From the NCBI GenBank assembly GCA_030390025.1, contig CM059432.1:23066001-23130000 (forward strand): DNA of 64,000 nt, given 5' to 3'. The stretch's first letter is position 1. Each line of letters begins with the position of its first letter. Under the pieces are notes generated by a model, which did no database searches, was not told the DNA's origin, and saw only the letters and a list, made by a program, of their open reading frames with translations. Made by a program: the position numbers and the translations under genes. This document shows positions 1 to 64,000 of the stretch, one piece after another. Source of the DNA: Squalus acanthias (taxonomy: Eukaryota).

Positions 1-30
1 AAGAAATCAATCTAAAATCCCACACTCACT

Positions 31-767
31 GGGCTAGAAATTCCCCTCGAGCCCCATTTGGGGCGCTAAATCAGAAAAGCTGGAAAAGTTAGCACTAGCC
101 TTTCTAAAATTCCCACTTTTTGCTCCAAGAGGGAAGTGGAATGCTAAATCAAGCGCTCCACTTCCTTCTTGGGGTGCAAGATGGGGGAAATTCGCGACCC
201 GCGGCGCACAGCTCAGCAGCGCCACGCACTGGGCCGCGTGGCACTGACGCGTTGCAGGGGCTCTTCCCTAAATTAAAGTGAAGGGCCCCATGCTGCGAAC
301 TCTGCAGTTTTAAAAAAAAAATTACCTGCAGCACCGGGGAGCGGGGGTGCCGCGCGATCAGCCCGGCACTCAAGCAGAGTGCCGGGCTGACCGATCACGG
401 AACGGACCCCGCATCCGGAGCAAAAACAAAATTTTTCAAAAAAGCTGACATTTTTTTCAGGGCGGCTGGCCACCTCACCTTTAACTTCCGCCCTGCTTGC
501 GTCCATTGCAACAGTCGCTGCCATCGCCCGGCACTGCTGCAGGGGGCGAAGGGGAACTTTTCTGCTGGGACGCTACCGGGGTGATGCGCCCGGAGATGAC
601 ATCATACTCTCCGGGCGCATGAGATCGGGGCATAACCCAGTAGCGCCGCCGCTAACCTCCCACGGAATTTGTCGGGAGGCGCAGTCAACGCCGCGGCCAG
701 GCGAAAAGGCCTTTACGCTCCGTTAGCGCCCCTCACGGGAAGCGCAAAGGAGGGGAATTTCTCCCCC
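31..767 (-). mobile_element. Non-autonomous Harbinger element (MITE)
   Basis: TIRs GGGCTAGAAATTCCCCT / AGGGGAATTTCTCCCCC; TSD ACT (28-30, 768-770); same subterminal motifs as the 32620 element. Confidence 0.85.
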
Positions 768-1484
768 ACTGTGTTTTAAAGAAACATTGAAAACATTAGA
801 GTTTGACACATTCATTTTTCTATAAATAAACTTCCATTTTTTTTTGTTTTGCTGTGGCAGGTCAAATGTCAATTTAACTGACTCCCACTTCTTCTTCATT
901 TGACCCATGTTATCTGTGCTGTCAGAAATAGGGGACATGCATACAGAATGAACAAGCCTCAAGCAAAATTTGAGATTGGAAGCATTCTCTTCGCACAATG
1001 CAGTAAAAATGTTAAATAGATTCCTAACTAAACAGAAAATATTATATTGATTGACTCATTTTAGAAAGAGCTGGATGAATATTTCAGTTAGGTATGGGAC
1101 TGAGGATCGAAATAGGTAAAGTAAAAAATGTCCTTTCAAACATTATAAGGCTGCAAACCTACTAGGAATGTTATCTATGGAATGCAAGCGGTCAAGGTTG
1201 GATAATATAGATTTTCATGACAGATGGGTGTCTTGGAGCTTTTGTTTCACTGCCTTTGATGGTCAGGGAGAAATTTCACAGAACTTTATCTACCGATTCA
1301 GCTTCCTTTAAGGGGTTAAGTAAATAGAGTCCATTGTTGTGGTTATTGTACTTTGTTCAAAAGAACAGCTTGAATGAGCTGAATGAATGCCTTTTTTGAT
1401 TCATATTTTGCTGTGTCCTTACCTTTTTGATGCTAGGATTAGAGTTCGGATTATGATGAGGTTTAGAGTACAGTTTGAGTTTAG

Positions 1485-2040
1485 ATAAAACCCTGGTTAG
1501 ACCACACCTGGACTACTGTGAACAGTTCTAGGCACCACACCTTAGGAAGGATATATTGGCCTTGGAGGGAGGGCAGCGTAGATTTACCAGAATGATACCC
1601 GGACTTCAAGGGTAAAGTTACGAGGAGAGATTACACAAATTAGGGTTGTATTCCCTAGAATTTAGAAGGTTAAGGGGGTGATCTGATCGAAGTTTTCAAG
1701 ATATTAAGGGGAATAGATAGGATAGATAGAGAGAAACTATTTCCACTGGTTGGGGGCATAGTCTAAAAATTAGAACCAGACCTTTCAGGAGTGAAATTAG
1801 GAAACACTTCTACACCCAAAGGGTGGTAGAAGTTTGGAACACTCTTCCGCAAACGGCAATTGATGCTAGATCAATTCTTAATTTTAAATCTGAGATTGAT
1901 TGCTTTTTGTTAACCAAAGGTATTACGGGATATAGGCCAAAGTATATGGAGTTAGATCGCAGATCAGCCATGATCTCATTGAATGGCGGAATAGGCTCGA
2001 GGGGCTGAATGGCCTACTCCTGTTCCCATGTTCCTATGAT
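1485..2040 (+). mobile_element. CR1 LINE 3' fragment
   Basis: Decayed LVRPHL..., VWNTLP, and 3' UTR ggctgaatggcctactcctgttcccatgttcctatg. Confidence 0.85.
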
Positions 2041-2247
2041 TAGGGCTAGAATTGGGGCTGGGGGTTGGTTTCATTTCTACCTGACTACCTCAGGAACCTA
2101 ACATGCAAATCTGTATTTCAGCAAGGCAATTTCCCTTGGCTACGCTTCAAATAGCCTATACACTTAAAGGCAATGTACTGTACTTTATGAAAGATTTGAA
2201 GTCACTTGCATTTGATTTTTTTAAAACACAGATAATATATGAGGTAT

Positions 2248-3481
2248 CTGGAGGCGGGTTGGGAGTGGTGGAGGCTCGAAAGTGATCGGAAACCCAGGAG
2301 AATGGAGTTCCCGCAGGGCCTGCCGAATTTAATGGCAAGCCTGATTAGCATTTGAAAGCTCTGTTTCGCGTCCGCAGCCAGCCAGATGGAGAGGCTGGTT
2401 GGCTGGCTGTCGGTGGGTAGGCCTGTGGCACTAAGCCGTAGAGAGGAGGGAGGTCGGGGGCCGGAGGAGAATCAGGGCCGGAGAATCGAGGCCGGAGGAG
2501 CATCGGGAGGGGTGGTTGGGGGCCGGAGGAGGATCGGGGCTGGAGGAGCATTGGGAGGGGTGGTTGGGAGCCGGAGGAGGATCAAGGCCGGAGGAGCATC
2601 GGGAGGGGTGGTTGGGGGCTGGAGGAGGATCGGGGCTGGAGGAACATCGGGAGGGGTGGTTGGGAGCCGGAGGAGGATCGGGGCTGGAGGAGCATTGGGA
2701 GGGGTGGTTGGGGGCCGGAGGAGGATCAAGGCCGGAGGAGCATCGGGAGGGGTGGTTGGGGGCTGGAGGAGGATAGAGGCCGGAGGAGCATCGGGAGGGG
2801 TGGTTGGGAGCCGGAGGAGGATCAGGGCTGGAGGAACATCGGGAGGGGTGGTTGGGAGCCGGAGGAGGATCGAGGCCGGAGGAGCATTGGGAGGGGTGGT
2901 TGGGAGCCGGAGGAGGATCGGGGCTGGAGGGGGGAAGTGGGAGTCTGGAGGTGGGGGTGGGTGTGGTGGGGGGGGGGGGGGGGGGCTTTGGGCTGGAGGG
3001 GGGATGTTAGAGGCCAGAGGGGGAATCGGAGGCCTCGGAGGGGAGGTCGGAGGCCTCGTGAGGGTTGGAAGGTCAGTGACCTCGGGGAGGTGGGGGGGCC
3101 GGATGACAGGGGGAGATCGGAAGTGTCGGCGGGGGGGCGGGGGGGGGTGTCTGATTGCGGGAGTGGGTGGCGTGGGTGAGGCAGGGACGCTGGATCCCGC
3201 AGTTAAGCATAAAGTCACTTACCTCCTGGATCCAGGTCTTCAACTCACTTGAGCTGGCAGGATCTCCGAGGCCCGGGAAACCCGATCAGCTGGAGTTAAA
3301 TTTGAAATGGTGAATCACCATGAGACACACCAGCCTTATGATAATATTTAAATGGACAACCCGTCTCCTGGGAGTGGGTTGGCTGCCTGTCCCCCGTCCC
3401 ACCTTCATTAAAACCGAAGTCAGCGGTTTGGGGTTGGGATTCAGTTTATTAACTCTTTAACCTCCCATCCGACCCCAACCC
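2248..3481 (+). mobile_element. GC-rich MITE family copy containing a minisatellite
   Basis: Flanking blocks (gccgaatttaa..ctgattagcattt; cagccttatgataatatttaaa; aaaaccgaagt) match 27395-28357 and 45262-46367. Confidence 0.7.
2485..2929. repeat. 48-bp G-rich minisatellite, 9 full copies plus a partial
   Basis: Unit atcgaggccggaggagcatcgggaggggtggttgggggccggaggagg; starts at 2485, 2533, 2581 ... 2917. Confidence 0.93.
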
Positions 3482-3714
3482 ATCACTGGGCATCATTTCT
3501 TGCCTCCGAGTTTCTGTTGAGTTTTTGAACATCTTTGTTTAAACAGTGAGTGCTTCTGAATTAGTGAATGCAACTCTGCAACAGAACTAAATCATTCATC
3601 CACAGCTGACGGACACCAGAGTAAACAATCACAATCTCTGCAGATGTTAATTCAAGTCCTTCACACCGTAACTTTTTTGAAATGAGGTATTGAAGTTGGC
3701 CTCCATCTTTATGG

Positions 3715-4345
3715 GGAACCCAAACCAACCCACTTCCGGTTTTAATGGAGGCGGGTTGGGGGGTGGGGGTGGGTGACCAACGTGCTGTCAGGAAGCGGGC
3801 CGGTCACTAAAATGTTTTAAGGAGGCTGCGTGCCTCCAATTTAACGCAACTTTTAGTTTTAACGGCTGCAGGCCAGGTTTCCCAGGCTTCGGGAAGTCCG
3901 GCAGCTGAAGGGAAGTGTGAAGGGCCCCATCCATTAGGTAAGTGCCTTTGCAGCATTGCTTGTAGGCCAGGAGCAGCAGGGGTGCTTCCTCCCGGCCCAC
4001 CAAGCTTACCTCCATGCGATGGGATCCCCGCGATGAGCTAACACCACCGCACCCCCCCCCCCCCGATATCCAACTCGCCCCCTCCCGCCATGATGTCTGA
4101 CACCCCACTCACGATGTCTGATTTACCCCCCACCCTCATGTCGGACTTAACTCTGCTCCACTCCCCGTCTGCCTTCCTGCCCAATAGCCAGCCAGACTGT
4201 CAATCTGTCTGGCTGCGGCCGGGAGAGCTGTTGATAAAATTTAAAACCGGTCCTGCTGTTAAACTTGACAGGACCTGCTGGAAACCCTTATGTCCGGGAT
4301 TCCCGGCCACAAATCCTCCCCCTTTGCCCCCCACCACCCCGCTCC
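3715..4345 (-). mobile_element. Inverted, diverged relative of the GC-rich MITE family
   Basis: ccacttccggttttaa (3730) is the reverse complement of ttaaaaccggaagtgg (46254); further blocks follow in reverse order. Confidence 0.55.
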
Positions 4346-4619
4346 CTTCCCGCCTCGCCGTTATTGTCGGGGTCACAGAGTCTGTTCCCATTCCAATTGC
4401 CGTGGGAAGGCAGGGCGCCTGGAGGATGGACCAATGGCAGGAGTGTGGGGGCAGGGGGGTTCAGAGGTTGGGAGGTCATGTGATGAAACCTCCAGGAATA
4501 CGCCCAACCAGAGTTGGCAACTCTAAAGCAGGCAATAAATGGAAAGCAGAATAGTACAGCCAAACTGAAGGGATAGTTCTTGGCATGGGAAACTCATCCT
4601 ATAGGCAAGAGTAAATACT

Positions 4620-5221
4620 GTGGCAACAAGAGCAGGTCAGAGGCTAGGTATTCTGCGGCGAGTGTCTCACCTCCTGATACCCTAAAGCCTTTCTACCATC
4701 TACAAGGCACAAGTAAGGAGTGTGATGGAATACTCTCCACTTGCCTAGATGGGTGCAGCTCCAACAACACTCAAGAAGCTCGACACCATCCAGGACAAAG
4801 CAGCCCGCTTGATTGGCACCCCATCCACCAACTTAAATATTCACTCCCTGCACCACCGGTGCACCGTGGCAGCAGTGTGTACCATCTACAAGATGCACTG
4901 CAGCAACTCGCCAAGGCTTCTTCGGCAGCACCTCCCAAACCCGCGACCTCTTCCACCTAGAAGGACAAGGGCAGCAGACACATGCGAACACCACCACCTC
5001 CAAGTTCCCCTCCAAGTCACACACCATCCTGACTTCGAAGTATATCGCCGATCCTTCATCGTCGCTGGGTCAAAATCCTGGAACTCCCTCCCTTCACCAC
5101 ACGGACTGCAGCGGTTCAAGAAGGCGGCTCACCACCACCTTCTCAAGGGCAATTAGGGATGGGCAATAAATGCTGGCCTTGCCAGCGACGCCCACATCCC
5201 ATAAAAAAATGAATAAAAAAA
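4620..5221 (+). mobile_element. LINE family B 3' end
   Basis: Colinear with about 59915-60530; HSLHHR...KKAAHHHLLKGN* and A-rich tail. Confidence 0.9.
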
Positions 5222-6246
5222 GTTTTAAACTGAATGGACTTGAGTTCTGAGGCAAACTCATGCAGCTATTCCTCACCTCATTCTGAGAACAGGTGTTGAA
5301 AACACACAGCCTCATAACAAGGTCTTGCATCATTTCTGACTGTTGCCCTTGTCAGCCTGGCAGCTAAAGCACTTTTGCCCATGTCTTTCTGTCTTAAGTT
5401 AGCTTTTCGAGCAGCTGGCTGTCACTTTACAGGGGCTCACCTCTCCTCACGCCAGGCTGTTATTGGCTGTGGCGGCTCTCAGTGGTCCATGGGTCAGGCA
5501 GTGTCATCCTGAAATAAAACTGAATCATTCAACTGCATCTGGCCAAACCACTACCTCACAGATCAAAATAGCAGTTCATTGAATTACGGGTAATTGTAAC
5601 TCTGTCCACGCACTCTGCTGTACATTAGACTATCAGACGCTTGTAGGTTTAATTGTGGGTTGATATGTGTGAAAACATAAGCACTGGTAAGGACATGTCT
5701 GATGCACAGTAGAGGATTGCGAGAAGTGTTCCACTCACCCAGCTGCCAGCCCTGTCAGGGTTTCTTCAGTTATCTCAGGGTGACAGATTTATGCATGACC
5801 CCATCCCAACTCACAACATCTTCATGGCAGTGGGAATGATAAACATTCTGGGACAGACATCTGTTCCAAATTCACGGATATGTTTGCTATAACCTCTCAC
5901 CTTACTCAAGTTGAAGGATGAACTGAGCAGAGGCCCCATTGTATTTTTTTTTACATTAATTCCCAGGATGTGGGTCACTGGCAAGGCTGACATTTATTGC
6001 CTGTTCCAAGTTGCCCTGATATTGATACAACTGAGTGACTTGCTAAGCCATATCAGACGACAGTTACGAGTCAACCACATGGGTGTGGGACTCGAGTCAC
6101 GTATAGGCCAGACCAAGTAAGGACAGCAAGTTTCCTTCCTTAAAGGACATTACTGATACCAGCTTTTTATTTCCAGATTTTTAAAAACTGAATTGAAATT
6201 CACAAACTGCCATGGTGGGATTTGAAGTCCTATTCTCTGGATTATT

Positions 6247-6730
6247 ACAAAAGCAAAATACTGTGGATGCTGGAAATCTGAAATAAACCAGAAATGCTGG
6301 AAATACTCAGCAGGTCAGGCAGCATCTGTGGAGAGAGAAACAGCGTTAACGTTTCAGGTCGATGACCTTTCATCAGAACTGGAAAAAGTTAGAGCTAAAA
6401 CAGATTTTAAGCAAGGGCAGAGGCAGGGAAAGTGGGGAGGGAAGGAAAGAACACAAGGGAAGGTCTGTGATAGGGTGGAAGGCAGGAGGGATTAAATGAC
6501 AAAAGGTATGATTGTACAAGGCAAAAGGAGATAGTAATGGGAGAAGTAAATAAGCAAAAGATGGGTCTAGAGGAGGTGTAAATGGGAATGGCAGAATCAT
6601 CAACAGCTGCCATCTGAAAAAATGGGGGCAGAGGTTATAGTCTGAAATTGTTGAACCCAATGTTGAGTCCAGAAGGCTGTAAAGTGCCTAATTGAAAGGT
6701 GAGGTGCTGTTCCTCGAGCTTACGTTGAGC
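6247..6730 (-). mobile_element. Penelope-like element 3' fragment (family P1)
   Basis: Minus strand reads AQRKLEEQHLTFQLGTLQPSGLNIGFNNFRL* (GIY-YIG C-terminus), then a pyrimidine-rich UTR and a hammerhead motif. Confidence 0.8.
6344..6380 (-). ncRNA. Minimal hammerhead ribozyme motif (P1 family)
   Basis: AGUU-CUGAUGA-A-AGGUC(AUC)GACCU-GAAA-CG-UU-AAC; palindromic AACGUU. Confidence 0.65.
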
Positions 6731-7390
6731 AAAGTTAGATTGAAAAAGTTACAAAGATGAGAGTGAACCACCAGCTACTCACCATCATTATTTGAAATTT
6801 GATTTATTTTCTTTTGTTAATTTCTCTCCTTCACCTCCTCTCCTGAAGGAATTGTCTCCTTGATGGGGTATAGTTCCATGTGGGCCAGTTTCCTCCAGTA
6901 CTTTGCCCAGATGACCATGATGGTTGATCCTTGACACTGTGTGTTGGTAGGATGCTTGATCACAGGAACCGTCACAGCTGACCCCAAGCTTGTCCCAGCC
7001 AACATCCACACTGGCACACTTTCAGCAGGGGAAAATGGTCAGCAATCAGGAGCAGGATGCACATGGCAATTTTCCTGCCCTAACGTAAGGGCACTAAGGC
7101 TATCTCGGTTCTCCAGGTTTTCTCCTAAACCCCATAATGTGTTGCTGCTCAGCTCTGAGTCATCCTATATACAACTACTTACTTCCAGTACATTTCGGCT
7201 GTGTAGTCTACTTGTGTGTTTGCTGAAAGCAAAAGCTGAGAAATATATGGGTGTTGTTGGCTAGTTCAGCACCTCTGACTACCACCCTGCCTGAATCAAC
7301 TAACTCAGCATAGACTGGGGGCAGAACTTGGGATCTTAAACCTGCCGCTTAAACCTGCTGAACATTCAAGGATTCTTTGTTTTGTTTCAG

Positions 7391-7514
7391 AGATGTGTTC
7401 CCTCAAGGCCTGCCTGATGAATATGCTTTTGTTGCTACATTCAAATTCCGAAAAACTTCAAGAAGAGAAGACTGGTACATCTGGCAAATTATCGACAAAT
7501 ATGGGATTCCACAG
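7391..7514 (+). CDS. COL22A1: FACIT collagen (COL22A1-like) exon, TSPN/LamG domain part 1
   Basis: tttgtttcag|A GAT...CAG|gtatat; 1 nt + 41 codons DVFPQGLPDEYAFVATFKFRKTSRREDWYIWQIIDKYGIPQ, closely resembling collagen XXII TSPN as I recall it. Confidence 0.9.
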
Positions 7515-7854
7515 GTATATTGTCACGTGTTAGCTCTTCATTCAAATGTGATTTGCCCAGGAAAACTGGATAAGTGTGAAGGGTTAGAAGACAACCGTTT
7601 ACTTCGAAATCATGGAATAGATAGCATCCTGCACAGATTAAAAATAGATCTCTCCAATAGCTATATAATCTAATGTGTTCTGGATGGATATGGCTCTATA
7701 GCACAAACTTACTTTTTACAAACTGGTTAAAATTGCTTCACAATGTAAGCATTGTGTGTACTTCCTCTAAGTTGTGCATTGATGTGCATTTTCTGGTGTG
7801 GTTGTGGAAGCATTAACAACTGTGGAGGGATACAGTGTAGTAGTTATAATGAAG

Positions 7855-8024
7855 TAAAAACAGAAAATGCTGGAAATACTCAGCAGGTCAGTCAGCATCT
7901 GTAGAGAGAGAAACAGAGAAACTCTGTTTCTCTCTCCGCAGATGCTGACTGACCCGTTGAGTATTTCCAGCATTTTCTGTTTTTATTTCAGATTTCCAGC
8001 ATCCACAGTATTTTGCTTTTGTAT
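7855..8024. mobile_element. Penelope P1 terminal fragment with inverted duplication
   Basis: Inverted arms about 7855-7918 and 7922-7985; 14-bp direct repeat TAGTTATAATGAAG at 7841-54 and 8025-38. Confidence 0.85.
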
Positions 8025-8039
8025 TAGTTATAATGAAGA

Positions 8040-9000
8040 CTTGGCTTCGGATTGGATAGGTCTGGGAACCTAAGACTCCTGGTTGAAATATTTTCAGGAG
8101 AGATCAAGAGAGTGAAAAAGGGACTGAGGTGGCAGTGTTACTGAAGGATTCTATCACTGCTCTGAAAAGTAAGGACGTCCTAGGATTACATCAAGATCGA
8201 ATACATATGACTAGAGCTAAGAAATAGGAAGGAAATTGTACAATTCCCGATGTGAATTACAGGCCACCAAACAGTGGAAATCAAATAGAGAGGGAGATTC
8301 GCATACAGATCATAGAGATACGCAAGAATAGCAGGGCAACGATATTAAAGATTTTGACCATCCCAAGATAGACTGGAATAAAGGTAATGCATGTCATCAA
8401 AGTGGAGAATTTTTTTTTTAGAATGCATCCCAGACTGCTTCCTGGATCAGTATGTTTCTAATCCAACAATACAAGAAGCATTGCTTTAGTTCTGGGAAAT
8501 GAGACAGAGAACAATTGGGAAATAGTGACCACAACATAAACCTCAATAAAAAAAATAGAAAAGGATAATGAATAGACAAAGATAATAGTGCTGGACTGGC
8601 AAAAGGCAAAGTTCAGCATTGATAAGCAGGGATCTAGCCCAAATTAACTGGGAAGAAGAGTTAGCAAGCAGGTTAATAGGTGAGGAATGGAAAATCTTAA
8701 AACATGAGATGAATAAAATACAAAATACAGTCCTAGAAGGAGAAAGGATCAAAGTATACAGCTCTGTGGATCAATAAAGGGATTAAAACTAAGCTGAAAT
8801 TTACAAGGAAGCATATGATAAAGTTAGGCCTAAAAATACTCATGAGGATTGTAAAAAGTGTAGTTAGGAAGTGAAGAAGGACATTAGAAAGACCAAAAAG
8901 GAATATATAAAAGGCTAGCAGATAATGTTAAAGAACATAATAAGGGCTTTTATAACCAGATAAAAAGTAAAAGAACAGTTAAGGAGAGGGTAGGACTGCT
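8040..9000 (+). mobile_element. Old CR1 endonuclease/linker remnant
   Basis: Degenerate YRPP (tacaggccacca), DFDHPKIDW and SDHN (agtgaccacaac) motifs; many stops. Confidence 0.6.
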
Positions 9001-9276
9001 GCACCATGCCATGAGGATGAAAGCTCTGCTGTACTATTCACCTCTGTTAGTGATGGGATGAAACCTACAAATCCTGCCTTTCCTTCTTTACAACTATCCC
9101 TTATCGTCAAAACACGTTTCATGAACTGGCTTATTCGGGTATTAACCTAATCCACCCGGCTAGAAACTGATTGGATCGGCCACCCATTTTACACCCCACC
9201 CGATTTTACTTTCCATTGAAGTCAAATGTGGCAGAATCAGGCGTGGCTGATGATCTCCATGGTTAAATAGTTAGCC

Positions 9277-9583
9277 AACACGGTGGCATAGTGGTTAGCA
9301 CTGTTGCATCACAGCGCCAGGGACCCTGGTTCGAATCCGGCCTCGGGTGACTGTCTGTGTGGAGTTTGCACATTCTCCCCGTGTCTGCGTGGGTTTCCTC
9401 CGGGTGCTCCGGTTTCCTCCCACAGTCCAAAGATGTGCGGGTTAGGTTGATTTGGCTATGATAAATTGACCCTTAGTGTTAGGGGGGATTAAATACGTGG
9501 GGTTACGGGGATAGGGTGGGATATGTGTCGGTGCAGGCTCGATGGGCCGAAATGGCCTCTATCTGCATTGTGGGGATTCTGTG
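9277..9583 (+). mobile_element. HE1-like V-SINE (tRNA-derived)
   Basis: A box ggtggcatagtggtt, B box ggttcgaatcc, V-domain gtgtggagtttgcacattctccccgtgtctgcgtgggtttcctcc, CR1-like tail gatgggccgaaatggcct. Confidence 0.85.
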
Positions 9584-10002
9584 AACACACATGTGTAAAC
9601 TCAAATATAAAGGTGGCGGTCAATGTCTGTGAAACCATGCCCCAGCATGAGTGAAGGCCTTCAGGAGAGGAACATAGAAAAGGGCAGAATCAAACGTGAA
9701 ATTTTAAAAAAGCAAGAATTGCAGACTCGATCCTTTAAGTCTGGTCTGTTCTGTAACCATCAGCTGTTTCCAGATTCAATTAGTAGGTTGTGAGTTTGTC
9801 ACGGCATCAGCTGGTGTCTGGAAGATGGGATAAATTCGGGCTGTAAGGACCTAGAGTCACACCGAGCAGGGCTGCTTGATCAGATGTGAGATGTTGATAT
9901 TGTTGGTGATAGAATCACTGTGTCAGTGGCCGATACCAGCTTAAGCAGCGAGGCTTCTTTAAGGTTGGAGTGCCCAGTGATGACTTTCTTTGCATTATTC
10001 AG

Positions 10003-10278
10003 GTTTCCATTCGATTAGATGGTGAGAACAAAGCTGTGGAATACAACGCAGTCGGACTGAGGAAGGATGCCGTGAGGACTGTTTTCAGAAACCGAGAAGT
10101 CAGCGGCTTATTTGACCGCAATTGGCACAAGATGGCACTGAGCATTCAGTCGGACAGTGTCTCCCTCTACATCGACTGCAAACTGATCGAAACGCTGCCG
10201 ATGGAAGAACGGGAGAACATCAACATCCAAGGGAAAACAGTCATTGGCAAGCGCCTGTATGACAGTATCCCAATCGAT
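10003..10278 (+). CDS. COL22A1: COL22A1-like exon, TSPN/LamG domain part 2
   Basis: ttattcag|GTT...GAT|gtgagt; 92 codons VSIRLDGENKAVEYNAVG...WHKMALSIQ...GKRLYDSIPID, phase 0/0, in frame with the previous exon. Confidence 0.92.
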
Positions 10279-10381
10279 GTGAGTAGTGTCCCATTTGTGA
10301 TCTTAGATAAGAATGAATGAAAATAAAATGGATCCTGAGTTTAGCCCAAAAAATTATTTTATTTCAACGATTTCAGACAAT

Positions 10382-11030
10382 GGCTTAGAAATTCGATTGC
10401 AGAGTGCCCATTTTTCAGCCACAAAGCAGGCGCTGAAGGGTCCACTATGCCATGTGCTCACTCAGTCTGTGCCGGAAATGCACCACATGCCATACTGGTT
10501 AGGGCACTCTATAGTAGTCCAGGGCACCTGCCTGATATAGGCGTTAGGTCCATTACCTATGCAAATCGGGGTCCTAATGCCTGTTTCAGGCCCCTTTGCC
10601 ATAATGGATTGCGACTAAATACAGCGCCGCACCTGCAGAGGTCAATTTTCGCGGGCGCACAGCAGCCAGACCAGTGGTCCTTAAACGACAGTTGGAGGCT
10701 GCTACTAAAAAGGTAAATGTGGAGCCCGGAGGAGCAAGAATGTTTTTCCGGGCTCTGCATTAAAACTCTAGGTCACTGTCATCTGCCACTCCCTCCCCCC
10801 ATCCCCACCCCACCCCTGCCTCCTGATTTCCTCATCTCTCCCAATTTGCTTGCTGCCCTCGGCCTGCAGCCCAGCCAGCCGATCTCACTTCCCCCTACGA
10901 GTGACAAGCTGCCTCGGAGGCCACGACTGGCTTCCCGCAGCTCCCTGGTAATATACAAAGGAGGCCGCTGGAGTAATTTTCTGTGGTCCTGACACCGGCC
11001 TCATTAGGTGCATGCACCCATCTCTAAAGA
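10382..11030 (+). mobile_element. Degenerate GC-rich MITE
   Basis: GGCTTAGAAATT start; colinear with the two halves of 53140-55498; right end not defined. Confidence 0.5.
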
Positions 11031-11963
11031 TGCGACACTGCCATGATGTGCAAGCTTAGGTTATATGATCGGTTTCTACAGTGGGGTTTGAACCCACAAC
11101 CTTCTGACACAGAGACAAAAGTGCTGCAAACTCTGACATTTATGGAGAGGGACCACGGAATAGAATGGTTTCTGTGCTGCTGGGACTATTGTAATGTCAT
11201 CTATGGGAGCAATCAGTAGGTCAGAGTGATGGAGGAGTAAGGATAAAGGCGTACAATACATTTTTCAAATCAGGAAGAAAATTTACTAGGTCTTCACGGC
11301 CTTAGCAGATCCGTCACGTTTTCTTTGGGGGTTGCTGCCAGCTGAACGAGATTCTCACATTTGGAACCGATGGCATAAGCACCATGTTAACACTTGTACA
11401 AACACAGCTGTAAAGCTGAATAGGAACCCCAGGTTTGATCCCTGGCTTGAACTGAATTAGCTGATGTCAGCGTGCCAGTAAAGATACTACAGCTAACATC
11501 AGTTGGGCTGCGGCGGGGGAGTTCAGCAAGGGTTTGCCCCTCCTTCCTTTTCCATTCTCCTGGAAAATTCCCAAGTGCGAGCAATAGAGGTAAAAGTCAT
11601 TTTTAAATGAAAATAATGGGAAAGTACTTGTTTTTCTGAATGATTAACGACCCACAAAGGAACTTGCGGGAAAAGTGGCTTTGACATGTGCAATTTCTGA
11701 GACTCAATTTCATTAGTGGGTCAATAATTCGGAGTAAAATAGGCATTCTCTTGTTAGTTGATGAAGGAAAAGTTCACTCCCCTTTGACGAGAAGTGGATG
11801 GAGCTGAGTTGTGAGGCCCAAACCCACAGCAGGTAGTGGAAAGCTGGCGTAGAACCTAAAGGAGAGGAAGGTAGAAAAGAAAATGGGTTCAAAATAAATT
11901 TACAAAGTTCATTCATCATTTTCTAAAAAAAAAAATCTGTTGTGCTTCTTTATTTTACTCCAG

Positions 11964-12044
11964 TTTGACCTTCAGCGGATCGTCATTTACTGCGACGCCA
12001 AGGATGCGGAGCTGGATAGCTGCTGTGATCTTCCCAGCAACCCG
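11964..12044 (+). CDS. COL22A1: COL22A1-like exon, end of TSPN domain
   Basis: ttttactccag|TTT...CCG|gtgagt; 27 codons FDLQRIVIYCDAKDAELDSCCDLPSNP (FACIT C..CC motif); too short for the ORF track. Confidence 0.9.
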
Positions 12045-14120
12045 GTGAGTAAGAAGAAAAACGTTCAAAGAGAAAACAAAGGGTCCTAAAAGCTTAAGAG
12101 CTGATTTATGTTTTTTTTGTACACATTCAGCAAGTGCCCTTTTAATGAAATTATTACCTGCAATGCCCCATCTTTAGCGGCTGTCCTTTCAGTCGTCTAG
12201 GCCTAGTTGCTAGACACTCTGGAATTCCTTCCCTAAACCTCTCCAGCTCTCCACCTCCCTCCGCTGTTTTAAGATCCTTTATAGAACGCACTTCCCTTCC
12301 AAATATCTTCTTCTTTGGCTTGGTGTCCATTTTTTGTCTGATAGACCCTGTGTGAAGTGCTTTTCTACATTAAAGATATATAAATGCAAGTTGTTGTTGT
12401 TGAACAAGTATGATATTTGATATAATTACAATTCACACTCAGTTCCAACTCTCTTTATTTGTGTTCGCAGCAAAATGTAATTTGAATAGGCAAATCTCCT
12501 CTATGATCTAAAACTACACCATGAATGGGAATAACAGATTAATTACGCTGTCATTGAGATATTTTGCACTGGGGGAGGGGGAGCGTAAACGTTACCCATT
12601 ATGCACTCCTGCCTTTCCAAAAAGGTGAATTACACCACACTGTCAGATGACATCATTCAGGGCAAAACTAGTACTCAAATCTATTTACAGGTAAGATGCA
12701 TGATGCAAAATGGGGTTAAGAACATAAGAACATAAGAAATAGGAGCAGGAGCAGGCCATTCGGCCCCTCGAGCCTGCTCCGCCATTCAATAAGATCATGG
12801 CTGTTCTTAATTGCTAAGATGGGGGAGTTAAGGTACTTTGGGAATCACTGTCTATGGATGAAGTTACCTTTTCTCATCCTTAACCTTTCTTGTGTCTTGT
12901 GGTGTGGAAAGACGATAAGTGGGAAAGAGAGGGGAGAGATTAAAAGCAATTCAATTAGGCATGCAAAGCGGGAAGGTGCTAGGCTCAGTTCCTGATATCT
13001 ACCAAGTATGCTGATTTCAGACAGGTTAGCAGTGGGGGGGGGGGGTTACAATCAACTCTGGCTTTGCCCATTTAAGGAGGGATTCCCAATTCTATTTGCT
13101 ATCCAGAAACTGCTGTTATACAGCACATCAGGGCATGGAAAGGATCAAGCTATCCTTAAATGGTTTGAAATCCTACTATTAGTTGCTAAACTCACACATG
13201 AAGAATGGTCAATTTGGGTCCCCCACCGCCTCCCACAGACCGAATGTAAAATCAATGGGGATTGTTTTGACTTTGAGCAAAAGTGCAAAACGGACAATGC
13301 ATAGGAACAGGAGTAGGCCATTGAGCCCCTCGAGCCTGTTCTGCCATTCACTGTGATCATGGCTGATCTGCGACCTAACTCCATGTGCCCGCCTTTGCCC
13401 CATATCCCTTAATACCTTTGGTTAACAAAAATCTATCAATCTCTGATTTAAAATTAACAATTGACTTAGCATCAATTGCCATTTGCGGAAGAGAGTTCCA
13501 AACTTCTATCACACTTTGCGGTAGCATAGGAGTGACAATAGCAAATCGACATCCCGTTTTACATCTATCCCGATTTTCATTTACATTGTTGGAATTGTAA
13601 TCGGGACAGATGTAAAACTGGCTGCTGATTCACGATAGCCCAAAGTCAGAATTGAACCCATTGTGTGGAAAAGTGCATTTTCAACACATCTTATTGCTGC
13701 ATGACACTACACCACCGAGGGCTTGAGTTTATCGGGATTTTTTATAGTTTATTTTTCTCAATTTTCTTTCTTCCGCTACTGAAGATAGTGGCATAGTGGG
13801 GTACAGAGCCACAGATGGCAGCAGATCTCCAATACCATGTCCAAGCCTGGACAATGAGGGTTCATTGTTAATGGGCTTTTAAACTATGGTGCGCCATTAC
13901 AGCCCTACCCAATCCCATCTTTCCCTAACATCCACGTAGGCACTTTCCAGCAAAGGTCACTGGACATCAATGAGATGACCTTGGCAACTCGCAACTACTG
14001 AGGCAGAGTGGCACCCCTAGTGACAACGTAGCTGAAATCAGGTAACGCAATGCAAATCAGGAATTGAATCTGAGACCTTACAGACCTGTATGGCACAGCA
14101 CTACAATGAGTAATTCATTT

Positions 14121-14897
14121 ACAATAACGACAACTTGCATTGATATAGCAGTTTTAATGTCGGAAACATCCTAAGGTGCTTGACAGAAGCATAATCGGAC
14201 AAAACTTGACACCGAGCCAAAGAAGGAGATATTAGAAGGAGTGACTAAAAGCTTGGTGAAGAGCTGGGTTTTAAGGAGGGTATTGAAGGATGAGAGAGCG
14301 AGGTGGAGAGGCAGGGAAGTTAAGGGAGAAAACTACAGAGCATAGGGCCTAGATGGCTGAAGACACAGCCGCCAATGGTGGGGTGAAGGGAGTTGGGGGT
14401 TCACAAGAGGCCAGAGTTCTCGGATTATTGTTGGGCTGGAGGAAGTTTCAGAGATAGGGAGGAGTGAGGCGACAAATGGATTTGAACACAAGGTGAGAAT
14501 TTTATATTCGAGGCGTTGGTGAACCAGAAACCAATGTAGGTCAGCAAGCAGAGGGGAGATAGGTGAGCGGGACTTTGTGCAGGTTAGATTTGGATGAGCT
14601 GAAGTTTATATAGGGTGGAGGATGGCCAGAAGAGCATTGGAGTATTGGAGTCTGGAGGTGACAAAGGCATGAATGAGAGTTTCAGTAGCAGATGGGGCAG
14701 AGATGGGAGATGTTACGGAGGTGGACATAGGCAGTCTTTATGTTAGAGAGATACGTGGTCGTAAGCTGAGCTTGAGGTCAAATAGGACGCCGAGGTTGCA
14801 AAAAGTTGGCTTTAACCTGAGACAGTGGCAGAGGAGGAGGATGGAATCTGAGGCGAAGGTACAGAGTTTGTGGCAATGGCTTTGGTCTTCCCTATTT
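14121..14897 (-). mobile_element. L2 LINE 3' fragment
   Basis: Minus strand NLGVLFD.KLS and caagttgtcgttattgt tail; similar L2 pieces at about 12160-12402, 24250-24662, 38010-38350, 44160-44555 and 50690-51712. Confidence 0.7.
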
Positions 14898-14914
14898 ATG
14901 CCCACAAAGTCATA

Positions 14915-15211
14915 GGGGGAGAAATTCACTATTGTCCCGTTTGGGGCGCTAATTTTTAAACGTTTGGAAAGTTAGAGCCAGGCGCTAACGATTTCAAACG
15001 TTTGAAAAATTCACCGTTTGCGCTCCAAGAAGGAAGTGGAGCGCTAAATCAAGCGCTGCACTTGCTTCTTGGAGCGTAATCGGCAGCAGGCGAGGCGGAA
15101 ACTTCAGCAGCGCTGCACACTGGGCCGTGCAGCGCTGCCGCGTTCAAAGGCTCCTTCCCTCCCTTAAAGGGGGCGCTAACGGGAGGCGCAAAGGCACCCA
15201 ATTTCACCCCC
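14915..15211 (-). mobile_element. Short Harbinger MITE related to 31-767
   Basis: GGGGGAGAAATT...AATTTCACCCCC; interior similar to 56-280 joined directly to the opposite end; flanks ATA/TTA. Confidence 0.75.
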
Positions 15212-15407
15212 TTAGAGTGGTGGGTTAGAATGGTGGGTGAGAATGTAGGGAGTTCCTTTAAGAGAGATATTCACTTATGAGTTATTCATTTCAGTACTGT
15301 TGGTTGTATATGGCTTGCACTGAGATACATTTAAAGCTAACTGTTCTTACACTTCTTATCCACTCAACCTCCATTTCTAACAGCCATTTCCTTCTCATTT
15401 ATTCCAG

Positions 15408-15524
15408 TGTCAGATTACACTTGCCACCCAACATCCTCATATTGAGATCTCCACAACACCACAAGCACCTGCTGAGGCTGACAGTGCGAAGACCGTCAAC
15501 TGTTCCTGTCATAAGGGAGAGCAG
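15408..15524 (+). CDS. COL22A1: COL22A1-like exon, linker leading into the collagen domain
   Basis: tttattccag|TGT...CAG|gtacga; 39 codons CQITLATQHPHIEISTTPQAPAEADSAKTVNCSCHKGEQ, with the NCSC motif before the first Gly-X-Y. Confidence 0.85.
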
Positions 15525-17188
15525 GTACGAGAAGTAATTGACTGAATTAGAGAATTGCCACTATTTACCATGTCCAAAACCGGTTCCCAACCCGGTCCCA
15601 CTTTTTTCACAAGCATATGGAGGGAGTCATCGCAGAACCTGAGTGCAGCCATCTCTGGTGGTGTGTGCAGCAATGGAATAGTGAAGTGCACTGCCTGCAC
15701 ACTCCTAGATGAACCTTCAAATGCAATGTGGCCATGGCTCCTTTAAATATCCCAGCTGAAAACGCGACATCGATGACGTCACCAGACCCACACCTTTCAA
15801 TGATGCCGGGTAACGCGCAGGGCGGGCTTAATAGGCCCCATTAATGTAAAGTCGTTCTGTGAAGCGGGATGGAGCCAGCAACGGGCTCGCGACCCGCCAT
15901 GGCAGCCGTCCACACCAGACCCGCCCAGGTAAAGAAAATTCCGGCCTAGGGCTCTACTGAGAAAACCACAACAAATTTAAAAAGCATCACTGTCTGGGGA
16001 ATTGAACACGCACTGGGTTAGTGCAGTTCCCTGTCACATCTGGGACCTGGGGTTAAATCCAGGCCTGACTAATGCAATTGAAGTTTCCTCTCGCTTTCTC
16101 TGCCGCCTGCGTTAAATGAGTTTAAGTCAGTTTCAGTCAAGCTGCTTTTTGTGGTGTGGATTCACAAAACTGACCAAAATGTGAAAATGGAATGCTGGTT
16201 GGTGTGAGATATAAAAGAAAAGAAAAAGAAAGAAAGAACTTGCATCGATATAGCGCAAGTCTTTTTTTTTAATTCAATTTATAATACAAACCCATCAAGA
16301 TAATTTCTGTGAAAAGTCACCATGACTGTGTACTATTATTTCAAAAATTCATACATATAGGAGATGCAATATATGGTATATTACAAAAGTATGTCCACAT
16401 TAAAGTTAAGTTCTTTCATGAAAATTATGAATCCCTGACATGTAACCTAATGCTTAGTTCAACATATGTATACAATCATACAGATACACAGACTTTGACA
16501 TTATAGAGATTCATTTTTTTCTCATTCTTCACTTTAAAATGTGTAAGGTTCACCAAGAGTTATGAAGTTTAAAAAAGGACATAGGTCTCTTGTTTTCCAT
16601 CTTGTTGTTTAGTAGCCTAATGATGACAACATCTGGTTATTAAAGGCTCTCTCTAATGGCAATGTTTACTTCAAGTGGGTAATATCTACCAGACTTGGTT
16701 TTTTTTGTACTGTCTGGAAGCAATGGCTAGTGATAACAACCTGATATTATAAATTGTTGGTGCTTGGAGACGGGAATATTTCCTTTAAGTCCCACATTTT
16801 AAAATAAATTCTATGTCTGGGTAGTTGGTTAGAAAGTAGCAAAAGAAAGCTTATATTATTGGAACCTTTTTTTGTTTTGCCATTTAAAAATGATAGCTTT
16901 GTCATGTTGACCGTAGGGATTAGTAAGCCGGCCTCTCAACTGGAGGTATCTACAGGATTCAAATATACAATTTCAGGAATGTTTTTCAGGATGTGGAAAA
17001 TTCAAACCAACCCAGACTGAACCAAAATAGATTGACTGGGCATGTACAATCATGTTAGATGTATCTACAAGAGGACAGATTCTGACTTGCTTTATTTAAT
17101 GAGAACTTAATTGACAAGTTAATTGATCCCCATAAATGATCCCTTTCAAAACCATCAGCATAAATAGTATAATCACTATAAACAGTAT

Positions 17189-17634
17189 TAGCTGTGGCAC
17201 AGTGGTAGCACTCTTGTCTTGAAATCAGAAGGTTGTGGATTCAAATCCCACTCCAGAGACGTGGGCATAAAATCTAAGCTAACACTTCAGTGTAGTACTG
17301 AGCGAGTGCTGCACTGTTGGAGGTGCTGTCTTTCTGATGAGATGTTAAACTGAGGCCCTGTCTGGCCTCTGAGGTAGACATAAAAGACCCCATGACACTA
17401 ATTTGGAGAAAAACAGGGGATTTCTCCTTGGTGTCCTGGCCAATAGCGATCCCTCAATAAAAATCACTAAAACAGATTATCTGGTCATTATCAAATTTCT
17501 GTTTGTGGGCCCTTGTGGTGTGCAAATTGGCTGCTACATTACAACAGTGACTGCACTTCAAAAGTACTTAATTGGCTGTGAAGCATTGTGGGATGTCCTG
17601 AGGTCATAAAAGATGCGATATAAAATTAAGTTCT
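17189..17634 (+). mobile_element. SacSINE1-like DeuSINE
   Basis: tRNA-like head, Deu-type gatgagatgttaaactgagg...ggtgtcctggccaa core, L2-like tail. Confidence 0.7.
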
Positions 17635-18470
17635 GTCATGAAAACTATGAGTCCCTGACACATACCCTAATGCTTAGTTCAGCATATACAGATACAAAGA
17701 CACATACTTACGCATGCTCACTCTAACAAAGGAATACTTGTACATTGACACACACAAAACTCACATACAGTCATAAACCCTCACACTCATATTTCATTCA
17801 CACACACACACAATAATGCACAAAACCAGAGCACCACAGTTCTTCATTTCTAGAAATGGAAATTTCTAGAATCTGAATTAATAAATATTGCAGCCTTACC
17901 CAGGTATTGGCCTGATTTTTAAGAAGATAAGAAAAGTCAAGGATGAGAAAAAGTGAAGCTAGTCTTTCCAAAACCCAAATTCACCAGAAGTAACGTCCAA
18001 CTCTGTTGTGAATACCTTAAAGTCTGTATTCCCAGTACCCTGCCTGGCAGATTATTTCAGATATTTATCATCCTTTGCATGAAGACGTTCATTCTGTTCT
18101 AAGTTTATTTTTCATAAGTTTATACTTATTATTTCCTGTCCTATTATGCTGACTTATAATAAAATAATATTCAGCACTTAACTTATTTAACTATTATTTT
18201 ATATACTTCAACAAGAACCTCTTTTATGATTTTCTCGAAGCTGATAGGATAACTTTTACGTCCAAACAAAGATTCCAGAAAGCTTGGAATCTGAACACAT
18301 CTAGGCCGATTAGCTTGTCAACTCTTTCTAGACAGCATGCACTTATTCCTATTTTTCTGGCAATTGTCTTGATGCAACCTAAGTGGCTGCTGATGTCTCT
18401 ATGTGATGTGGTTCAAATACTTTTTATTTAAACAGCGGCTGTTCTGATTTTTCTATTGCAATTTCCACAG

Positions 18471-18515
18471 GGTGATCACGGCCTACCTGGTTTTCAAGGA
18501 CCCAGTGGCCCAAAG
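18471..18515 (+). CDS. COL22A1: Collagen triple-helix exon (45 nt)
   Basis: tttccacag|GGT...AAG|gttagt; GDHGLPGFQGPSGPK, 5 Gly-X-Y triplets, typical collagen exon size. Confidence 0.88.
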
Positions 18516-19267
18516 GTTAGTTTGGGTGGAGAGGGCCAAGAAGGTGGCTTGCAATCATTTTAAAAGCTGTGCTTGGCTTTTGCTAGATAATAATGCATTA
18601 ATATATGAAGAGAATTTCTCCCCCAAAGAATCCTGTTCAAGGTTCTTTTACATGGGATAGGCAACTATCCTTTCATCTCTAAAGTCCAGGTTTATGTTCC
18701 TTCTGTCACTTGTAAGAATCCCAAGTGAAATGAGTTTGGCCAGTCACAACCTAGTCCATAATCAAAACTGTCCACAGCTAAACATTTAGTAGCACTCGTT
18801 GAAAATCTGACCCAGAGGGACCACAAGGATTTTTGTGTGTGAAATGGAAAAGTCACACTGTTGCAGTGAGAAGTCATTTTCTGAGGTTTGTGGTCAGGGA
18901 ACACGGGGACTGGGTGCCAAAAGTAAAGAATGTTGCATTGTAATCCTTTATATAAATTCACTCCTTTATTTTTTCTGTTCATAGAACAACAAACAAATGT
19001 AGTTACTGAGTGAATACATATATGAAATGGTCTTCAATGTTCTTTGCCAAACAAGGCCAACAGACTTAAGTGAATGTTATGGGTGGCAATTCTGAATATG
19101 GTCATTAATTGACCTATGAGTTACAGAAGTAACGTTAAATGTGTAACACCTTGAGTAGATTATATTTCACAAGGGTTGAGCATTGAATCACAATTCAAAC
19201 CAGATTTAGCTCAAATTCTGCGAACTTCAAGTAGGCCCTAAACCTTCAAACTCCAGGCAAACTCTAG

Positions 19268-20159
19268 GGGGGAAAAATTTGTTTGCTTTGCGCCTCCCAT
19301 TAACACCCTAAGAGGGCGCTAATGGGGCGCAAAGCAACTAGCGCCCGGGCGCGGCATTGTTTGCGCCGCTCGTGAAATTCACCAGACATTTTGCGGCGGC
19401 GCTAAACACTACCGCCACGATCTCCTGCGGCCGCAGATCGTGATGTCAGTCGAGCATGCAATACCCCGGTAGCGCCCCGGACCGGATATTGAGTAGCGCC
19501 CCCTGCCTTACCGCCTGCCGCTAGTAACAACAGGTTGAGGGGAGCATTTTGCAGTCGGGAAGGGTCTGGGGGAGCGCTATTTAAAGGCGATCACTTCCTG
19601 CCTTTTTTTGTCGGCGACGTTTTTGCACCACGCATTCTGAGAGAGAGAGAGAGACTTCTGGAGAGATTCAATGCTGTGTGAAGGAGTTTTGGGTACTGAG
19701 CAGCACTTTGCAGGTTCATTTTGATTTGACCATCCTTGCATCGATTTAGAAGAGACTATGGGGGCTGCACTCTGAGCTCTTTCCCTGGGGCTCTCCATTG
19801 TTCTTTCCAGCAGATTTGATGTACAGGTCTCTCCAGGCCAAGACTCAAGGCTGCAATGAGCAGGGTGTGGATGGAGAGCAAGATCGACCCTCCCCTTTAA
19901 GAACTGTACGGCACCAGTGTGTCTGTGTTCCATTGCTGACTGACATCACATGAGCTTCGCCAGCGCTCTGAGGTAGCGCCTCACTCCTTGGCGTTAGCAC
20001 CTTAAGAGAGGTGTGTAGTGCCTGATTTAGCGCTCCAATCACCTCCAGGGGCGATAGAAGCCAAGTTTGCAGTCGGAGGCGATAATTAGCTCCAGGCACT
20101 AATCTTTGCGCCCGGCCGATAATTGCGCCCCAAACGGGGCGATACCGAATTTCTCCCCC
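19268..20159 (+). mobile_element. Internally deleted Harbinger derivative (892 bp)
   Basis: TIRs GGGGGAAAAATT/AATTTCTCCCCC; TSD TAG; both ends colinear with 32620-33145 and about 36395-36782. Confidence 0.88.
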
Positions 20160-20884
20160 TAGATCTTCAAAAATTAAGGAGGTCCCAACTCATCTACAAG
20201 CATGGACTGAGCTTCCGCGTGTACACCTGTATCACCAAACTCCACTCCTCCGCTCCCTCCACCAACTCCATGGCTATTACTGCACTATCTAACTCTCCAT
20301 CCAGCGTCAAGTACTGAATGTTGCTGAAACTCGCTGTAGCTCAGCATCAGAAAAACTGAAGCCAAACTCTTCCTTGCCAAATTCTCAAATAGAATATTTT
20401 GAATTTGTCCAAATGAATCATATTAGAGCTTATAACATCTATTATCAAACAAGCTAAGTTCAATATTTATTTAACTACCATACATGCTTATTTACCACCA
20501 ATTTTCTAGCTGCTGAGATGGTCTGATTAAAATGAATTATCTATCACTAACACAACCTGTTCTGTGCTTGAATATTGAGCCTCCTGTTATGGTAGACGGG
20601 CAGCCTATCCAGTTTCATCATACATGAACCGCACGGAAGCTCTAATGTATCGAGTGTGAGTGAAGTCAGATTTTAACCAGTGTGCACTGTATAATTGTTA
20701 ATACCTACTCACAGAAGGTCACAGTCTCCTCATTAGCTTTTGTGATTATGCTACATCAGGTATTAGTAGGCCAGACTCCTAAACAGACTAATAATTCTCT
20801 ACTATTAGGAGACAATGGCTTACTGAATGGAGTGTCAACCAGTGTCAGGATTTGACACTTTTGAGCAATTGAGGTATAAGCATC

Positions 20885-21500
20885 TCCATCATTAACCATG
20901 GTGGAGCTCCACACATGAGTGTAAAAGACAAGGCTGAAGAGATGACAAGCACCTTTAGCCAAATGTGCCAAGTGGATGATACTAATCAGACTCCTCCCAA
21001 GGTCAGCACAATCATAGATACCAGAGTCCAGCCAATTCGGTTCACTCCACATTACATTAAGAAGCAGCTGAGTGCACGGGACACAGCAAAAGATATGGGC
21101 CCTGACAACATCCTGGTAATAGTGCTGAACACCTGTGCACCAGAACTGGCCACTCTCTTAGCCAGGCTGTTCCAGTAGAGACTTGACACTGGCATCTACC
21201 CGACAATGTGGAAGACGGCTCGGGTATATCCTAGCCACAAAAATAGGATAAATCTAACCCAGCCAATTACCAACCGATCAGCCTCCTCCCAATCATCAGT
21301 AGATTGATGGAAGGAGTAGTGTCATCAACTCACTGATGCTCAGTTTGGGTTCCATCGCTCGGCTCCAGACCTCATCGCAGTCTTGATCCAGACATGGACT
21401 AAAGAGCTGAATGCTAGTGAAGAGGTAAAAGTAGCTGGCCTTTGATCAAGAATGGCACCAAGGGGCCTGAGAAAAACTCAAGTCAAACAGGGTCAAAGGT
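20885..21500 (+). mobile_element. LINE family B internal fragment (decayed)
   Basis: DTAKDMGPDNI...TCAPELA, similar to 57000-57468; another short piece at 28355-28460. Confidence 0.8.
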
Positions 21501-21830
21501 ACACTAATTATCTTTCTTTCTCATTGAAAAACTGGGGTGAAAGACTAAGATTTATACACAACCCAAATTTAAAAATATAGGAGAAAAAACGAGGTAAATC
21601 AAAAAGTACTGATAAAGTAATGCCAAACTTGGATTTTAAAAAGCCTGCTTAGCTTAGTAGCCTTGTCTGTTGAAACCTCTTCCCCCTCCCTTTACACACA
21701 GACATGTTTTCCCTCCATTGAATGATAGTAATTGTGTAGGACGCCGGAGAGAAAATGCTTACATACAAACCCGTGGTCTGGTCGCTATTGACTTGAACTG
21801 ACAACCTTGTTTTTCATTTCTTGCTGGCAG

Positions 21831-21884
21831 GGTGAACCAGGCCAAGTGGGAGCTGGTGGTCTCAAAGGAGAAAAAGGGGAACCA
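21831..21884 (+). CDS. COL22A1: Collagen triple-helix exon (54 nt)
   Basis: ttgctggcag|GGT...CCA|gtaagt; GEPGQVGAGGLKGEKGEP. Confidence 0.9.
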
Positions 21885-22188
21885 GTAAGTACTTATATAT
21901 TAAATGGAATTTCTAATTTGTTAGGGGCAGCAAGGTGGGATAGCATGTTGAGGCAGGTTTCCATAATTCTGTCTGTAAGCTGGCACTCCAGTGTTGCATT
22001 GTCAGTTGAAAGGTTGAACTTGAGAGCACGTGGCTCAAATGGATGCAAAAGATCCCATGGCATTGTTCGAAGAGGAGCAGAGTGGCCAACATTTCTTGTT
22101 CAACCAATACCACCAAAAACATTCATCTCATGGCAGCTTTATAGGATTTAGCTGACACAGAATGGCTGCTGTGTTTGCCTACATAATA

Positions 22189-22578
22189 ACAAATGCGAGA
22201 AGTCGCACAACACCAGGTTATAGTCCAACAGCTTTATTTGAAATCACAAGCTTTCGGAGCGCTGCTCCTTCGTCAGGTGAAGTGAAGAGATACATATCGG
22301 CACAGCATATATAGTCAGAGAACACTGTTAGATGATTACAGTTAATCTTTCCAACTGCCCTTTATCACACCTCGGGCAGTTGGAAAGATTAACTGTAATC
22401 ATCTGGCAGTGTTCTCTGACTATATATGCTGTGCTGATATGTATCTCTTCACTTCACCTGACGAAGGAGCAGCGCTCCGAAAGCTTGTGATTTCAAATAA
22501 AGCTGTTGGACTATAACCTGGTGTTGTGCGACTTCTCACATTTGTCCACCCCAGTCCAACACCGGCATCTCCACATCA
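22189..22578. mobile_element. Penelope-like terminal repeat (family P2) forming a 172-bp-arm hairpin
   Basis: Arms 22189-22360 and 22374-22545 (4 mismatches), 13-nt loop, tail ccaccccagtccaacaccggcatctccacatca; candidate TSD TACATAA. Confidence 0.8.
22453..22490 (+). ncRNA. Minimal type-I hammerhead ribozyme motif (mirror copy 22244-22281 on -)
   Basis: UCAC-CUGACGA-A-GGAGC(AGC)GCUCC-GAAA-GC-UU-GUGA: core, stem II, stem I UCAC/GUGA and palindromic AAGCUU stem III. Confidence 0.7.
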
Positions 22579-23932
22579 TACATAACAGTTACTGTACTTG
22601 GTGGTGATTCATTGTTTCAAGAATTTTGAGATATTTCAGCATGATAAGGTACGGTATAGAACCATCAAATGATAGAAGTGTACAGTACAAAAAGAGGCCA
22701 TTCAGCCCATTGTGTCTGTGTTGGCTCCTTGCTAGAGCAATCCAAAAATGAATCACACTACGCTGACATCTCTACACATCCCGCTATCTTTCTCTGCTTC
22801 AAATATTTATTCAATTTTTTTATTAAAAGGTGCCTCTCTGCTGAGCATTCCACACTCCAACAACCCTTTGTGTAAAAAAAAATTCTCTTTACCTCTCCCA
22901 TTCTAGTGCTATTACCAAACTAGCCTGTGGCTTATATTGGAACTGAAGTAGCCACAAAGTTGATAACAAGTTTATGAACTGGTGAGAGTTGATTAGGTAA
23001 CAGCTCCCTTGGTCCTCAGTCATTCTGGATATAGTGATATGTCCAATTATCTAATGTTGGTCTACTGATTGGATGCCATAAAAACTATAAAAGTGGTTCA
23101 AATTGAATGGCCTGTCAATTAAATAAAAATAGGGTAAGAACAATATTTAAGTTCAGCCACTGGATATTCTAGATCGCATCCCATTTGCAAAGCTTCTAGG
23201 GGCAATATCATTGTACCAGTTTTCCTCTCTGCCTCCCATTAAAGGGGTGCCTTCATGAAAAAACCTTCAGCAATTAACAACAAATATTTGCCAAATAAAT
23301 GTCGCATGACCCAAATTGCATCAAAAAAGATTGCTGCATTTCTAAAACATCGCTGAACCATTTGGATGTCCCTTTATCACTGCAAGGGTCATAGATAACT
23401 CTTCTGGTTCTTTGTCTCTACTCACAAAAGTATTCCCCTTTTTAAATAGTCCATCTTTAATCGTTTTATTGTTGCTCCACATTTTTTTCCACCTCCCTGA
23501 TTAACAAAGTTACTTCCCCAAGTTGCTCTCTGAAACATGTCAATTAAACATGGGGGAGAATTTCCACGGGTTCTTTGGCAGAAGATTGGCAGAACCCCTG
23601 GAGAAATGGAATAAACAGCTGTTTTAGCCATTTATGCCATATCTCCAGGGATTCCGCTGATCGCCCACCAAAATTACAGTGGGAGAAACCCTTTGGGAAT
23701 TATAGGCGCACATGTTTGGCGAGTGCCTTCCCTTTAAAGGAGGTCTCCAGAGATTGAGAATCACCGCAGCCATCAAACAACAATCGTTTGAAGAGGTGAA
23801 ATGCCCTGATCATTGATGATATAATTGAGAAAGATGGAAGAGAATTGGATCATTTTGAGAGGGGTATTTTTAAGTTCATGTTAATGTTTGTGATAAGAGG
23901 AAGCTTTACTCATAATATTCTTTACATTACAG

Positions 23933-23971
23933 GGCAGAATAAGCTACCCTTCAAGGGGGCAAGGTGAAAAG
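23933..23971 (+). CDS. COL22A1: Collagen exon with helix interruption (39 nt)
   Basis: tttacattacag|GGC...AAG|gtaaga; GRISYPSRGQGEK, phase 0/0, strong splice sites, ends in GEK. Confidence 0.65.
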
Positions 23972-24494
23972 GTAAGACAAATTGTTTGCTAGGCTGGGAA
24001 ATATTCACTATCAAATTGTCGCTGGCAGTCCATCTGTGTATCACTGCACCTGTGTATCAGAAAGAAGTAGCAGAGAGAAAGTACGAGGAAGATTTGGATA
24101 TCAATCTCCATATCAATACAAAAGAAGGCCCTTTTTTAACTGATAAACAAGAAATGTCAGTTTAAAAACAATCCCAATTTTCTCCCTTCCTTTCCTAAAG
24201 GTGCTGACGAATGATAGGGTATAATTCCAGAGATGTTGGCAGACCTACACTGCCCTCCACCATTGGCGGCCGTGCCTTCAGCTGCCAAGGCCCTCAGCTC
24301 TGGAATTCTCTCTTTGAACCTCTCCGCCTCTCTACCTCTCTCTCCTTCTTTAAGATGCTCCTTAAAACCTACCTCTTTGAGCAAACTTTTGGTCACCTGT
24401 CCTAATATCTCCTTATGTGTCAAATTTTGTTTTATAACGCTCCTGTGAAGCGCCTTGGAACATTTTACTATGTTAAAGGCGCTATATAAATTCA

Positions 24495-24638
24495 GCTCTC
24501 GGAGTGCTGCTCCTTCACCTGACGAAGGAGCAGCGCTCCGAAAGCTTGTGATTTCAAATAAAGCTGTTGGACTATAACCTGGTGTTGTGCGACTTCTCGC
24601 ATTTGTCCACCCCAGTCCAACACCGGCATCTCCACATC
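24495..24638 (+). mobile_element. Penelope P2 terminal fragment inserted in an L2 tail
   Basis: Matches 22453-22578, with a short inverted remnant at 24494-24516; 11-bp TSD ATATAAATTCA (24484-94, 24639-49). Confidence 0.85.
24514..24551 (+). ncRNA. Minimal hammerhead ribozyme motif
   Basis: Identical to 22453-22490. Confidence 0.7.
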
Positions 24639-25604
24639 ATATAAATTCAAGTTGTTGTTGTCAAACCCAGCTGGCACAGACTGAACTGAACCAAACTAAC
24701 AGACTGTACAGAGGGTAGCGGGCTAAGTGTTTGGGGCACTCCTCACAGGACACATTGTCCTAAACTCAGCTCAGTACCATTTCTAAACCACTTCCTGGGC
24801 TCAGTCTTAATAAAGGAGAATTTTCATAGAATGATAGAAATTACAGCACAGCAGGAGGCCATTCAGCCCCCCGATGCCAGTGCTGGCTCTCTATCCTGTA
24901 ACCCCATTCACGCAAGATCCTTCTACATTCCTCCTTTTCAAATATTTATCCCATTCCCTTTTAAATTATTTTCTGATTTCTGCCTCAATAGCCACTTATG
25001 GAGCACAATGCCCACAGTTCAAAAAACATCAATGTAGTGATGCTGTCAACCACAGTGCTGAGGCATAAATTTGAAAAATAATTTGATGTGTTTTGGATTT
25101 GGTGCCAAAGCCTATGCAATCAATGGCCCTTGCACGCCCAGAACCATGCTGAGTACCAGGGATGAACAGGCATCCCTTGCATCCAGTGTTGCTATGGCAC
25201 AAATGACAGGAAATCCGTCAGATGATGTGTTTCCCTTATTTAGATATTATTACACCACTTCCATGCATATCTGAGCAGACATACTGGACATCCTCTGTCA
25301 ATTTCTAACAGATGCAAAACTGTCTTTTTTTTTAAAATAAGAAAAGCCAAGCATTTTCATAGAATCATAGAGCACAGAAGAAGGCCATTCAGCCCATCAT
25401 GCCCGTGCCGGCTCTTTGAAAGAGCTATCCTATTAGTCCCACTCCTCTGCTCTTTCCCCACAGCCCTGCAAAATTTCCCTTTTCAAGTGTATACTGTATA
25501 TCCAATTCCATTTTGAAAGTTACTATTGAATTTGCTTCCACCATCCTTTCAGGCAGTGAATTCCAAATCATAATTCGCGGCGTAAAACAATTTCTCCTCA
25601 ACTC

Positions 25605-25738
25605 CAAAAGCAAAATACTGAGGGTGCTGGAAATCTGAAATAAAAACAGAAAATGCTGGAAATACTCAGCAGGTCAGGCAGCATCTGTAGATAGAGAAAC
25701 AGAGTTAACGTTTCAGGTCGATGACCCTTCGTCAGAAG
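25605..25738 (-). mobile_element. Penelope P1 terminal fragment
   Basis: Near-identical to 6249-6378; contains a hammerhead core at 25703-25738. Confidence 0.8.
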
Positions 25739-27394
25739 ATCGCCTGTCAATCCCACCAATTTGTGAGACTATCTTCCAAGAGTGCAACACTCTAAAGTCA
25801 GCACCTTGATTAATCAATCATCTAACACTGGAAAAACAAACCAGGAAAAGAACCAGGACTGCTGCTTCAGAAATGCAAAATATTGATAATGGGGCCAAGT
25901 ATTCCCATTATAGATACTAGGATAGTTTACATTAAGCTGAGAAGTAGAAATAAAATGTTGGGAAGCTGAAGGGGTGGTGTGGGGGGGTGGAGGTGGAGGG
26001 ATGCTAGTAGAAGATGACAGTAGGCTGTTACATTTAATCTTTTGGTCATTAATTGAAGATTTGAAGAGTCATTCCCTAATCTTCAGAATTTTACAGTTTC
26101 ATAAGGAGCCATTTATACATTTATGGTAATTGACACCTGGATCTCTAATAGCAATGCTGACTGAGTCATTCTGGCTGGCGTCACTTATAAGCTGTTTTTA
26201 ACATTGGAATGATTCTGGGCTGATATCTGATGCTCAGTCCAGTCTCAATACACTTGACATCTCTATGTTACTTCATAAAATTTATAAATAAATCCTTAAT
26301 AATCCTAATTCAATCTCGTCACATTAGTGCTGCTCTATTTGATGCTATGGCGCTATTTGAAGAAGAGCAGTGAGGTGACCAACATTCATCCTTCAACCAA
26401 AACCAGAATAGTGGGGTGTTCAGTTGATTTGCTGTTTGTGCGACCTTTCTGTGTACAAATTGGCTTCTATGTTTTCCTACATATAAACAGTGACTATAGT
26501 TCAAAAGTATTTCATTGGTTGTGAGGTGTTTCTATCTTGCAGAAGTGATAAGGTGCTATATAAATGCATGTTTCCTTAATGATAATTTATACTTTTTAAT
26601 TTTTGTTCTCCCTCACTTGCCACTGGCCTCACTCCATAGTTTACGTCATTTATCAATTGAGTGTTATATTGGCGATCTTGATTCCAGTTCTGCATATGCA
26701 GTTCTGAAGCCGGGCCTTAAAAGTGTGCACAGCTAGTACAGGTTGACTGTTCATCTCATTTCCCCTCCCAGCTATTGCTAAGGTATCTTGCTTCTGCTTG
26801 ATACCTCTCCATGGGATGCCAGCAGCCACCCTGGACCAGCTTGAACTGAATCAAAAGAGCCATTGTAAAAACAATCAGCAATGGTATATTGCCAGTAATC
26901 TATTTCTGTTAAATTTGCTTTCTTTATAAAGAAACTGCAATCATTATGTATGAAGCCAAGGCATACATGTTATATAAAAAACCTTGCAAAACATTTGAAT
27001 ACTCTGTATATGATGAATAGAGTACACATCAGAACCCAGTTTATTTACAGAAAGTAATTCAGTCGTGTTACAGGCAACAAGGCTCAATCATTTTTGACTG
27101 CTATGTAATGGTGCTGGTGTATAACAGGCGGCTGGCCTGATATTGTTCCTTTTACACTCCGCTGAATGTTAAAATTAACCCCACTGAGTCTAAGAGTAAA
27201 AGGATGGTTTCACTGTGCGCTACCTAACAGGCCTACAGTGGTCCAAAATGGAGCATGGACAGGTCTTATTGAACATTGAAGTTGCTGATAGTCACAAGTG
27301 GACTCAGCTTTCTTACGGGATCCAATCTTCTACCAATTTTTCCAGCTATATAACCGTGTCAGTAGATTGGATGTGATGAACAAACTGAAGCATA

Positions 27395-28357
27395 GGCCGG
27401 GATTTTAATTTCGAGGCGAGTTGGGAGCGGGGCTTGGGGGCTGCAATGTTGTCGGGAAACCCGGGAAAACGGGTTTCCCTCAGGCCCTGCCGAATTTAAC
27501 GGTAGGACCTGATTAGCATTTAGAATCTCTGTTTCCCACCCGCAGCCAGCCAGATTGAGAGGCTGGCTGGCTGTTGGGCAGGTAGGCCTGTGGCACCAGG
27601 CCGCAGAGAGGAGGGAGGGAGGGATCGGGGTGGTGCGGGGGGGGGGGGGGGGGGGGGGTCGGAGGCATGAGGGGGTTCGGAAGCTGGTGGGGGTGGTCGG
27701 AAGGCCGGAGGGTGGATTGGCGGCCGGAGGGGGGAGGTCAGAAGGCCGAAGTGGCATTCAGGGCTGGAGGGGGAGGTTGGAAGGCTAGAGGGGGTTCGAG
27801 GGCCAGGGGCTGATGGTCAGAAGGGTGGAGGGGAGATTAGAGGCCGGAGTGGGGGGTCGGGGGCCGGAGGGGGGACCAGGGGCTGGGGGCTGAGTATTGA
27901 AGGCCAGAGGGGGAATCGGAGATAGGAGGCCTCAGTGGGGGGGTGGGGGGGGGGGAAGGTCGGGGAAGATCAGAAGGGTCGGGCGGTTGTCCGATCGAGG
28001 GGGGTTGGCGAGGCAGGAATGTTTGATCCAGCAAGTAAGTGGAAAGGAACTTACCTCCTGGGAGCAGTTCTCGCCTCGCTTTAACTGGCAGTTTCCCAAG
28101 GCCTGGGGATTGAAAATGGTGGATCACCATGAGGCCTGCAGCCTCATTATAATATTTAAAGTGCCAACCTGCCTTCTGCGAGCGGGTTGGCATTCCGGCA
28201 CCACCCCACCCCCCCCCCCTCCCCCCCCACCCCATCCCGCTCCGTTAAAACTGGAAGTGCATGGGTTGCAGGTGGGTTGGAGTTGGTTCAGTTTTTTAAC
28301 TCTTTAACCTCCCACCCAACCCTAACCCAGCCATTTTTTGTGGTTAAAATTCCCCCC
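27395..28357 (+). mobile_element. GC-rich MITE family copy
   Basis: GGCCGGGATTTTAA...TTAAAATTCCCCCC; colinear with 45262-46367; G-rich low-complexity core. Confidence 0.75.
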
Positions 28358-29460
28358 ATTGACTTCAGTTTTACTAGGGCTCCTTGATGCCACACTCGGT
28401 CAAATGCTGCCTTGATGTCAAGGGCAGTCACTCTCACCTCACCTCTGGAATTCAGCTCCTTAGTAGCTTGGGCGGGGAATTTTAATTAATCGGTTCTGAC
28501 GTAACTTGGAATAGTCATGTATCTTTTCATTCTTGTCGCACAATTATGACATCACTCTGCTAGTAAAGCCAGCCAATTACCTGTGTATGGTGTATAGGAG
28601 CTGTCAGTGTCATAATAAGGCCGATGGAAAATGGTCCAATCTCTGTAAATAGTTTAAAATACTTGAGCAAAACTTTTGTCTTAAGTCCTACTGCTAGGAT
28701 GATAAAACTCGAGTTTTGCAACAAATTGACAACCAATCACTTGTAACGTGGATTATTTGTCATCCTGGAACACCATCAGCAACCAATAAAATATCTGATG
28801 CAGCATATTAAATAACATGGCAGACAGACAATGTTAAACTGAGCTGTGGGATAGTGTGCTGATCAGCAAAAAAAGACATAGAGGTAATTGCAGATAAATC
28901 TATGAAACTGTGCCTCGCTGTAATAAAATAGCAAATAAGGTATTGAGGCCGATTTGCTTTCCGCCTTTGCCCCAGTCAGGAAGCGTGCATTTTGAAGCTA
29001 CTGGCCTGGAGTGCAACAGAGCGTGGCTGAATTTCTGGGTTCAGCTTATTTACATGGTCTGGGCAGGAGAATGACTCTGGGAATGAGAGGGAATCCCAGA
29101 TGGGGGAGGAAACTTTTAGCAAATGCCCACCAACCCAAAGGCTTTCTGTCTACTGTCAAAAATAGCAGTCAGATAGCGTCCAGCCCTAAAGCTCATCCTT
29201 GTTGATCATTAACAACATTCTAATTTACCTTTCTGAAGGTGCTAGCTGGTTGCTGGCAGTCCCTTTTTGGATCCTCCAATTGGAGGGGGCTGACTGCAAC
29301 GTCTAAAACTCACATTCTCAGTTGTCTTTTTGGGCACCTGCCAAATTGAAACCCAGGAAAATTATGGGGGAAGTGTTTTATGTCACTCGTGTGTAATTAA
29401 CATATAAGTTTCAGGTGAGAGCTTCAGCCCACATTAATGATACACCAGGAATGCAAGTCA

Positions 29461-30734
29461 TAGGATCATAGAATCATAGAATGGTTACAGCACAGAAGGA
29501 GGCCATTCAGCCCGTCGAGCCCGTGCTGGCTCTCTGCAAGAGCACTTCAGCTAGTCCCACTCCCCCGCCCTTTCCCTGTAGCTCTGCAATTTTTTTTCCT
29601 TCAGGTACTTATCCAATTCCCTTTTGAAAACCACGATTGAATCTGCCTCCACCACACTTTCAGGCAGTGCATTCCAGGCCCAAACCACTCGCTGCATAAA
29701 AAAGTTTTTCCTCATGTCGCCTTTGGTTCTTCTGCCAATTACATTAAATCTGTGTCCTCTAGTTCTCGACCCTTCTGCCAATGGGAACAGTTTCTCTCTA
29801 CCTACTCTGTCTAGACCCCTCATGATTTTAAACACCTCTATCAAATCTCCTCTCAATCTTCTTTGCTCTAAGAAGAACAACCCCAGCTTCTCCAGTCTAT
29901 CCACGTAACTGAAGTTCCTCATCCCTGGAACCATTCTGGTAAATCTTTTCTGCACCCTCTCTAAGGCCTTCACATCCTTCCTAAAGTGCGGTGCCCAGAA
30001 TTGGACACAATACTCCAGTTGAGGCCGAACCAGTGTTTTATAAAGGTTCATCATAACTTCCTTGCTTTTGTACTCTATTTATGAAGCCCAGGATCCCATA
30101 TGCTTTTTTAACCGCTTTCTCAACCTGCCCTGCCACCTTCAATGATTTGTGCACATATACCCCCAGGTATCTCTGTTCCTGCACCCTCTTTAGAATTTTA
30201 CCCTTTAGTTTATATTGCCTTTCCTTGTAATTCCAACCAAAATGTATCACTTTGCACTTTTCTGCATTAATTTCCTCTACCACTTATCTGCCCATTCCAC
30301 CAGCCTGTCAATGTCCTCTTGAAGTCTATCACTATCCTCCTCACTGTTCACTATACTTCCAAGTTTTGTGTCATCTGCAGATTTTGAAATTGTGCCCTGT
30401 ACTCCCAAGTCCAAGTCATTAATATATATCTAAAAAAAGCAGTGGTCCGAGTACCAACCCCTGGGGAACACCACTGTATACCTTCCTCCAGTCCGAAAAA
30501 CAATTGTTCACCACTGCTCTCTGTTTCCTGTCACTTAGCCAATTTTCGTACCTATGCTACCACTGTCCCTTTTATTCCATGGGCTTCAAATTTGCTGGCA
30601 AGACTATTATGTGGCACTTTATCAAACGTCTTTTGGAAGTCCTTGTTCACCACAACAACCGCATTGCCCTCTTCAACCCTCTCTGTTACCTCATCAAAAA
30701 ATTCAATCACTTTAGTTAAACACAATTTGCCTTT
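29461..30734 (-). mobile_element. CR1 LINE 3' fragment (RT C-terminus and tail)
   Basis: FQKTFDKVPH; LYKTLVRPQLEYCVQFWAPHFRKD...RGHRF...WNALP; frameshifted; (ttctatga)n tail. Confidence 0.92.
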
Positions 30735-31610
30735 CAAACACAAACAGGGCAGATCTGGCGTAATGGATCTCCATTGCAACTTCCTCTGCCCAATATTTCA
30801 AAATATTTAGGCAGAGAAGAAATGTCTCCATCAGATTGTGTTAGCGGTGGACAGAATACAAATCTTAATTACATGCATAAATAGGGCTTCCGCCAAAGTT
30901 ACGCCGGCAGAGTGGCTGATGTCCTGAGGAAATTCCTGGCCAATGACCTTTTTCTATTCCCAAATATTTCCAGGTTCGGAACATTTTAGCATTTGAAACT
31001 ATAAGTTGCACTATTGCATCTACAGGGCAATTGACCATTGATGCATTTTCCAACAAGCAAAAGATGTGCTTCCAGGCTGACATGAGGAACATCTCTCTCA
31101 CACAATATTTAATGCTAAAACACCCAGAGCCATTCCAGGAGGTTGGGCAGAAATCATCTCATGTTTGAAATGAAGCTGATTCTGCCTTAGTCATAGAAGA
31201 TAACAGCTGTGCGCCAGGAACAAGTCACTGTTTTAATTTTTCTGCCCTGATTTTAAAAAACATTTAAAAAATGCTGCTGTAATATTCAGACTCAATTACA
31301 TTTTTACAGACACTACGTGGAGCTTTGAGGATTTATTTTTGACAATCAACAGACCTAACCAAAACAGGGTGTTTCCATGCTACATTTTTTAAAAGGACTA
31401 CATATTTTGACCACGGAGAGACACAATAATATGCAATTGCTGTCCAAATACACATAAACAAGCCTAAATAGACAGATAGGCATCTTAACTATAGAGCCTT
31501 TTGACCTTCGTTCCTCATTTTGAGGATTCTTTCAACTAATGGTCTTCTGTTTTCTTTCTTTAATTAAAAAAAAAATCAGTTGTTCTTTGGTGACAGCAAG
31601 TAAACACATT

Positions 31611-32340
31611 GGGCCGAAAATTGATCCCGGGACGCGAGAGTACGCACTGCGTACTCTCGCGTATTCCCACTCCAATTGCCGGTTTTCTGCATGCCCTGCG
31701 CATGCGCTGAAAACCGGCAATTGCTCTTCCGAAAAGGGGGCGGGGCCTGGCTGCATCGCGTGCGCGCTACAGGCTGCGCGCACGCTGTGCACTTCATGCT
31801 TTGGACGCGCAGGTAAGTACGGAAGATTTTGGAAATGTAAAAAGGAGGAGTAAGACCCGCTTTTAAGAAGGTAAGTAGTGAATTAAGTATTTTTTTGAAT
31901 TTTTTTTTACAGGTATATCTTTTTTATAGACTTTAAAGACAGGTAAGTTTATTTTTATAACTTTTTAAAAGATTTTAAATTTTTTCAAAAATTTAATTTT
32001 TTATTTAAAATGGTTAATTTAATTAACTATACTTATTTTATTAATGTGATAGGTTTTTTTTTAAATTTAATTGAGGTTTAGCTGTTATTTTGGGGGGGTG
32101 TAAGATTCATGGCTGTGAGACTTATGAATGGAAGATGGTGTGCTGCCATTGGCTCTAACTGAGTCACGTGATCCCACAGCTCGCACGAATTCACTACGCC
32201 GCTGGGATACGCAAGCCCAGCACAGCTGATGTCTGGAACATCAATTTCGTGCGAGCTGGATCAGAAAAAGCATAAGCGAGGTCAGACATCGCGGGGAAGG
32301 CTTACCCCCGCGGGAACAGAGCGAGATCAATTTCTGGGCC
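31611..32340. mobile_element. Harbinger-type MITE with AT-rich core
   Basis: TIRs GGGCCGAAAATTGATC / GATCAATTTCTGGGCC; TSD ATT (31608-10, 32341-43). Confidence 0.8.
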
Positions 32341-33131
32341 ATTACATTTATGATGTACAGCACAGGGTAAATTCACCAATCCCACACTCTCAGCAGGAAC
32401 ATCCGCTCAAAGGGAGCATGGATTGGAAGTAGGGCCGTAACACTATGAAAGCGATTCTCTGACTCACGCTCCCTTTCAGCGCAGCTCCCTGTCCTGTGTG
32501 TGGAATCGATGAATTAGTCTTCATATTAAATACAGTGCGATAGCAAGTGAGCTTTGTTGAGCAGCTTGCAGAACATCAGAAAATGAAATTTGGGATATTC
32601 GATTAATTTAAGACATGATGGGGGAAAAATTCAGTTGGTTGCGCCTCCCGTTAGCGCCTTAAGAGGGCGCTAATGGGGCGCAAAGCCGCTAGCGCCCGGG
32701 CGCAGCGATGTCTGCGCCGCTCGGGAACTTAACTAGACATTGTGCGGCGGCGCTAAACTTTACCGCCGCGACCACCTGCGCGCGCAGATTGTGACGTCAT
32801 TCCATGGTGCAACGCCCTTGTGGCGCCCCGGAGCGGAAATTGAGTGGCGCCCCCTGCCTTACCGCCTGGCGCATCCAACGACCGGAAGACTGGAACGCTA
32901 TCAATCGCTGTGGGGCTGGGGGGGGGCGCTATTTAAAGGGGGCCTCTTCCTGTCTTTTTCTGTGGTTAACATTTTTGCACCACTCGTTCTGAGAGAGAGA
33001 GAGAGATTCGGAGAGAGAGAAAGAGAGACTTCTGCATTGAGTCAACGCTTTGTGAGGTAGTTTTGCCTACTGATCCTAACTTCGCTGGTACTTTGGTTGC
33101 TGTCCTTCATAACTTTGCTTGCAAAGAGACT

Positions 33132-34292
33132 ATGGGGGCTGCACTGCTTGGGGGCGTCGTCCTGCTCCAGCTGAATCGGAGGACACAGAGACGCAGAGAG
33201 AGAGTGGCAATGATGGCCAGACGGAGGAGGGCCAACAGGCGTATGTACAGGAGAGCTTACCCTCCCAGGGTATATCGTGAACAGCTCTCCTACATTCATA
33301 TGTCTGAGGAGCTGTGTTTGCGAAGGCTGCGATTCAGCAAGGAGGTGGTCACTGAGCTCTGCCATCTGCTGCAGCCAGATCTGCAGCCTCAACTGAGGTC
33401 CAGGACGTCTCTGTCGGTGGCAGTGAAGGTAACAGTGGCTCTCAACTTCTATGCTACTGGCTCATTTCAAGCTGCTGCTGGGGACCTCGCCAATATCTCC
33501 CAGTTCGCGGTGTATTGCTGCATCCGGCAGGTCACAAATGCCCTCTTTAAAAGGAGACGAGAGTTCATCTCTTTCCCCATGACCCCAGACAAGCAGCGTG
33601 ACCGCGCTCTGGGCTTTGCGAGGATAGCGGGCTTCCCCATGGTGCAGGGCGCCATTGACTGCACGCATGTGGCTTTGCGTGCTCCACATGAGAATGCCGA
33701 GGAATTCCGGAACAGAAAGGGGTTCCATTCCTTGAATGTTCAGTTGGTCTGTGACCACAGACAGCTGATACTCGCTGTCAATGCCCACTATCCTGGCAGC
33801 TGCCACGATGCTTTCATCCTGCGCCAGACTACTGTGGCAGAACTTTTCGAGGCACCGCATCAGCCAGTTGGTTGGCTTCTCGGGGACAAGGGGTATCCAT
33901 TGAGCACCTGGCTGATGACACCGCTCCGTACGCCCAACACCCCTGCTGAGCTGCGGTACAACGAGAGCCATCAAGCTACCAGGAACATCATTGAGCGCAC
34001 AATCGGCGTGCTGAAGCAATGGTTCCGCTGTCTCGACCATTCTGGAGGAGCCCTGCAGTACTCGCCTGAGCGAGTATCCAACTTCGTAGTTGTGTGCTGC
34101 ATGTTGCATAACATGGCAATCGTCAGGACCCAGCCAATGCCACCAGGTCTTGGAGCACCACCAGAGGAGGAGGAGGAAGAGGAGGAAGAGGACGAGGAGG
34201 ATGATCATCAGCAACACCAAGGCGGGAGGGTGGCCCACAATGGTGAAACTGCAAGGGCCGTCCGTCAACGGCTGATAGCAAGCCGCTTCTAG
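33132..34292 (+). CDS. Harbinger DDE transposase (HARBI1-like, DDE_Tnp_4 type), 386 aa
   Basis: Uninterrupted ORF from ATG 33132; motifs GAIDCTH (D), FRNRKGFHSLNVQLVCD, YPGSCHD, WLLGDKGYPL (D), RNIIERTIGVLK (E), CCMLHN; acidic C-terminal tract. Confidence 0.93.
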   Translation: MGAALLGGVVLLQLNRRTQRRRERVAMMARRRRANRRMYRRAYPPRVYREQLSYIHMSEELCLRRLRFSKEVVTELCHLLQPDLQPQLRSRTSLSVAVKVTVALNFYATGSFQAAAGDLANISQFAVYCCIRQVTNALFKRRREFISFPMTPDKQRDRALGFARIAGFPMVQGAIDCTHVALRAPHENAEEFRNRKGFHSLNVQLVCDHRQLILAVNAHYPGSCHDAFILRQTTVAELFEAPHQPVGWLLGDKGYPLSTWLMTPLRTPNTPAELRYNESHQATRNIIERTIGVLKQWFRCLDHSGGALQYSPERVSNFVVVCCMLHNMAIVRTQPMPPGLGAPPEEEEEEEEEDEEDDHQQHQGGRVAHNGETARAVRQRLIASRF

Positions 34293-34421
34293 GGCCCCTG
34301 CTGTGAAAATGGCTTCTGCCATTGCTAACAACATCAATGAACCCAGCACGCAACCCCTAAGCCGGCCAAGGCACCAATGATTCCAAACACCAAACATGTA
34401 TATTTTGAATACAAAAACTTA

Positions 34422-34477
34422 TTTATTTTACAAACTCTGTGTGTGTCATTTCCTCATGACAAACTCATAGAAATAAA
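34422..34477. terminator. Opposed polyadenylation signals between the convergent Harbinger genes
   Basis: TTTATT at 34422-27 (AATAAA on -) and AATAAA at 34472-77 (+), between the two stop codons. Confidence 0.45.
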
Positions 34478-34604
34478 CACAAAAAAACAGTCATTAACAT
34501 AACTGGTTCTCACAACCTGGAGATAATGTCCAAAACACTAGACAAAAGTTGGACCACGAACCTCGGCCTTTAATAAAAAAATGACCAGCATTTTGTCACA
34601 CCTC

Positions 34605-36424
34605 CTACTTTTTGCCCTTCGAGGGTGATCTCCTTCCCTTGCGCACTTCCCCCCTTCTAACCCTACTGCTCCTCCGTAATGGGACCTCAGTGGCTGCAGC
34701 AAGGCTGGTGGAAGGCTGCTGATTGTCAGACCCTGACACTGCAGATGCCCCTGAAGGACGGCCTCGACCAGTTCTGGGCCTGGAGGGCCCGGCTGCAGAC
34801 TGCACCAACTCTGCATGGGCGGCAGCAGTCTGTCCTACAGGCGGTGGCAAGTGCAGTGGAGAAGTGACAGTGTTAGCAGCAGGAATGCTGTCATCGTGAG
34901 AGAGGACAGCAACTCCCTGCTCGCCCGACACACTGGCACTCCCACGGGGCAGCACTTCAGCATCCGGAGCAATCTGCTGGAGCACAGATTGCTGGCCTGC
35001 TGCGGCGCGGTGAGAGCCCCGGGGACATGTGAACGAACCATCGAGGTTGGCAGCAGTCAGTGCTCGCGTGGCCTCAATCTGAGTCTGCATGAGAGCAGTC
35101 AGAGATGGGATCACGGCAGTCAGTGACTGAATTGCAGCACTAAGCGTTAGTGTGGCATCCGCCTGTGCTACAGCGAAGTGCTCCACACTCCTTGCCAGTG
35201 ACTCAATGCATTCGGGCACCCTTCCCACTGCACCCATGAGCTCAGTGTGCATGCCCACCGCCTGGGTGTTCATTTCTGCGATCAGCCGCTCCTCCTCTGC
35301 GTCCATTGCAGTAGGAGTCGCTGGCATACTTTCCCTCTGGAGAGAAGGCCCCCGTTCTTCCCTACCCCCATGGCGTTGCTGCAGCCCGCTGGGTCCTGGA
35401 GCTTCACCCTCATCAGACCCTTCCCCCCTGCTCCCCTCCAGGGAAGGCATGTTCCCAGTGTGGGCATGGGCTTCCTCGGGAGAGGGTGGCACTGATGCTC
35501 CGGCTTCCTCTTCCTCCTCGGCTGCAGCTTCACTCCCACTGGCAGCTTCAGGGCCCGTCTCCTCAGCTGGTGAATCACCATCTGAAAGCAGGGAGGTACA
35601 AGAGTGGCTTTAGCGTGAGGACAGGGTGGCAGTAAGGGAGGAATAAGTGCAGCGAGTTAGCAAGTTGGATTGAAAGTGTCAAAGGCTGGTGTTGTGAGGG
35701 ACAAGTGGAAGGACAGAGGACAAAAAGGTGATGACCTTACCATTGCTGTCCAGAACGGGGTCGGCGTCTCCAGTGGCGACGGGACCGATCACCCGGCTTG
35801 CCACAATCCTGTGGACGCGCTCCTCAAGATCGCTGAGGGGTTGCAGCTGAGGCCGCCCTCCACCTGTCCGTTGCTGCTGTCTCCTATTATGCGCCAGCTT
35901 GGCCTGCAAGAAAAAGTACAGCATCTGAGTAAATATACAGCCATGGTCTTGCCTGATGTGCCTCCCATAGGTGAATAGCCCTTACTGTATACAGCCATGG
36001 TCTTGCCTGATGTGCCTCCCATAGGTGAATAGCCCTTACTGTATGCAAAGTGTGGAATGTGTGTGTGTGTTTCATGAAAGGGCCATAGGTGTTGGATGAG
36101 TGTTGTGCATTAGGGTTTTAAGACCCTCTGGCCATAGAGTGAGGTTGAGATGGAGGGATGGAGAGGTATTGAGAAAAAGCCACTCACCCTGACGACCCGA
36201 GTGAGGTCGTTGAACTTTTTGCGGCATTGAACATGGGTCCTGGGCACCATGCTCCTGGAGGAGACGCTCTGAGCCACCTCCCTCCACACTCTTCTATACT
36301 CGCGTGGCAAAGGCCTCCTGCCACTCTCAGGGAACAGTATACATCTTCTGCGCTCCACCGCGCCAACCAGAGCATCCAAGGCCCGCTCGGTGAAGCGCTG
36401 AGCTCGTTCTCTCACCCTCTCCAT
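34605..36424 (-). CDS. Harbinger Myb/SANT-like (MSANTD/NAIF1-type) partner protein, 3 exons 36188-36424, 35741-35903, 34605-35581; 458 aa
   Basis: Exon 1 MERVRERAQRFTERALDALV...W.EVA...RTHVQCRKKFNDL; GT-AG introns (GTGAGT..cttgcag, GTAAGG..ctttcag) join in frame (1,377 nt); exon 2 has RTGGG; basic C-terminus. Confidence 0.85.
35937..36044. repeat. Perfect 54-bp tandem duplication in intron 1 of the Myb-like gene
   Basis: acagccatggtc...cccttactgtat occurs twice, 35937-35990 and 35991-36044. Confidence 0.95.
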
Positions 36425-37241
36425 CCTTGGCAGCAAAATGGATTCACAGGTCTCTCCAGGCCGAGATTCAAGGCTGCAATGAGCAGGGTGTGGCTGGGGA
36501 GCAAGTTGGCCCCCCCGCTTTAAGAACTGGCCGGCGCCAGTGTGTCTGTGTTCCCTCGCTAACTGGCAGCACCTGCGCTGTGCTCGCGCGCTGAGTTAGC
36601 GCCTCACTGCTCGGCCTTTGCGCTCTAAGACAGGTGTGCAGCGCCTGATTTAGCGCTCCACTCACCTCCCGGGACGGTAAAAGTGAAGTTTCCAGTCAGT
36701 GGCGATAATTAGCGCCAGGCGCTAATATTTGCGTCCAGACGATATTTGCGCCCCAAATGGGGCGCGACCTAATTTTTCCCCCGATATGTGATGAATGTAG
36801 CATGCTTGAGAAGAACACATGACTTTGGGCCCATGGTTCCCAAAACTCTCCACCATTGGGGTTTTCCTTGCGTCACTTCTGTATCTGTTGTCAACTAATT
36901 GACAGAGATTGATTGCTATGATTTGTCAGCAACGTTATTATTGTTGTATCATGCAGCTACCAAGATGGTAGAAGGTGAACTAGATGGATCTTAGCCTTTT
37001 TTTGTCTCGCAATTCCTATATTCCTGTCTTCGAGGCTTGCTACATGATGTTCTGCCACAAACTTTTGAAGTAAGGCTTACGCTTAGAGGAAGAAACGTGA
37101 GCAGGATTTAGCTACTTTATAAAGATGGTTTTCATTTGTGTGGAATGGACTGTCAAGGAGGCAGTGAAGGCAGATAGTGTGAAAAGATTTAGGGGGAGAA
37201 TGGGATTGATATTGTAGGAAGTAGGCAATTGAAAGGTATTA

Positions 37242-37948
37242 GGGTTAAAAATTGGCTACCTTCGTCAGTGCCCCGAAAAAGTTAGCGCACCCATGGCCGA
37301 TTTTTCCAGGTAGCGCCCCGAGAGGGAGGAGGGGCGCTACTGGAAGCGCCCCGCGTCACTCTTGGGGCGCTATGAGCCAATATCGCGGTGCTACGTGCCG
37401 CGGTACTGCAGGCCTTCCTCCCCTTATTAAAGGGGAGGGGCCTGGCGCAGCGCATCCCGGCACCCAGCTGGGCCACCAGGAATCGGGAGTGCCGGCAAAC
37501 GAGCCCGGCACTCAAGAGGAGTGCCGGGCTCACGGAGAGCAGCCGGCACCCCGTGGGGCGGCTTCACGGGGGCCGTGACAGCAACAGGGGCAGGTGCTGG
37601 CAGGCGGCCAGCAACAAAAATGGCCGCCCGCCACCTCCCCTTTAACCAGCGCCGCCCCAGCCGCAGGTAGGCCCCTCTGACCCCGGCGGACATAGCGTCC
37701 GGCAGTAAGTCGGGAGTCGCCACCCAATATTACAGCCGGGGCGCGAGCGGGGCGCTGTGCACGGAGATAACATCATCGCCCGCAGCGCAGCACCTTGCCA
37801 CGCTAATGGTTAGCGCTGCCGCTAACCTCCCGCTGAATTTCGCGGGAAGGCATTAGCAGCGCCGCGCCCAGGCGCTAGTTGATTTGTGCCCCGTTAGCGC
37901 CCTCTTAGGGTGCTAACAGGAGGTGCAAATCAACCGAATTTAGCCCCC
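37242..37948 (-). mobile_element. Harbinger MITE (about 700-bp family) inserted in a decayed CR1
   Basis: Reverse complement of 47244-47945 and 48854-49420; ends GGGTTAAAAATT / AATTTAGCCCCC; flanks TTA/TGA. Confidence 0.82.
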
Positions 37949-38706
37949 TGAGTCTTTGGGGTTGGCAAGATGGACTGTATAATCTTTTCTGGTGCTGTAC
38001 TTTCTTATGTTCTTAAGGCTGTTTAAATCCATTCATGGCTTCACCCCTCCCTAACTCTGCAACCTGCTCCAGCCCTACCCTCCCCACCCTCTTGTGCTCC
38101 CTAACTTCATCCCATCAGTGGCGGCCCTGCCTTCAGTTATCTAGATCCCACACTCTGGAATTCCCTTCCTAAACTACGCTGCATCTCCACCTCCCTCTCC
38201 TCCTTTAAGGCGCTCCTTAAAATCCAACTCTTTGACCAAGTTTTTTGTCACCCCTCCTAATATCTCCTTTCTTTGGCTCAGCATTTAATTTAATTTTTGA
38301 TTACACCTGTATGAAGCAGCTCACAATGTTTTTTTCTATGTTAGAAGGGCTAACTAAATCAGAGTGTCTCTTGACACCACTGTGTCAGCCAATGAGCAGG
38401 AGGTGTGGTGGGACATGCAGCAAACAGTCTATTTTACAGCAAACAACGTTTATTTACTCAGCAAACAGCAAAGCAGACAAAGTCTATTTACAGAGTCTTT
38501 TTATAAAAAAGAGCCTCTACGAACTACAGCAAACATAACTCAGCAACTTCTCCCAACAAAAGCAGGGTGATTTCCCCAGCAAAATGCAATGAGTGGAGGA
38601 TAGTTACAGAATGCAAGTTATGTACCTAAATCAATCCCAGTCACTTACAGGCATGATTGACGGGTGAATTAACCAATCATCTCCATCCTGGCCAGGAATA
38701 GTGGTC

Positions 38707-38885
38707 ATGATGCGGAGATGCCGGTGTTGGACTGGGGTGGACAAAAATGAGAAGTCGCACAACACCAGGTTATAGTCCAACAGTTTTATTTGAAATTACG
38801 AGCTTTCGGAGCTCTGCTCCTTCTTCAGGTACAGTGAGGGAATATAAATCGATTACACAGTATATATAGACATGAGAACAATGGT
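38707..38885 (-). mobile_element. Penelope P2 terminal fragment (variant)
   Basis: Reverse complement of the P2 tail with a variant hammerhead. Confidence 0.75.
38796..38832 (-). ncRNA. Minimal hammerhead ribozyme motif (variant)
   Basis: GUAC-CUGAAGA-A-GGAGC(AGA)GCUCC-GAAA-GC-UC-GUAA; stem I UAC/GUA. Confidence 0.7.
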
Positions 38886-39050
38886 GTCAGTGTATGCAGC
38901 CTACATATATTCAAATTGCTGATTGAAGGTGGTGGTGGAATGCACTGCTGAGGCAATGGAGGGGGTTTTGGTTGCATACCCATCGCTTTCTGAATTGCCA
39001 TTCCAAGTAGAATGAAGTGTTGACTCTTGCTTGATTCATAAGGAGTCTTA

Positions 39051-39516
39051 AAGAAAGAAAGACTTGCATTTATACAGCGCCTTTCACAACCACTGGACGT
39101 CTCAAAACGCTTTACAGCCAATGAAGTACTTTTTGAAGTGGAGTCACTGTTGTAATGTGGGAAATGCGGCAGCCAATTTGCGCACAGCAAGCTCCCACAA
39201 ACAGCAATGTGATAATGACCAGATACTCTGTTTTTGTTATGTTGGTTGAGGGATAAATATTGGCCAGGACACCAGGGAGAACTCCCCTGCTCTTCTTCGA
39301 TAATAGTGCAGTGGGATTTTTTACGTCCACCTGAGAGAGCAGACAGGGCCTCGGTTTAACGTCTCATCCGAAAGACGGCACCAAAGACAGCACTCCCTCA
39401 GCACTGTACTGGAGTATCAGCCTAGCTTTATATGCTCAAGTCTCTGGAGTGGGACGTGAACCCACAACCTTCTGGCTCAGAGGCAAGTGTGCTACCCACT
39501 GAGCCACAGCTGACAC
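39051..39516 (-). mobile_element. SacSINE1-like DeuSINE, near full length
   Basis: Reverse complement of the 17189 family with tail aaatgcaagtctttctttctt. Confidence 0.75.
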
Positions 39517-41816
39517 CAACATACCAGCCAGTTGCTGGCAAAATGACAGGAATGGGGATCATTTTTCTCCCCATTCCTTTTTATCAATGGGTGTTTTTTC
39601 AATCTTTTTAAATGTTTAATGTTCAACTCTTCAGATTGTGAGAAACACCTTTATCATAATGATTGCAGTGAGTTTACATTTTCTTCACCGAGTTTGATTT
39701 TACAAAGTGGTTTGAGTTCTGCGTTGATGTCTCTTCGTCATTGCAATAGTGTAAAATGTTTTAGTGTTACCATTATTCTGTTATTCCAATCTCTTTTCAG
39801 CTCTCTGCAGGATACATGGTTTCTTTAAAGCTGTATAACAGAGGATATGTCATTGCCAGCAGTGAGCTATGACTCACAAATTAGCGGAACCAGGCAATTT
39901 GTAAGCAATTCATTCACAAATGATTTATGGCCAGCTTCATAAGTGGGAGTATTCACCATAGCTCATACTGAGCATATCATATTCTAATTTGATACCACAT
40001 AGTTTCCTGCTTATTGTGATGTCAAAGGATTCATTTGAACTGGTCAAAATAGGACCTTTTCAGATTAATTTTGAATAATCTAAATTTTACTCAGTTTGAC
40101 CTTGGCAAATGCCAATAGGAGTATCTTGGAGACACTTCCTCTTTTAAATAAAGTGGTGTAAGTATTCTGATCACTGCTGCCCAGGTTCCTCTATAATCAA
40201 CTCATAAAGGTAGCAGCAGGTTATATTGATTTTTTAACCATTGGTAAGGAAGGACATTTTGGGGATTTTTGACCATTTTTCCTCAAAAGTATCCTTTTTA
40301 AATTCAATCCAGCTCTCAAGGGATTCAAATTATCATAACAGCCAGAGGAGACGAGAGAGTGAATGTTTATTAATGCTGGACAGACCGGTTTGTGGAATGT
40401 CACTACTCACGTAACATTTCAATCCAATAAGAATCAATTGATTTATACTTGGCTTGTTATGTCCCATTCCTTTTGATAATAGCAGAAGATAGTTTCTAGG
40501 GATCCATATCCAGGGGGGCGGTCACAGACATGATTAGCAACTTATCTGACCAGCTGTGGGCAGAGCTAGGGATTAGGAACTAAGCCCCAAATTCCATTAC
40601 GGGCAGGAAAAAAGAGAACAAATGTTGGTCAGTCAGTTGGTGAGAGATCGATGAACCTGAAAGAATATCTAGCGCAAAGCTGAAGATTGTAACACCTTCT
40701 CATAACACTTCATAATCTTCAAGAGATCTGTCAGGTCACTATATAATCTTCTCATCTACAGGGAAAAAATCTCAAATCTCTCTTGATAGCTGTAACTCCT
40801 CATCCCTAGCGAATCTATGCTGTGCCTTTCCATTGATTTTGGGGTAGAAATTGATGTGCATGGCGCCTGTTTTGCAGGCCTAAAACAGGTGCAAAGCATA
40901 CCAATTTATCAGTGGGACAGCCTGTGCCCAATCTGTGCAGGCATTTGGCCAACTGCTAAATTTATCAGGCCCGTTTTTTAGGCGTCCAGGGTGGCCGTCT
41001 AAAACAGGCATTAAGCCCCTTGAATTTGTAAACGCCTGTTAAAGGACCCCTTGCTGAAATTAGTTTAGGATGAGTGGAGCTGTTCTCGGCCTGCTCAGCT
41101 CAGAATTCTTCACCGGACCCTGCATCCTCAAACAACAAGTAGGTTTCTTAAATCCTTCCTTCACCATGAGACAGCATCTCAATATTTTGCTGTGAATCTC
41201 CTCTGTGGACTCCATGGGCCATAGACTGGAACATAAATTACATACAACCAGTCTGGCTTGCCCACCGTAAGCAGCTTCTCCTCTCCCTTTTCATGGCCAA
41301 ATGCTCCTATTTATCCAGGCTCATTCTGGGGAGCAACAGTATCTTTAAACCCCTGTTCTCCATCATAAAACTCGTCTATTCTCACCTCTGATGCTAAAAG
41401 TTAATGCTCTTTTTGATCTACATGCTAGGCCTTAAGTTATGCCAGTGCCATCTCATTTCCATTCTTCCTAATCCTCCCTTACAAAACATCCTCATCTCTC
41501 CTACACACCACAATCTCTCCCCATGTCTCCACCAGCCTTCATCAGTCTCATTCCCCCCCACCACCAACTCACCCCATGGAGCCAATCACCTGCTCCTTGA
41601 ACCCAGCTCCTGACTATCCAATTTCACTTTCTTGACCTATGAATGGCAACCTTATAAAACCTCTCTCCTCCTGCTCCACTTTAGTTCCTTTATGCTGTCG
41701 GGCTATAATTCCATGGGCACTACCACCACCACACTCTAATATTTTGCCTGTGTGAGCTTAGGCAGTGGATATGAGCCACATTTTTGATATCAGAAGATTG
41801 TGGTTGTGAATGCTAT

Positions 41817-42549
41817 GGGCTGGATTTTGATACTGGGGCGGGTTGGGGTCGTGTTATCCGCATTTTGTGTTATCCACCCGACTGCAATTGGATGTGGGAG
41901 ATTGATGCAATTTTCACCTAATTGGGCAATTGAGTTCCAGCATGTGGGAACCCATGAACCAATTAGTGTTTTCAGTCTGAAAGTCGCCTCTGATGATGTC
42001 ATCATTGCTGCTGTATTGAATGTCTTCAGAGACTGCCTGGCCTTTGCTGTGAGAGGACCTGGATGGAAGTCTGTTCCCAGATATTTTTACACCAGAGAGA
42101 GAGAGAGAAAGATTTTTTTTTGTTTTGGTGTGAGAGGACCTGAAGGCAAAATGAGCAGCAGCAGCCCTACGTCTGCTCCCAGATATTTTCCTACTACCGC
42201 TTCTCCGTTGTAATAGTGGACCTGCAGCTGATAGTCAGCTTTCGAAATGTGCTCCCGCCAGGTTTCACAATCATGTTTCACAACAGGCGTGCTTCACATA
42301 CAACAAGGGTTAAAATCACAAAGGCCTTTCAAAATGGCATTACAGAGCCAATTTAGTGCTTGTTAACGGCCTTAACAAGCCCATCCCGCCTCTTAAAGGC
42401 GGGACGGAGTCGGGACCAGCAGACACGATTTAATGAAAATTGCGTGGAGGCGGGATGGAGGCGGACTTGTGCCCGCCCGCCAGTTTTTGCAATTTTCACC
42501 CCCCACTCGCCTCCAAACCCGCCTCCACGGGTCAATGAAAATCCAGCCC
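41817..42549. mobile_element. Harbinger-type MITE inside a DeuSINE remnant
   Basis: Perfect TIRs GGGCTGGATTTT/AAAATCCAGCCC; TSD TAT (41814-16, 42550-52). Confidence 0.85.
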
Positions 42550-42860
42550 TATGCATCTGGAATTGAGCACATAATCTAGGTTCACACTGCAGTGCAGTAC
42601 TGAGGTGGAGGTGCCATCTTTCAAATAAGATTGTGTTGCTGAGCTCCCAACTGCCTGGTCAGGTGGACATTAAAGATACGATGGGAATGTTGAACAACAC
42701 AGGTTTCTTCCAGTAACCCAACCAACATTTCGCTCTCAACCAACACCCCCAAAATGAAGCAGATTAATTGGTCATTCATCCTGGGGGCTGTTTGTGGGAA
42801 AGAAAAGCTGTTGCATTTGCTTATATAATAATAGTGACTGCACCGTTAAAGTCACTCATT

Positions 42861-43035
42861 GGAGTAGATGTTGACTTTGTGTGATGGCGTAAAATGGGTG
42901 ATAGCGAGTCAGTAGCCTGTTTTCCTTGACTTTCACATTGACTTCAATGGAAATAAAAATCAGTAGAGATGTAAAACAGGCTGCTGACTCGCTATCACCC
43001 ATTTTACACTATCGCACAAAGTCAAGATCTACCAC
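42861..43035. mobile_element. 175-bp foldback MITE with ~60-bp inverted arms
   Basis: ...CTTTGTGTGATGGCGTAAAATGGGTGATAGCGAGTCAG... is inverted at 42973-43035; TSD ATT; degenerate relatives near 13510-13660, 47024-47196 and 55500-55632. Confidence 0.8.
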
Positions 43036-43714
43036 ATTCTGTGAGAAGCATGGAGACATTTTGATCTGGCAAGATACTATGTAACGGCAAGTACTAACAG
43101 AGTCTGTAGAAATGCACAAAGGCAGAATTTAACATACCCAACCCTGTTCCTATCCACATGTTTTACAACAGGAATCACTGGTTAGCATTCAAACGGTGGC
43201 TGATTTGTTTTCTCTTCTCTCTCCCTCTCCCAGACAAGTGGCTCTGAGGACTATTTTAGTGTCCTAATTGCTACTCTGGCTGAGATCAGCTAGATCTGTA
43301 CAGGGAAGGGAGTGAACCTTGGGGCTTCTGGTCTGTATGGCTTCAAACCACACCCAGTGTTACCTTTAAACTCCTTCCCCCAGCTATCCAGGCAATTCAT
43401 TTTGTGCTTTGAAACTGCTAGTTAGAGAAAGCTCCAAGATGGTCTTTTTAATATAATGATCTGATGTAATTTTAAACATTTTCTTGTGTATAGTGGAAAT
43501 CCCAAGGCTGGGAACTTCCTCGGAGCAGATTCTCATCCATAACATCGACGGAAGCATGCAGGAAACCCATTTCCGTCATCAATTTGGCAAAGTGACGGAG
43601 CAGAGCAGGCGCAACTCTGCAGAAATTCACAGCCTAAGTGATGCAGAGAGATCTTTGCACTGCAGCTAAGCCAGATAATGTACTGAGTATCAAGCATGGA
43701 GAAATATTCTGGTC

Positions 43715-43880
43715 CAACGTTCCCTTTAAGCTACGTGGCCGCGCAGCGCTCTGGAGCTCCCGCGCAGCCGGCTCGCCGGGTTTTAAATGTGAAAAAAACG
43801 CGCACGCGCGGAATTCTGAATGGGCCGCGTAGCCCGTTAAAGGGGCCGCGCGGCCCCCCAAAAAATTTGAGGGAACGTTG
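43715..43880. mobile_element. hAT-type MITE (166 bp)
   Basis: 11-bp TIRs CAACGTTCCCT/AGGGAACGTTG; perfect 8-bp TSD TTCTGGTC (43707-14, 43881-88). Confidence 0.88.
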
Positions 43881-44585
43881 TTCTGGTCTAGTCCATAGCA
43901 GAGCGATTCCACACATTGACAAACAAATTCTCACTGAAATATTGAAAAGAAAAAGATGGGAACATTAATCTGTAGTATATTGGCTCCAAAATGTCATCTA
44001 TGTATGGAGAGGCTCATTTATTACCAGACAACAACAACAACAACTTGTACTCATATTACAACAGTGACTACATTTCAAAAAGTACTTCATTGGCTGTAAA
44101 GCGCTTTGGGATGTCTGGTGGTTGTGAAAAGCGCTATATAAGTGCAATCTTTCTTTCTTTCATATAGTGCCTCTAATGTAATAAAACGTCCCAAGACGCT
44201 TCACAGGAGTGTTATCAAACAAAATTTGACACCGAGCCACATAAGGAGATATTAGGACAGATGACCAAAAGCTTGGTCAAAGAGGTAGGTTTTAAGGAGC
44301 GTCTTAAAGAAGGAGAGAGAGGTAGAGAGGCGGAGAGGTTTAGGAAGGGAATTCCAGAGCTTAGAGCGTTGTCAGCTGAAGGCACAGCCACCAATGGTGG
44401 AGCAATTAAAGTTGGGGAATGCCAGAATTGGAGGAGCACAGAGATCTTGGAGGGTTGTAGGGCTGGAGGAGGTTACAGAGATAGGGAGGGGTGAGCCCTT
44501 GGAGGGATTTGAAAACAAGCATGAGAATTTTAAAATGAAGGTGGTGCCACGGAAATAAATAGAAGGGAAAGGATGAATAGAAAAT

Positions 44586-45040
44586 GTGAAATAACAACAG
44601 AAAACGCTGGAAAAACTCAGCAGGCCAGGCAACATCCGTGGAGAGAGAAAGAGAGTTAACGTTTCAGGTCGAAACCCTTCGTCGGAACTGAGAGAGCAAG
44701 AAATAAACAGATAAAAATGCAAGGGAGAGGCTGGGGGGAGGAATAAAAGAACAAAAGGGATGGTCTTTAGTGAGTAGAGACATTGAGAGATGCTCAAGGC
44801 AAGACGAGATGGTAATGGGACAGGTTGAGAAACAAAAGGTAAGGTGTGAAATGCTGGCAGAATCAGAGACAGCTGCCGTGGGGGGAGAGAGAGAAAAAAA
44901 GGAAAAAGGCACGGACCAAAAGAGTGGATAAAATGTATACATATGTGATAGGGGCCGGGGTTATGATCTGAAATTGTTGAACTCGATATTGAGTCCGGAA
45001 GGCTGTAAAGTGCCTAAACGGAAGATGAGGTGCTGTTCCT
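44586..45040 (-). mobile_element. Penelope P1 3' fragment
   Basis: Minus strand EQHLIFRLGTLQPSGLNIEFNNFRS*; hammerhead-like motif at 44654-44689. Confidence 0.8.
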
Positions 45041-45261
45041 GGGTGCAATTGGTTTCCCTGGTTTAGCCAGAAAGGAAGGAACCAAAGGCGATAAGGTATA
45101 GATCTGAAGATATTCCCTTGTTTATTTAAAAATATAATTTAAGAATTGCAATTTCCGAAGAAGAAAATTCAACTCATTCAATAATAAATGTGTACAGATT
45201 TCTCACGATGTTCTGCCATACTTCTATCAGCATCAACAACGTATTCGCCTAGGTTCTGAAA

Positions 45262-46367
45262 GGCCGGAATTTTAATTTGGAGACGGGTAGGGAGTGGGGT
45301 GGGGGCTGGAAGACAGTTGTCTCTCAGGCCCGTCCAAATTTAACGGCAGGGCCTGATTAGCATTTTGATTCTCTGTTTTCTGTCTGCTGGCTGGCTGTCA
45401 GGCGGATAGGCCTGTGGCACCAGGCCGCAGGGAGGAAGGAGGGAGGGATCGTGGGGGTGGTCAGAATGCCAGGGATCGTCAGCGAGGTCGGGAGCCAGAT
45501 TGTTGGAGGGGAGGTCAGGGGCCAGATCGTTGGAGGGGAGGTCAGGGGCCAGATTGTTGGAGGGGAGGTCAGGGGCCAGATTGTTGGAGGGGAGGTCAGG
45601 GGCCAGATTGTTGGAGGGGAGGTCAGGGGCCAGATTGTTGGAGGGGAGGTCAGGGGCCAGATTGTTGGAGGGGAGGTCAGGGGCCAGATTGTTGGAGGGG
45701 AGGTCAGGGGCCAGATTGTTGGAGGGGAGGTCAGGGGCCAGATTGTTGGAGGGGAGGTCAGGGGCCAGATTGTTGGAGGGGAGGTCAGGGGCCAGATTGT
45801 TGGAGGGGAGGTCAGGGGCCAGAGTGGTGAGGGGCAGTTGAGGTCCAGATTGTTGGAGGTGAGGTCAGGGGCCAGATCGTTGGAGACGAGGTTGGGGTCT
45901 GTACATCGTTGGAGGGGTGGTCGGGGGCTGGATATTGGAGGGGGGCTTCGGAGGCCAGGGGGTTCAAAGGCCAGAGGGGAGATCGGAAGGGTCGGGGTGG
46001 GTGGTCTGATCGCAGGGGATTGGTGAGGCAGGGACGCTGGATCCTGCAAGCAAGTGTAAAGGCACTTACATCCTGGTTCTGGCAGTCCTCACCTTCCTTT
46101 AATTGGCGGGTTTCCCGAGGCCCGGGAAACCCGGCCAGCCAGAGTTAACTTTAAAATGGGGCATCAAAATGAGGCACGCAGTCTCATTATAATATTTAAA
46201 ATGCCAAACCACCTCCTGGGAGCGGGTTGGCTGCCCGCCCTGTTCCACTTCTGTTAAAACCGGAAGTGGACGGTTTGGAGGCAAGTTGGGGTCTCGATTC
46301 AGATTTTTAACACTTGCACCTCCCACCCGACCCTAACCCACTGTTTTTTGGGGTTAAAATTCCCCCC
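45262..46367 (+). mobile_element. GC-rich MITE family copy containing a minisatellite
   Basis: GGCCGGAATTTTAA...TTAAAATTCCCCCC termini; no clear TSD. Confidence 0.75.
45495..45818. repeat. 27-bp G-rich minisatellite, 12 copies
   Basis: Unit ccagattgttggaggggaggtcagggg; one substitution, in copy 2. Confidence 0.95.
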
Positions 46368-47243
46368 TTCGTGTGTGTATTAGAAACATAAAGTGCAGTG
46401 TATGAAGTGAATCTTCTTGTAGGCTTTTGTGACCTGCACAGTTGGGATTGCAATTCATACATTTTACCGTGGATTTGTATGAAATGGTGATTGCAATTTT
46501 ATACACTAGCAAGGCCAATAAAGTACTTCCTAATGGTCTTGCCATCATTAGGATGGTACCAGTTGTCCTGAGCCCTGATATCTGCAGGTTGAATCCTAGT
46601 TCTGTGATCTTACCCTGTGCTTCATGGAAATACAACCCCACACTCCAACCATCACACGAAGTAAAATTTAAAAAACTTTGAAACTTTAACCAATGCCTGA
46701 CCCTTCCCCACCTGCCTCCAAATATTTCTTCATGAATTGTTGTTAAGTATAGTAATGTTGAGCTTTATTGGAGAGCATGATGGTGCAGCATGTTGGAGCA
46801 CCATCATGTAATGCCACACAGTGTGGTGAGATAGCGGTTCATGTTCAGTGACTAAGTTACTAATTTCAGTGTTGCTCCCAATAAGAAAGGGTGAACAGAA
46901 ACCCTTCCATGCAGAAAAGGAAAAGAAAGACTAATTTTCAGGCTGCTGTCACACAGTACCCTGTATTCAGTTTCCAAGTAGCATTGACAGATGCACTCTT
47001 TCTTAGGACCTGAGAACTGGGAAGGGGTGAAATTCAACTCCGTGGGTGGTGGGTGGGGTAAGCTTTAAAGGGGCGGTAGCGGATCGGCCACCCGTTATAC
47101 ACTACGCCTGACTTTCCAAATGGCAAGGAAATTCGGGCGGAGTATACAATGGCCGACCATTTCTCTACCGCCCTCATCAAAGTTGAATTTTACCTCTGTC
47201 AGTCTTTACCTCCCTCAGTCTTTCCTGTCTCTTACAATTTATA

Positions 47244-47945
47244 GGGGGCAAAATTTGGTTGCTTTAGGGTGCTAACGGGGCACAAAGCAACTAGCGCCCA
47301 TGTGTGGCGCCGCTAACGCCTCCATGAAATTCAGCGGGAGGTTAGTGGCGGCGGTAACCATTAGCGCCCCGCGGCGCTGCACCTCCAACGATGACGTCAT
47401 CGCCGTGCGCAGAGCCCCGGCCGCAATCTTCGGTAGCGCCCCCTGACTTACTGCCGGACGCTATGTCCGACAGGGTCAGGGGGGCGTACGTGCAGCCGGG
47501 GCATGGATGATTAAAGGGGGGGGGGTGGTGCCAGCCGGCCATTTTTGTTGCTGGCCACCTGCCAGCACCTGCCTCCTTTGCCTTCACTGGCCTCCGATGC
47601 AGCCCCCCCCCCCCCCCACGGGGTGCCGGCCACGCTCCTCTTGAGTGCCGGGTTCTTTTGCCGGCACCCCGATCCCTGGTGGCCCAGCTGGGCCCCGGGT
47701 CGCGCTGCGCAAGGCCCATCCCCTTTAATAAGGGGAGGAAGGCCTGCAGTACCACGGTGCGAGGTGCCACCGCGCATGTCGCCGCGTGTGTCACTGCGGC
47801 ACATAGCGCCGCTGTATTCCCTGGTAGCTCCCCAAGAGGGAGGGGGAGTGCTTCCAGTAGCATCCTGACTCCCTCTTGGGGCTACCAGTGAATTTTGGGT
47901 GCAGGGGGCGCTAATTTTTTCGGGGCGCAACTGAATTTTTCCCCC
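47244..47945 (+). mobile_element. Harbinger MITE (about 700-bp family)
   Basis: GGGGGCAAAATT...AATTTTTCCCCC; flanks ATA/AAA. Confidence 0.82.
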
Positions 47946-48604
47946 AAAGACTTTGAAAATCCAGACTTGATGTTACCCATTCTTCTCTGCTACACTTTTC
48001 AAACCTGGTGGTTTCCCGCACTGCGGTTCTTGACCATTCATCTCAATAAAAAAACGCTCCGCTCCAGTCAGTTTGGCTCAGTTGCGACCAATGTTCTCCT
48101 TAGATCACTTGGTTGCAGATTTGACCCCCTCCTCCCCTGTTTGAGTGCGTAATCTGCGTTGACACTGTAGTACACCACTGTGGGAGTGCTGATTGTCAGA
48201 AGCGTGTTCCTTTGGATGAGACGTTAAACTGAGGTCCTACCTGACTCCTCAGGTGGATGTTGAAGATTGATGTCACTTTTTGAAGAATGATAAGAAGCTC
48301 TCCTCGTGCCCTGTCCAACATTTCAGACTCAACAAATACCACAAAAAATCATATTACCTGATCATCATCTCATTTCTTATTTGGGATGTTGGTATTGTGG
48401 AATGAGTGCCATGTTTACCTACATAACACCATTTCACATTCCTACATACATATATAGCAACATAACAACTACCCCAGAGGGCTGTGGCTCAGTCAATGAG
48501 TATATTCAAGACTGAGATCGATAGATTTTTGGGCACTAAGGGACTAAACGGATATGGGGATAGGGCGAGAAAGTGGAGTTGATGTAGAAGTTCAGCCATG
48601 ATTA

Positions 48605-50026
48605 AGTGAGTGGGCAAGAACATGGCAGATGGAATATAATGTGATAAATGTGAAGTTATCCACTTTGGCAGGATAAATAGAAAAGCAGAATATTTTTTAA
48701 ATGGTGAGAGATTAGGAAATGTTTGTATTCAGAGGGACCTGGGTGTCCTTATACACAAATCACAGAACGTTAACATGCAGGTACAACAAACAATTAGGAA
48801 AGCAAATGGTATGTTAGCCCTTATTACAAAAGGATCGGAGTATAAGAGTAAAGGGGGGAAAAATTCAGCTGCTTGCGCCTCCCGTTAGCGCCTTAAGAGG
48901 GCGCTAATGGGGCGTAAAGCAGCTAACGCCCGGGCGCAGCGCCGCCCACGCCTCCCGTAAAATTCAGCGGGAGGTTAGCGGCGGCGCCAGCCGGTAGCGC
49001 CCTGTGGCGCTGCGCCGCCGGCGATGACGTCATCGTCGTGCGCAGCACCCCGCTCGCGCTCCAGCCGCGATCTTCAGTCGCGCCCCCTGATTTACCGCCA
49101 GACGCTATGTCCGACGGGTTCAGGGAGGCGTACGTGCGGCCGGGGCGGCGATATTTAAAGGGGAGGTGGCAGGCGGCCATTTTTGTTGCTGGCCGCCTGC
49201 CAGCACCTGCCCCCGTTGCTGTCCCCGGCCCCCGTGAAGCCCCCCCACCGTGAAGTGCCGGCTGCGCTCCAAGAGCCCGGCACTTCTCTTGAGTGCCGGG
49301 CTCTTTTGCCGGCACTCCCGATCCCTGGGGGCCCAGCTGGGCCCCGGTTCGCGCTGCGCAGGGTCCCTCCCCTTTAAGAAGGGGAGGAAGGCCTGCAATA
49401 CCGCGGCGCGACGTGCCGCAGTCTTACTGAAATTATGTAGGGCTTTGGTGAAACCACACCTGGAGTACTGTGTACAGGTTTGGTCTCCTTACCTAAGGAA
49501 GCATAACTTGCCTCAGAGGGAGTGCAACAAAGGTTTACTAGACTGCTTCCTGGGATGGGGGGATTGTCCTATGAGGAGAGATTGAGTAGACTAGGCCTAT
49601 ATTCCCTAGAGTTTAGAAGAATGAGAGGTGATCTCATTGAAACGTACAATATTGTTAAGGGGCTTGACAGGGTAGATGTTGGGAGGATGTTTCCCCTGGC
49701 TGGGGAGTCTAGAACTAGGGGTCACAGTCTCAGAAGGGGTCAGCCATTTGGGACTGAGATGAGGAGAAATTTTATTGAATGGCAGAACAGGCTCGATGGG
49801 CCGTATGCCTACTCCTGCTCCTACTTCTTATCTTCTTATGTTCTTAAGCAGATTCAATAGTAACTTTCAAAAGGGATTTGGATAAATATTTGAAGGAGTG
49901 AAAATTGCAGGGCTATGGGGAAAGAGCAATGGAGTGGGACTAATTGGATAGCTCTCTCAAAGAGCAGGCACAGGCATGATGGGCCAAATGGTTCTTTCTA
50001 TGCTGTAAGACTCTATGATTCTATGA
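48605..50026 (+). mobile_element. CR1 LINE fragment(s) interrupted by a MITE
   Basis: LVKPHLEYCVQVWSPYLRK, YEERLSRLGLYSLEFRRMRGDLIE; tail ctctatgattctatg. Confidence 0.85.
48854..49420 (+). mobile_element. One-ended Harbinger MITE inserted in a CR1 RT region
   Basis: First ~85 bp nearly identical to the left end of the 32620 element; right TIR missing; CR1 resumes at gtcttactga. Confidence 0.82.
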
Positions 50027-50284
50027 TCCACTGCACTCCAAAAGTAATTAATTGCGTGAAATGCTTTGAGATATTTTAATATGATAAATACATTTATTAT
50101 TATTAGATGGTACGTGGCAGAAGAAGATTGATTTCAGATGAGCAAAAAAATACCGTAGAAACAGAATCTTACTCTCAATCAAAAATAAATAATTATTTGT
50201 AAATTGATGTTTATTTGTGGGGGTGGGGGTGGGGGGGTTCATAGTCAGCATAATCTTAACTTGTCCCTTCTTTCTGGTTTCCAG

Positions 50285-50338
50285 GGTGATCCAGGTCTAA
50301 GAGGAGAGGTGGGACTACCAGGCCTGAAAGGTGTAAAG
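50285..50338 (+). CDS. COL22A1: Collagen triple-helix exon (54 nt)
   Basis: ttctggtttccag|GGT...AAG|gtaggc; GDPGLRGEVGLPGLKGVK. Confidence 0.85.
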
Positions 50339-53139
50339 GTAGGCACAAAGCATCACAATACCCTGAATTGCACTTTAACCATCCAAATATCCTTGATAGT
50401 AAATTTCTTGAAGTATAAATAGTTTATAACAGTTGGGTTGGGTGTAGGATAATAGCAGCGGACAGTGAGTAAAAATACAGTAATTCTGTTGAGCAATTCT
50501 AATGTCATCAAAAACCACCAGCTTGAGTTACTGCCCTAAACTCACTGCCAGACATTTGTTGTTCTTTATAATGTATTGTCCATAATTTTTATTTTTTTTA
50601 AGTATTTATCTTTGTAGTAAACATGATGAGGCTAGTGAAAGGAATGTGAAAATGTGAAAGGTTATAACATGAACTGAAAGTATACTAATTGTCTTAACCG
50701 GTGCTATTGTACAACTGCTCATCTGCCTCAGCCTCCTCCAAAACTCTTCCCTCCCCGACCACCTCCAGCGCACCTCCAGCTCAACTCTGGCCTCATAACA
50801 CTCTATTAGTCTCCCCTTAGGTCTTACCAGACTTATCTCTTCCATAAGATCCACTTCCTTGACCATATCCCAACTCAGGAATTTAGGAATAAAGAAAGTT
50901 TGTGTTTAACAATAAATCAGCATTAATTGTGCCTGTGGGGTCAGTCGTATGAAATGATCACAACAAATCAGCTCATGACCATTCAACTACCCCTCCTTGG
51001 CCCAATGTTGCGTGACATCGTCAGCTACTCCATCTCTTCTGGCACTGTTTTGCCTCTCCCTTTCAAAACTATTATAATCACCCCACTCCTTAAAAAGCCC
51101 ACACTTGAATCCTCTGTCCTCTTCATTTACTGCCCCATCTACAATCTCTCCTTTCTCTCTAATGTTCTGGAGTATGTCATCACACCAAACTCTGTATCTA
51201 CCTCTTTCACCACTAAGTGCTGAGAACTCTTTTGGCTTTTGTCCCACCTGGTTAACATCACCAATAACATGTGACCACTATGCATTATCTATCCTTGTCA
51301 TTAACTTCTCGGCAACTTTTGAAATGACTGATGACACGATCCTTCTCCAATACCTCTCCTCAATGGTCCACATTAATAGCACTGCCCTCAAGTGGTTCCA
51401 TTGATACTTGTTGCAAAGCAGGCAGTACATCTCCTGTATTGGCTTTTGCCCCCATACCTGTACAGTCACCTTGGTCTACTATGCATTTCCTCCACTCTAT
51501 CATTTAGCCAGCTTGCCACCACACTTTGGAAGTACTTCGTTAAATCCCTCTGCCTTGCTATATCTCTCCCCACCATCAAAATGCTCCCTGAAACCTAACT
51601 CTTCACCAACAACTTCAATTACCAGCCCTAATTGCCCTACTGCTCCTGCTTGAGTCTCAACTCCCAATTAGAACATTAAGGTGTTATATAAACATAGGTT
51701 GTTGTTGCTGTTACAAGAGGAGCGTTGTAAGTTAATTTATCACTTTTCTTTATTTTTCTCTCCTGTCATCTCTGCGGCTGTTCTCTGGCTGAGAGGATGA
51801 TCGGGAGACTCACTCTCGTGCCTGCAACAATCCAGCTGTTCAGCTAGCTGCGAGGAAGTGCTTAAGCAGGCTGGGAGTGACTAGTTTGCTAGTTTTACCT
51901 CCCTCCTTATAATGAGTTCCCCAGTATGGGCTTAGCTCCTTCCTACAATGACATAGATGAACCCTAACCTTTGCAGATGTTTGGAACTCTTTCCCTTGTA
52001 CATAAGAACATAATGGAATTTGATCCATTAAGCATATCCATTTAGAACTCTAATGCTTCCAACCGAACCTCCAACTACATTTTAAATGGCTCTAATGCCT
52101 TTGTCTCTACTACCTTGCACGGCAGATTATTCCAAATATCTATTATTATTTGAGCAATTTACTTCTCACTAAATTAATTTTGTGTTCTTTGATCCTACCA
52201 GCCTAATTTGCTTTAATGCTAATCGTGTTTGCCTTGCCAATATCATTTAATCTCTTCTATACCTGTTCGGCTTCTCAATAGACTTTAGAACTTCTCAAAT
52301 ATTGCCTTTTGCACAAAGTTCAAATGCAGAGACAATTGAAAAGTATAAATAGACTTAAAGGATTTGTGAGAAGAATCTACAGGGACAGACTGAGACCTTG
52401 GTTGGCGCTATTCTATATCAGGCAGTAATCTTACCAACTGAGCCAACAAGAGAGTGGGGAGCACCAGAGCCATGTTTTTAAATTGCTGCTTGCTCAACAT
52501 GGTTACATTTTGCTTTGCCTCCTTTCAGTACTTTCAGCCTCTTTCCTTCATGTTGTTTTTTTAATTTAAAACCATGCTGATTAAGACCATTTCACAAAGG
52601 GCCAATATTCGAGGAAGAGGTGGGTGAATGAGGAGGATGCAGGGATTGAAATATTATGGGAAGAAAATGTCATTTCTCGGCAGAGAACAGAGGGCTCATT
52701 CACTAGCAGACAGCACAGTGTAAGTGGGGAATAAAGAAAGTTTGTGTTTAACAACAAATCAGCGTTAAATTGTGCCTGTGAGGTCAGTCGTATCAAATGA
52801 TGGCACAACAAAAGTTGTTGAAATGCTAGTCAGCAAACTGACACCTTTATACGAAGCAAGTTTCGGGGAAGTTTGGTTGATTTGTAATAGCAAATGCCAC
52901 TGAAAGTGCTGTGACAGGACTAATGTACCCAATGTTACTCAAACTGATAACTGGAAACTCACTTGTCCTAATTTGCTTTAACGTTGCAGTGGCTGTGAAT
53001 ATTGCAACTTTTGTTTATCAGTTAAAGCATTGCAAAAATGAACCTACACATAGGTGAAATTCTCATAACAAGAAAGCTGTAAAATGAATGACTCACTAAT
53101 GGAATACTATCTGAGGACAGAGTTTTGAGGAAAGACCTG

Positions 53140-55498
53140 GGCCGAGAAATTGGAGCACGCAGCGCCAGTTTTTCAGACGTAAAACAGGCACTGGAGGGTC
53201 CAATATGGTGTTGCACATTTTGCACCATATGCCACATTGGTTAGTGTGCCCTGTAGTCATCCAGGGTATCTGCCCGAAACAGGCATTAGGCCCATTGCCT
53301 ATGTAAATCAGGGGCCTAATGTCTATTTCAAGCCTCTTCCCAAAAATGGCCACGATTTTCTCTACCTTGGTGGCAGGTCCCGGCCCTGCTCCTGTCTCCA
53401 TCCCAGCCTCCAACATGACTTTCCCCTGATGGGGTTTGTTAAGCCCGCCCTGTGAATTTCCTGGCCAATTGAAGGAAGCGGGTCTGATGACATAATTCGA
53501 TGACACGTCATCAGCTGGTTTCCTTAAAGGGACCATGCACAAATTTATTTTGACATTTGTGTTGTCAGTGTTCTACAGCATTGAGGTGCTGCAAACACTG
53601 ATAAGCACTGCACATGCTTATGGAGGGAGTCACAGCACAAAGGGCGGTTCTCTTCCCTTCCAATGGGTGGAAGACACCTCCCCAGGAGATCAACGCAGCC
53701 TGGTTGCACATTGCACAGGAGGGCACAAACAGGGATGTAGTCAGGAAGACCAGGCTGCAGTGGCACAAACCTTTCAACAATCTCAGTAAATCATGAAATG
53801 TTAGTGCAAAGTCACACTCAACCTCATCCTGTTGTGCCAAACATCACATTCCCATCACTCTGCCTTCCCTACCCCACTCCTGCACATCCTTACTCACCTT
53901 GCACTTCCACCCATCCCTCTCTATCTCCATTATCACATCCCCGTCTCACTAGCCACCCCTCACACTCACCCTCACCCTCATCCTAGTCCAACCATACCAA
54001 CTAACAACACACAAGGGTAGGCACTTGTGTGTCTTAGCCAATGTTCATGTGAAGTTTCTGTTAATGTGCTGTCAAACATTGAAATCTTTATTTTGAACAT
54101 TTTGCATTCTTGGACAGATTTGTGTACACCTTTGGAAGTGGCTTAGTGAGTTGCAGTGAATGGTGAGACATAATGGTACCCCCCGCAATGCTGATGACTA
54201 TGAAAGAAATGACTTGGGCATTGTAGGGATGCTTTATGGTGTTGGTGTGGGGTGGTGCCAACCTGGCGCATCATGTGGCAGCCAGGGTGTACAGCGTCAA
54301 GTGAAGTAAATCTGGCTATGGTGAGGCCATCCCTGGCATCCCGGGCAGCAATGTGGTCAGGTGCTGATGCCCTCTGTCCTGTGCAGCATCAGTTGATTGC
54401 AGAGAAGGTTGGTGTTGTTGGTGCTGCTGGTGTGCCTGGTGCTGCAGGTGTGCCTGGTGATGCTGGTGTTGGGGCTGATCATGGTGGGATTCTGAGGACC
54501 AAGGTGAGAGAGTATAAAGTGCACCGATGCTGATGGAAGAGATGGCCGATGAAGTAGGGCTGACAGAAGTGATCTGCCAATGGTGGGAGAGGTAATGAGT
54601 TCAGACTGGATGGAGACTTGTGTAAAGACTTGCAGCATTCTGAATCTGTAGTGGAAATGCAGTTTAGAGAAGCTAGTGGCTAAGGGAACATTTCTCAATC
54701 AGCTGGGAGCTTTGACTTGACATTTGAAGTTGTCAACTCATCAGCTGAATCAATGGCCAATGACCTCCCGCCTCAGCTTCACAGACAAAGTCTAGTCACC
54801 GCGGTAAACTGGTGGGCGACCTGTCAAATTCAAAAAGCTGGGAAAAAAGCATTAAGTGGCTGTAAGCAAGCCACTAATGATTTTCATTGCCTGCCCCGCC
54901 GCTGCCTATCGGGTCTGCTCGCGCTGACAGACCCGACATCGGGAAAGTCCAGTGTGCACGTTTTGACAGCGGGTTCCCGACCTGCTGTCAATCATTTTTA
55001 ATTTAACAGCTGATCCGCCACCCTACCCATCCACTGAACGCCGGCAAAATTCCGGCCCATGTGTCACGCGTGCTGCAGTCAGATTTCTCCGACGCACAGC
55101 AGCCAAACCAGAGATCTTTAAAGGGACTGCTAGAGGCTGCCACCAAAAATGTACGTACTCACCTTAAGAGCCAGAAGGAAAAGAAGGACTCTTTGTGGCT
55201 CCACATTAAAACTGCGGGCTGCTGTCAGTCACCACGCACCCCCATGCCAATCTCTCCCCCCACCCCCCCGACCCCAACCCCCTGGATTCACACGTGTTCC
55301 AGTGCCGCCGTTCCCGCTGGCCAATATGCAGCTACTCGACAAACTGACTCATAGGCGCAACAGTGGGACAGCATGCCGGTCGCGTCCTGATGAAGCCAGG
55401 GAACCAATTATGCGTGGTGCTTTTGCTCAGTTTGGCTCAGCGGTTCACATTTGACGCTGGATTTGTGCCCAAAATTGACGCAAACTAATCTCTAGTCC
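53140..55498 (+). mobile_element. MITE (relative of 10382-11030) interrupted by a nested decayed Harbinger
   Basis: 53140-53346 resembles 10382-10605 and 55060-55150 resembles 10620-10715; termini GGCCGAGAAATT / AATCTCTAGTCC; flanks CTG/CAG. Confidence 0.65.
53348..55057 (+). mobile_element. Decayed, internally deleted Harbinger of a second family
   Basis: Ends GGCCACGATTTT / AAAATTCCGGCC; Myb-like remnant MLMEGVTAQRAVLFP...AAWLHIA...RLQWHKPFNNL (53614-53796, +); transposase-like C-terminus AARDARDGLTIARF (about 54304-54358, -). Confidence 0.7.
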
Positions 55499-55976
55499 CA
55501 GGATAATTTGGCCGCCCGTTAAAGAAACCGCATGATATTCAGTTCCATTGCAATCAATGTAAATGAAAATCGGGCAGATAGCCAAGCTGTAGTATCAGTT
55601 TCATGCCCTGGTCGCAAGTTGAAAATCGCTCCCTATTTGTCTGCACATAGTTATGTACTGTGAGTTTCAAAGAAAACCAGACTGCTACTTTACGTAACCT
55701 GTATAAACTGGACAGTACAAGTGAAAAGGTGTGGATTAATGTGCCTCATTGATGGCTGCTGCGTAAGGGCAACAGGGAACAGTGGGGGAGTTGCAGAGAG
55801 ACAAGACAAATGCCTTGTTTCAACGGAAAGCCTGGGAAAGGATTCAAAAGCCGGGGGTTTTAATCAGGAAGCCAACCATTGCAAATGAATACTTTCTACC
55901 TTTCTGAACTTTATGTGGTAATTGCGAAGTGTCAGCCGTGGCCCAATTGGTAGCACTCTTGCCTTTGAGTCACAAG

Positions 55977-56343
55977 GGCCGCAATTTTTATTGCGGAGGC
56001 GGCTTGGAGTCGGGTTGCCTGGTGGGCGGGTTCCGGACCCGCTGCCAGCTGGATCAGCTCCGGTTTTGACATTTTTATTCAATTGCCTTGTTATGTTCAT
56101 TGGGGCGCGCTGGCCGGTCCATTGACTGGGATTGGGTCTGTTAGCCGCCTCTGATGACGTCATTATTGCAGATGCTTTTAATGGTCCCATGCAGCCTCAG
56201 CCTTTCAGTTCTTGATTCTGCTGGTTTGTGCATGTGTGAGAGAAAGAATGAGTGCTTCCAGAGGCAAGGCAGCTCCACGCTTCAATGAGGAGTCCCTCCA
56301 AGCTCTTGTTGAGTCAGTAAGAGGGCGCAGGGAGATTCTCTTC
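55977..56343 (+). mobile_element. Truncated Harbinger end with Myb-like 5' fragment (third family)
   Basis: GGCCGCAATTTT terminus; ATG 56248 gives MSASRGKAAPRFNEESLQALVESVRGRREILF, matching RERAQRFTERALDALVGAVERRRCILF; cut off by a LINE. Confidence 0.7.
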
Positions 56344-57468
56344 TTGAGAGTTGTTGGAGATGCACTCATCCAGGCAAGTGGAGAGTATTCCATCACACTC
56401 CTGACTTATGCCTTGTAGATGGTGGAAAGGCTTTGGGGAGTCAGGAGGTGAGACACTCGCTGCAGAATACCTAGCCTCTGACCTGCTCTTGTTGCCACAG
56501 CATTTTTGTGGCTGGTCCAGTTAAGTTTCTGGTCAATGGTGACCCCCAGGATGTTGATAGTGGGGGATTCGGTGATGGTAATACCGTTGAATGTCAAGGG
56601 GAGGTGGTTAGACTCTTGCTTGTTGGAGATAGTCATTGCCTGACACTTCTGTGGCGCGAATGTTACCTGCCACTTATCAGCCCAAGCCTGAACATCGTCC
56701 AGGTCTTGTTGCATGCGGGCATGGACTGCTTCATTATCTGAGGAGTTGTGAATGGCGCTGAACACTGTGCAGTCATCAGCGAACATCCCCATTTCTGACC
56801 TTATGTTGGAGGGAAGGTCATTGATGAAGCAGCTGAAGATGGTTGGGCCTAGAACACTACCCTGAGGAATTCCTGCAGCGATGTCCTGTGGCTGTGATGA
56901 TTGACCTTCAACCACCACAACCATCTTCCTTTGTGCTAGGTATGACTCCAGCCAGTGGAGCATTTTCCCCCTGATTCCCATTGACTTCAGTTTTACTGGG
57001 GCTCCTTGATGCCACACTCGGTCAAATGCTGTCTTGATGTCAAGGGCAGTCACTCTCACCTCACCTCTGGAATTCAGTTCCTTTGTCCATGTTTGGACCA
57101 AGGCTGTAATGAGGTCGGGAGCCAAGTGGTCTTGGCGGAACCCAAACTGGGTATCAGTGAGCAGATTATTGGTGAGTAATTGCCGCTTGATAGCACTGTC
57201 GATGACACCTTCCATCACTTTGCTGATGATTGAGAGTAGACTGATGGGGCGGTAATTGGCCGGGTTGGATTTGTCCTGCTTTTTGTGGACAGGACATACC
57301 TGGGCAGTTTTCCACATTGTCGGATAAATGCCAGTGTTGTAGCTGTACTGGAACAGCTTGGCTAGAGGCGCGGCTAGTTCTGGAGCACATGTCTTCAGCA
57401 CGATAGCCGGGATGTTGTCGGGACCCATAGCCTTTGCTGTATCCAGTGCGCTCAGCCGTTTCTTGATA
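56344..57468 (-). mobile_element. CR1-group LINE (family B) reverse-transcriptase fragment
   Basis: KAMGPDNIP, NYRPISLLS, QFGFR, AFDRVWH, PQGSVLGP, MFADD in a ~350-codon stop-free stretch; no endonuclease or 3' end. Confidence 0.92.
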
Positions 57469-57756
57469 TTCTGAGATTGTGAAAGCTCGATATAAATGCA
57501 AGTCTTCCTTTTTTTTCTAAGTGCACTGTCCACTGAGGGACTGAGCCATTGAAACCAGGAAGCTCCCAGCTTTGATCCCTCACAAAGGGTAAAATGAGCC
57601 AGAGTTACCATTCCTGAGGACTATCCCGTGACTTGAGTGAGGTTTTGCAATTAGCCTATCACTGTCGCCACTTCCTGTCTGGGCTCACCACTTTAAGCAT
57701 ATCTCCATGGGTGAGCTGTTGGAAAGCAACTGCTCTCCACGGAACCATAACCAAGC

Positions 57757-58216
57757 AAGAAAGAACTTGAATTTAAATCGCGCCTATCACAACCTCAGGA
57801 CGTCCCAAAGTGTTTTACAGCCAATGAAGTAGTTTTGAAATATAGTTACTGTTGTAATGTAGGAAACATGGCAGCCAATTTGCACACAGCAAAATCCCAC
57901 CAACAGCAGTGTGATAATGACCAGATAATCTGTTCATGGTGGTGTTGGTTGAGGGGCAAATGTAGGGCAGGAAACTGGGAGAACTGCCCTGCTCTTCTTC
58001 GAAAAGTACTATGGGATCTTTTGCGTCTACCTGAGAGAGCAGACGGGGCCCCGCTTTAACGTCTCATCCGAAAAAGGCAGTTCCGACAGTGCAGCACTCC
58101 CTCAGTACTGCACTGAAGTGCCAGCCTGGATTATATGCTCAAGTCTTTGGAGTGGGGCTTGAAGCCACAATCTTCTGACTCAGAGGCAAGAGTGCTACCA
58201 CTGAGCCATGGCTGAC
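57757..58216 (-). mobile_element. SacSINE1-like DeuSINE
   Basis: Colinear with 39051-39516. Confidence 0.75.
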
Positions 58217-59500
58217 AATGAGCAATTGTCAGCACCTTTAACAGAGCAGGAGAAATAATTGGAGGGCAAAGGAAATCATAAATATAATGACAGCACTAAT
58301 TTATTAAAGAGGTATTTCTTTTTAAAAACTAGTTACAGAGGTAGGCCTAGTGACACACTCTCGAGTCTAAGTCTGAAGGAAATCTTGTTCAGTTATAAAT
58401 TTCAGCATCTTTCTCACAGTGTCCCTTTAAGCCATCAGAATAAATGCAATGAAGAGACATCAGTTTATGCAAATAATTACTTTGTTTGCAGATTGCAGGT
58501 CATTACTGAGGCAGATTCCAGTGACATCCTCCTTGGTTTTCTCAATGTTGCCAGATCCAGTGATGCAGTAATGACCGGTCCAAATCAATGGGAGTTCATA
58601 CATCTTCCAGTCACTGAAAAAAAAGTCCCTATTGTACAAATTATAATTGGACAAAAAATCCCCTTTTATAACAAGGAAGACTTGTTATGGAGTAATTGAC
58701 ACTGATGGAAAATTTCAAGCACAACAGTTGAGCAGAGCAAAATTCTTGAATCAGGGCTCAGGAAGGTCAGTAGACAACTAGTTAAAGGGACATTTTTTGC
58801 CTGGTAATTCGTCTGACAAGATTGCTTTCACTCTTAATAAATGGAATGGTGAGAATGTGGAACATGCTACCACATGGAGTGGTTGAACTGAACACCATAG
58901 ATGCATTTAAGGAGAAGCTAGAAGAGGGAGAAAGGAATAGAAGGATATGTTGATAGAGTGAGATGAAGTAAGGTGGGAGGAGTCTCGTGTGGAGCACAAG
59001 CACCGCCATAGACCTATTGAGCTGAATGGCTTATTTCTGTGCTGTAAAATTCTATGTAATTCTATGTAATGTGAAGACTGTGACAATGTGAACCAAATGT
59101 TAACATCATTGTGGCCCTAATTAAATTTGGCATCATTTTATTTTGTTTCAAAATATTACAACAGAAATCCAGTTAGAAACTGAACGACCAGATTTTGCAC
59201 TACTTCTTGCCATGCCCAGCAACTAATTGGTCTTGGTACCCATCTACCATCGTAGGGAAAAGGACCACCTTTCTGTTGTTCACTTGCTCTCCCAGCATCT
59301 CCACGGCTGCATCCAAAAATCTTGGAGCCTTGCTGGAACTCATGCCACCTGCAGTCGCAGACAGCTTCCTGCAGTTCCATGGTGTTACTTCTGTATTTTT
59401 CCCACAAAAAATTCCCTTTAAGCAGCCAATTTCCCACCTCCTAATCAGCAAGCTGCCTATGGGGCTTGCTTTACGCGCTGGCAGCTCAACCATGCTAAAA

Positions 59501-60530
59501 GGAAGATGGTTGTTGTTGTTGGAGGTCAATCATCTCAGCCCCAGGAAACCGCTGCAGGCGTTCCTCAGGGCTGTGTCCTCGGCCCAACCATCTTCAGCTG
59601 CTTCATCAATGACCTTCCCTCCATCATAAGGTCAGAAGTGGGGATGTTCGCTGATGATTGCACAGTGTTCAGTTCCATTTGCAACTCCCCAGATAATGAA
59701 GCAGTCTATGCCACATGCAGCAAGACCTGGACGACATTCAGGCTTGGGCTGATAAGTGGCAAGTAACATTAGCACCACACAAGTGCCAGGCAATGACTGT
59801 CTCCAACAAGAGAGCGTTTGACTGCCGCCCCTTGACATTCAACGGCCGAATCCCCAACATCAACATCCTGTGGGTCACCATTGGCCAGAAACTTAACTGG
59901 ACCAGCCACATAAATACAGGAGCAGGTCAGAGGCTGGGTATTCTGCAGGCGAGTGTATCACCTCTTGACTCCCCAAAGCCTTTCCACCGTCTACAAGGCA
60001 CAAGTCAGGAGTGTGATGGAGTACTTGCCACTTGCCTGGATGAGCGCAGCTCCAACAACACTGAAGAAGCTCGACACCATCCAGGAAAAGTAGCCCGCTT
60101 GATTGACACCCCATCCACTACCTTAAACATTCACTCCCTCCACCACCAACAGACCGTGGCTGCAGTGTGTACCATCTACAAGATCTACTGCAGCAACTTG
60201 ACAAGGCTTCTTCGACAGCACCTCCCAAATCCATGACCTCTACCACCTAGAAGGACAAGGGCAGCAGGGGCATGGGAACACCACCACCTCCAAGTTCCCC
60301 TCCAAGTCACACACCATCCTGACTTGGAAATATATCGCTGTTCCTTCATCGCCGCTGGGTCAAAATCCTGGAACTCCCTCCCTAACAGCACTGTGGGAGT
60401 ACCTTCACCACACGGACTGCAGCGATTCAAGAAGGCGGCTCACCACCACCTATTCAAGGGCAATTAGGGATGGGCAATAAATGCTGACCTTGCGAGTGAT
60501 GCCCACATCCCAGGAACAAATAAAAAAAAT
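59501..60530 (+). mobile_element. LINE family B 3' fragment
   Basis: PQGCVLGPTIFSCFINDLP..MFADD, frameshifts, ending in gggcaataaatgctg and an A-rich tail. Confidence 0.9.
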
Positions 60531-63109
60531 GAGGGGCGACCCGGAAAATGGATTAGGTTCCACACTGACTCCTTCAGGCCGCCACTGCTCTAGCCCCACC
60601 AACCTCCATTTACTGCTGGGAGACCAAAATCACCCCATTGGACAGCATTCCTATTGGAAAACAGCATTTTCTCCCAACAATGCCGTTGTATAACATGACA
60701 TCACTGGTGAGAAATGGGAAATTTACTTGTTGAAAATGATAATTGTCCTTTTAAATCCAAAAAATATGGTGCTCTTGAAGTGTTTCCCAGTTTTTTTTTC
60801 CTTTCCCGACCATCCCATCCCCTGTACCATTCAATGATTGACAAGACTGGACAAGACATGGTTGCCAGTTTTTCCTGCCAGTGGTACTTTCCTTTTGCAA
60901 TGATTTTCTCTACTCCTTTCCTGAAGGATTTGACTCCTTGCTGGGGTATGCTTCTGCAGTATGGGTGCCCTCTGATGCCTCGACAATTGGCCATTATTCT
61001 ACACTGACCATGTCCAGTTGTTGCAGAGCAGCAATCTATAAATCTAACAGCTGCTGAGTTATGTTGTATAGGTCTGAGCCTATCATGCCGAAACTCTATA
61101 CTGCGCTGGTCACCTCGAATACTGTGTTTACGTCTGTCTACTGAGGCATAAGGAAAACATTCAAGACCTGGGAGCAGTGCACAAAAGAACCAAGAGGCTG
61201 ATCCCTAGTGTCAGAGGACTGTGTTATGAGGAATGGTCAGAAAACTCTTTAACCTTGAGAAGAGATCCTATGGAGGTATATAAGATACTAAGTGGAATGT
61301 AAACGGTTAATCTTGAACATCGTTTCAAGATAAACCATGACTTTGGAACAAGGAGATGTAGGTAACAACTGGAAAAAGCCAAGATCAGGACTGATGTCAG
61401 GAAACACTCATTCACACTACTCGCATGTAGAAAGATGTCACCACATTACACGGGGGAGAGAAGGATGTCAAGCATGACATGAGCAGGATTAAAGGAGGTA
61501 ACTGAGCGCGCAGTTGAAGAAGTAAGTTTTTAAATGACTTTGGAAGGAAGGTAGTTGGCAAAGCAAAGAGGTTTCGCAAGGGTGCCATCTTTATGCTGTG
61601 CACTCACAACCCTTGGAACCTAAGCTAAGACTGCCAGAAACTCATTTAACAGTCAGCAGAGAGAGAGGGAAAAGTTTCATGTCATCTACTTGGTCCGCAT
61701 TCAAACTCAGGTCCCAGATGTAAGACCATCACCCTGCTTCCTTTTCATGTACAGGAAACAAACCTCTAAATCCTCCAAATAATGAATTCAATTGAATTAC
61801 TCTTGACAGCAGCAAATTACAACAATTAACAACACCACACAACAGGCTGAACCTTTGCCTCCAATAAATCCCTGTAGAACATGAGTCGCCGTTATATTAT
61901 CTGTTGAATTTCTGGGAGGCACATCATTAACCCGTCACAAAAATCCCCATGTAATTCCAATGGTTTCTGGGCATGTCTCCACTCAAAGAGTTGAAATAGC
62001 ACTGCACCACTGTGTCGCATAAGAAGCCGTTGCTTCGCATTACACTGAAGAATTCAATTTGGTCACGAATTTTATGGAAATATAAAATCATCCCATAAAG
62101 ATTTACCGGGTTGCAGGGGACTGGGGAAGGAAGATTGAGCTGAGTCCACAGCTGTTGTCTTTCCTTCTGTTTAAAGAGACAGACAATCTTTTGGGAATAA
62201 ACAGGCTGGATCCTGGTTGCAGAAATGTGCTCAACATCACATTGTGTGTCCACTTTTGTGAAAAGGGATGAGTGATATTAAATGAGGAGATATTATTTGC
62301 GCAAAAAATGAATAAATTATTAGCTGCCAGAATGAAGGAAGTGCAACAAAAACTTGCTCGAAGCTTAAAACAAAAATGGGACACTTTACGATCAGCCTCA
62401 AAACAGACTGAATGTACTGGCACATTGTAGGAAGTGAGTCCGCCCACATTGCTGCTTAACTCAGCACATGGAGCATTATACAACTCTGCACAAGAGCTGC
62501 TAAAATGTTACCACTCCAACGCTCTAGATTTTGAAACAAGGGTCATATCTGAGGGTAAACCAACATTATCAGTTGAATTACTGAGTCCATGTTTGATGCC
62601 TGTCGCAATGGCGGCAGACCATTGCTGGGACAGGACATCCAGATGCCCCATGGGTGCACCCCTAATTACGGCCAATTTTCCGGGGTCAGGTGATATTTAA
62701 ATATTTTGGATGAGTGACAGGACCATTTTTGACATGGCTTGGGCCCCTGCCTCAGGTGAGTGGGGAGGATAATTGCTGCTGGACCTACTACTCTGTTCAG
62801 TCATACATTATCTGCAAAGTCAACTAGCTTCATAATTGTTTGTCACTGGCTTCGTCTCAGTAAACTATTGAGCGATCTGCCTGTCAGAAGACAGGAGAAG
62901 CGCATGCGGTGGGACAACTGTGAGATTACAGTATCCTGTTCATTTAAATGTCATTTACGTCATTTCACATGACGTAGAGTCATCCAGACTCGAGTCGTCG
63001 TTGGCTTGTTCACAGATGTGATTTCCAGTAAAAAAAAAAGTAAAAAGTTTAAAGTTTATGGTTTTCCATACAGACTGCATTTGACACATTAGACCCCCTG
63101 TGACCCCAC

Positions 63110-63418
63110 CTCATTGTCTTAGTTGTATCTTGCTATGTCTTTGATATAATGCCTTCCTGACTGACCTGATTGTTTCTCTGCCGAGGTGTGATAAAAGGCA
63201 GTCAGAAAGATTAACTGTAGTCGTCTGACATTGTACGCTGCACAGGCATTGTGCTCTGTCTATATATGCTTTGCCGATTCGTATTCCTTCACTTCACCTG
63301 ACGAAGGAGCAGCAGCTCCGAAAGCTTGTGATTTCAAATAAAACTGTTGGACTATAACCTGGTGTTGTGCGACTTCTCACTTTTGTCCACCCCAGTCCAA
63401 CACCGGCATCTCCGCATC
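63110..63418 (+). mobile_element. Penelope P2 3' fragment
   Basis: Contains ccgaggtgtgataaa and gaaagattaactgta, the hammerhead motif and the P2 tail. Confidence 0.75.
63293..63331 (+). ncRNA. Minimal hammerhead ribozyme motif
   Basis: UCAC-CUGACGA-A-GGAGC(AGCA)GCUCC-GAAA-GC-UU-GUGA. Confidence 0.7.
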
Positions 63419-64000
63419 CTGTTCATTTAACATAGGGCTTTAATATTACAGCTCTGGGTCATATTATAGTATTACTAGAAATTGGGCAGTAAAGGAAAAA
63501 TCCTGATCATAAAGGACGCAGGGTTCACTTATGGGAGAGACTGGTGATGATGAACCTGAAAAAATATCTAGAGCAAACCTGCAATTTAGAACATTCAGCA
63601 AGAGGTCAATGGCTTCAGAAGAGGAGAAAATTGGTGAAGGAAGTGTTTTTGTTAAAGCATAGCACTGGCCCCTGGTCTGCTTTTATCAATCACATTACTG
63701 CCCTCTACTGTCTCCTTTATTTTCAGCATTTACCCTTCTCTCCTCTCGTTAAAGTGTTTAATCTTGCTGGGATGCAATTCCATGGGCACTGTAGCCCTCC
63801 AGTATCTAAACAGTGAGTGTTGGCAAGTTGTGGGCAGATCACAGCCAAACTCAATCCTGGCTTTATTCACTGTCCACACATACATACTTTCCAGCAGGAG
63901 TCATGAGATAGAAATCTAGAGCAGAAACCCTAGCTGATTTTTCTCTTTTTCGTCCCAAGAATACTGAGGCCAATTTTAGCAGGGAGATAGAAAGAAAGAC

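Follow-up and report, generated by a model that had tools for sequence, protein, structure and literature searches.

The 64,000-nucleotide stretch of Squalus acanthias DNA that we analysed (the window) contains, at 32620..36782, a PIF/Harbinger-type transposon with two convergent genes (Table 1). An earlier note on this DNA had described the same anatomy, and our analysis confirmed it: perfect 12-bp terminal inverted repeats (TIRs), a GAT target-site duplication (TSD), a 386-residue DDE transposase carrying D176, D252 and E288, and a three-exon Myb/SANT-like gene. The location in a collagen intron was also borne out, with an exon resembling collagen IX NC4 (E=3e-13) and Gly-X-Y exons on either side, none being found between 21884 and 50285. 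These exons, as read from the sequence, place the element in the predicted intron of a FACIT-type collagen gene; an Atlas look-up of the NC4-like exon returned laminin-G-like clusters only.

Table 1 Features of the element, its host gene and a related non-autonomous element (positions in the window)
Feature	Position	Strand	Remarks
Host exon, TSPN/laminin-G domain like collagen IX NC4	10000..10278	+	E=3e-13; start of exon approximate
892-bp non-autonomous element, TSD TAG	19268..20159	+	75% (left) and 81% (right) identical to the element
Nearest detected upstream collagen exon, 54 bp, Gly-X-Y	21831..21884	+	
Left TSD copy, GAT	32617..32619	.	
Left TIR, 12 bp, perfect	32620..32631	+	Inverted-repeat match; depth step
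Left subterminal region	32632..32931	+	CpG-rich; five copies of a 7-bp motif
DDE transposase ORF, 386 aa	33132..34292	+	D176, D252, E288; W297; Y128
Myb-like exon 3, low-complexity C-terminal part	34605..35581	-	Stop 34605-34607
Myb-like intron 2, 159 bp, GT-AG	35582..35740	-	Spliced joint 35581-35741 in contigs
Myb-like exon 2	35741..35903	-	
Myb-like intron 1, 284 bp, GT-AG	35904..36187	-	
Myb-like exon 1 with Myb/SANT domain (PF13873)	36188..36424	-	
Right subterminal region	36425..36770	-	Three 7-bp motif copies
Right TIR	36771..36782	-	Inverted-repeat match
Right TSD copy, GAT	36783..36785	.	
Nearest detected downstream collagen exon, Gly-X-Y	50285..50338	+	Donor at 50332 or 50338

Delimitation of the element

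The inverted repeat is perfect over 12 bp at both ends, with 14 of 16 positions matching over a longer span. TIRs and TSD alone are weak evidence, because 10 shuffled windows gave five cases of a 12-bp inverted pair lying within 10 kb and bordered by equal 3-bp flanks, and we rejected them as sufficient proof of the ends on the basis of this control. The boundaries are fixed by a step in contig depth at both ends (61–72 in the bin left of the element versus more than 1.6 million in the bin holding the left end), together with the homology of both ends to MITEs in the window. The CpG observed/expected ratio is 1.1 in the left subterminal region versus 0.3 in the flanks. The 7-bp motif repeated in this region also occurs in the window's MITEs, and the subterminal copies are candidate binding sites for the Myb-like protein, whose promoter side would lie in the right subterminal region.

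The bases bordering the GAT of the element are T and A. All six two-ended elements of the window have flanks that match the 12 flanking bases of the published 15-bp Harbinger3_DR target at 6–9 positions, the element itself matching at 6, where the background chance is ~9% for at least 6 matches and ~0.6% for at least 8. Across the same six elements, a TTA flank occurred in one only, on one side only, and a CWG TSD in none.

The 892-bp non-autonomous element is an internal deletion derivative of a sister family, because it is only 75–81% identical to the full element; transversions make up 99 of its 174 mismatches. The window's MITEs descend from sister families and not from the full-length copy, and the proposal in the earlier note that this copy drives them does not hold.

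The transposase and the Myb/SANT-like protein

The transposase ORF is free of stops and matches Pfam PF13359 (E=5e-39), and its predicted structure (pLDDT 87) has strands and helices in the expected order. A search at E<=1e-20 gave 406 homologues, of which the top 77 belong without exception to sharks and rays; the best homologue, from a sawshark, is 72% identical, and the top homologues are all named 'putative nuclease HARBI1'. With nothing above 72% identity, proteins of the element's own family were not found in the collection searched, and no near-identical family sequence that would show residue 297 was found in the 50% representative set (best match 57%) or among the shorter proteins (best 62%). 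In the protein searches, no non-shark protein exceeded about 60% identity, and a metagenome scan gave 622 pattern matches, none confirmed. A PDB sequence search returned nothing meaningful (5 weak matches) and Foldseek with the predicted model no match at E<=0.001, its weak rows being DDE transposases and integrases; no solved Harbinger transposase structure was found in either search.

Two motifs in the transposase, NAHYPG (H219) and KQWFRCL (W297, codon TGG), had been flagged beforehand as possible CpG-decay changes that might impair this copy, and both are present. H219 was rejected as a damaging change, with H in 15 of 181 homologues and K, Q and others common too. The second concern was substantiated, as R occupies position 297 in 104 of 145 homologues and the residues most often seen in its place (C 11, H 8, W 3, Q 3) represent CpG-decay products. 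In the predicted structure, residue 297 is the last of a helix (271–297) that carries E288, and we consider that R297W in this catalytic-glutamate helix probably cripples the transposase of the element. The triad is intact in 71 of the 142 homologues covering all three residues; among the 67 triad-intact homologues with a residue at 297, 20 lack R and one has W, many of these being decayed copies themselves. W at 297 would be tolerated if it were the family majority. At position 128, the element has Y and the family majority H.

The Myb-like gene is predicted to be spliced at GT-AG introns into a 458-residue frame with a single terminal stop. Its first exon matches PF13873 (E=3e-10) and, when searched among longer proteins, gave one match of 228 candidates; exons 1 and 2 align end to end with a sawshark protein (residues 8–82 and 83–116), and exon 3 has no Pfam match and no clear homologue. 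Intron 1 includes a 54-bp tandem duplication at 35934–36041.

Of the two Myb-like junctions predicted in the earlier note, one was seen in contigs of putative RNA. Two runs, X8 and X10 (whose RNA label is a guess), have contigs that lack intron 2, and neither DNA run (X1, X5) has them, a signal at the level of the family; in X8, the unspliced intron-2 contig has a depth of 408.8 versus 210.8 for the spliced joint. The spliced joint of intron 1 is not among the 15 of 82 contig joints listed, deep RNA contigs cover this intron unspliced, and junction 1 is predicted entirely from homology.

An abundant family and a probably recent insertion

Across the gene region, contig depths sum to 2.6e5–1.1e6 versus 15–26 for single-copy flank contigs. 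Read most conservatively, this implies about 300–600 copies, and uncorrected 24,000–38,000, where summed contig depth does not equal copy number. With at least hundreds of copies, the single-copy domesticated gene named beforehand as the alternative is disfavoured; the depth and the retained TIRs and TSD support an autonomous-type, multi-copy PIF/Harbinger element that is not domesticated. Of the 24 runs listed, 20 contain 0.45–0.77 of the element's words; these 20 span 9 studies and 5 labelled organisms. Runs of the four other labelled organisms hold 0.45–0.55, equivalent to about 1–2% divergence from the element, and four same-study runs of four further organisms hold next to no words, where a zero share is no proof of absence.

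At 15 of the 35 element positions listed (40 of 300 difference rows), at least 98% of the X1 depth reads another base; the element carries at least 15 near-private differences. A single-copy X1 contig (record 1) matches 32370–32616 without difference and then continues into 30 unaligned letters. This contig departs from the window at the very position expected of an empty site, from which we infer that at least one other sequenced individual is likely to lack the insertion; the empty-site joint is not among the 15 of 82 contig joints listed. The element probably entered this site after the split from another individual that has been sequenced. The missing window alleles at 33147 and 35341 in X1 were rejected as a sign that X1 lacks the copy, because contigs drop rare variants and diverged haplotypes would give the same result. 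The dominant, deepest RNA contigs of the transposase region carry damaging variants, either G110C or a 2-bp deletion. By computation, open frames are expected in 8–84% of such copies.

Relation to known Harbinger elements

The element has the broad attributes of Myb-bearing PHIS members of PIF/Harbinger: a DDE triad, an independent Myb/SANT ORF, short TIRs with a 3-bp TSD, and many copies. Its GAT departs from the 5'-TWA-3' TSD of the strict PIF/Harbinger group (Han et al. 2015), where one copy cannot define a family consensus. It shares with NuwaI and NuwaII, compared by excerpts of their description (PMC4482050), a transposase without another Pfam domain, a Myb/SANT second ORF, TIRs that start GG(G) and fall in the 12–61 bp range, and a length near 4.2–4.7 kb, but GAT fits neither CWG nor C|TNA|G. 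On the corresponding portions of Han et al. 2015, the TIR (12–61 bp, starting GGG) and Myb/SANT ORF are those of NuwaI and the 5'-CWG-3' TSD is not, the NuwaII target C|TNA|G is absent, and Pangu, with TSD ANT and no Myb domain, does not fit an element that has GAT and a Myb domain.

Zebrafish Harbinger3_DR, whose reconstructed proteins transposed in human cells according to excerpts of PMC2836001, PMC3016246 and PMC9710019, likewise combines a DDE transposase and a Myb-like gene with short TIRs and a 3-bp TSD. It differs in its TSD (CWG versus GAT), and in the shark both frames are open in a natural copy, as known from sequence alone. For the rice and zebrafish elements, the same sources (PMC2836001; PMC9710019), in the parts used here, report that both proteins are required, that the Myb protein binds the ends and the transposase, and that excision is precise. 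Harbinger-Snek of sea kraits is described, in a partial account (PMC8437027), as a large expansion with many intronic insertions, 269 intact two-gene copies in one species, non-autonomous derivatives and RNA across coding regions, with horizontal transfer argued from named genomes. By this description, it resembles the shark family in its expansion, intronic insertion, intact two-gene copies, non-autonomous derivatives and RNA. The rarity implied by the earlier note was thus overstated, while its remark that the biochemically studied vertebrate element had to be reconstructed stands (PMC2836001, in part).

The shark and ray 'putative nuclease HARBI1' proteins belong to the same transposase clade, and many are truncated or without a catalytic residue. 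Coelacanth Harbingers were reportedly found to be abundant, recently accumulated and expressed (attributed to Smith et al. 2012). Harbingers of the coelacanth and newt, different lineages, are likewise described in parts of PMC5741667 as abundant, recent and expressed in slow-evolving or large genomes.

Discussion

Our results are best explained, with good likelihood, if the element is a full-length member of a shark Myb-bearing PIF/Harbinger family that is abundant and of low divergence: an ordinary recent copy, probably damaged. It would have entered the collagen intron by cut-and-paste insertion at a palindromic target, with a 3-bp duplication. As in the wider family, a spliced Myb-like protein would bind the subterminal motifs and bring the DDE transposase to the ends, and excision would usually be precise. 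Neutral decay since insertion would have added missense changes, both frames having been kept open by ordinary luck; the ends look intact, so the element could still be moved by the proteins of other copies.

An overlapping account, which differs only by denying any recent movement, is that the family is long dead, having expanded in an ancestor shared by the five labelled organisms, its youth being an appearance caused by slow shark evolution and its RNA host read-through. This is possible, although the less likely account. Majority alleles are the same in organisms A and B, the rare alleles 33068 G and 33459 T prevail in the RNA contigs from either organism, which would suit transcription of a single old insertion common to the two, and both the excess of unspliced intron 2 in X8 and the low shark mutation rate (7e-10 per base per generation in the epaulette shark; PMC10587355) agree with it. 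However, correct Myb splicing in both organisms speaks against it, and the probable empty site needs movement, or unsorted polymorphism, after the haplotype split.

That the element itself is a functional autonomous transposon of a family transposing in living sharks appears improbable. Both frames are open, the triad is intact where half of the comparable homologues have lost it, the ends are CpG-rich, splicing of Myb intron 2 occurs in the family and another individual probably has an empty site. Nevertheless, R297W, the near-private differences and the damaging variants in the deepest transposase-region RNA contigs count against it; moreover, at the mutation rate above, 0.2% divergence corresponds to ~3 million generations, as long as polymorphism can last at Ne ~710,000. 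Recent horizontal transfer between shark species is more doubtful still: the runs of four other organisms at ~1–2% divergence beside four further organisms with next to none would suit it, but the same pattern arises between close relatives that evolve slowly, organism names are coded, a zero share does not prove absence and non-shark proteins stop at about 60% identity. Finally, a co-domesticated HARBI1/NAIF1-like gene pair under host selection is scarcely credible, even though the top homologues carry the HARBI1 name and several shark and ray homologues resemble orthologous domesticated genes, since, set against the single copy, synteny and TIR/TSD loss that mark domestication in excerpts of PMC9710019, this element keeps its TIRs and TSD, has hundreds or more near-identical copies, is intronic and is probably missing elsewhere.

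More speculatively, and against the odds, the Harbinger family of this ordinary copy may still be jumping in living sharks, with a working protein pair among its hundreds to thousands of near-identical copies, insertions (this one included) that segregate between individuals, and flank-based targeting with a free 3-bp duplication, which would set it apart from every PHIS group defined by TSD. Vertebrate Harbingers that are intact and expressed have been published from sea kraits (PMC8437027, in part). If a working natural vertebrate pair exists here, it would provide an unreconstructed Harbinger for biochemistry and mechanism, and a tool with extended target preference; the element at 32620..36782 is a poor candidate for such a pair.

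A 2022 survey that detected no Harbingers in the elephant shark proposed that they had been lost secondarily and called for other cartilaginous fishes to be checked (PMC9179366), and in the grey reef shark genome Tourist/Harbinger are the commonest DNA transposons (PMC12498223). Searches of the open-access literature gave no detailed description of such a shark family. The family described here shows that a large Harbinger expansion of low divergence, with complete two-gene copies, exists in at least one lineage of sharks, and many of the shark proteins annotated as 'putative nuclease HARBI1' probably represent copies of transposons.

The element and its host gene

All the features claimed in the earlier note are present: the terminal inverted repeats (TIRs), the target-site duplication (TSD), the transposase with its catalytic triad, the spliced Myb-like gene and the surrounding collagen intron (table). 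In 10 shuffled windows, two inverted 12-bp stretches bordered by identical 3-bp flanks turned up 5 times by chance, so that the TIR alone is insufficient to define the ends, which were instead established by a step in contig depth together with homology to the MITEs of the window. From its coding sequence, the host gene is a FACIT-type collagen, presumably most similar to COL22A1; no collagen exons were detected in the window between its two Gly-X-Y regions.

Features of the window around the Harbinger element
Feature	Position	Strand	Details
Harbinger element	32620–36782		4,163 bp; perfect 12-bp inverted repeat; GAT on each side
DDE transposase ORF	33132–34292	plus	386 aa; PF13359, E=5e-39; D176/D252/E288
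Convergent Myb-like gene	exons 36424–36188, 35903–35741, 35581–34605	minus	GT-AG splicing gives 458 aa; PF13873 in exon 1
Host-gene exon matching collagen IX NC4		plus	E=3e-13
Gly-X-Y exons of host gene	21831–21884 and from 50285	plus	
Harbinger-type two-ended element	31–767		varied 3-bp duplication, palindromic flank motif in common
Harbinger-type two-ended element	14915–15211		varied 3-bp duplication, palindromic flank motif in common
Harbinger-type two-ended element (892-bp)	19268–20159		varied 3-bp duplication, palindromic flank motif in common
Harbinger-type two-ended element	31611–32340		varied 3-bp duplication, palindromic flank motif in common
Harbinger-type two-ended element	47244–47945		varied 3-bp duplication, palindromic flank motif in common
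Exact 54-bp tandem duplication	35934–36041		within Myb intron 1, near the acceptor
Near-perfect 172-bp inverted repeat, 13-nt spacer	22189–22545		apparently a young fold-back repeat in its own right; relatives at 24513, 38707, 63293
Reverse-transcriptase-like open frames	56406–57620 and 29551–30078		presumably LINE fragments
GC-rich tandem arrays	2384–3026 and 45403–45924		48-bp and 27-bp units, within related GG-ended repeats

Copy number and homologues

The Harbinger stretch is present in 20 of the 24 listed sequencing runs, from 9 studies, with a share of its words of 0.47–0.77 in organism A and 0.45–0.55 in organisms B–E. Contig-level comparison covered four of the 24 runs, two of DNA (X1, X5) and two of putative RNA (X8, X10). 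Across the gene region, contig depths summed to 2.6e5–1.1e6 in X1 and X5 alike; contigs of the single-copy flank had depths of 14.7 and 18.2 in X1 and of 26.3 in X5. Since summed depth is not a true copy number, the resulting estimates, ~600 (X1) and ~320 (X5, 55% read) from the lowest bin divided by 31 for k-mer overlap, and 38,000 (X1) and 24,000 (X5) from uncorrected median depth, serve as orders of magnitude. On that scale, the family holds at least hundreds of copies at 90% identity or more, which excludes the domesticated, single-copy alternative that the earlier note had set against a mobile element. One X5 DNA contig (depth 47) joins the right end of the element (36782) to a left end (32619) with 10 letters between, which suggests that insertions lie next to each other, head to tail, at some other place in the genome.

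Of 4,534 candidate proteins, 406 are homologues of the transposase at E≤1e-20, nearly all labelled 'putative nuclease HARBI1'. The best 77 come exclusively from sharks and rays, which makes a shark the most likely host. The protein searches found none of the element's own family, the closest match being 72% identical. Five shark and ray 'HARBI1' groups (P0004/P0005; P0006/P0013/P0016/P0018/P0020; P0011/P0012; P0024/P0025/P0063; P0043/P0044), whose members are closely similar across distant genera and often lack one catalytic residue, appear to be several distinct elasmobranch genes domesticated from transposases. A sawshark gene model, P0009, places a Myb domain and a DDE transposase within one 523-aa protein, either a true fusion or an annotation artefact.

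State and age of the window copy

At 15 of the 35 element positions listed (of 300 difference rows), at least 98% of X1 depth carries a different base, and near-private change of the window copy amounts to at least 0.36%. Between it and the long RNA contigs there are 12 differences in 1,274 bases (X8) and 20 in 1,830 (X10), counts that omit four contigs of a second subfamily, ~92–94% identical. Among the rows listed are missense changes at two transposase residues, L6 (I in the family) and Y128 (H in the family), together with three more in Myb exon 3. Two motifs had been flagged as possible damage. The histidine of NAHYPG (H219) is common among homologues and gives no concern; the worry over KQWFRCL was justified, as residue 297, W here, is R in 104 of 145 homologues (31 of 33 within a 34-sequence alignment), and the residues next most frequent there are those that CpG decay produces. 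In the model, this residue closes the helix carrying E288. W297 is thus probably an R-to-W decay, as judged against homologues, the family's own codon not being among the difference rows listed.

Open frames require neither selection nor activity, because a neutral copy at 0.2–1% divergence has a probability of 0.08–0.84, depending on the indel rate assumed, of keeping both reading frames, the start codons and the splice sites intact. At the rate of 7e-10 per generation given for a different species, the epaulette shark (PMC10587355), such divergence equals 3–14 million generations, before faster CpG change.

A filled allele would pass through GAT into the TIR, and an empty site, its break being placed as far left as it can go, would exit at exactly 32616 and resume at 36783. 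X1 record 1 (277 letters, depth 14.7) is identical to 32370–32616 and then runs for 30 letters without continuation in the window, a break from which we consider it probable that the site is empty in X1; the empty-site joint is not among the rows listed, all of which have summed depth of at least 40. An empty site would show that the element arrived or left after the two haplotypes had diverged; in large, slowly evolving populations it would not demonstrate present-day activity. In the right flank, 4 bases of X1 and X5 also disagree with the window, which may therefore stem from a sister species of organism A or from a different population of it.

Splicing and RNA of the family

A joint at 35581–35741, skipping 159 bases with CT..AC ends (GT-AG on the minus strand), is exactly the predicted Myb intron 2; its depth is 210.8 in X8 (organism A) and 90.2 in X10 (organism B), it is absent in both DNA runs, and it constitutes family-level evidence in which the RNA nature of X8 and X10 is a guess. 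Of the two junctions predicted earlier, the second is thereby borne out for the family; no spliced intron 1 joint occurs among the best 15 of 82, and the first junction stands by homology, with one sawshark protein aligning exon 1 on residues 8–82 and exon 2 on 83–116. Deep putative-RNA contigs also span both introns unspliced.

The deepest transposase-region contigs of X8 and X10 bear DNA-rare alleles, including G110C, where 122 of 137 homologues carry G. All of the X10 depth at 33847 belongs to a contig that lacks 2 bp. The family's RNA may therefore be sourced from a few, partly defective copies, and these lesions speak against productive transposase expression. The DNA-rare alleles common to both organisms, 33068 G and 33459 T (giving G110C), perhaps reflect one shared transcribed insertion. 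The 2-bp deletion is also carried by one DNA contig at depth 5,071, versus 26 for single copy, which we read as an amplified frameshifted subfamily.

MITEs and target sites

The proposal that the window copy drives the MITEs of the window is not supported by the divergence: the 892-bp element retains its two termini and the two start-codon regions at identities of 396/531 and 314/388 to the window element (99 transversions in 174 mismatches), and derives from a sister family, whose sequence shows up as loose contig ends in the runs compared. Because its left 12 bp equal the window element's TIR and a 7-bp subterminal motif is common to both, cross-mobilisation is possible.

Six two-ended elements, paired by eye from several families with one-ended elements left out, are flanked by ACT, ATA/TTA, TAG, ATT, GAT and ATA/AAA, and all six lie in an A-N-N-Y / TSD / R-N-N-T context found at 1.7% of background positions. 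Their flanks match the zebrafish Harbinger3_DR target (PMC3016246) at 6–9 of 12 bases. Many additional single Harbinger-type ends are spread over the window.

Discussion

What the data show directly is how the element is built, its abundance, the splicing of intron 2 at the level of the family, and the target motif. Harbinger transposition needs both proteins, the Myb-like protein binding subterminal DNA and carrying the transposase into the nucleus, and excision is mostly precise (PMC2836001, PMC9710019). The window copy would have inserted by this two-protein cut-and-paste route and later decayed; it is probably a weak or dead transposase source and may still be moved in trans. It is a Myb-bearing PIF/Harbinger in the broad sense and would operate in the manner of zebrafish Harbinger3_DR. 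We assign it to no strict group, since GAT fits none of the duplications (TWA, CWG, TNA, ANT) defined in the available text of PMC4482050.

Intact, transcribed vertebrate Harbingers have already been published from sea kraits (PMC8437027), and expansions from newt (PMC5741667) and coelacanth (cited in PMC5381603). The accessible part of PMC9179366 reports no Harbingers in elephant shark and leaves the cartilaginous-fish question open; in a reef shark they are a common DNA transposon type (PMC12498223). We found no family-level description of a cartilaginous-fish Harbinger in searches of the open-access literature, and the portions available of PMC9392472 and a 2026 nematode preprint do not change our assessment.

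The window element is real and complete, an ordinary member of a large Harbinger family in a shark, and the family holds more interest than this one copy. We think it unlikely that the family is naturally active; were such activity shown, it would merit greater interest.
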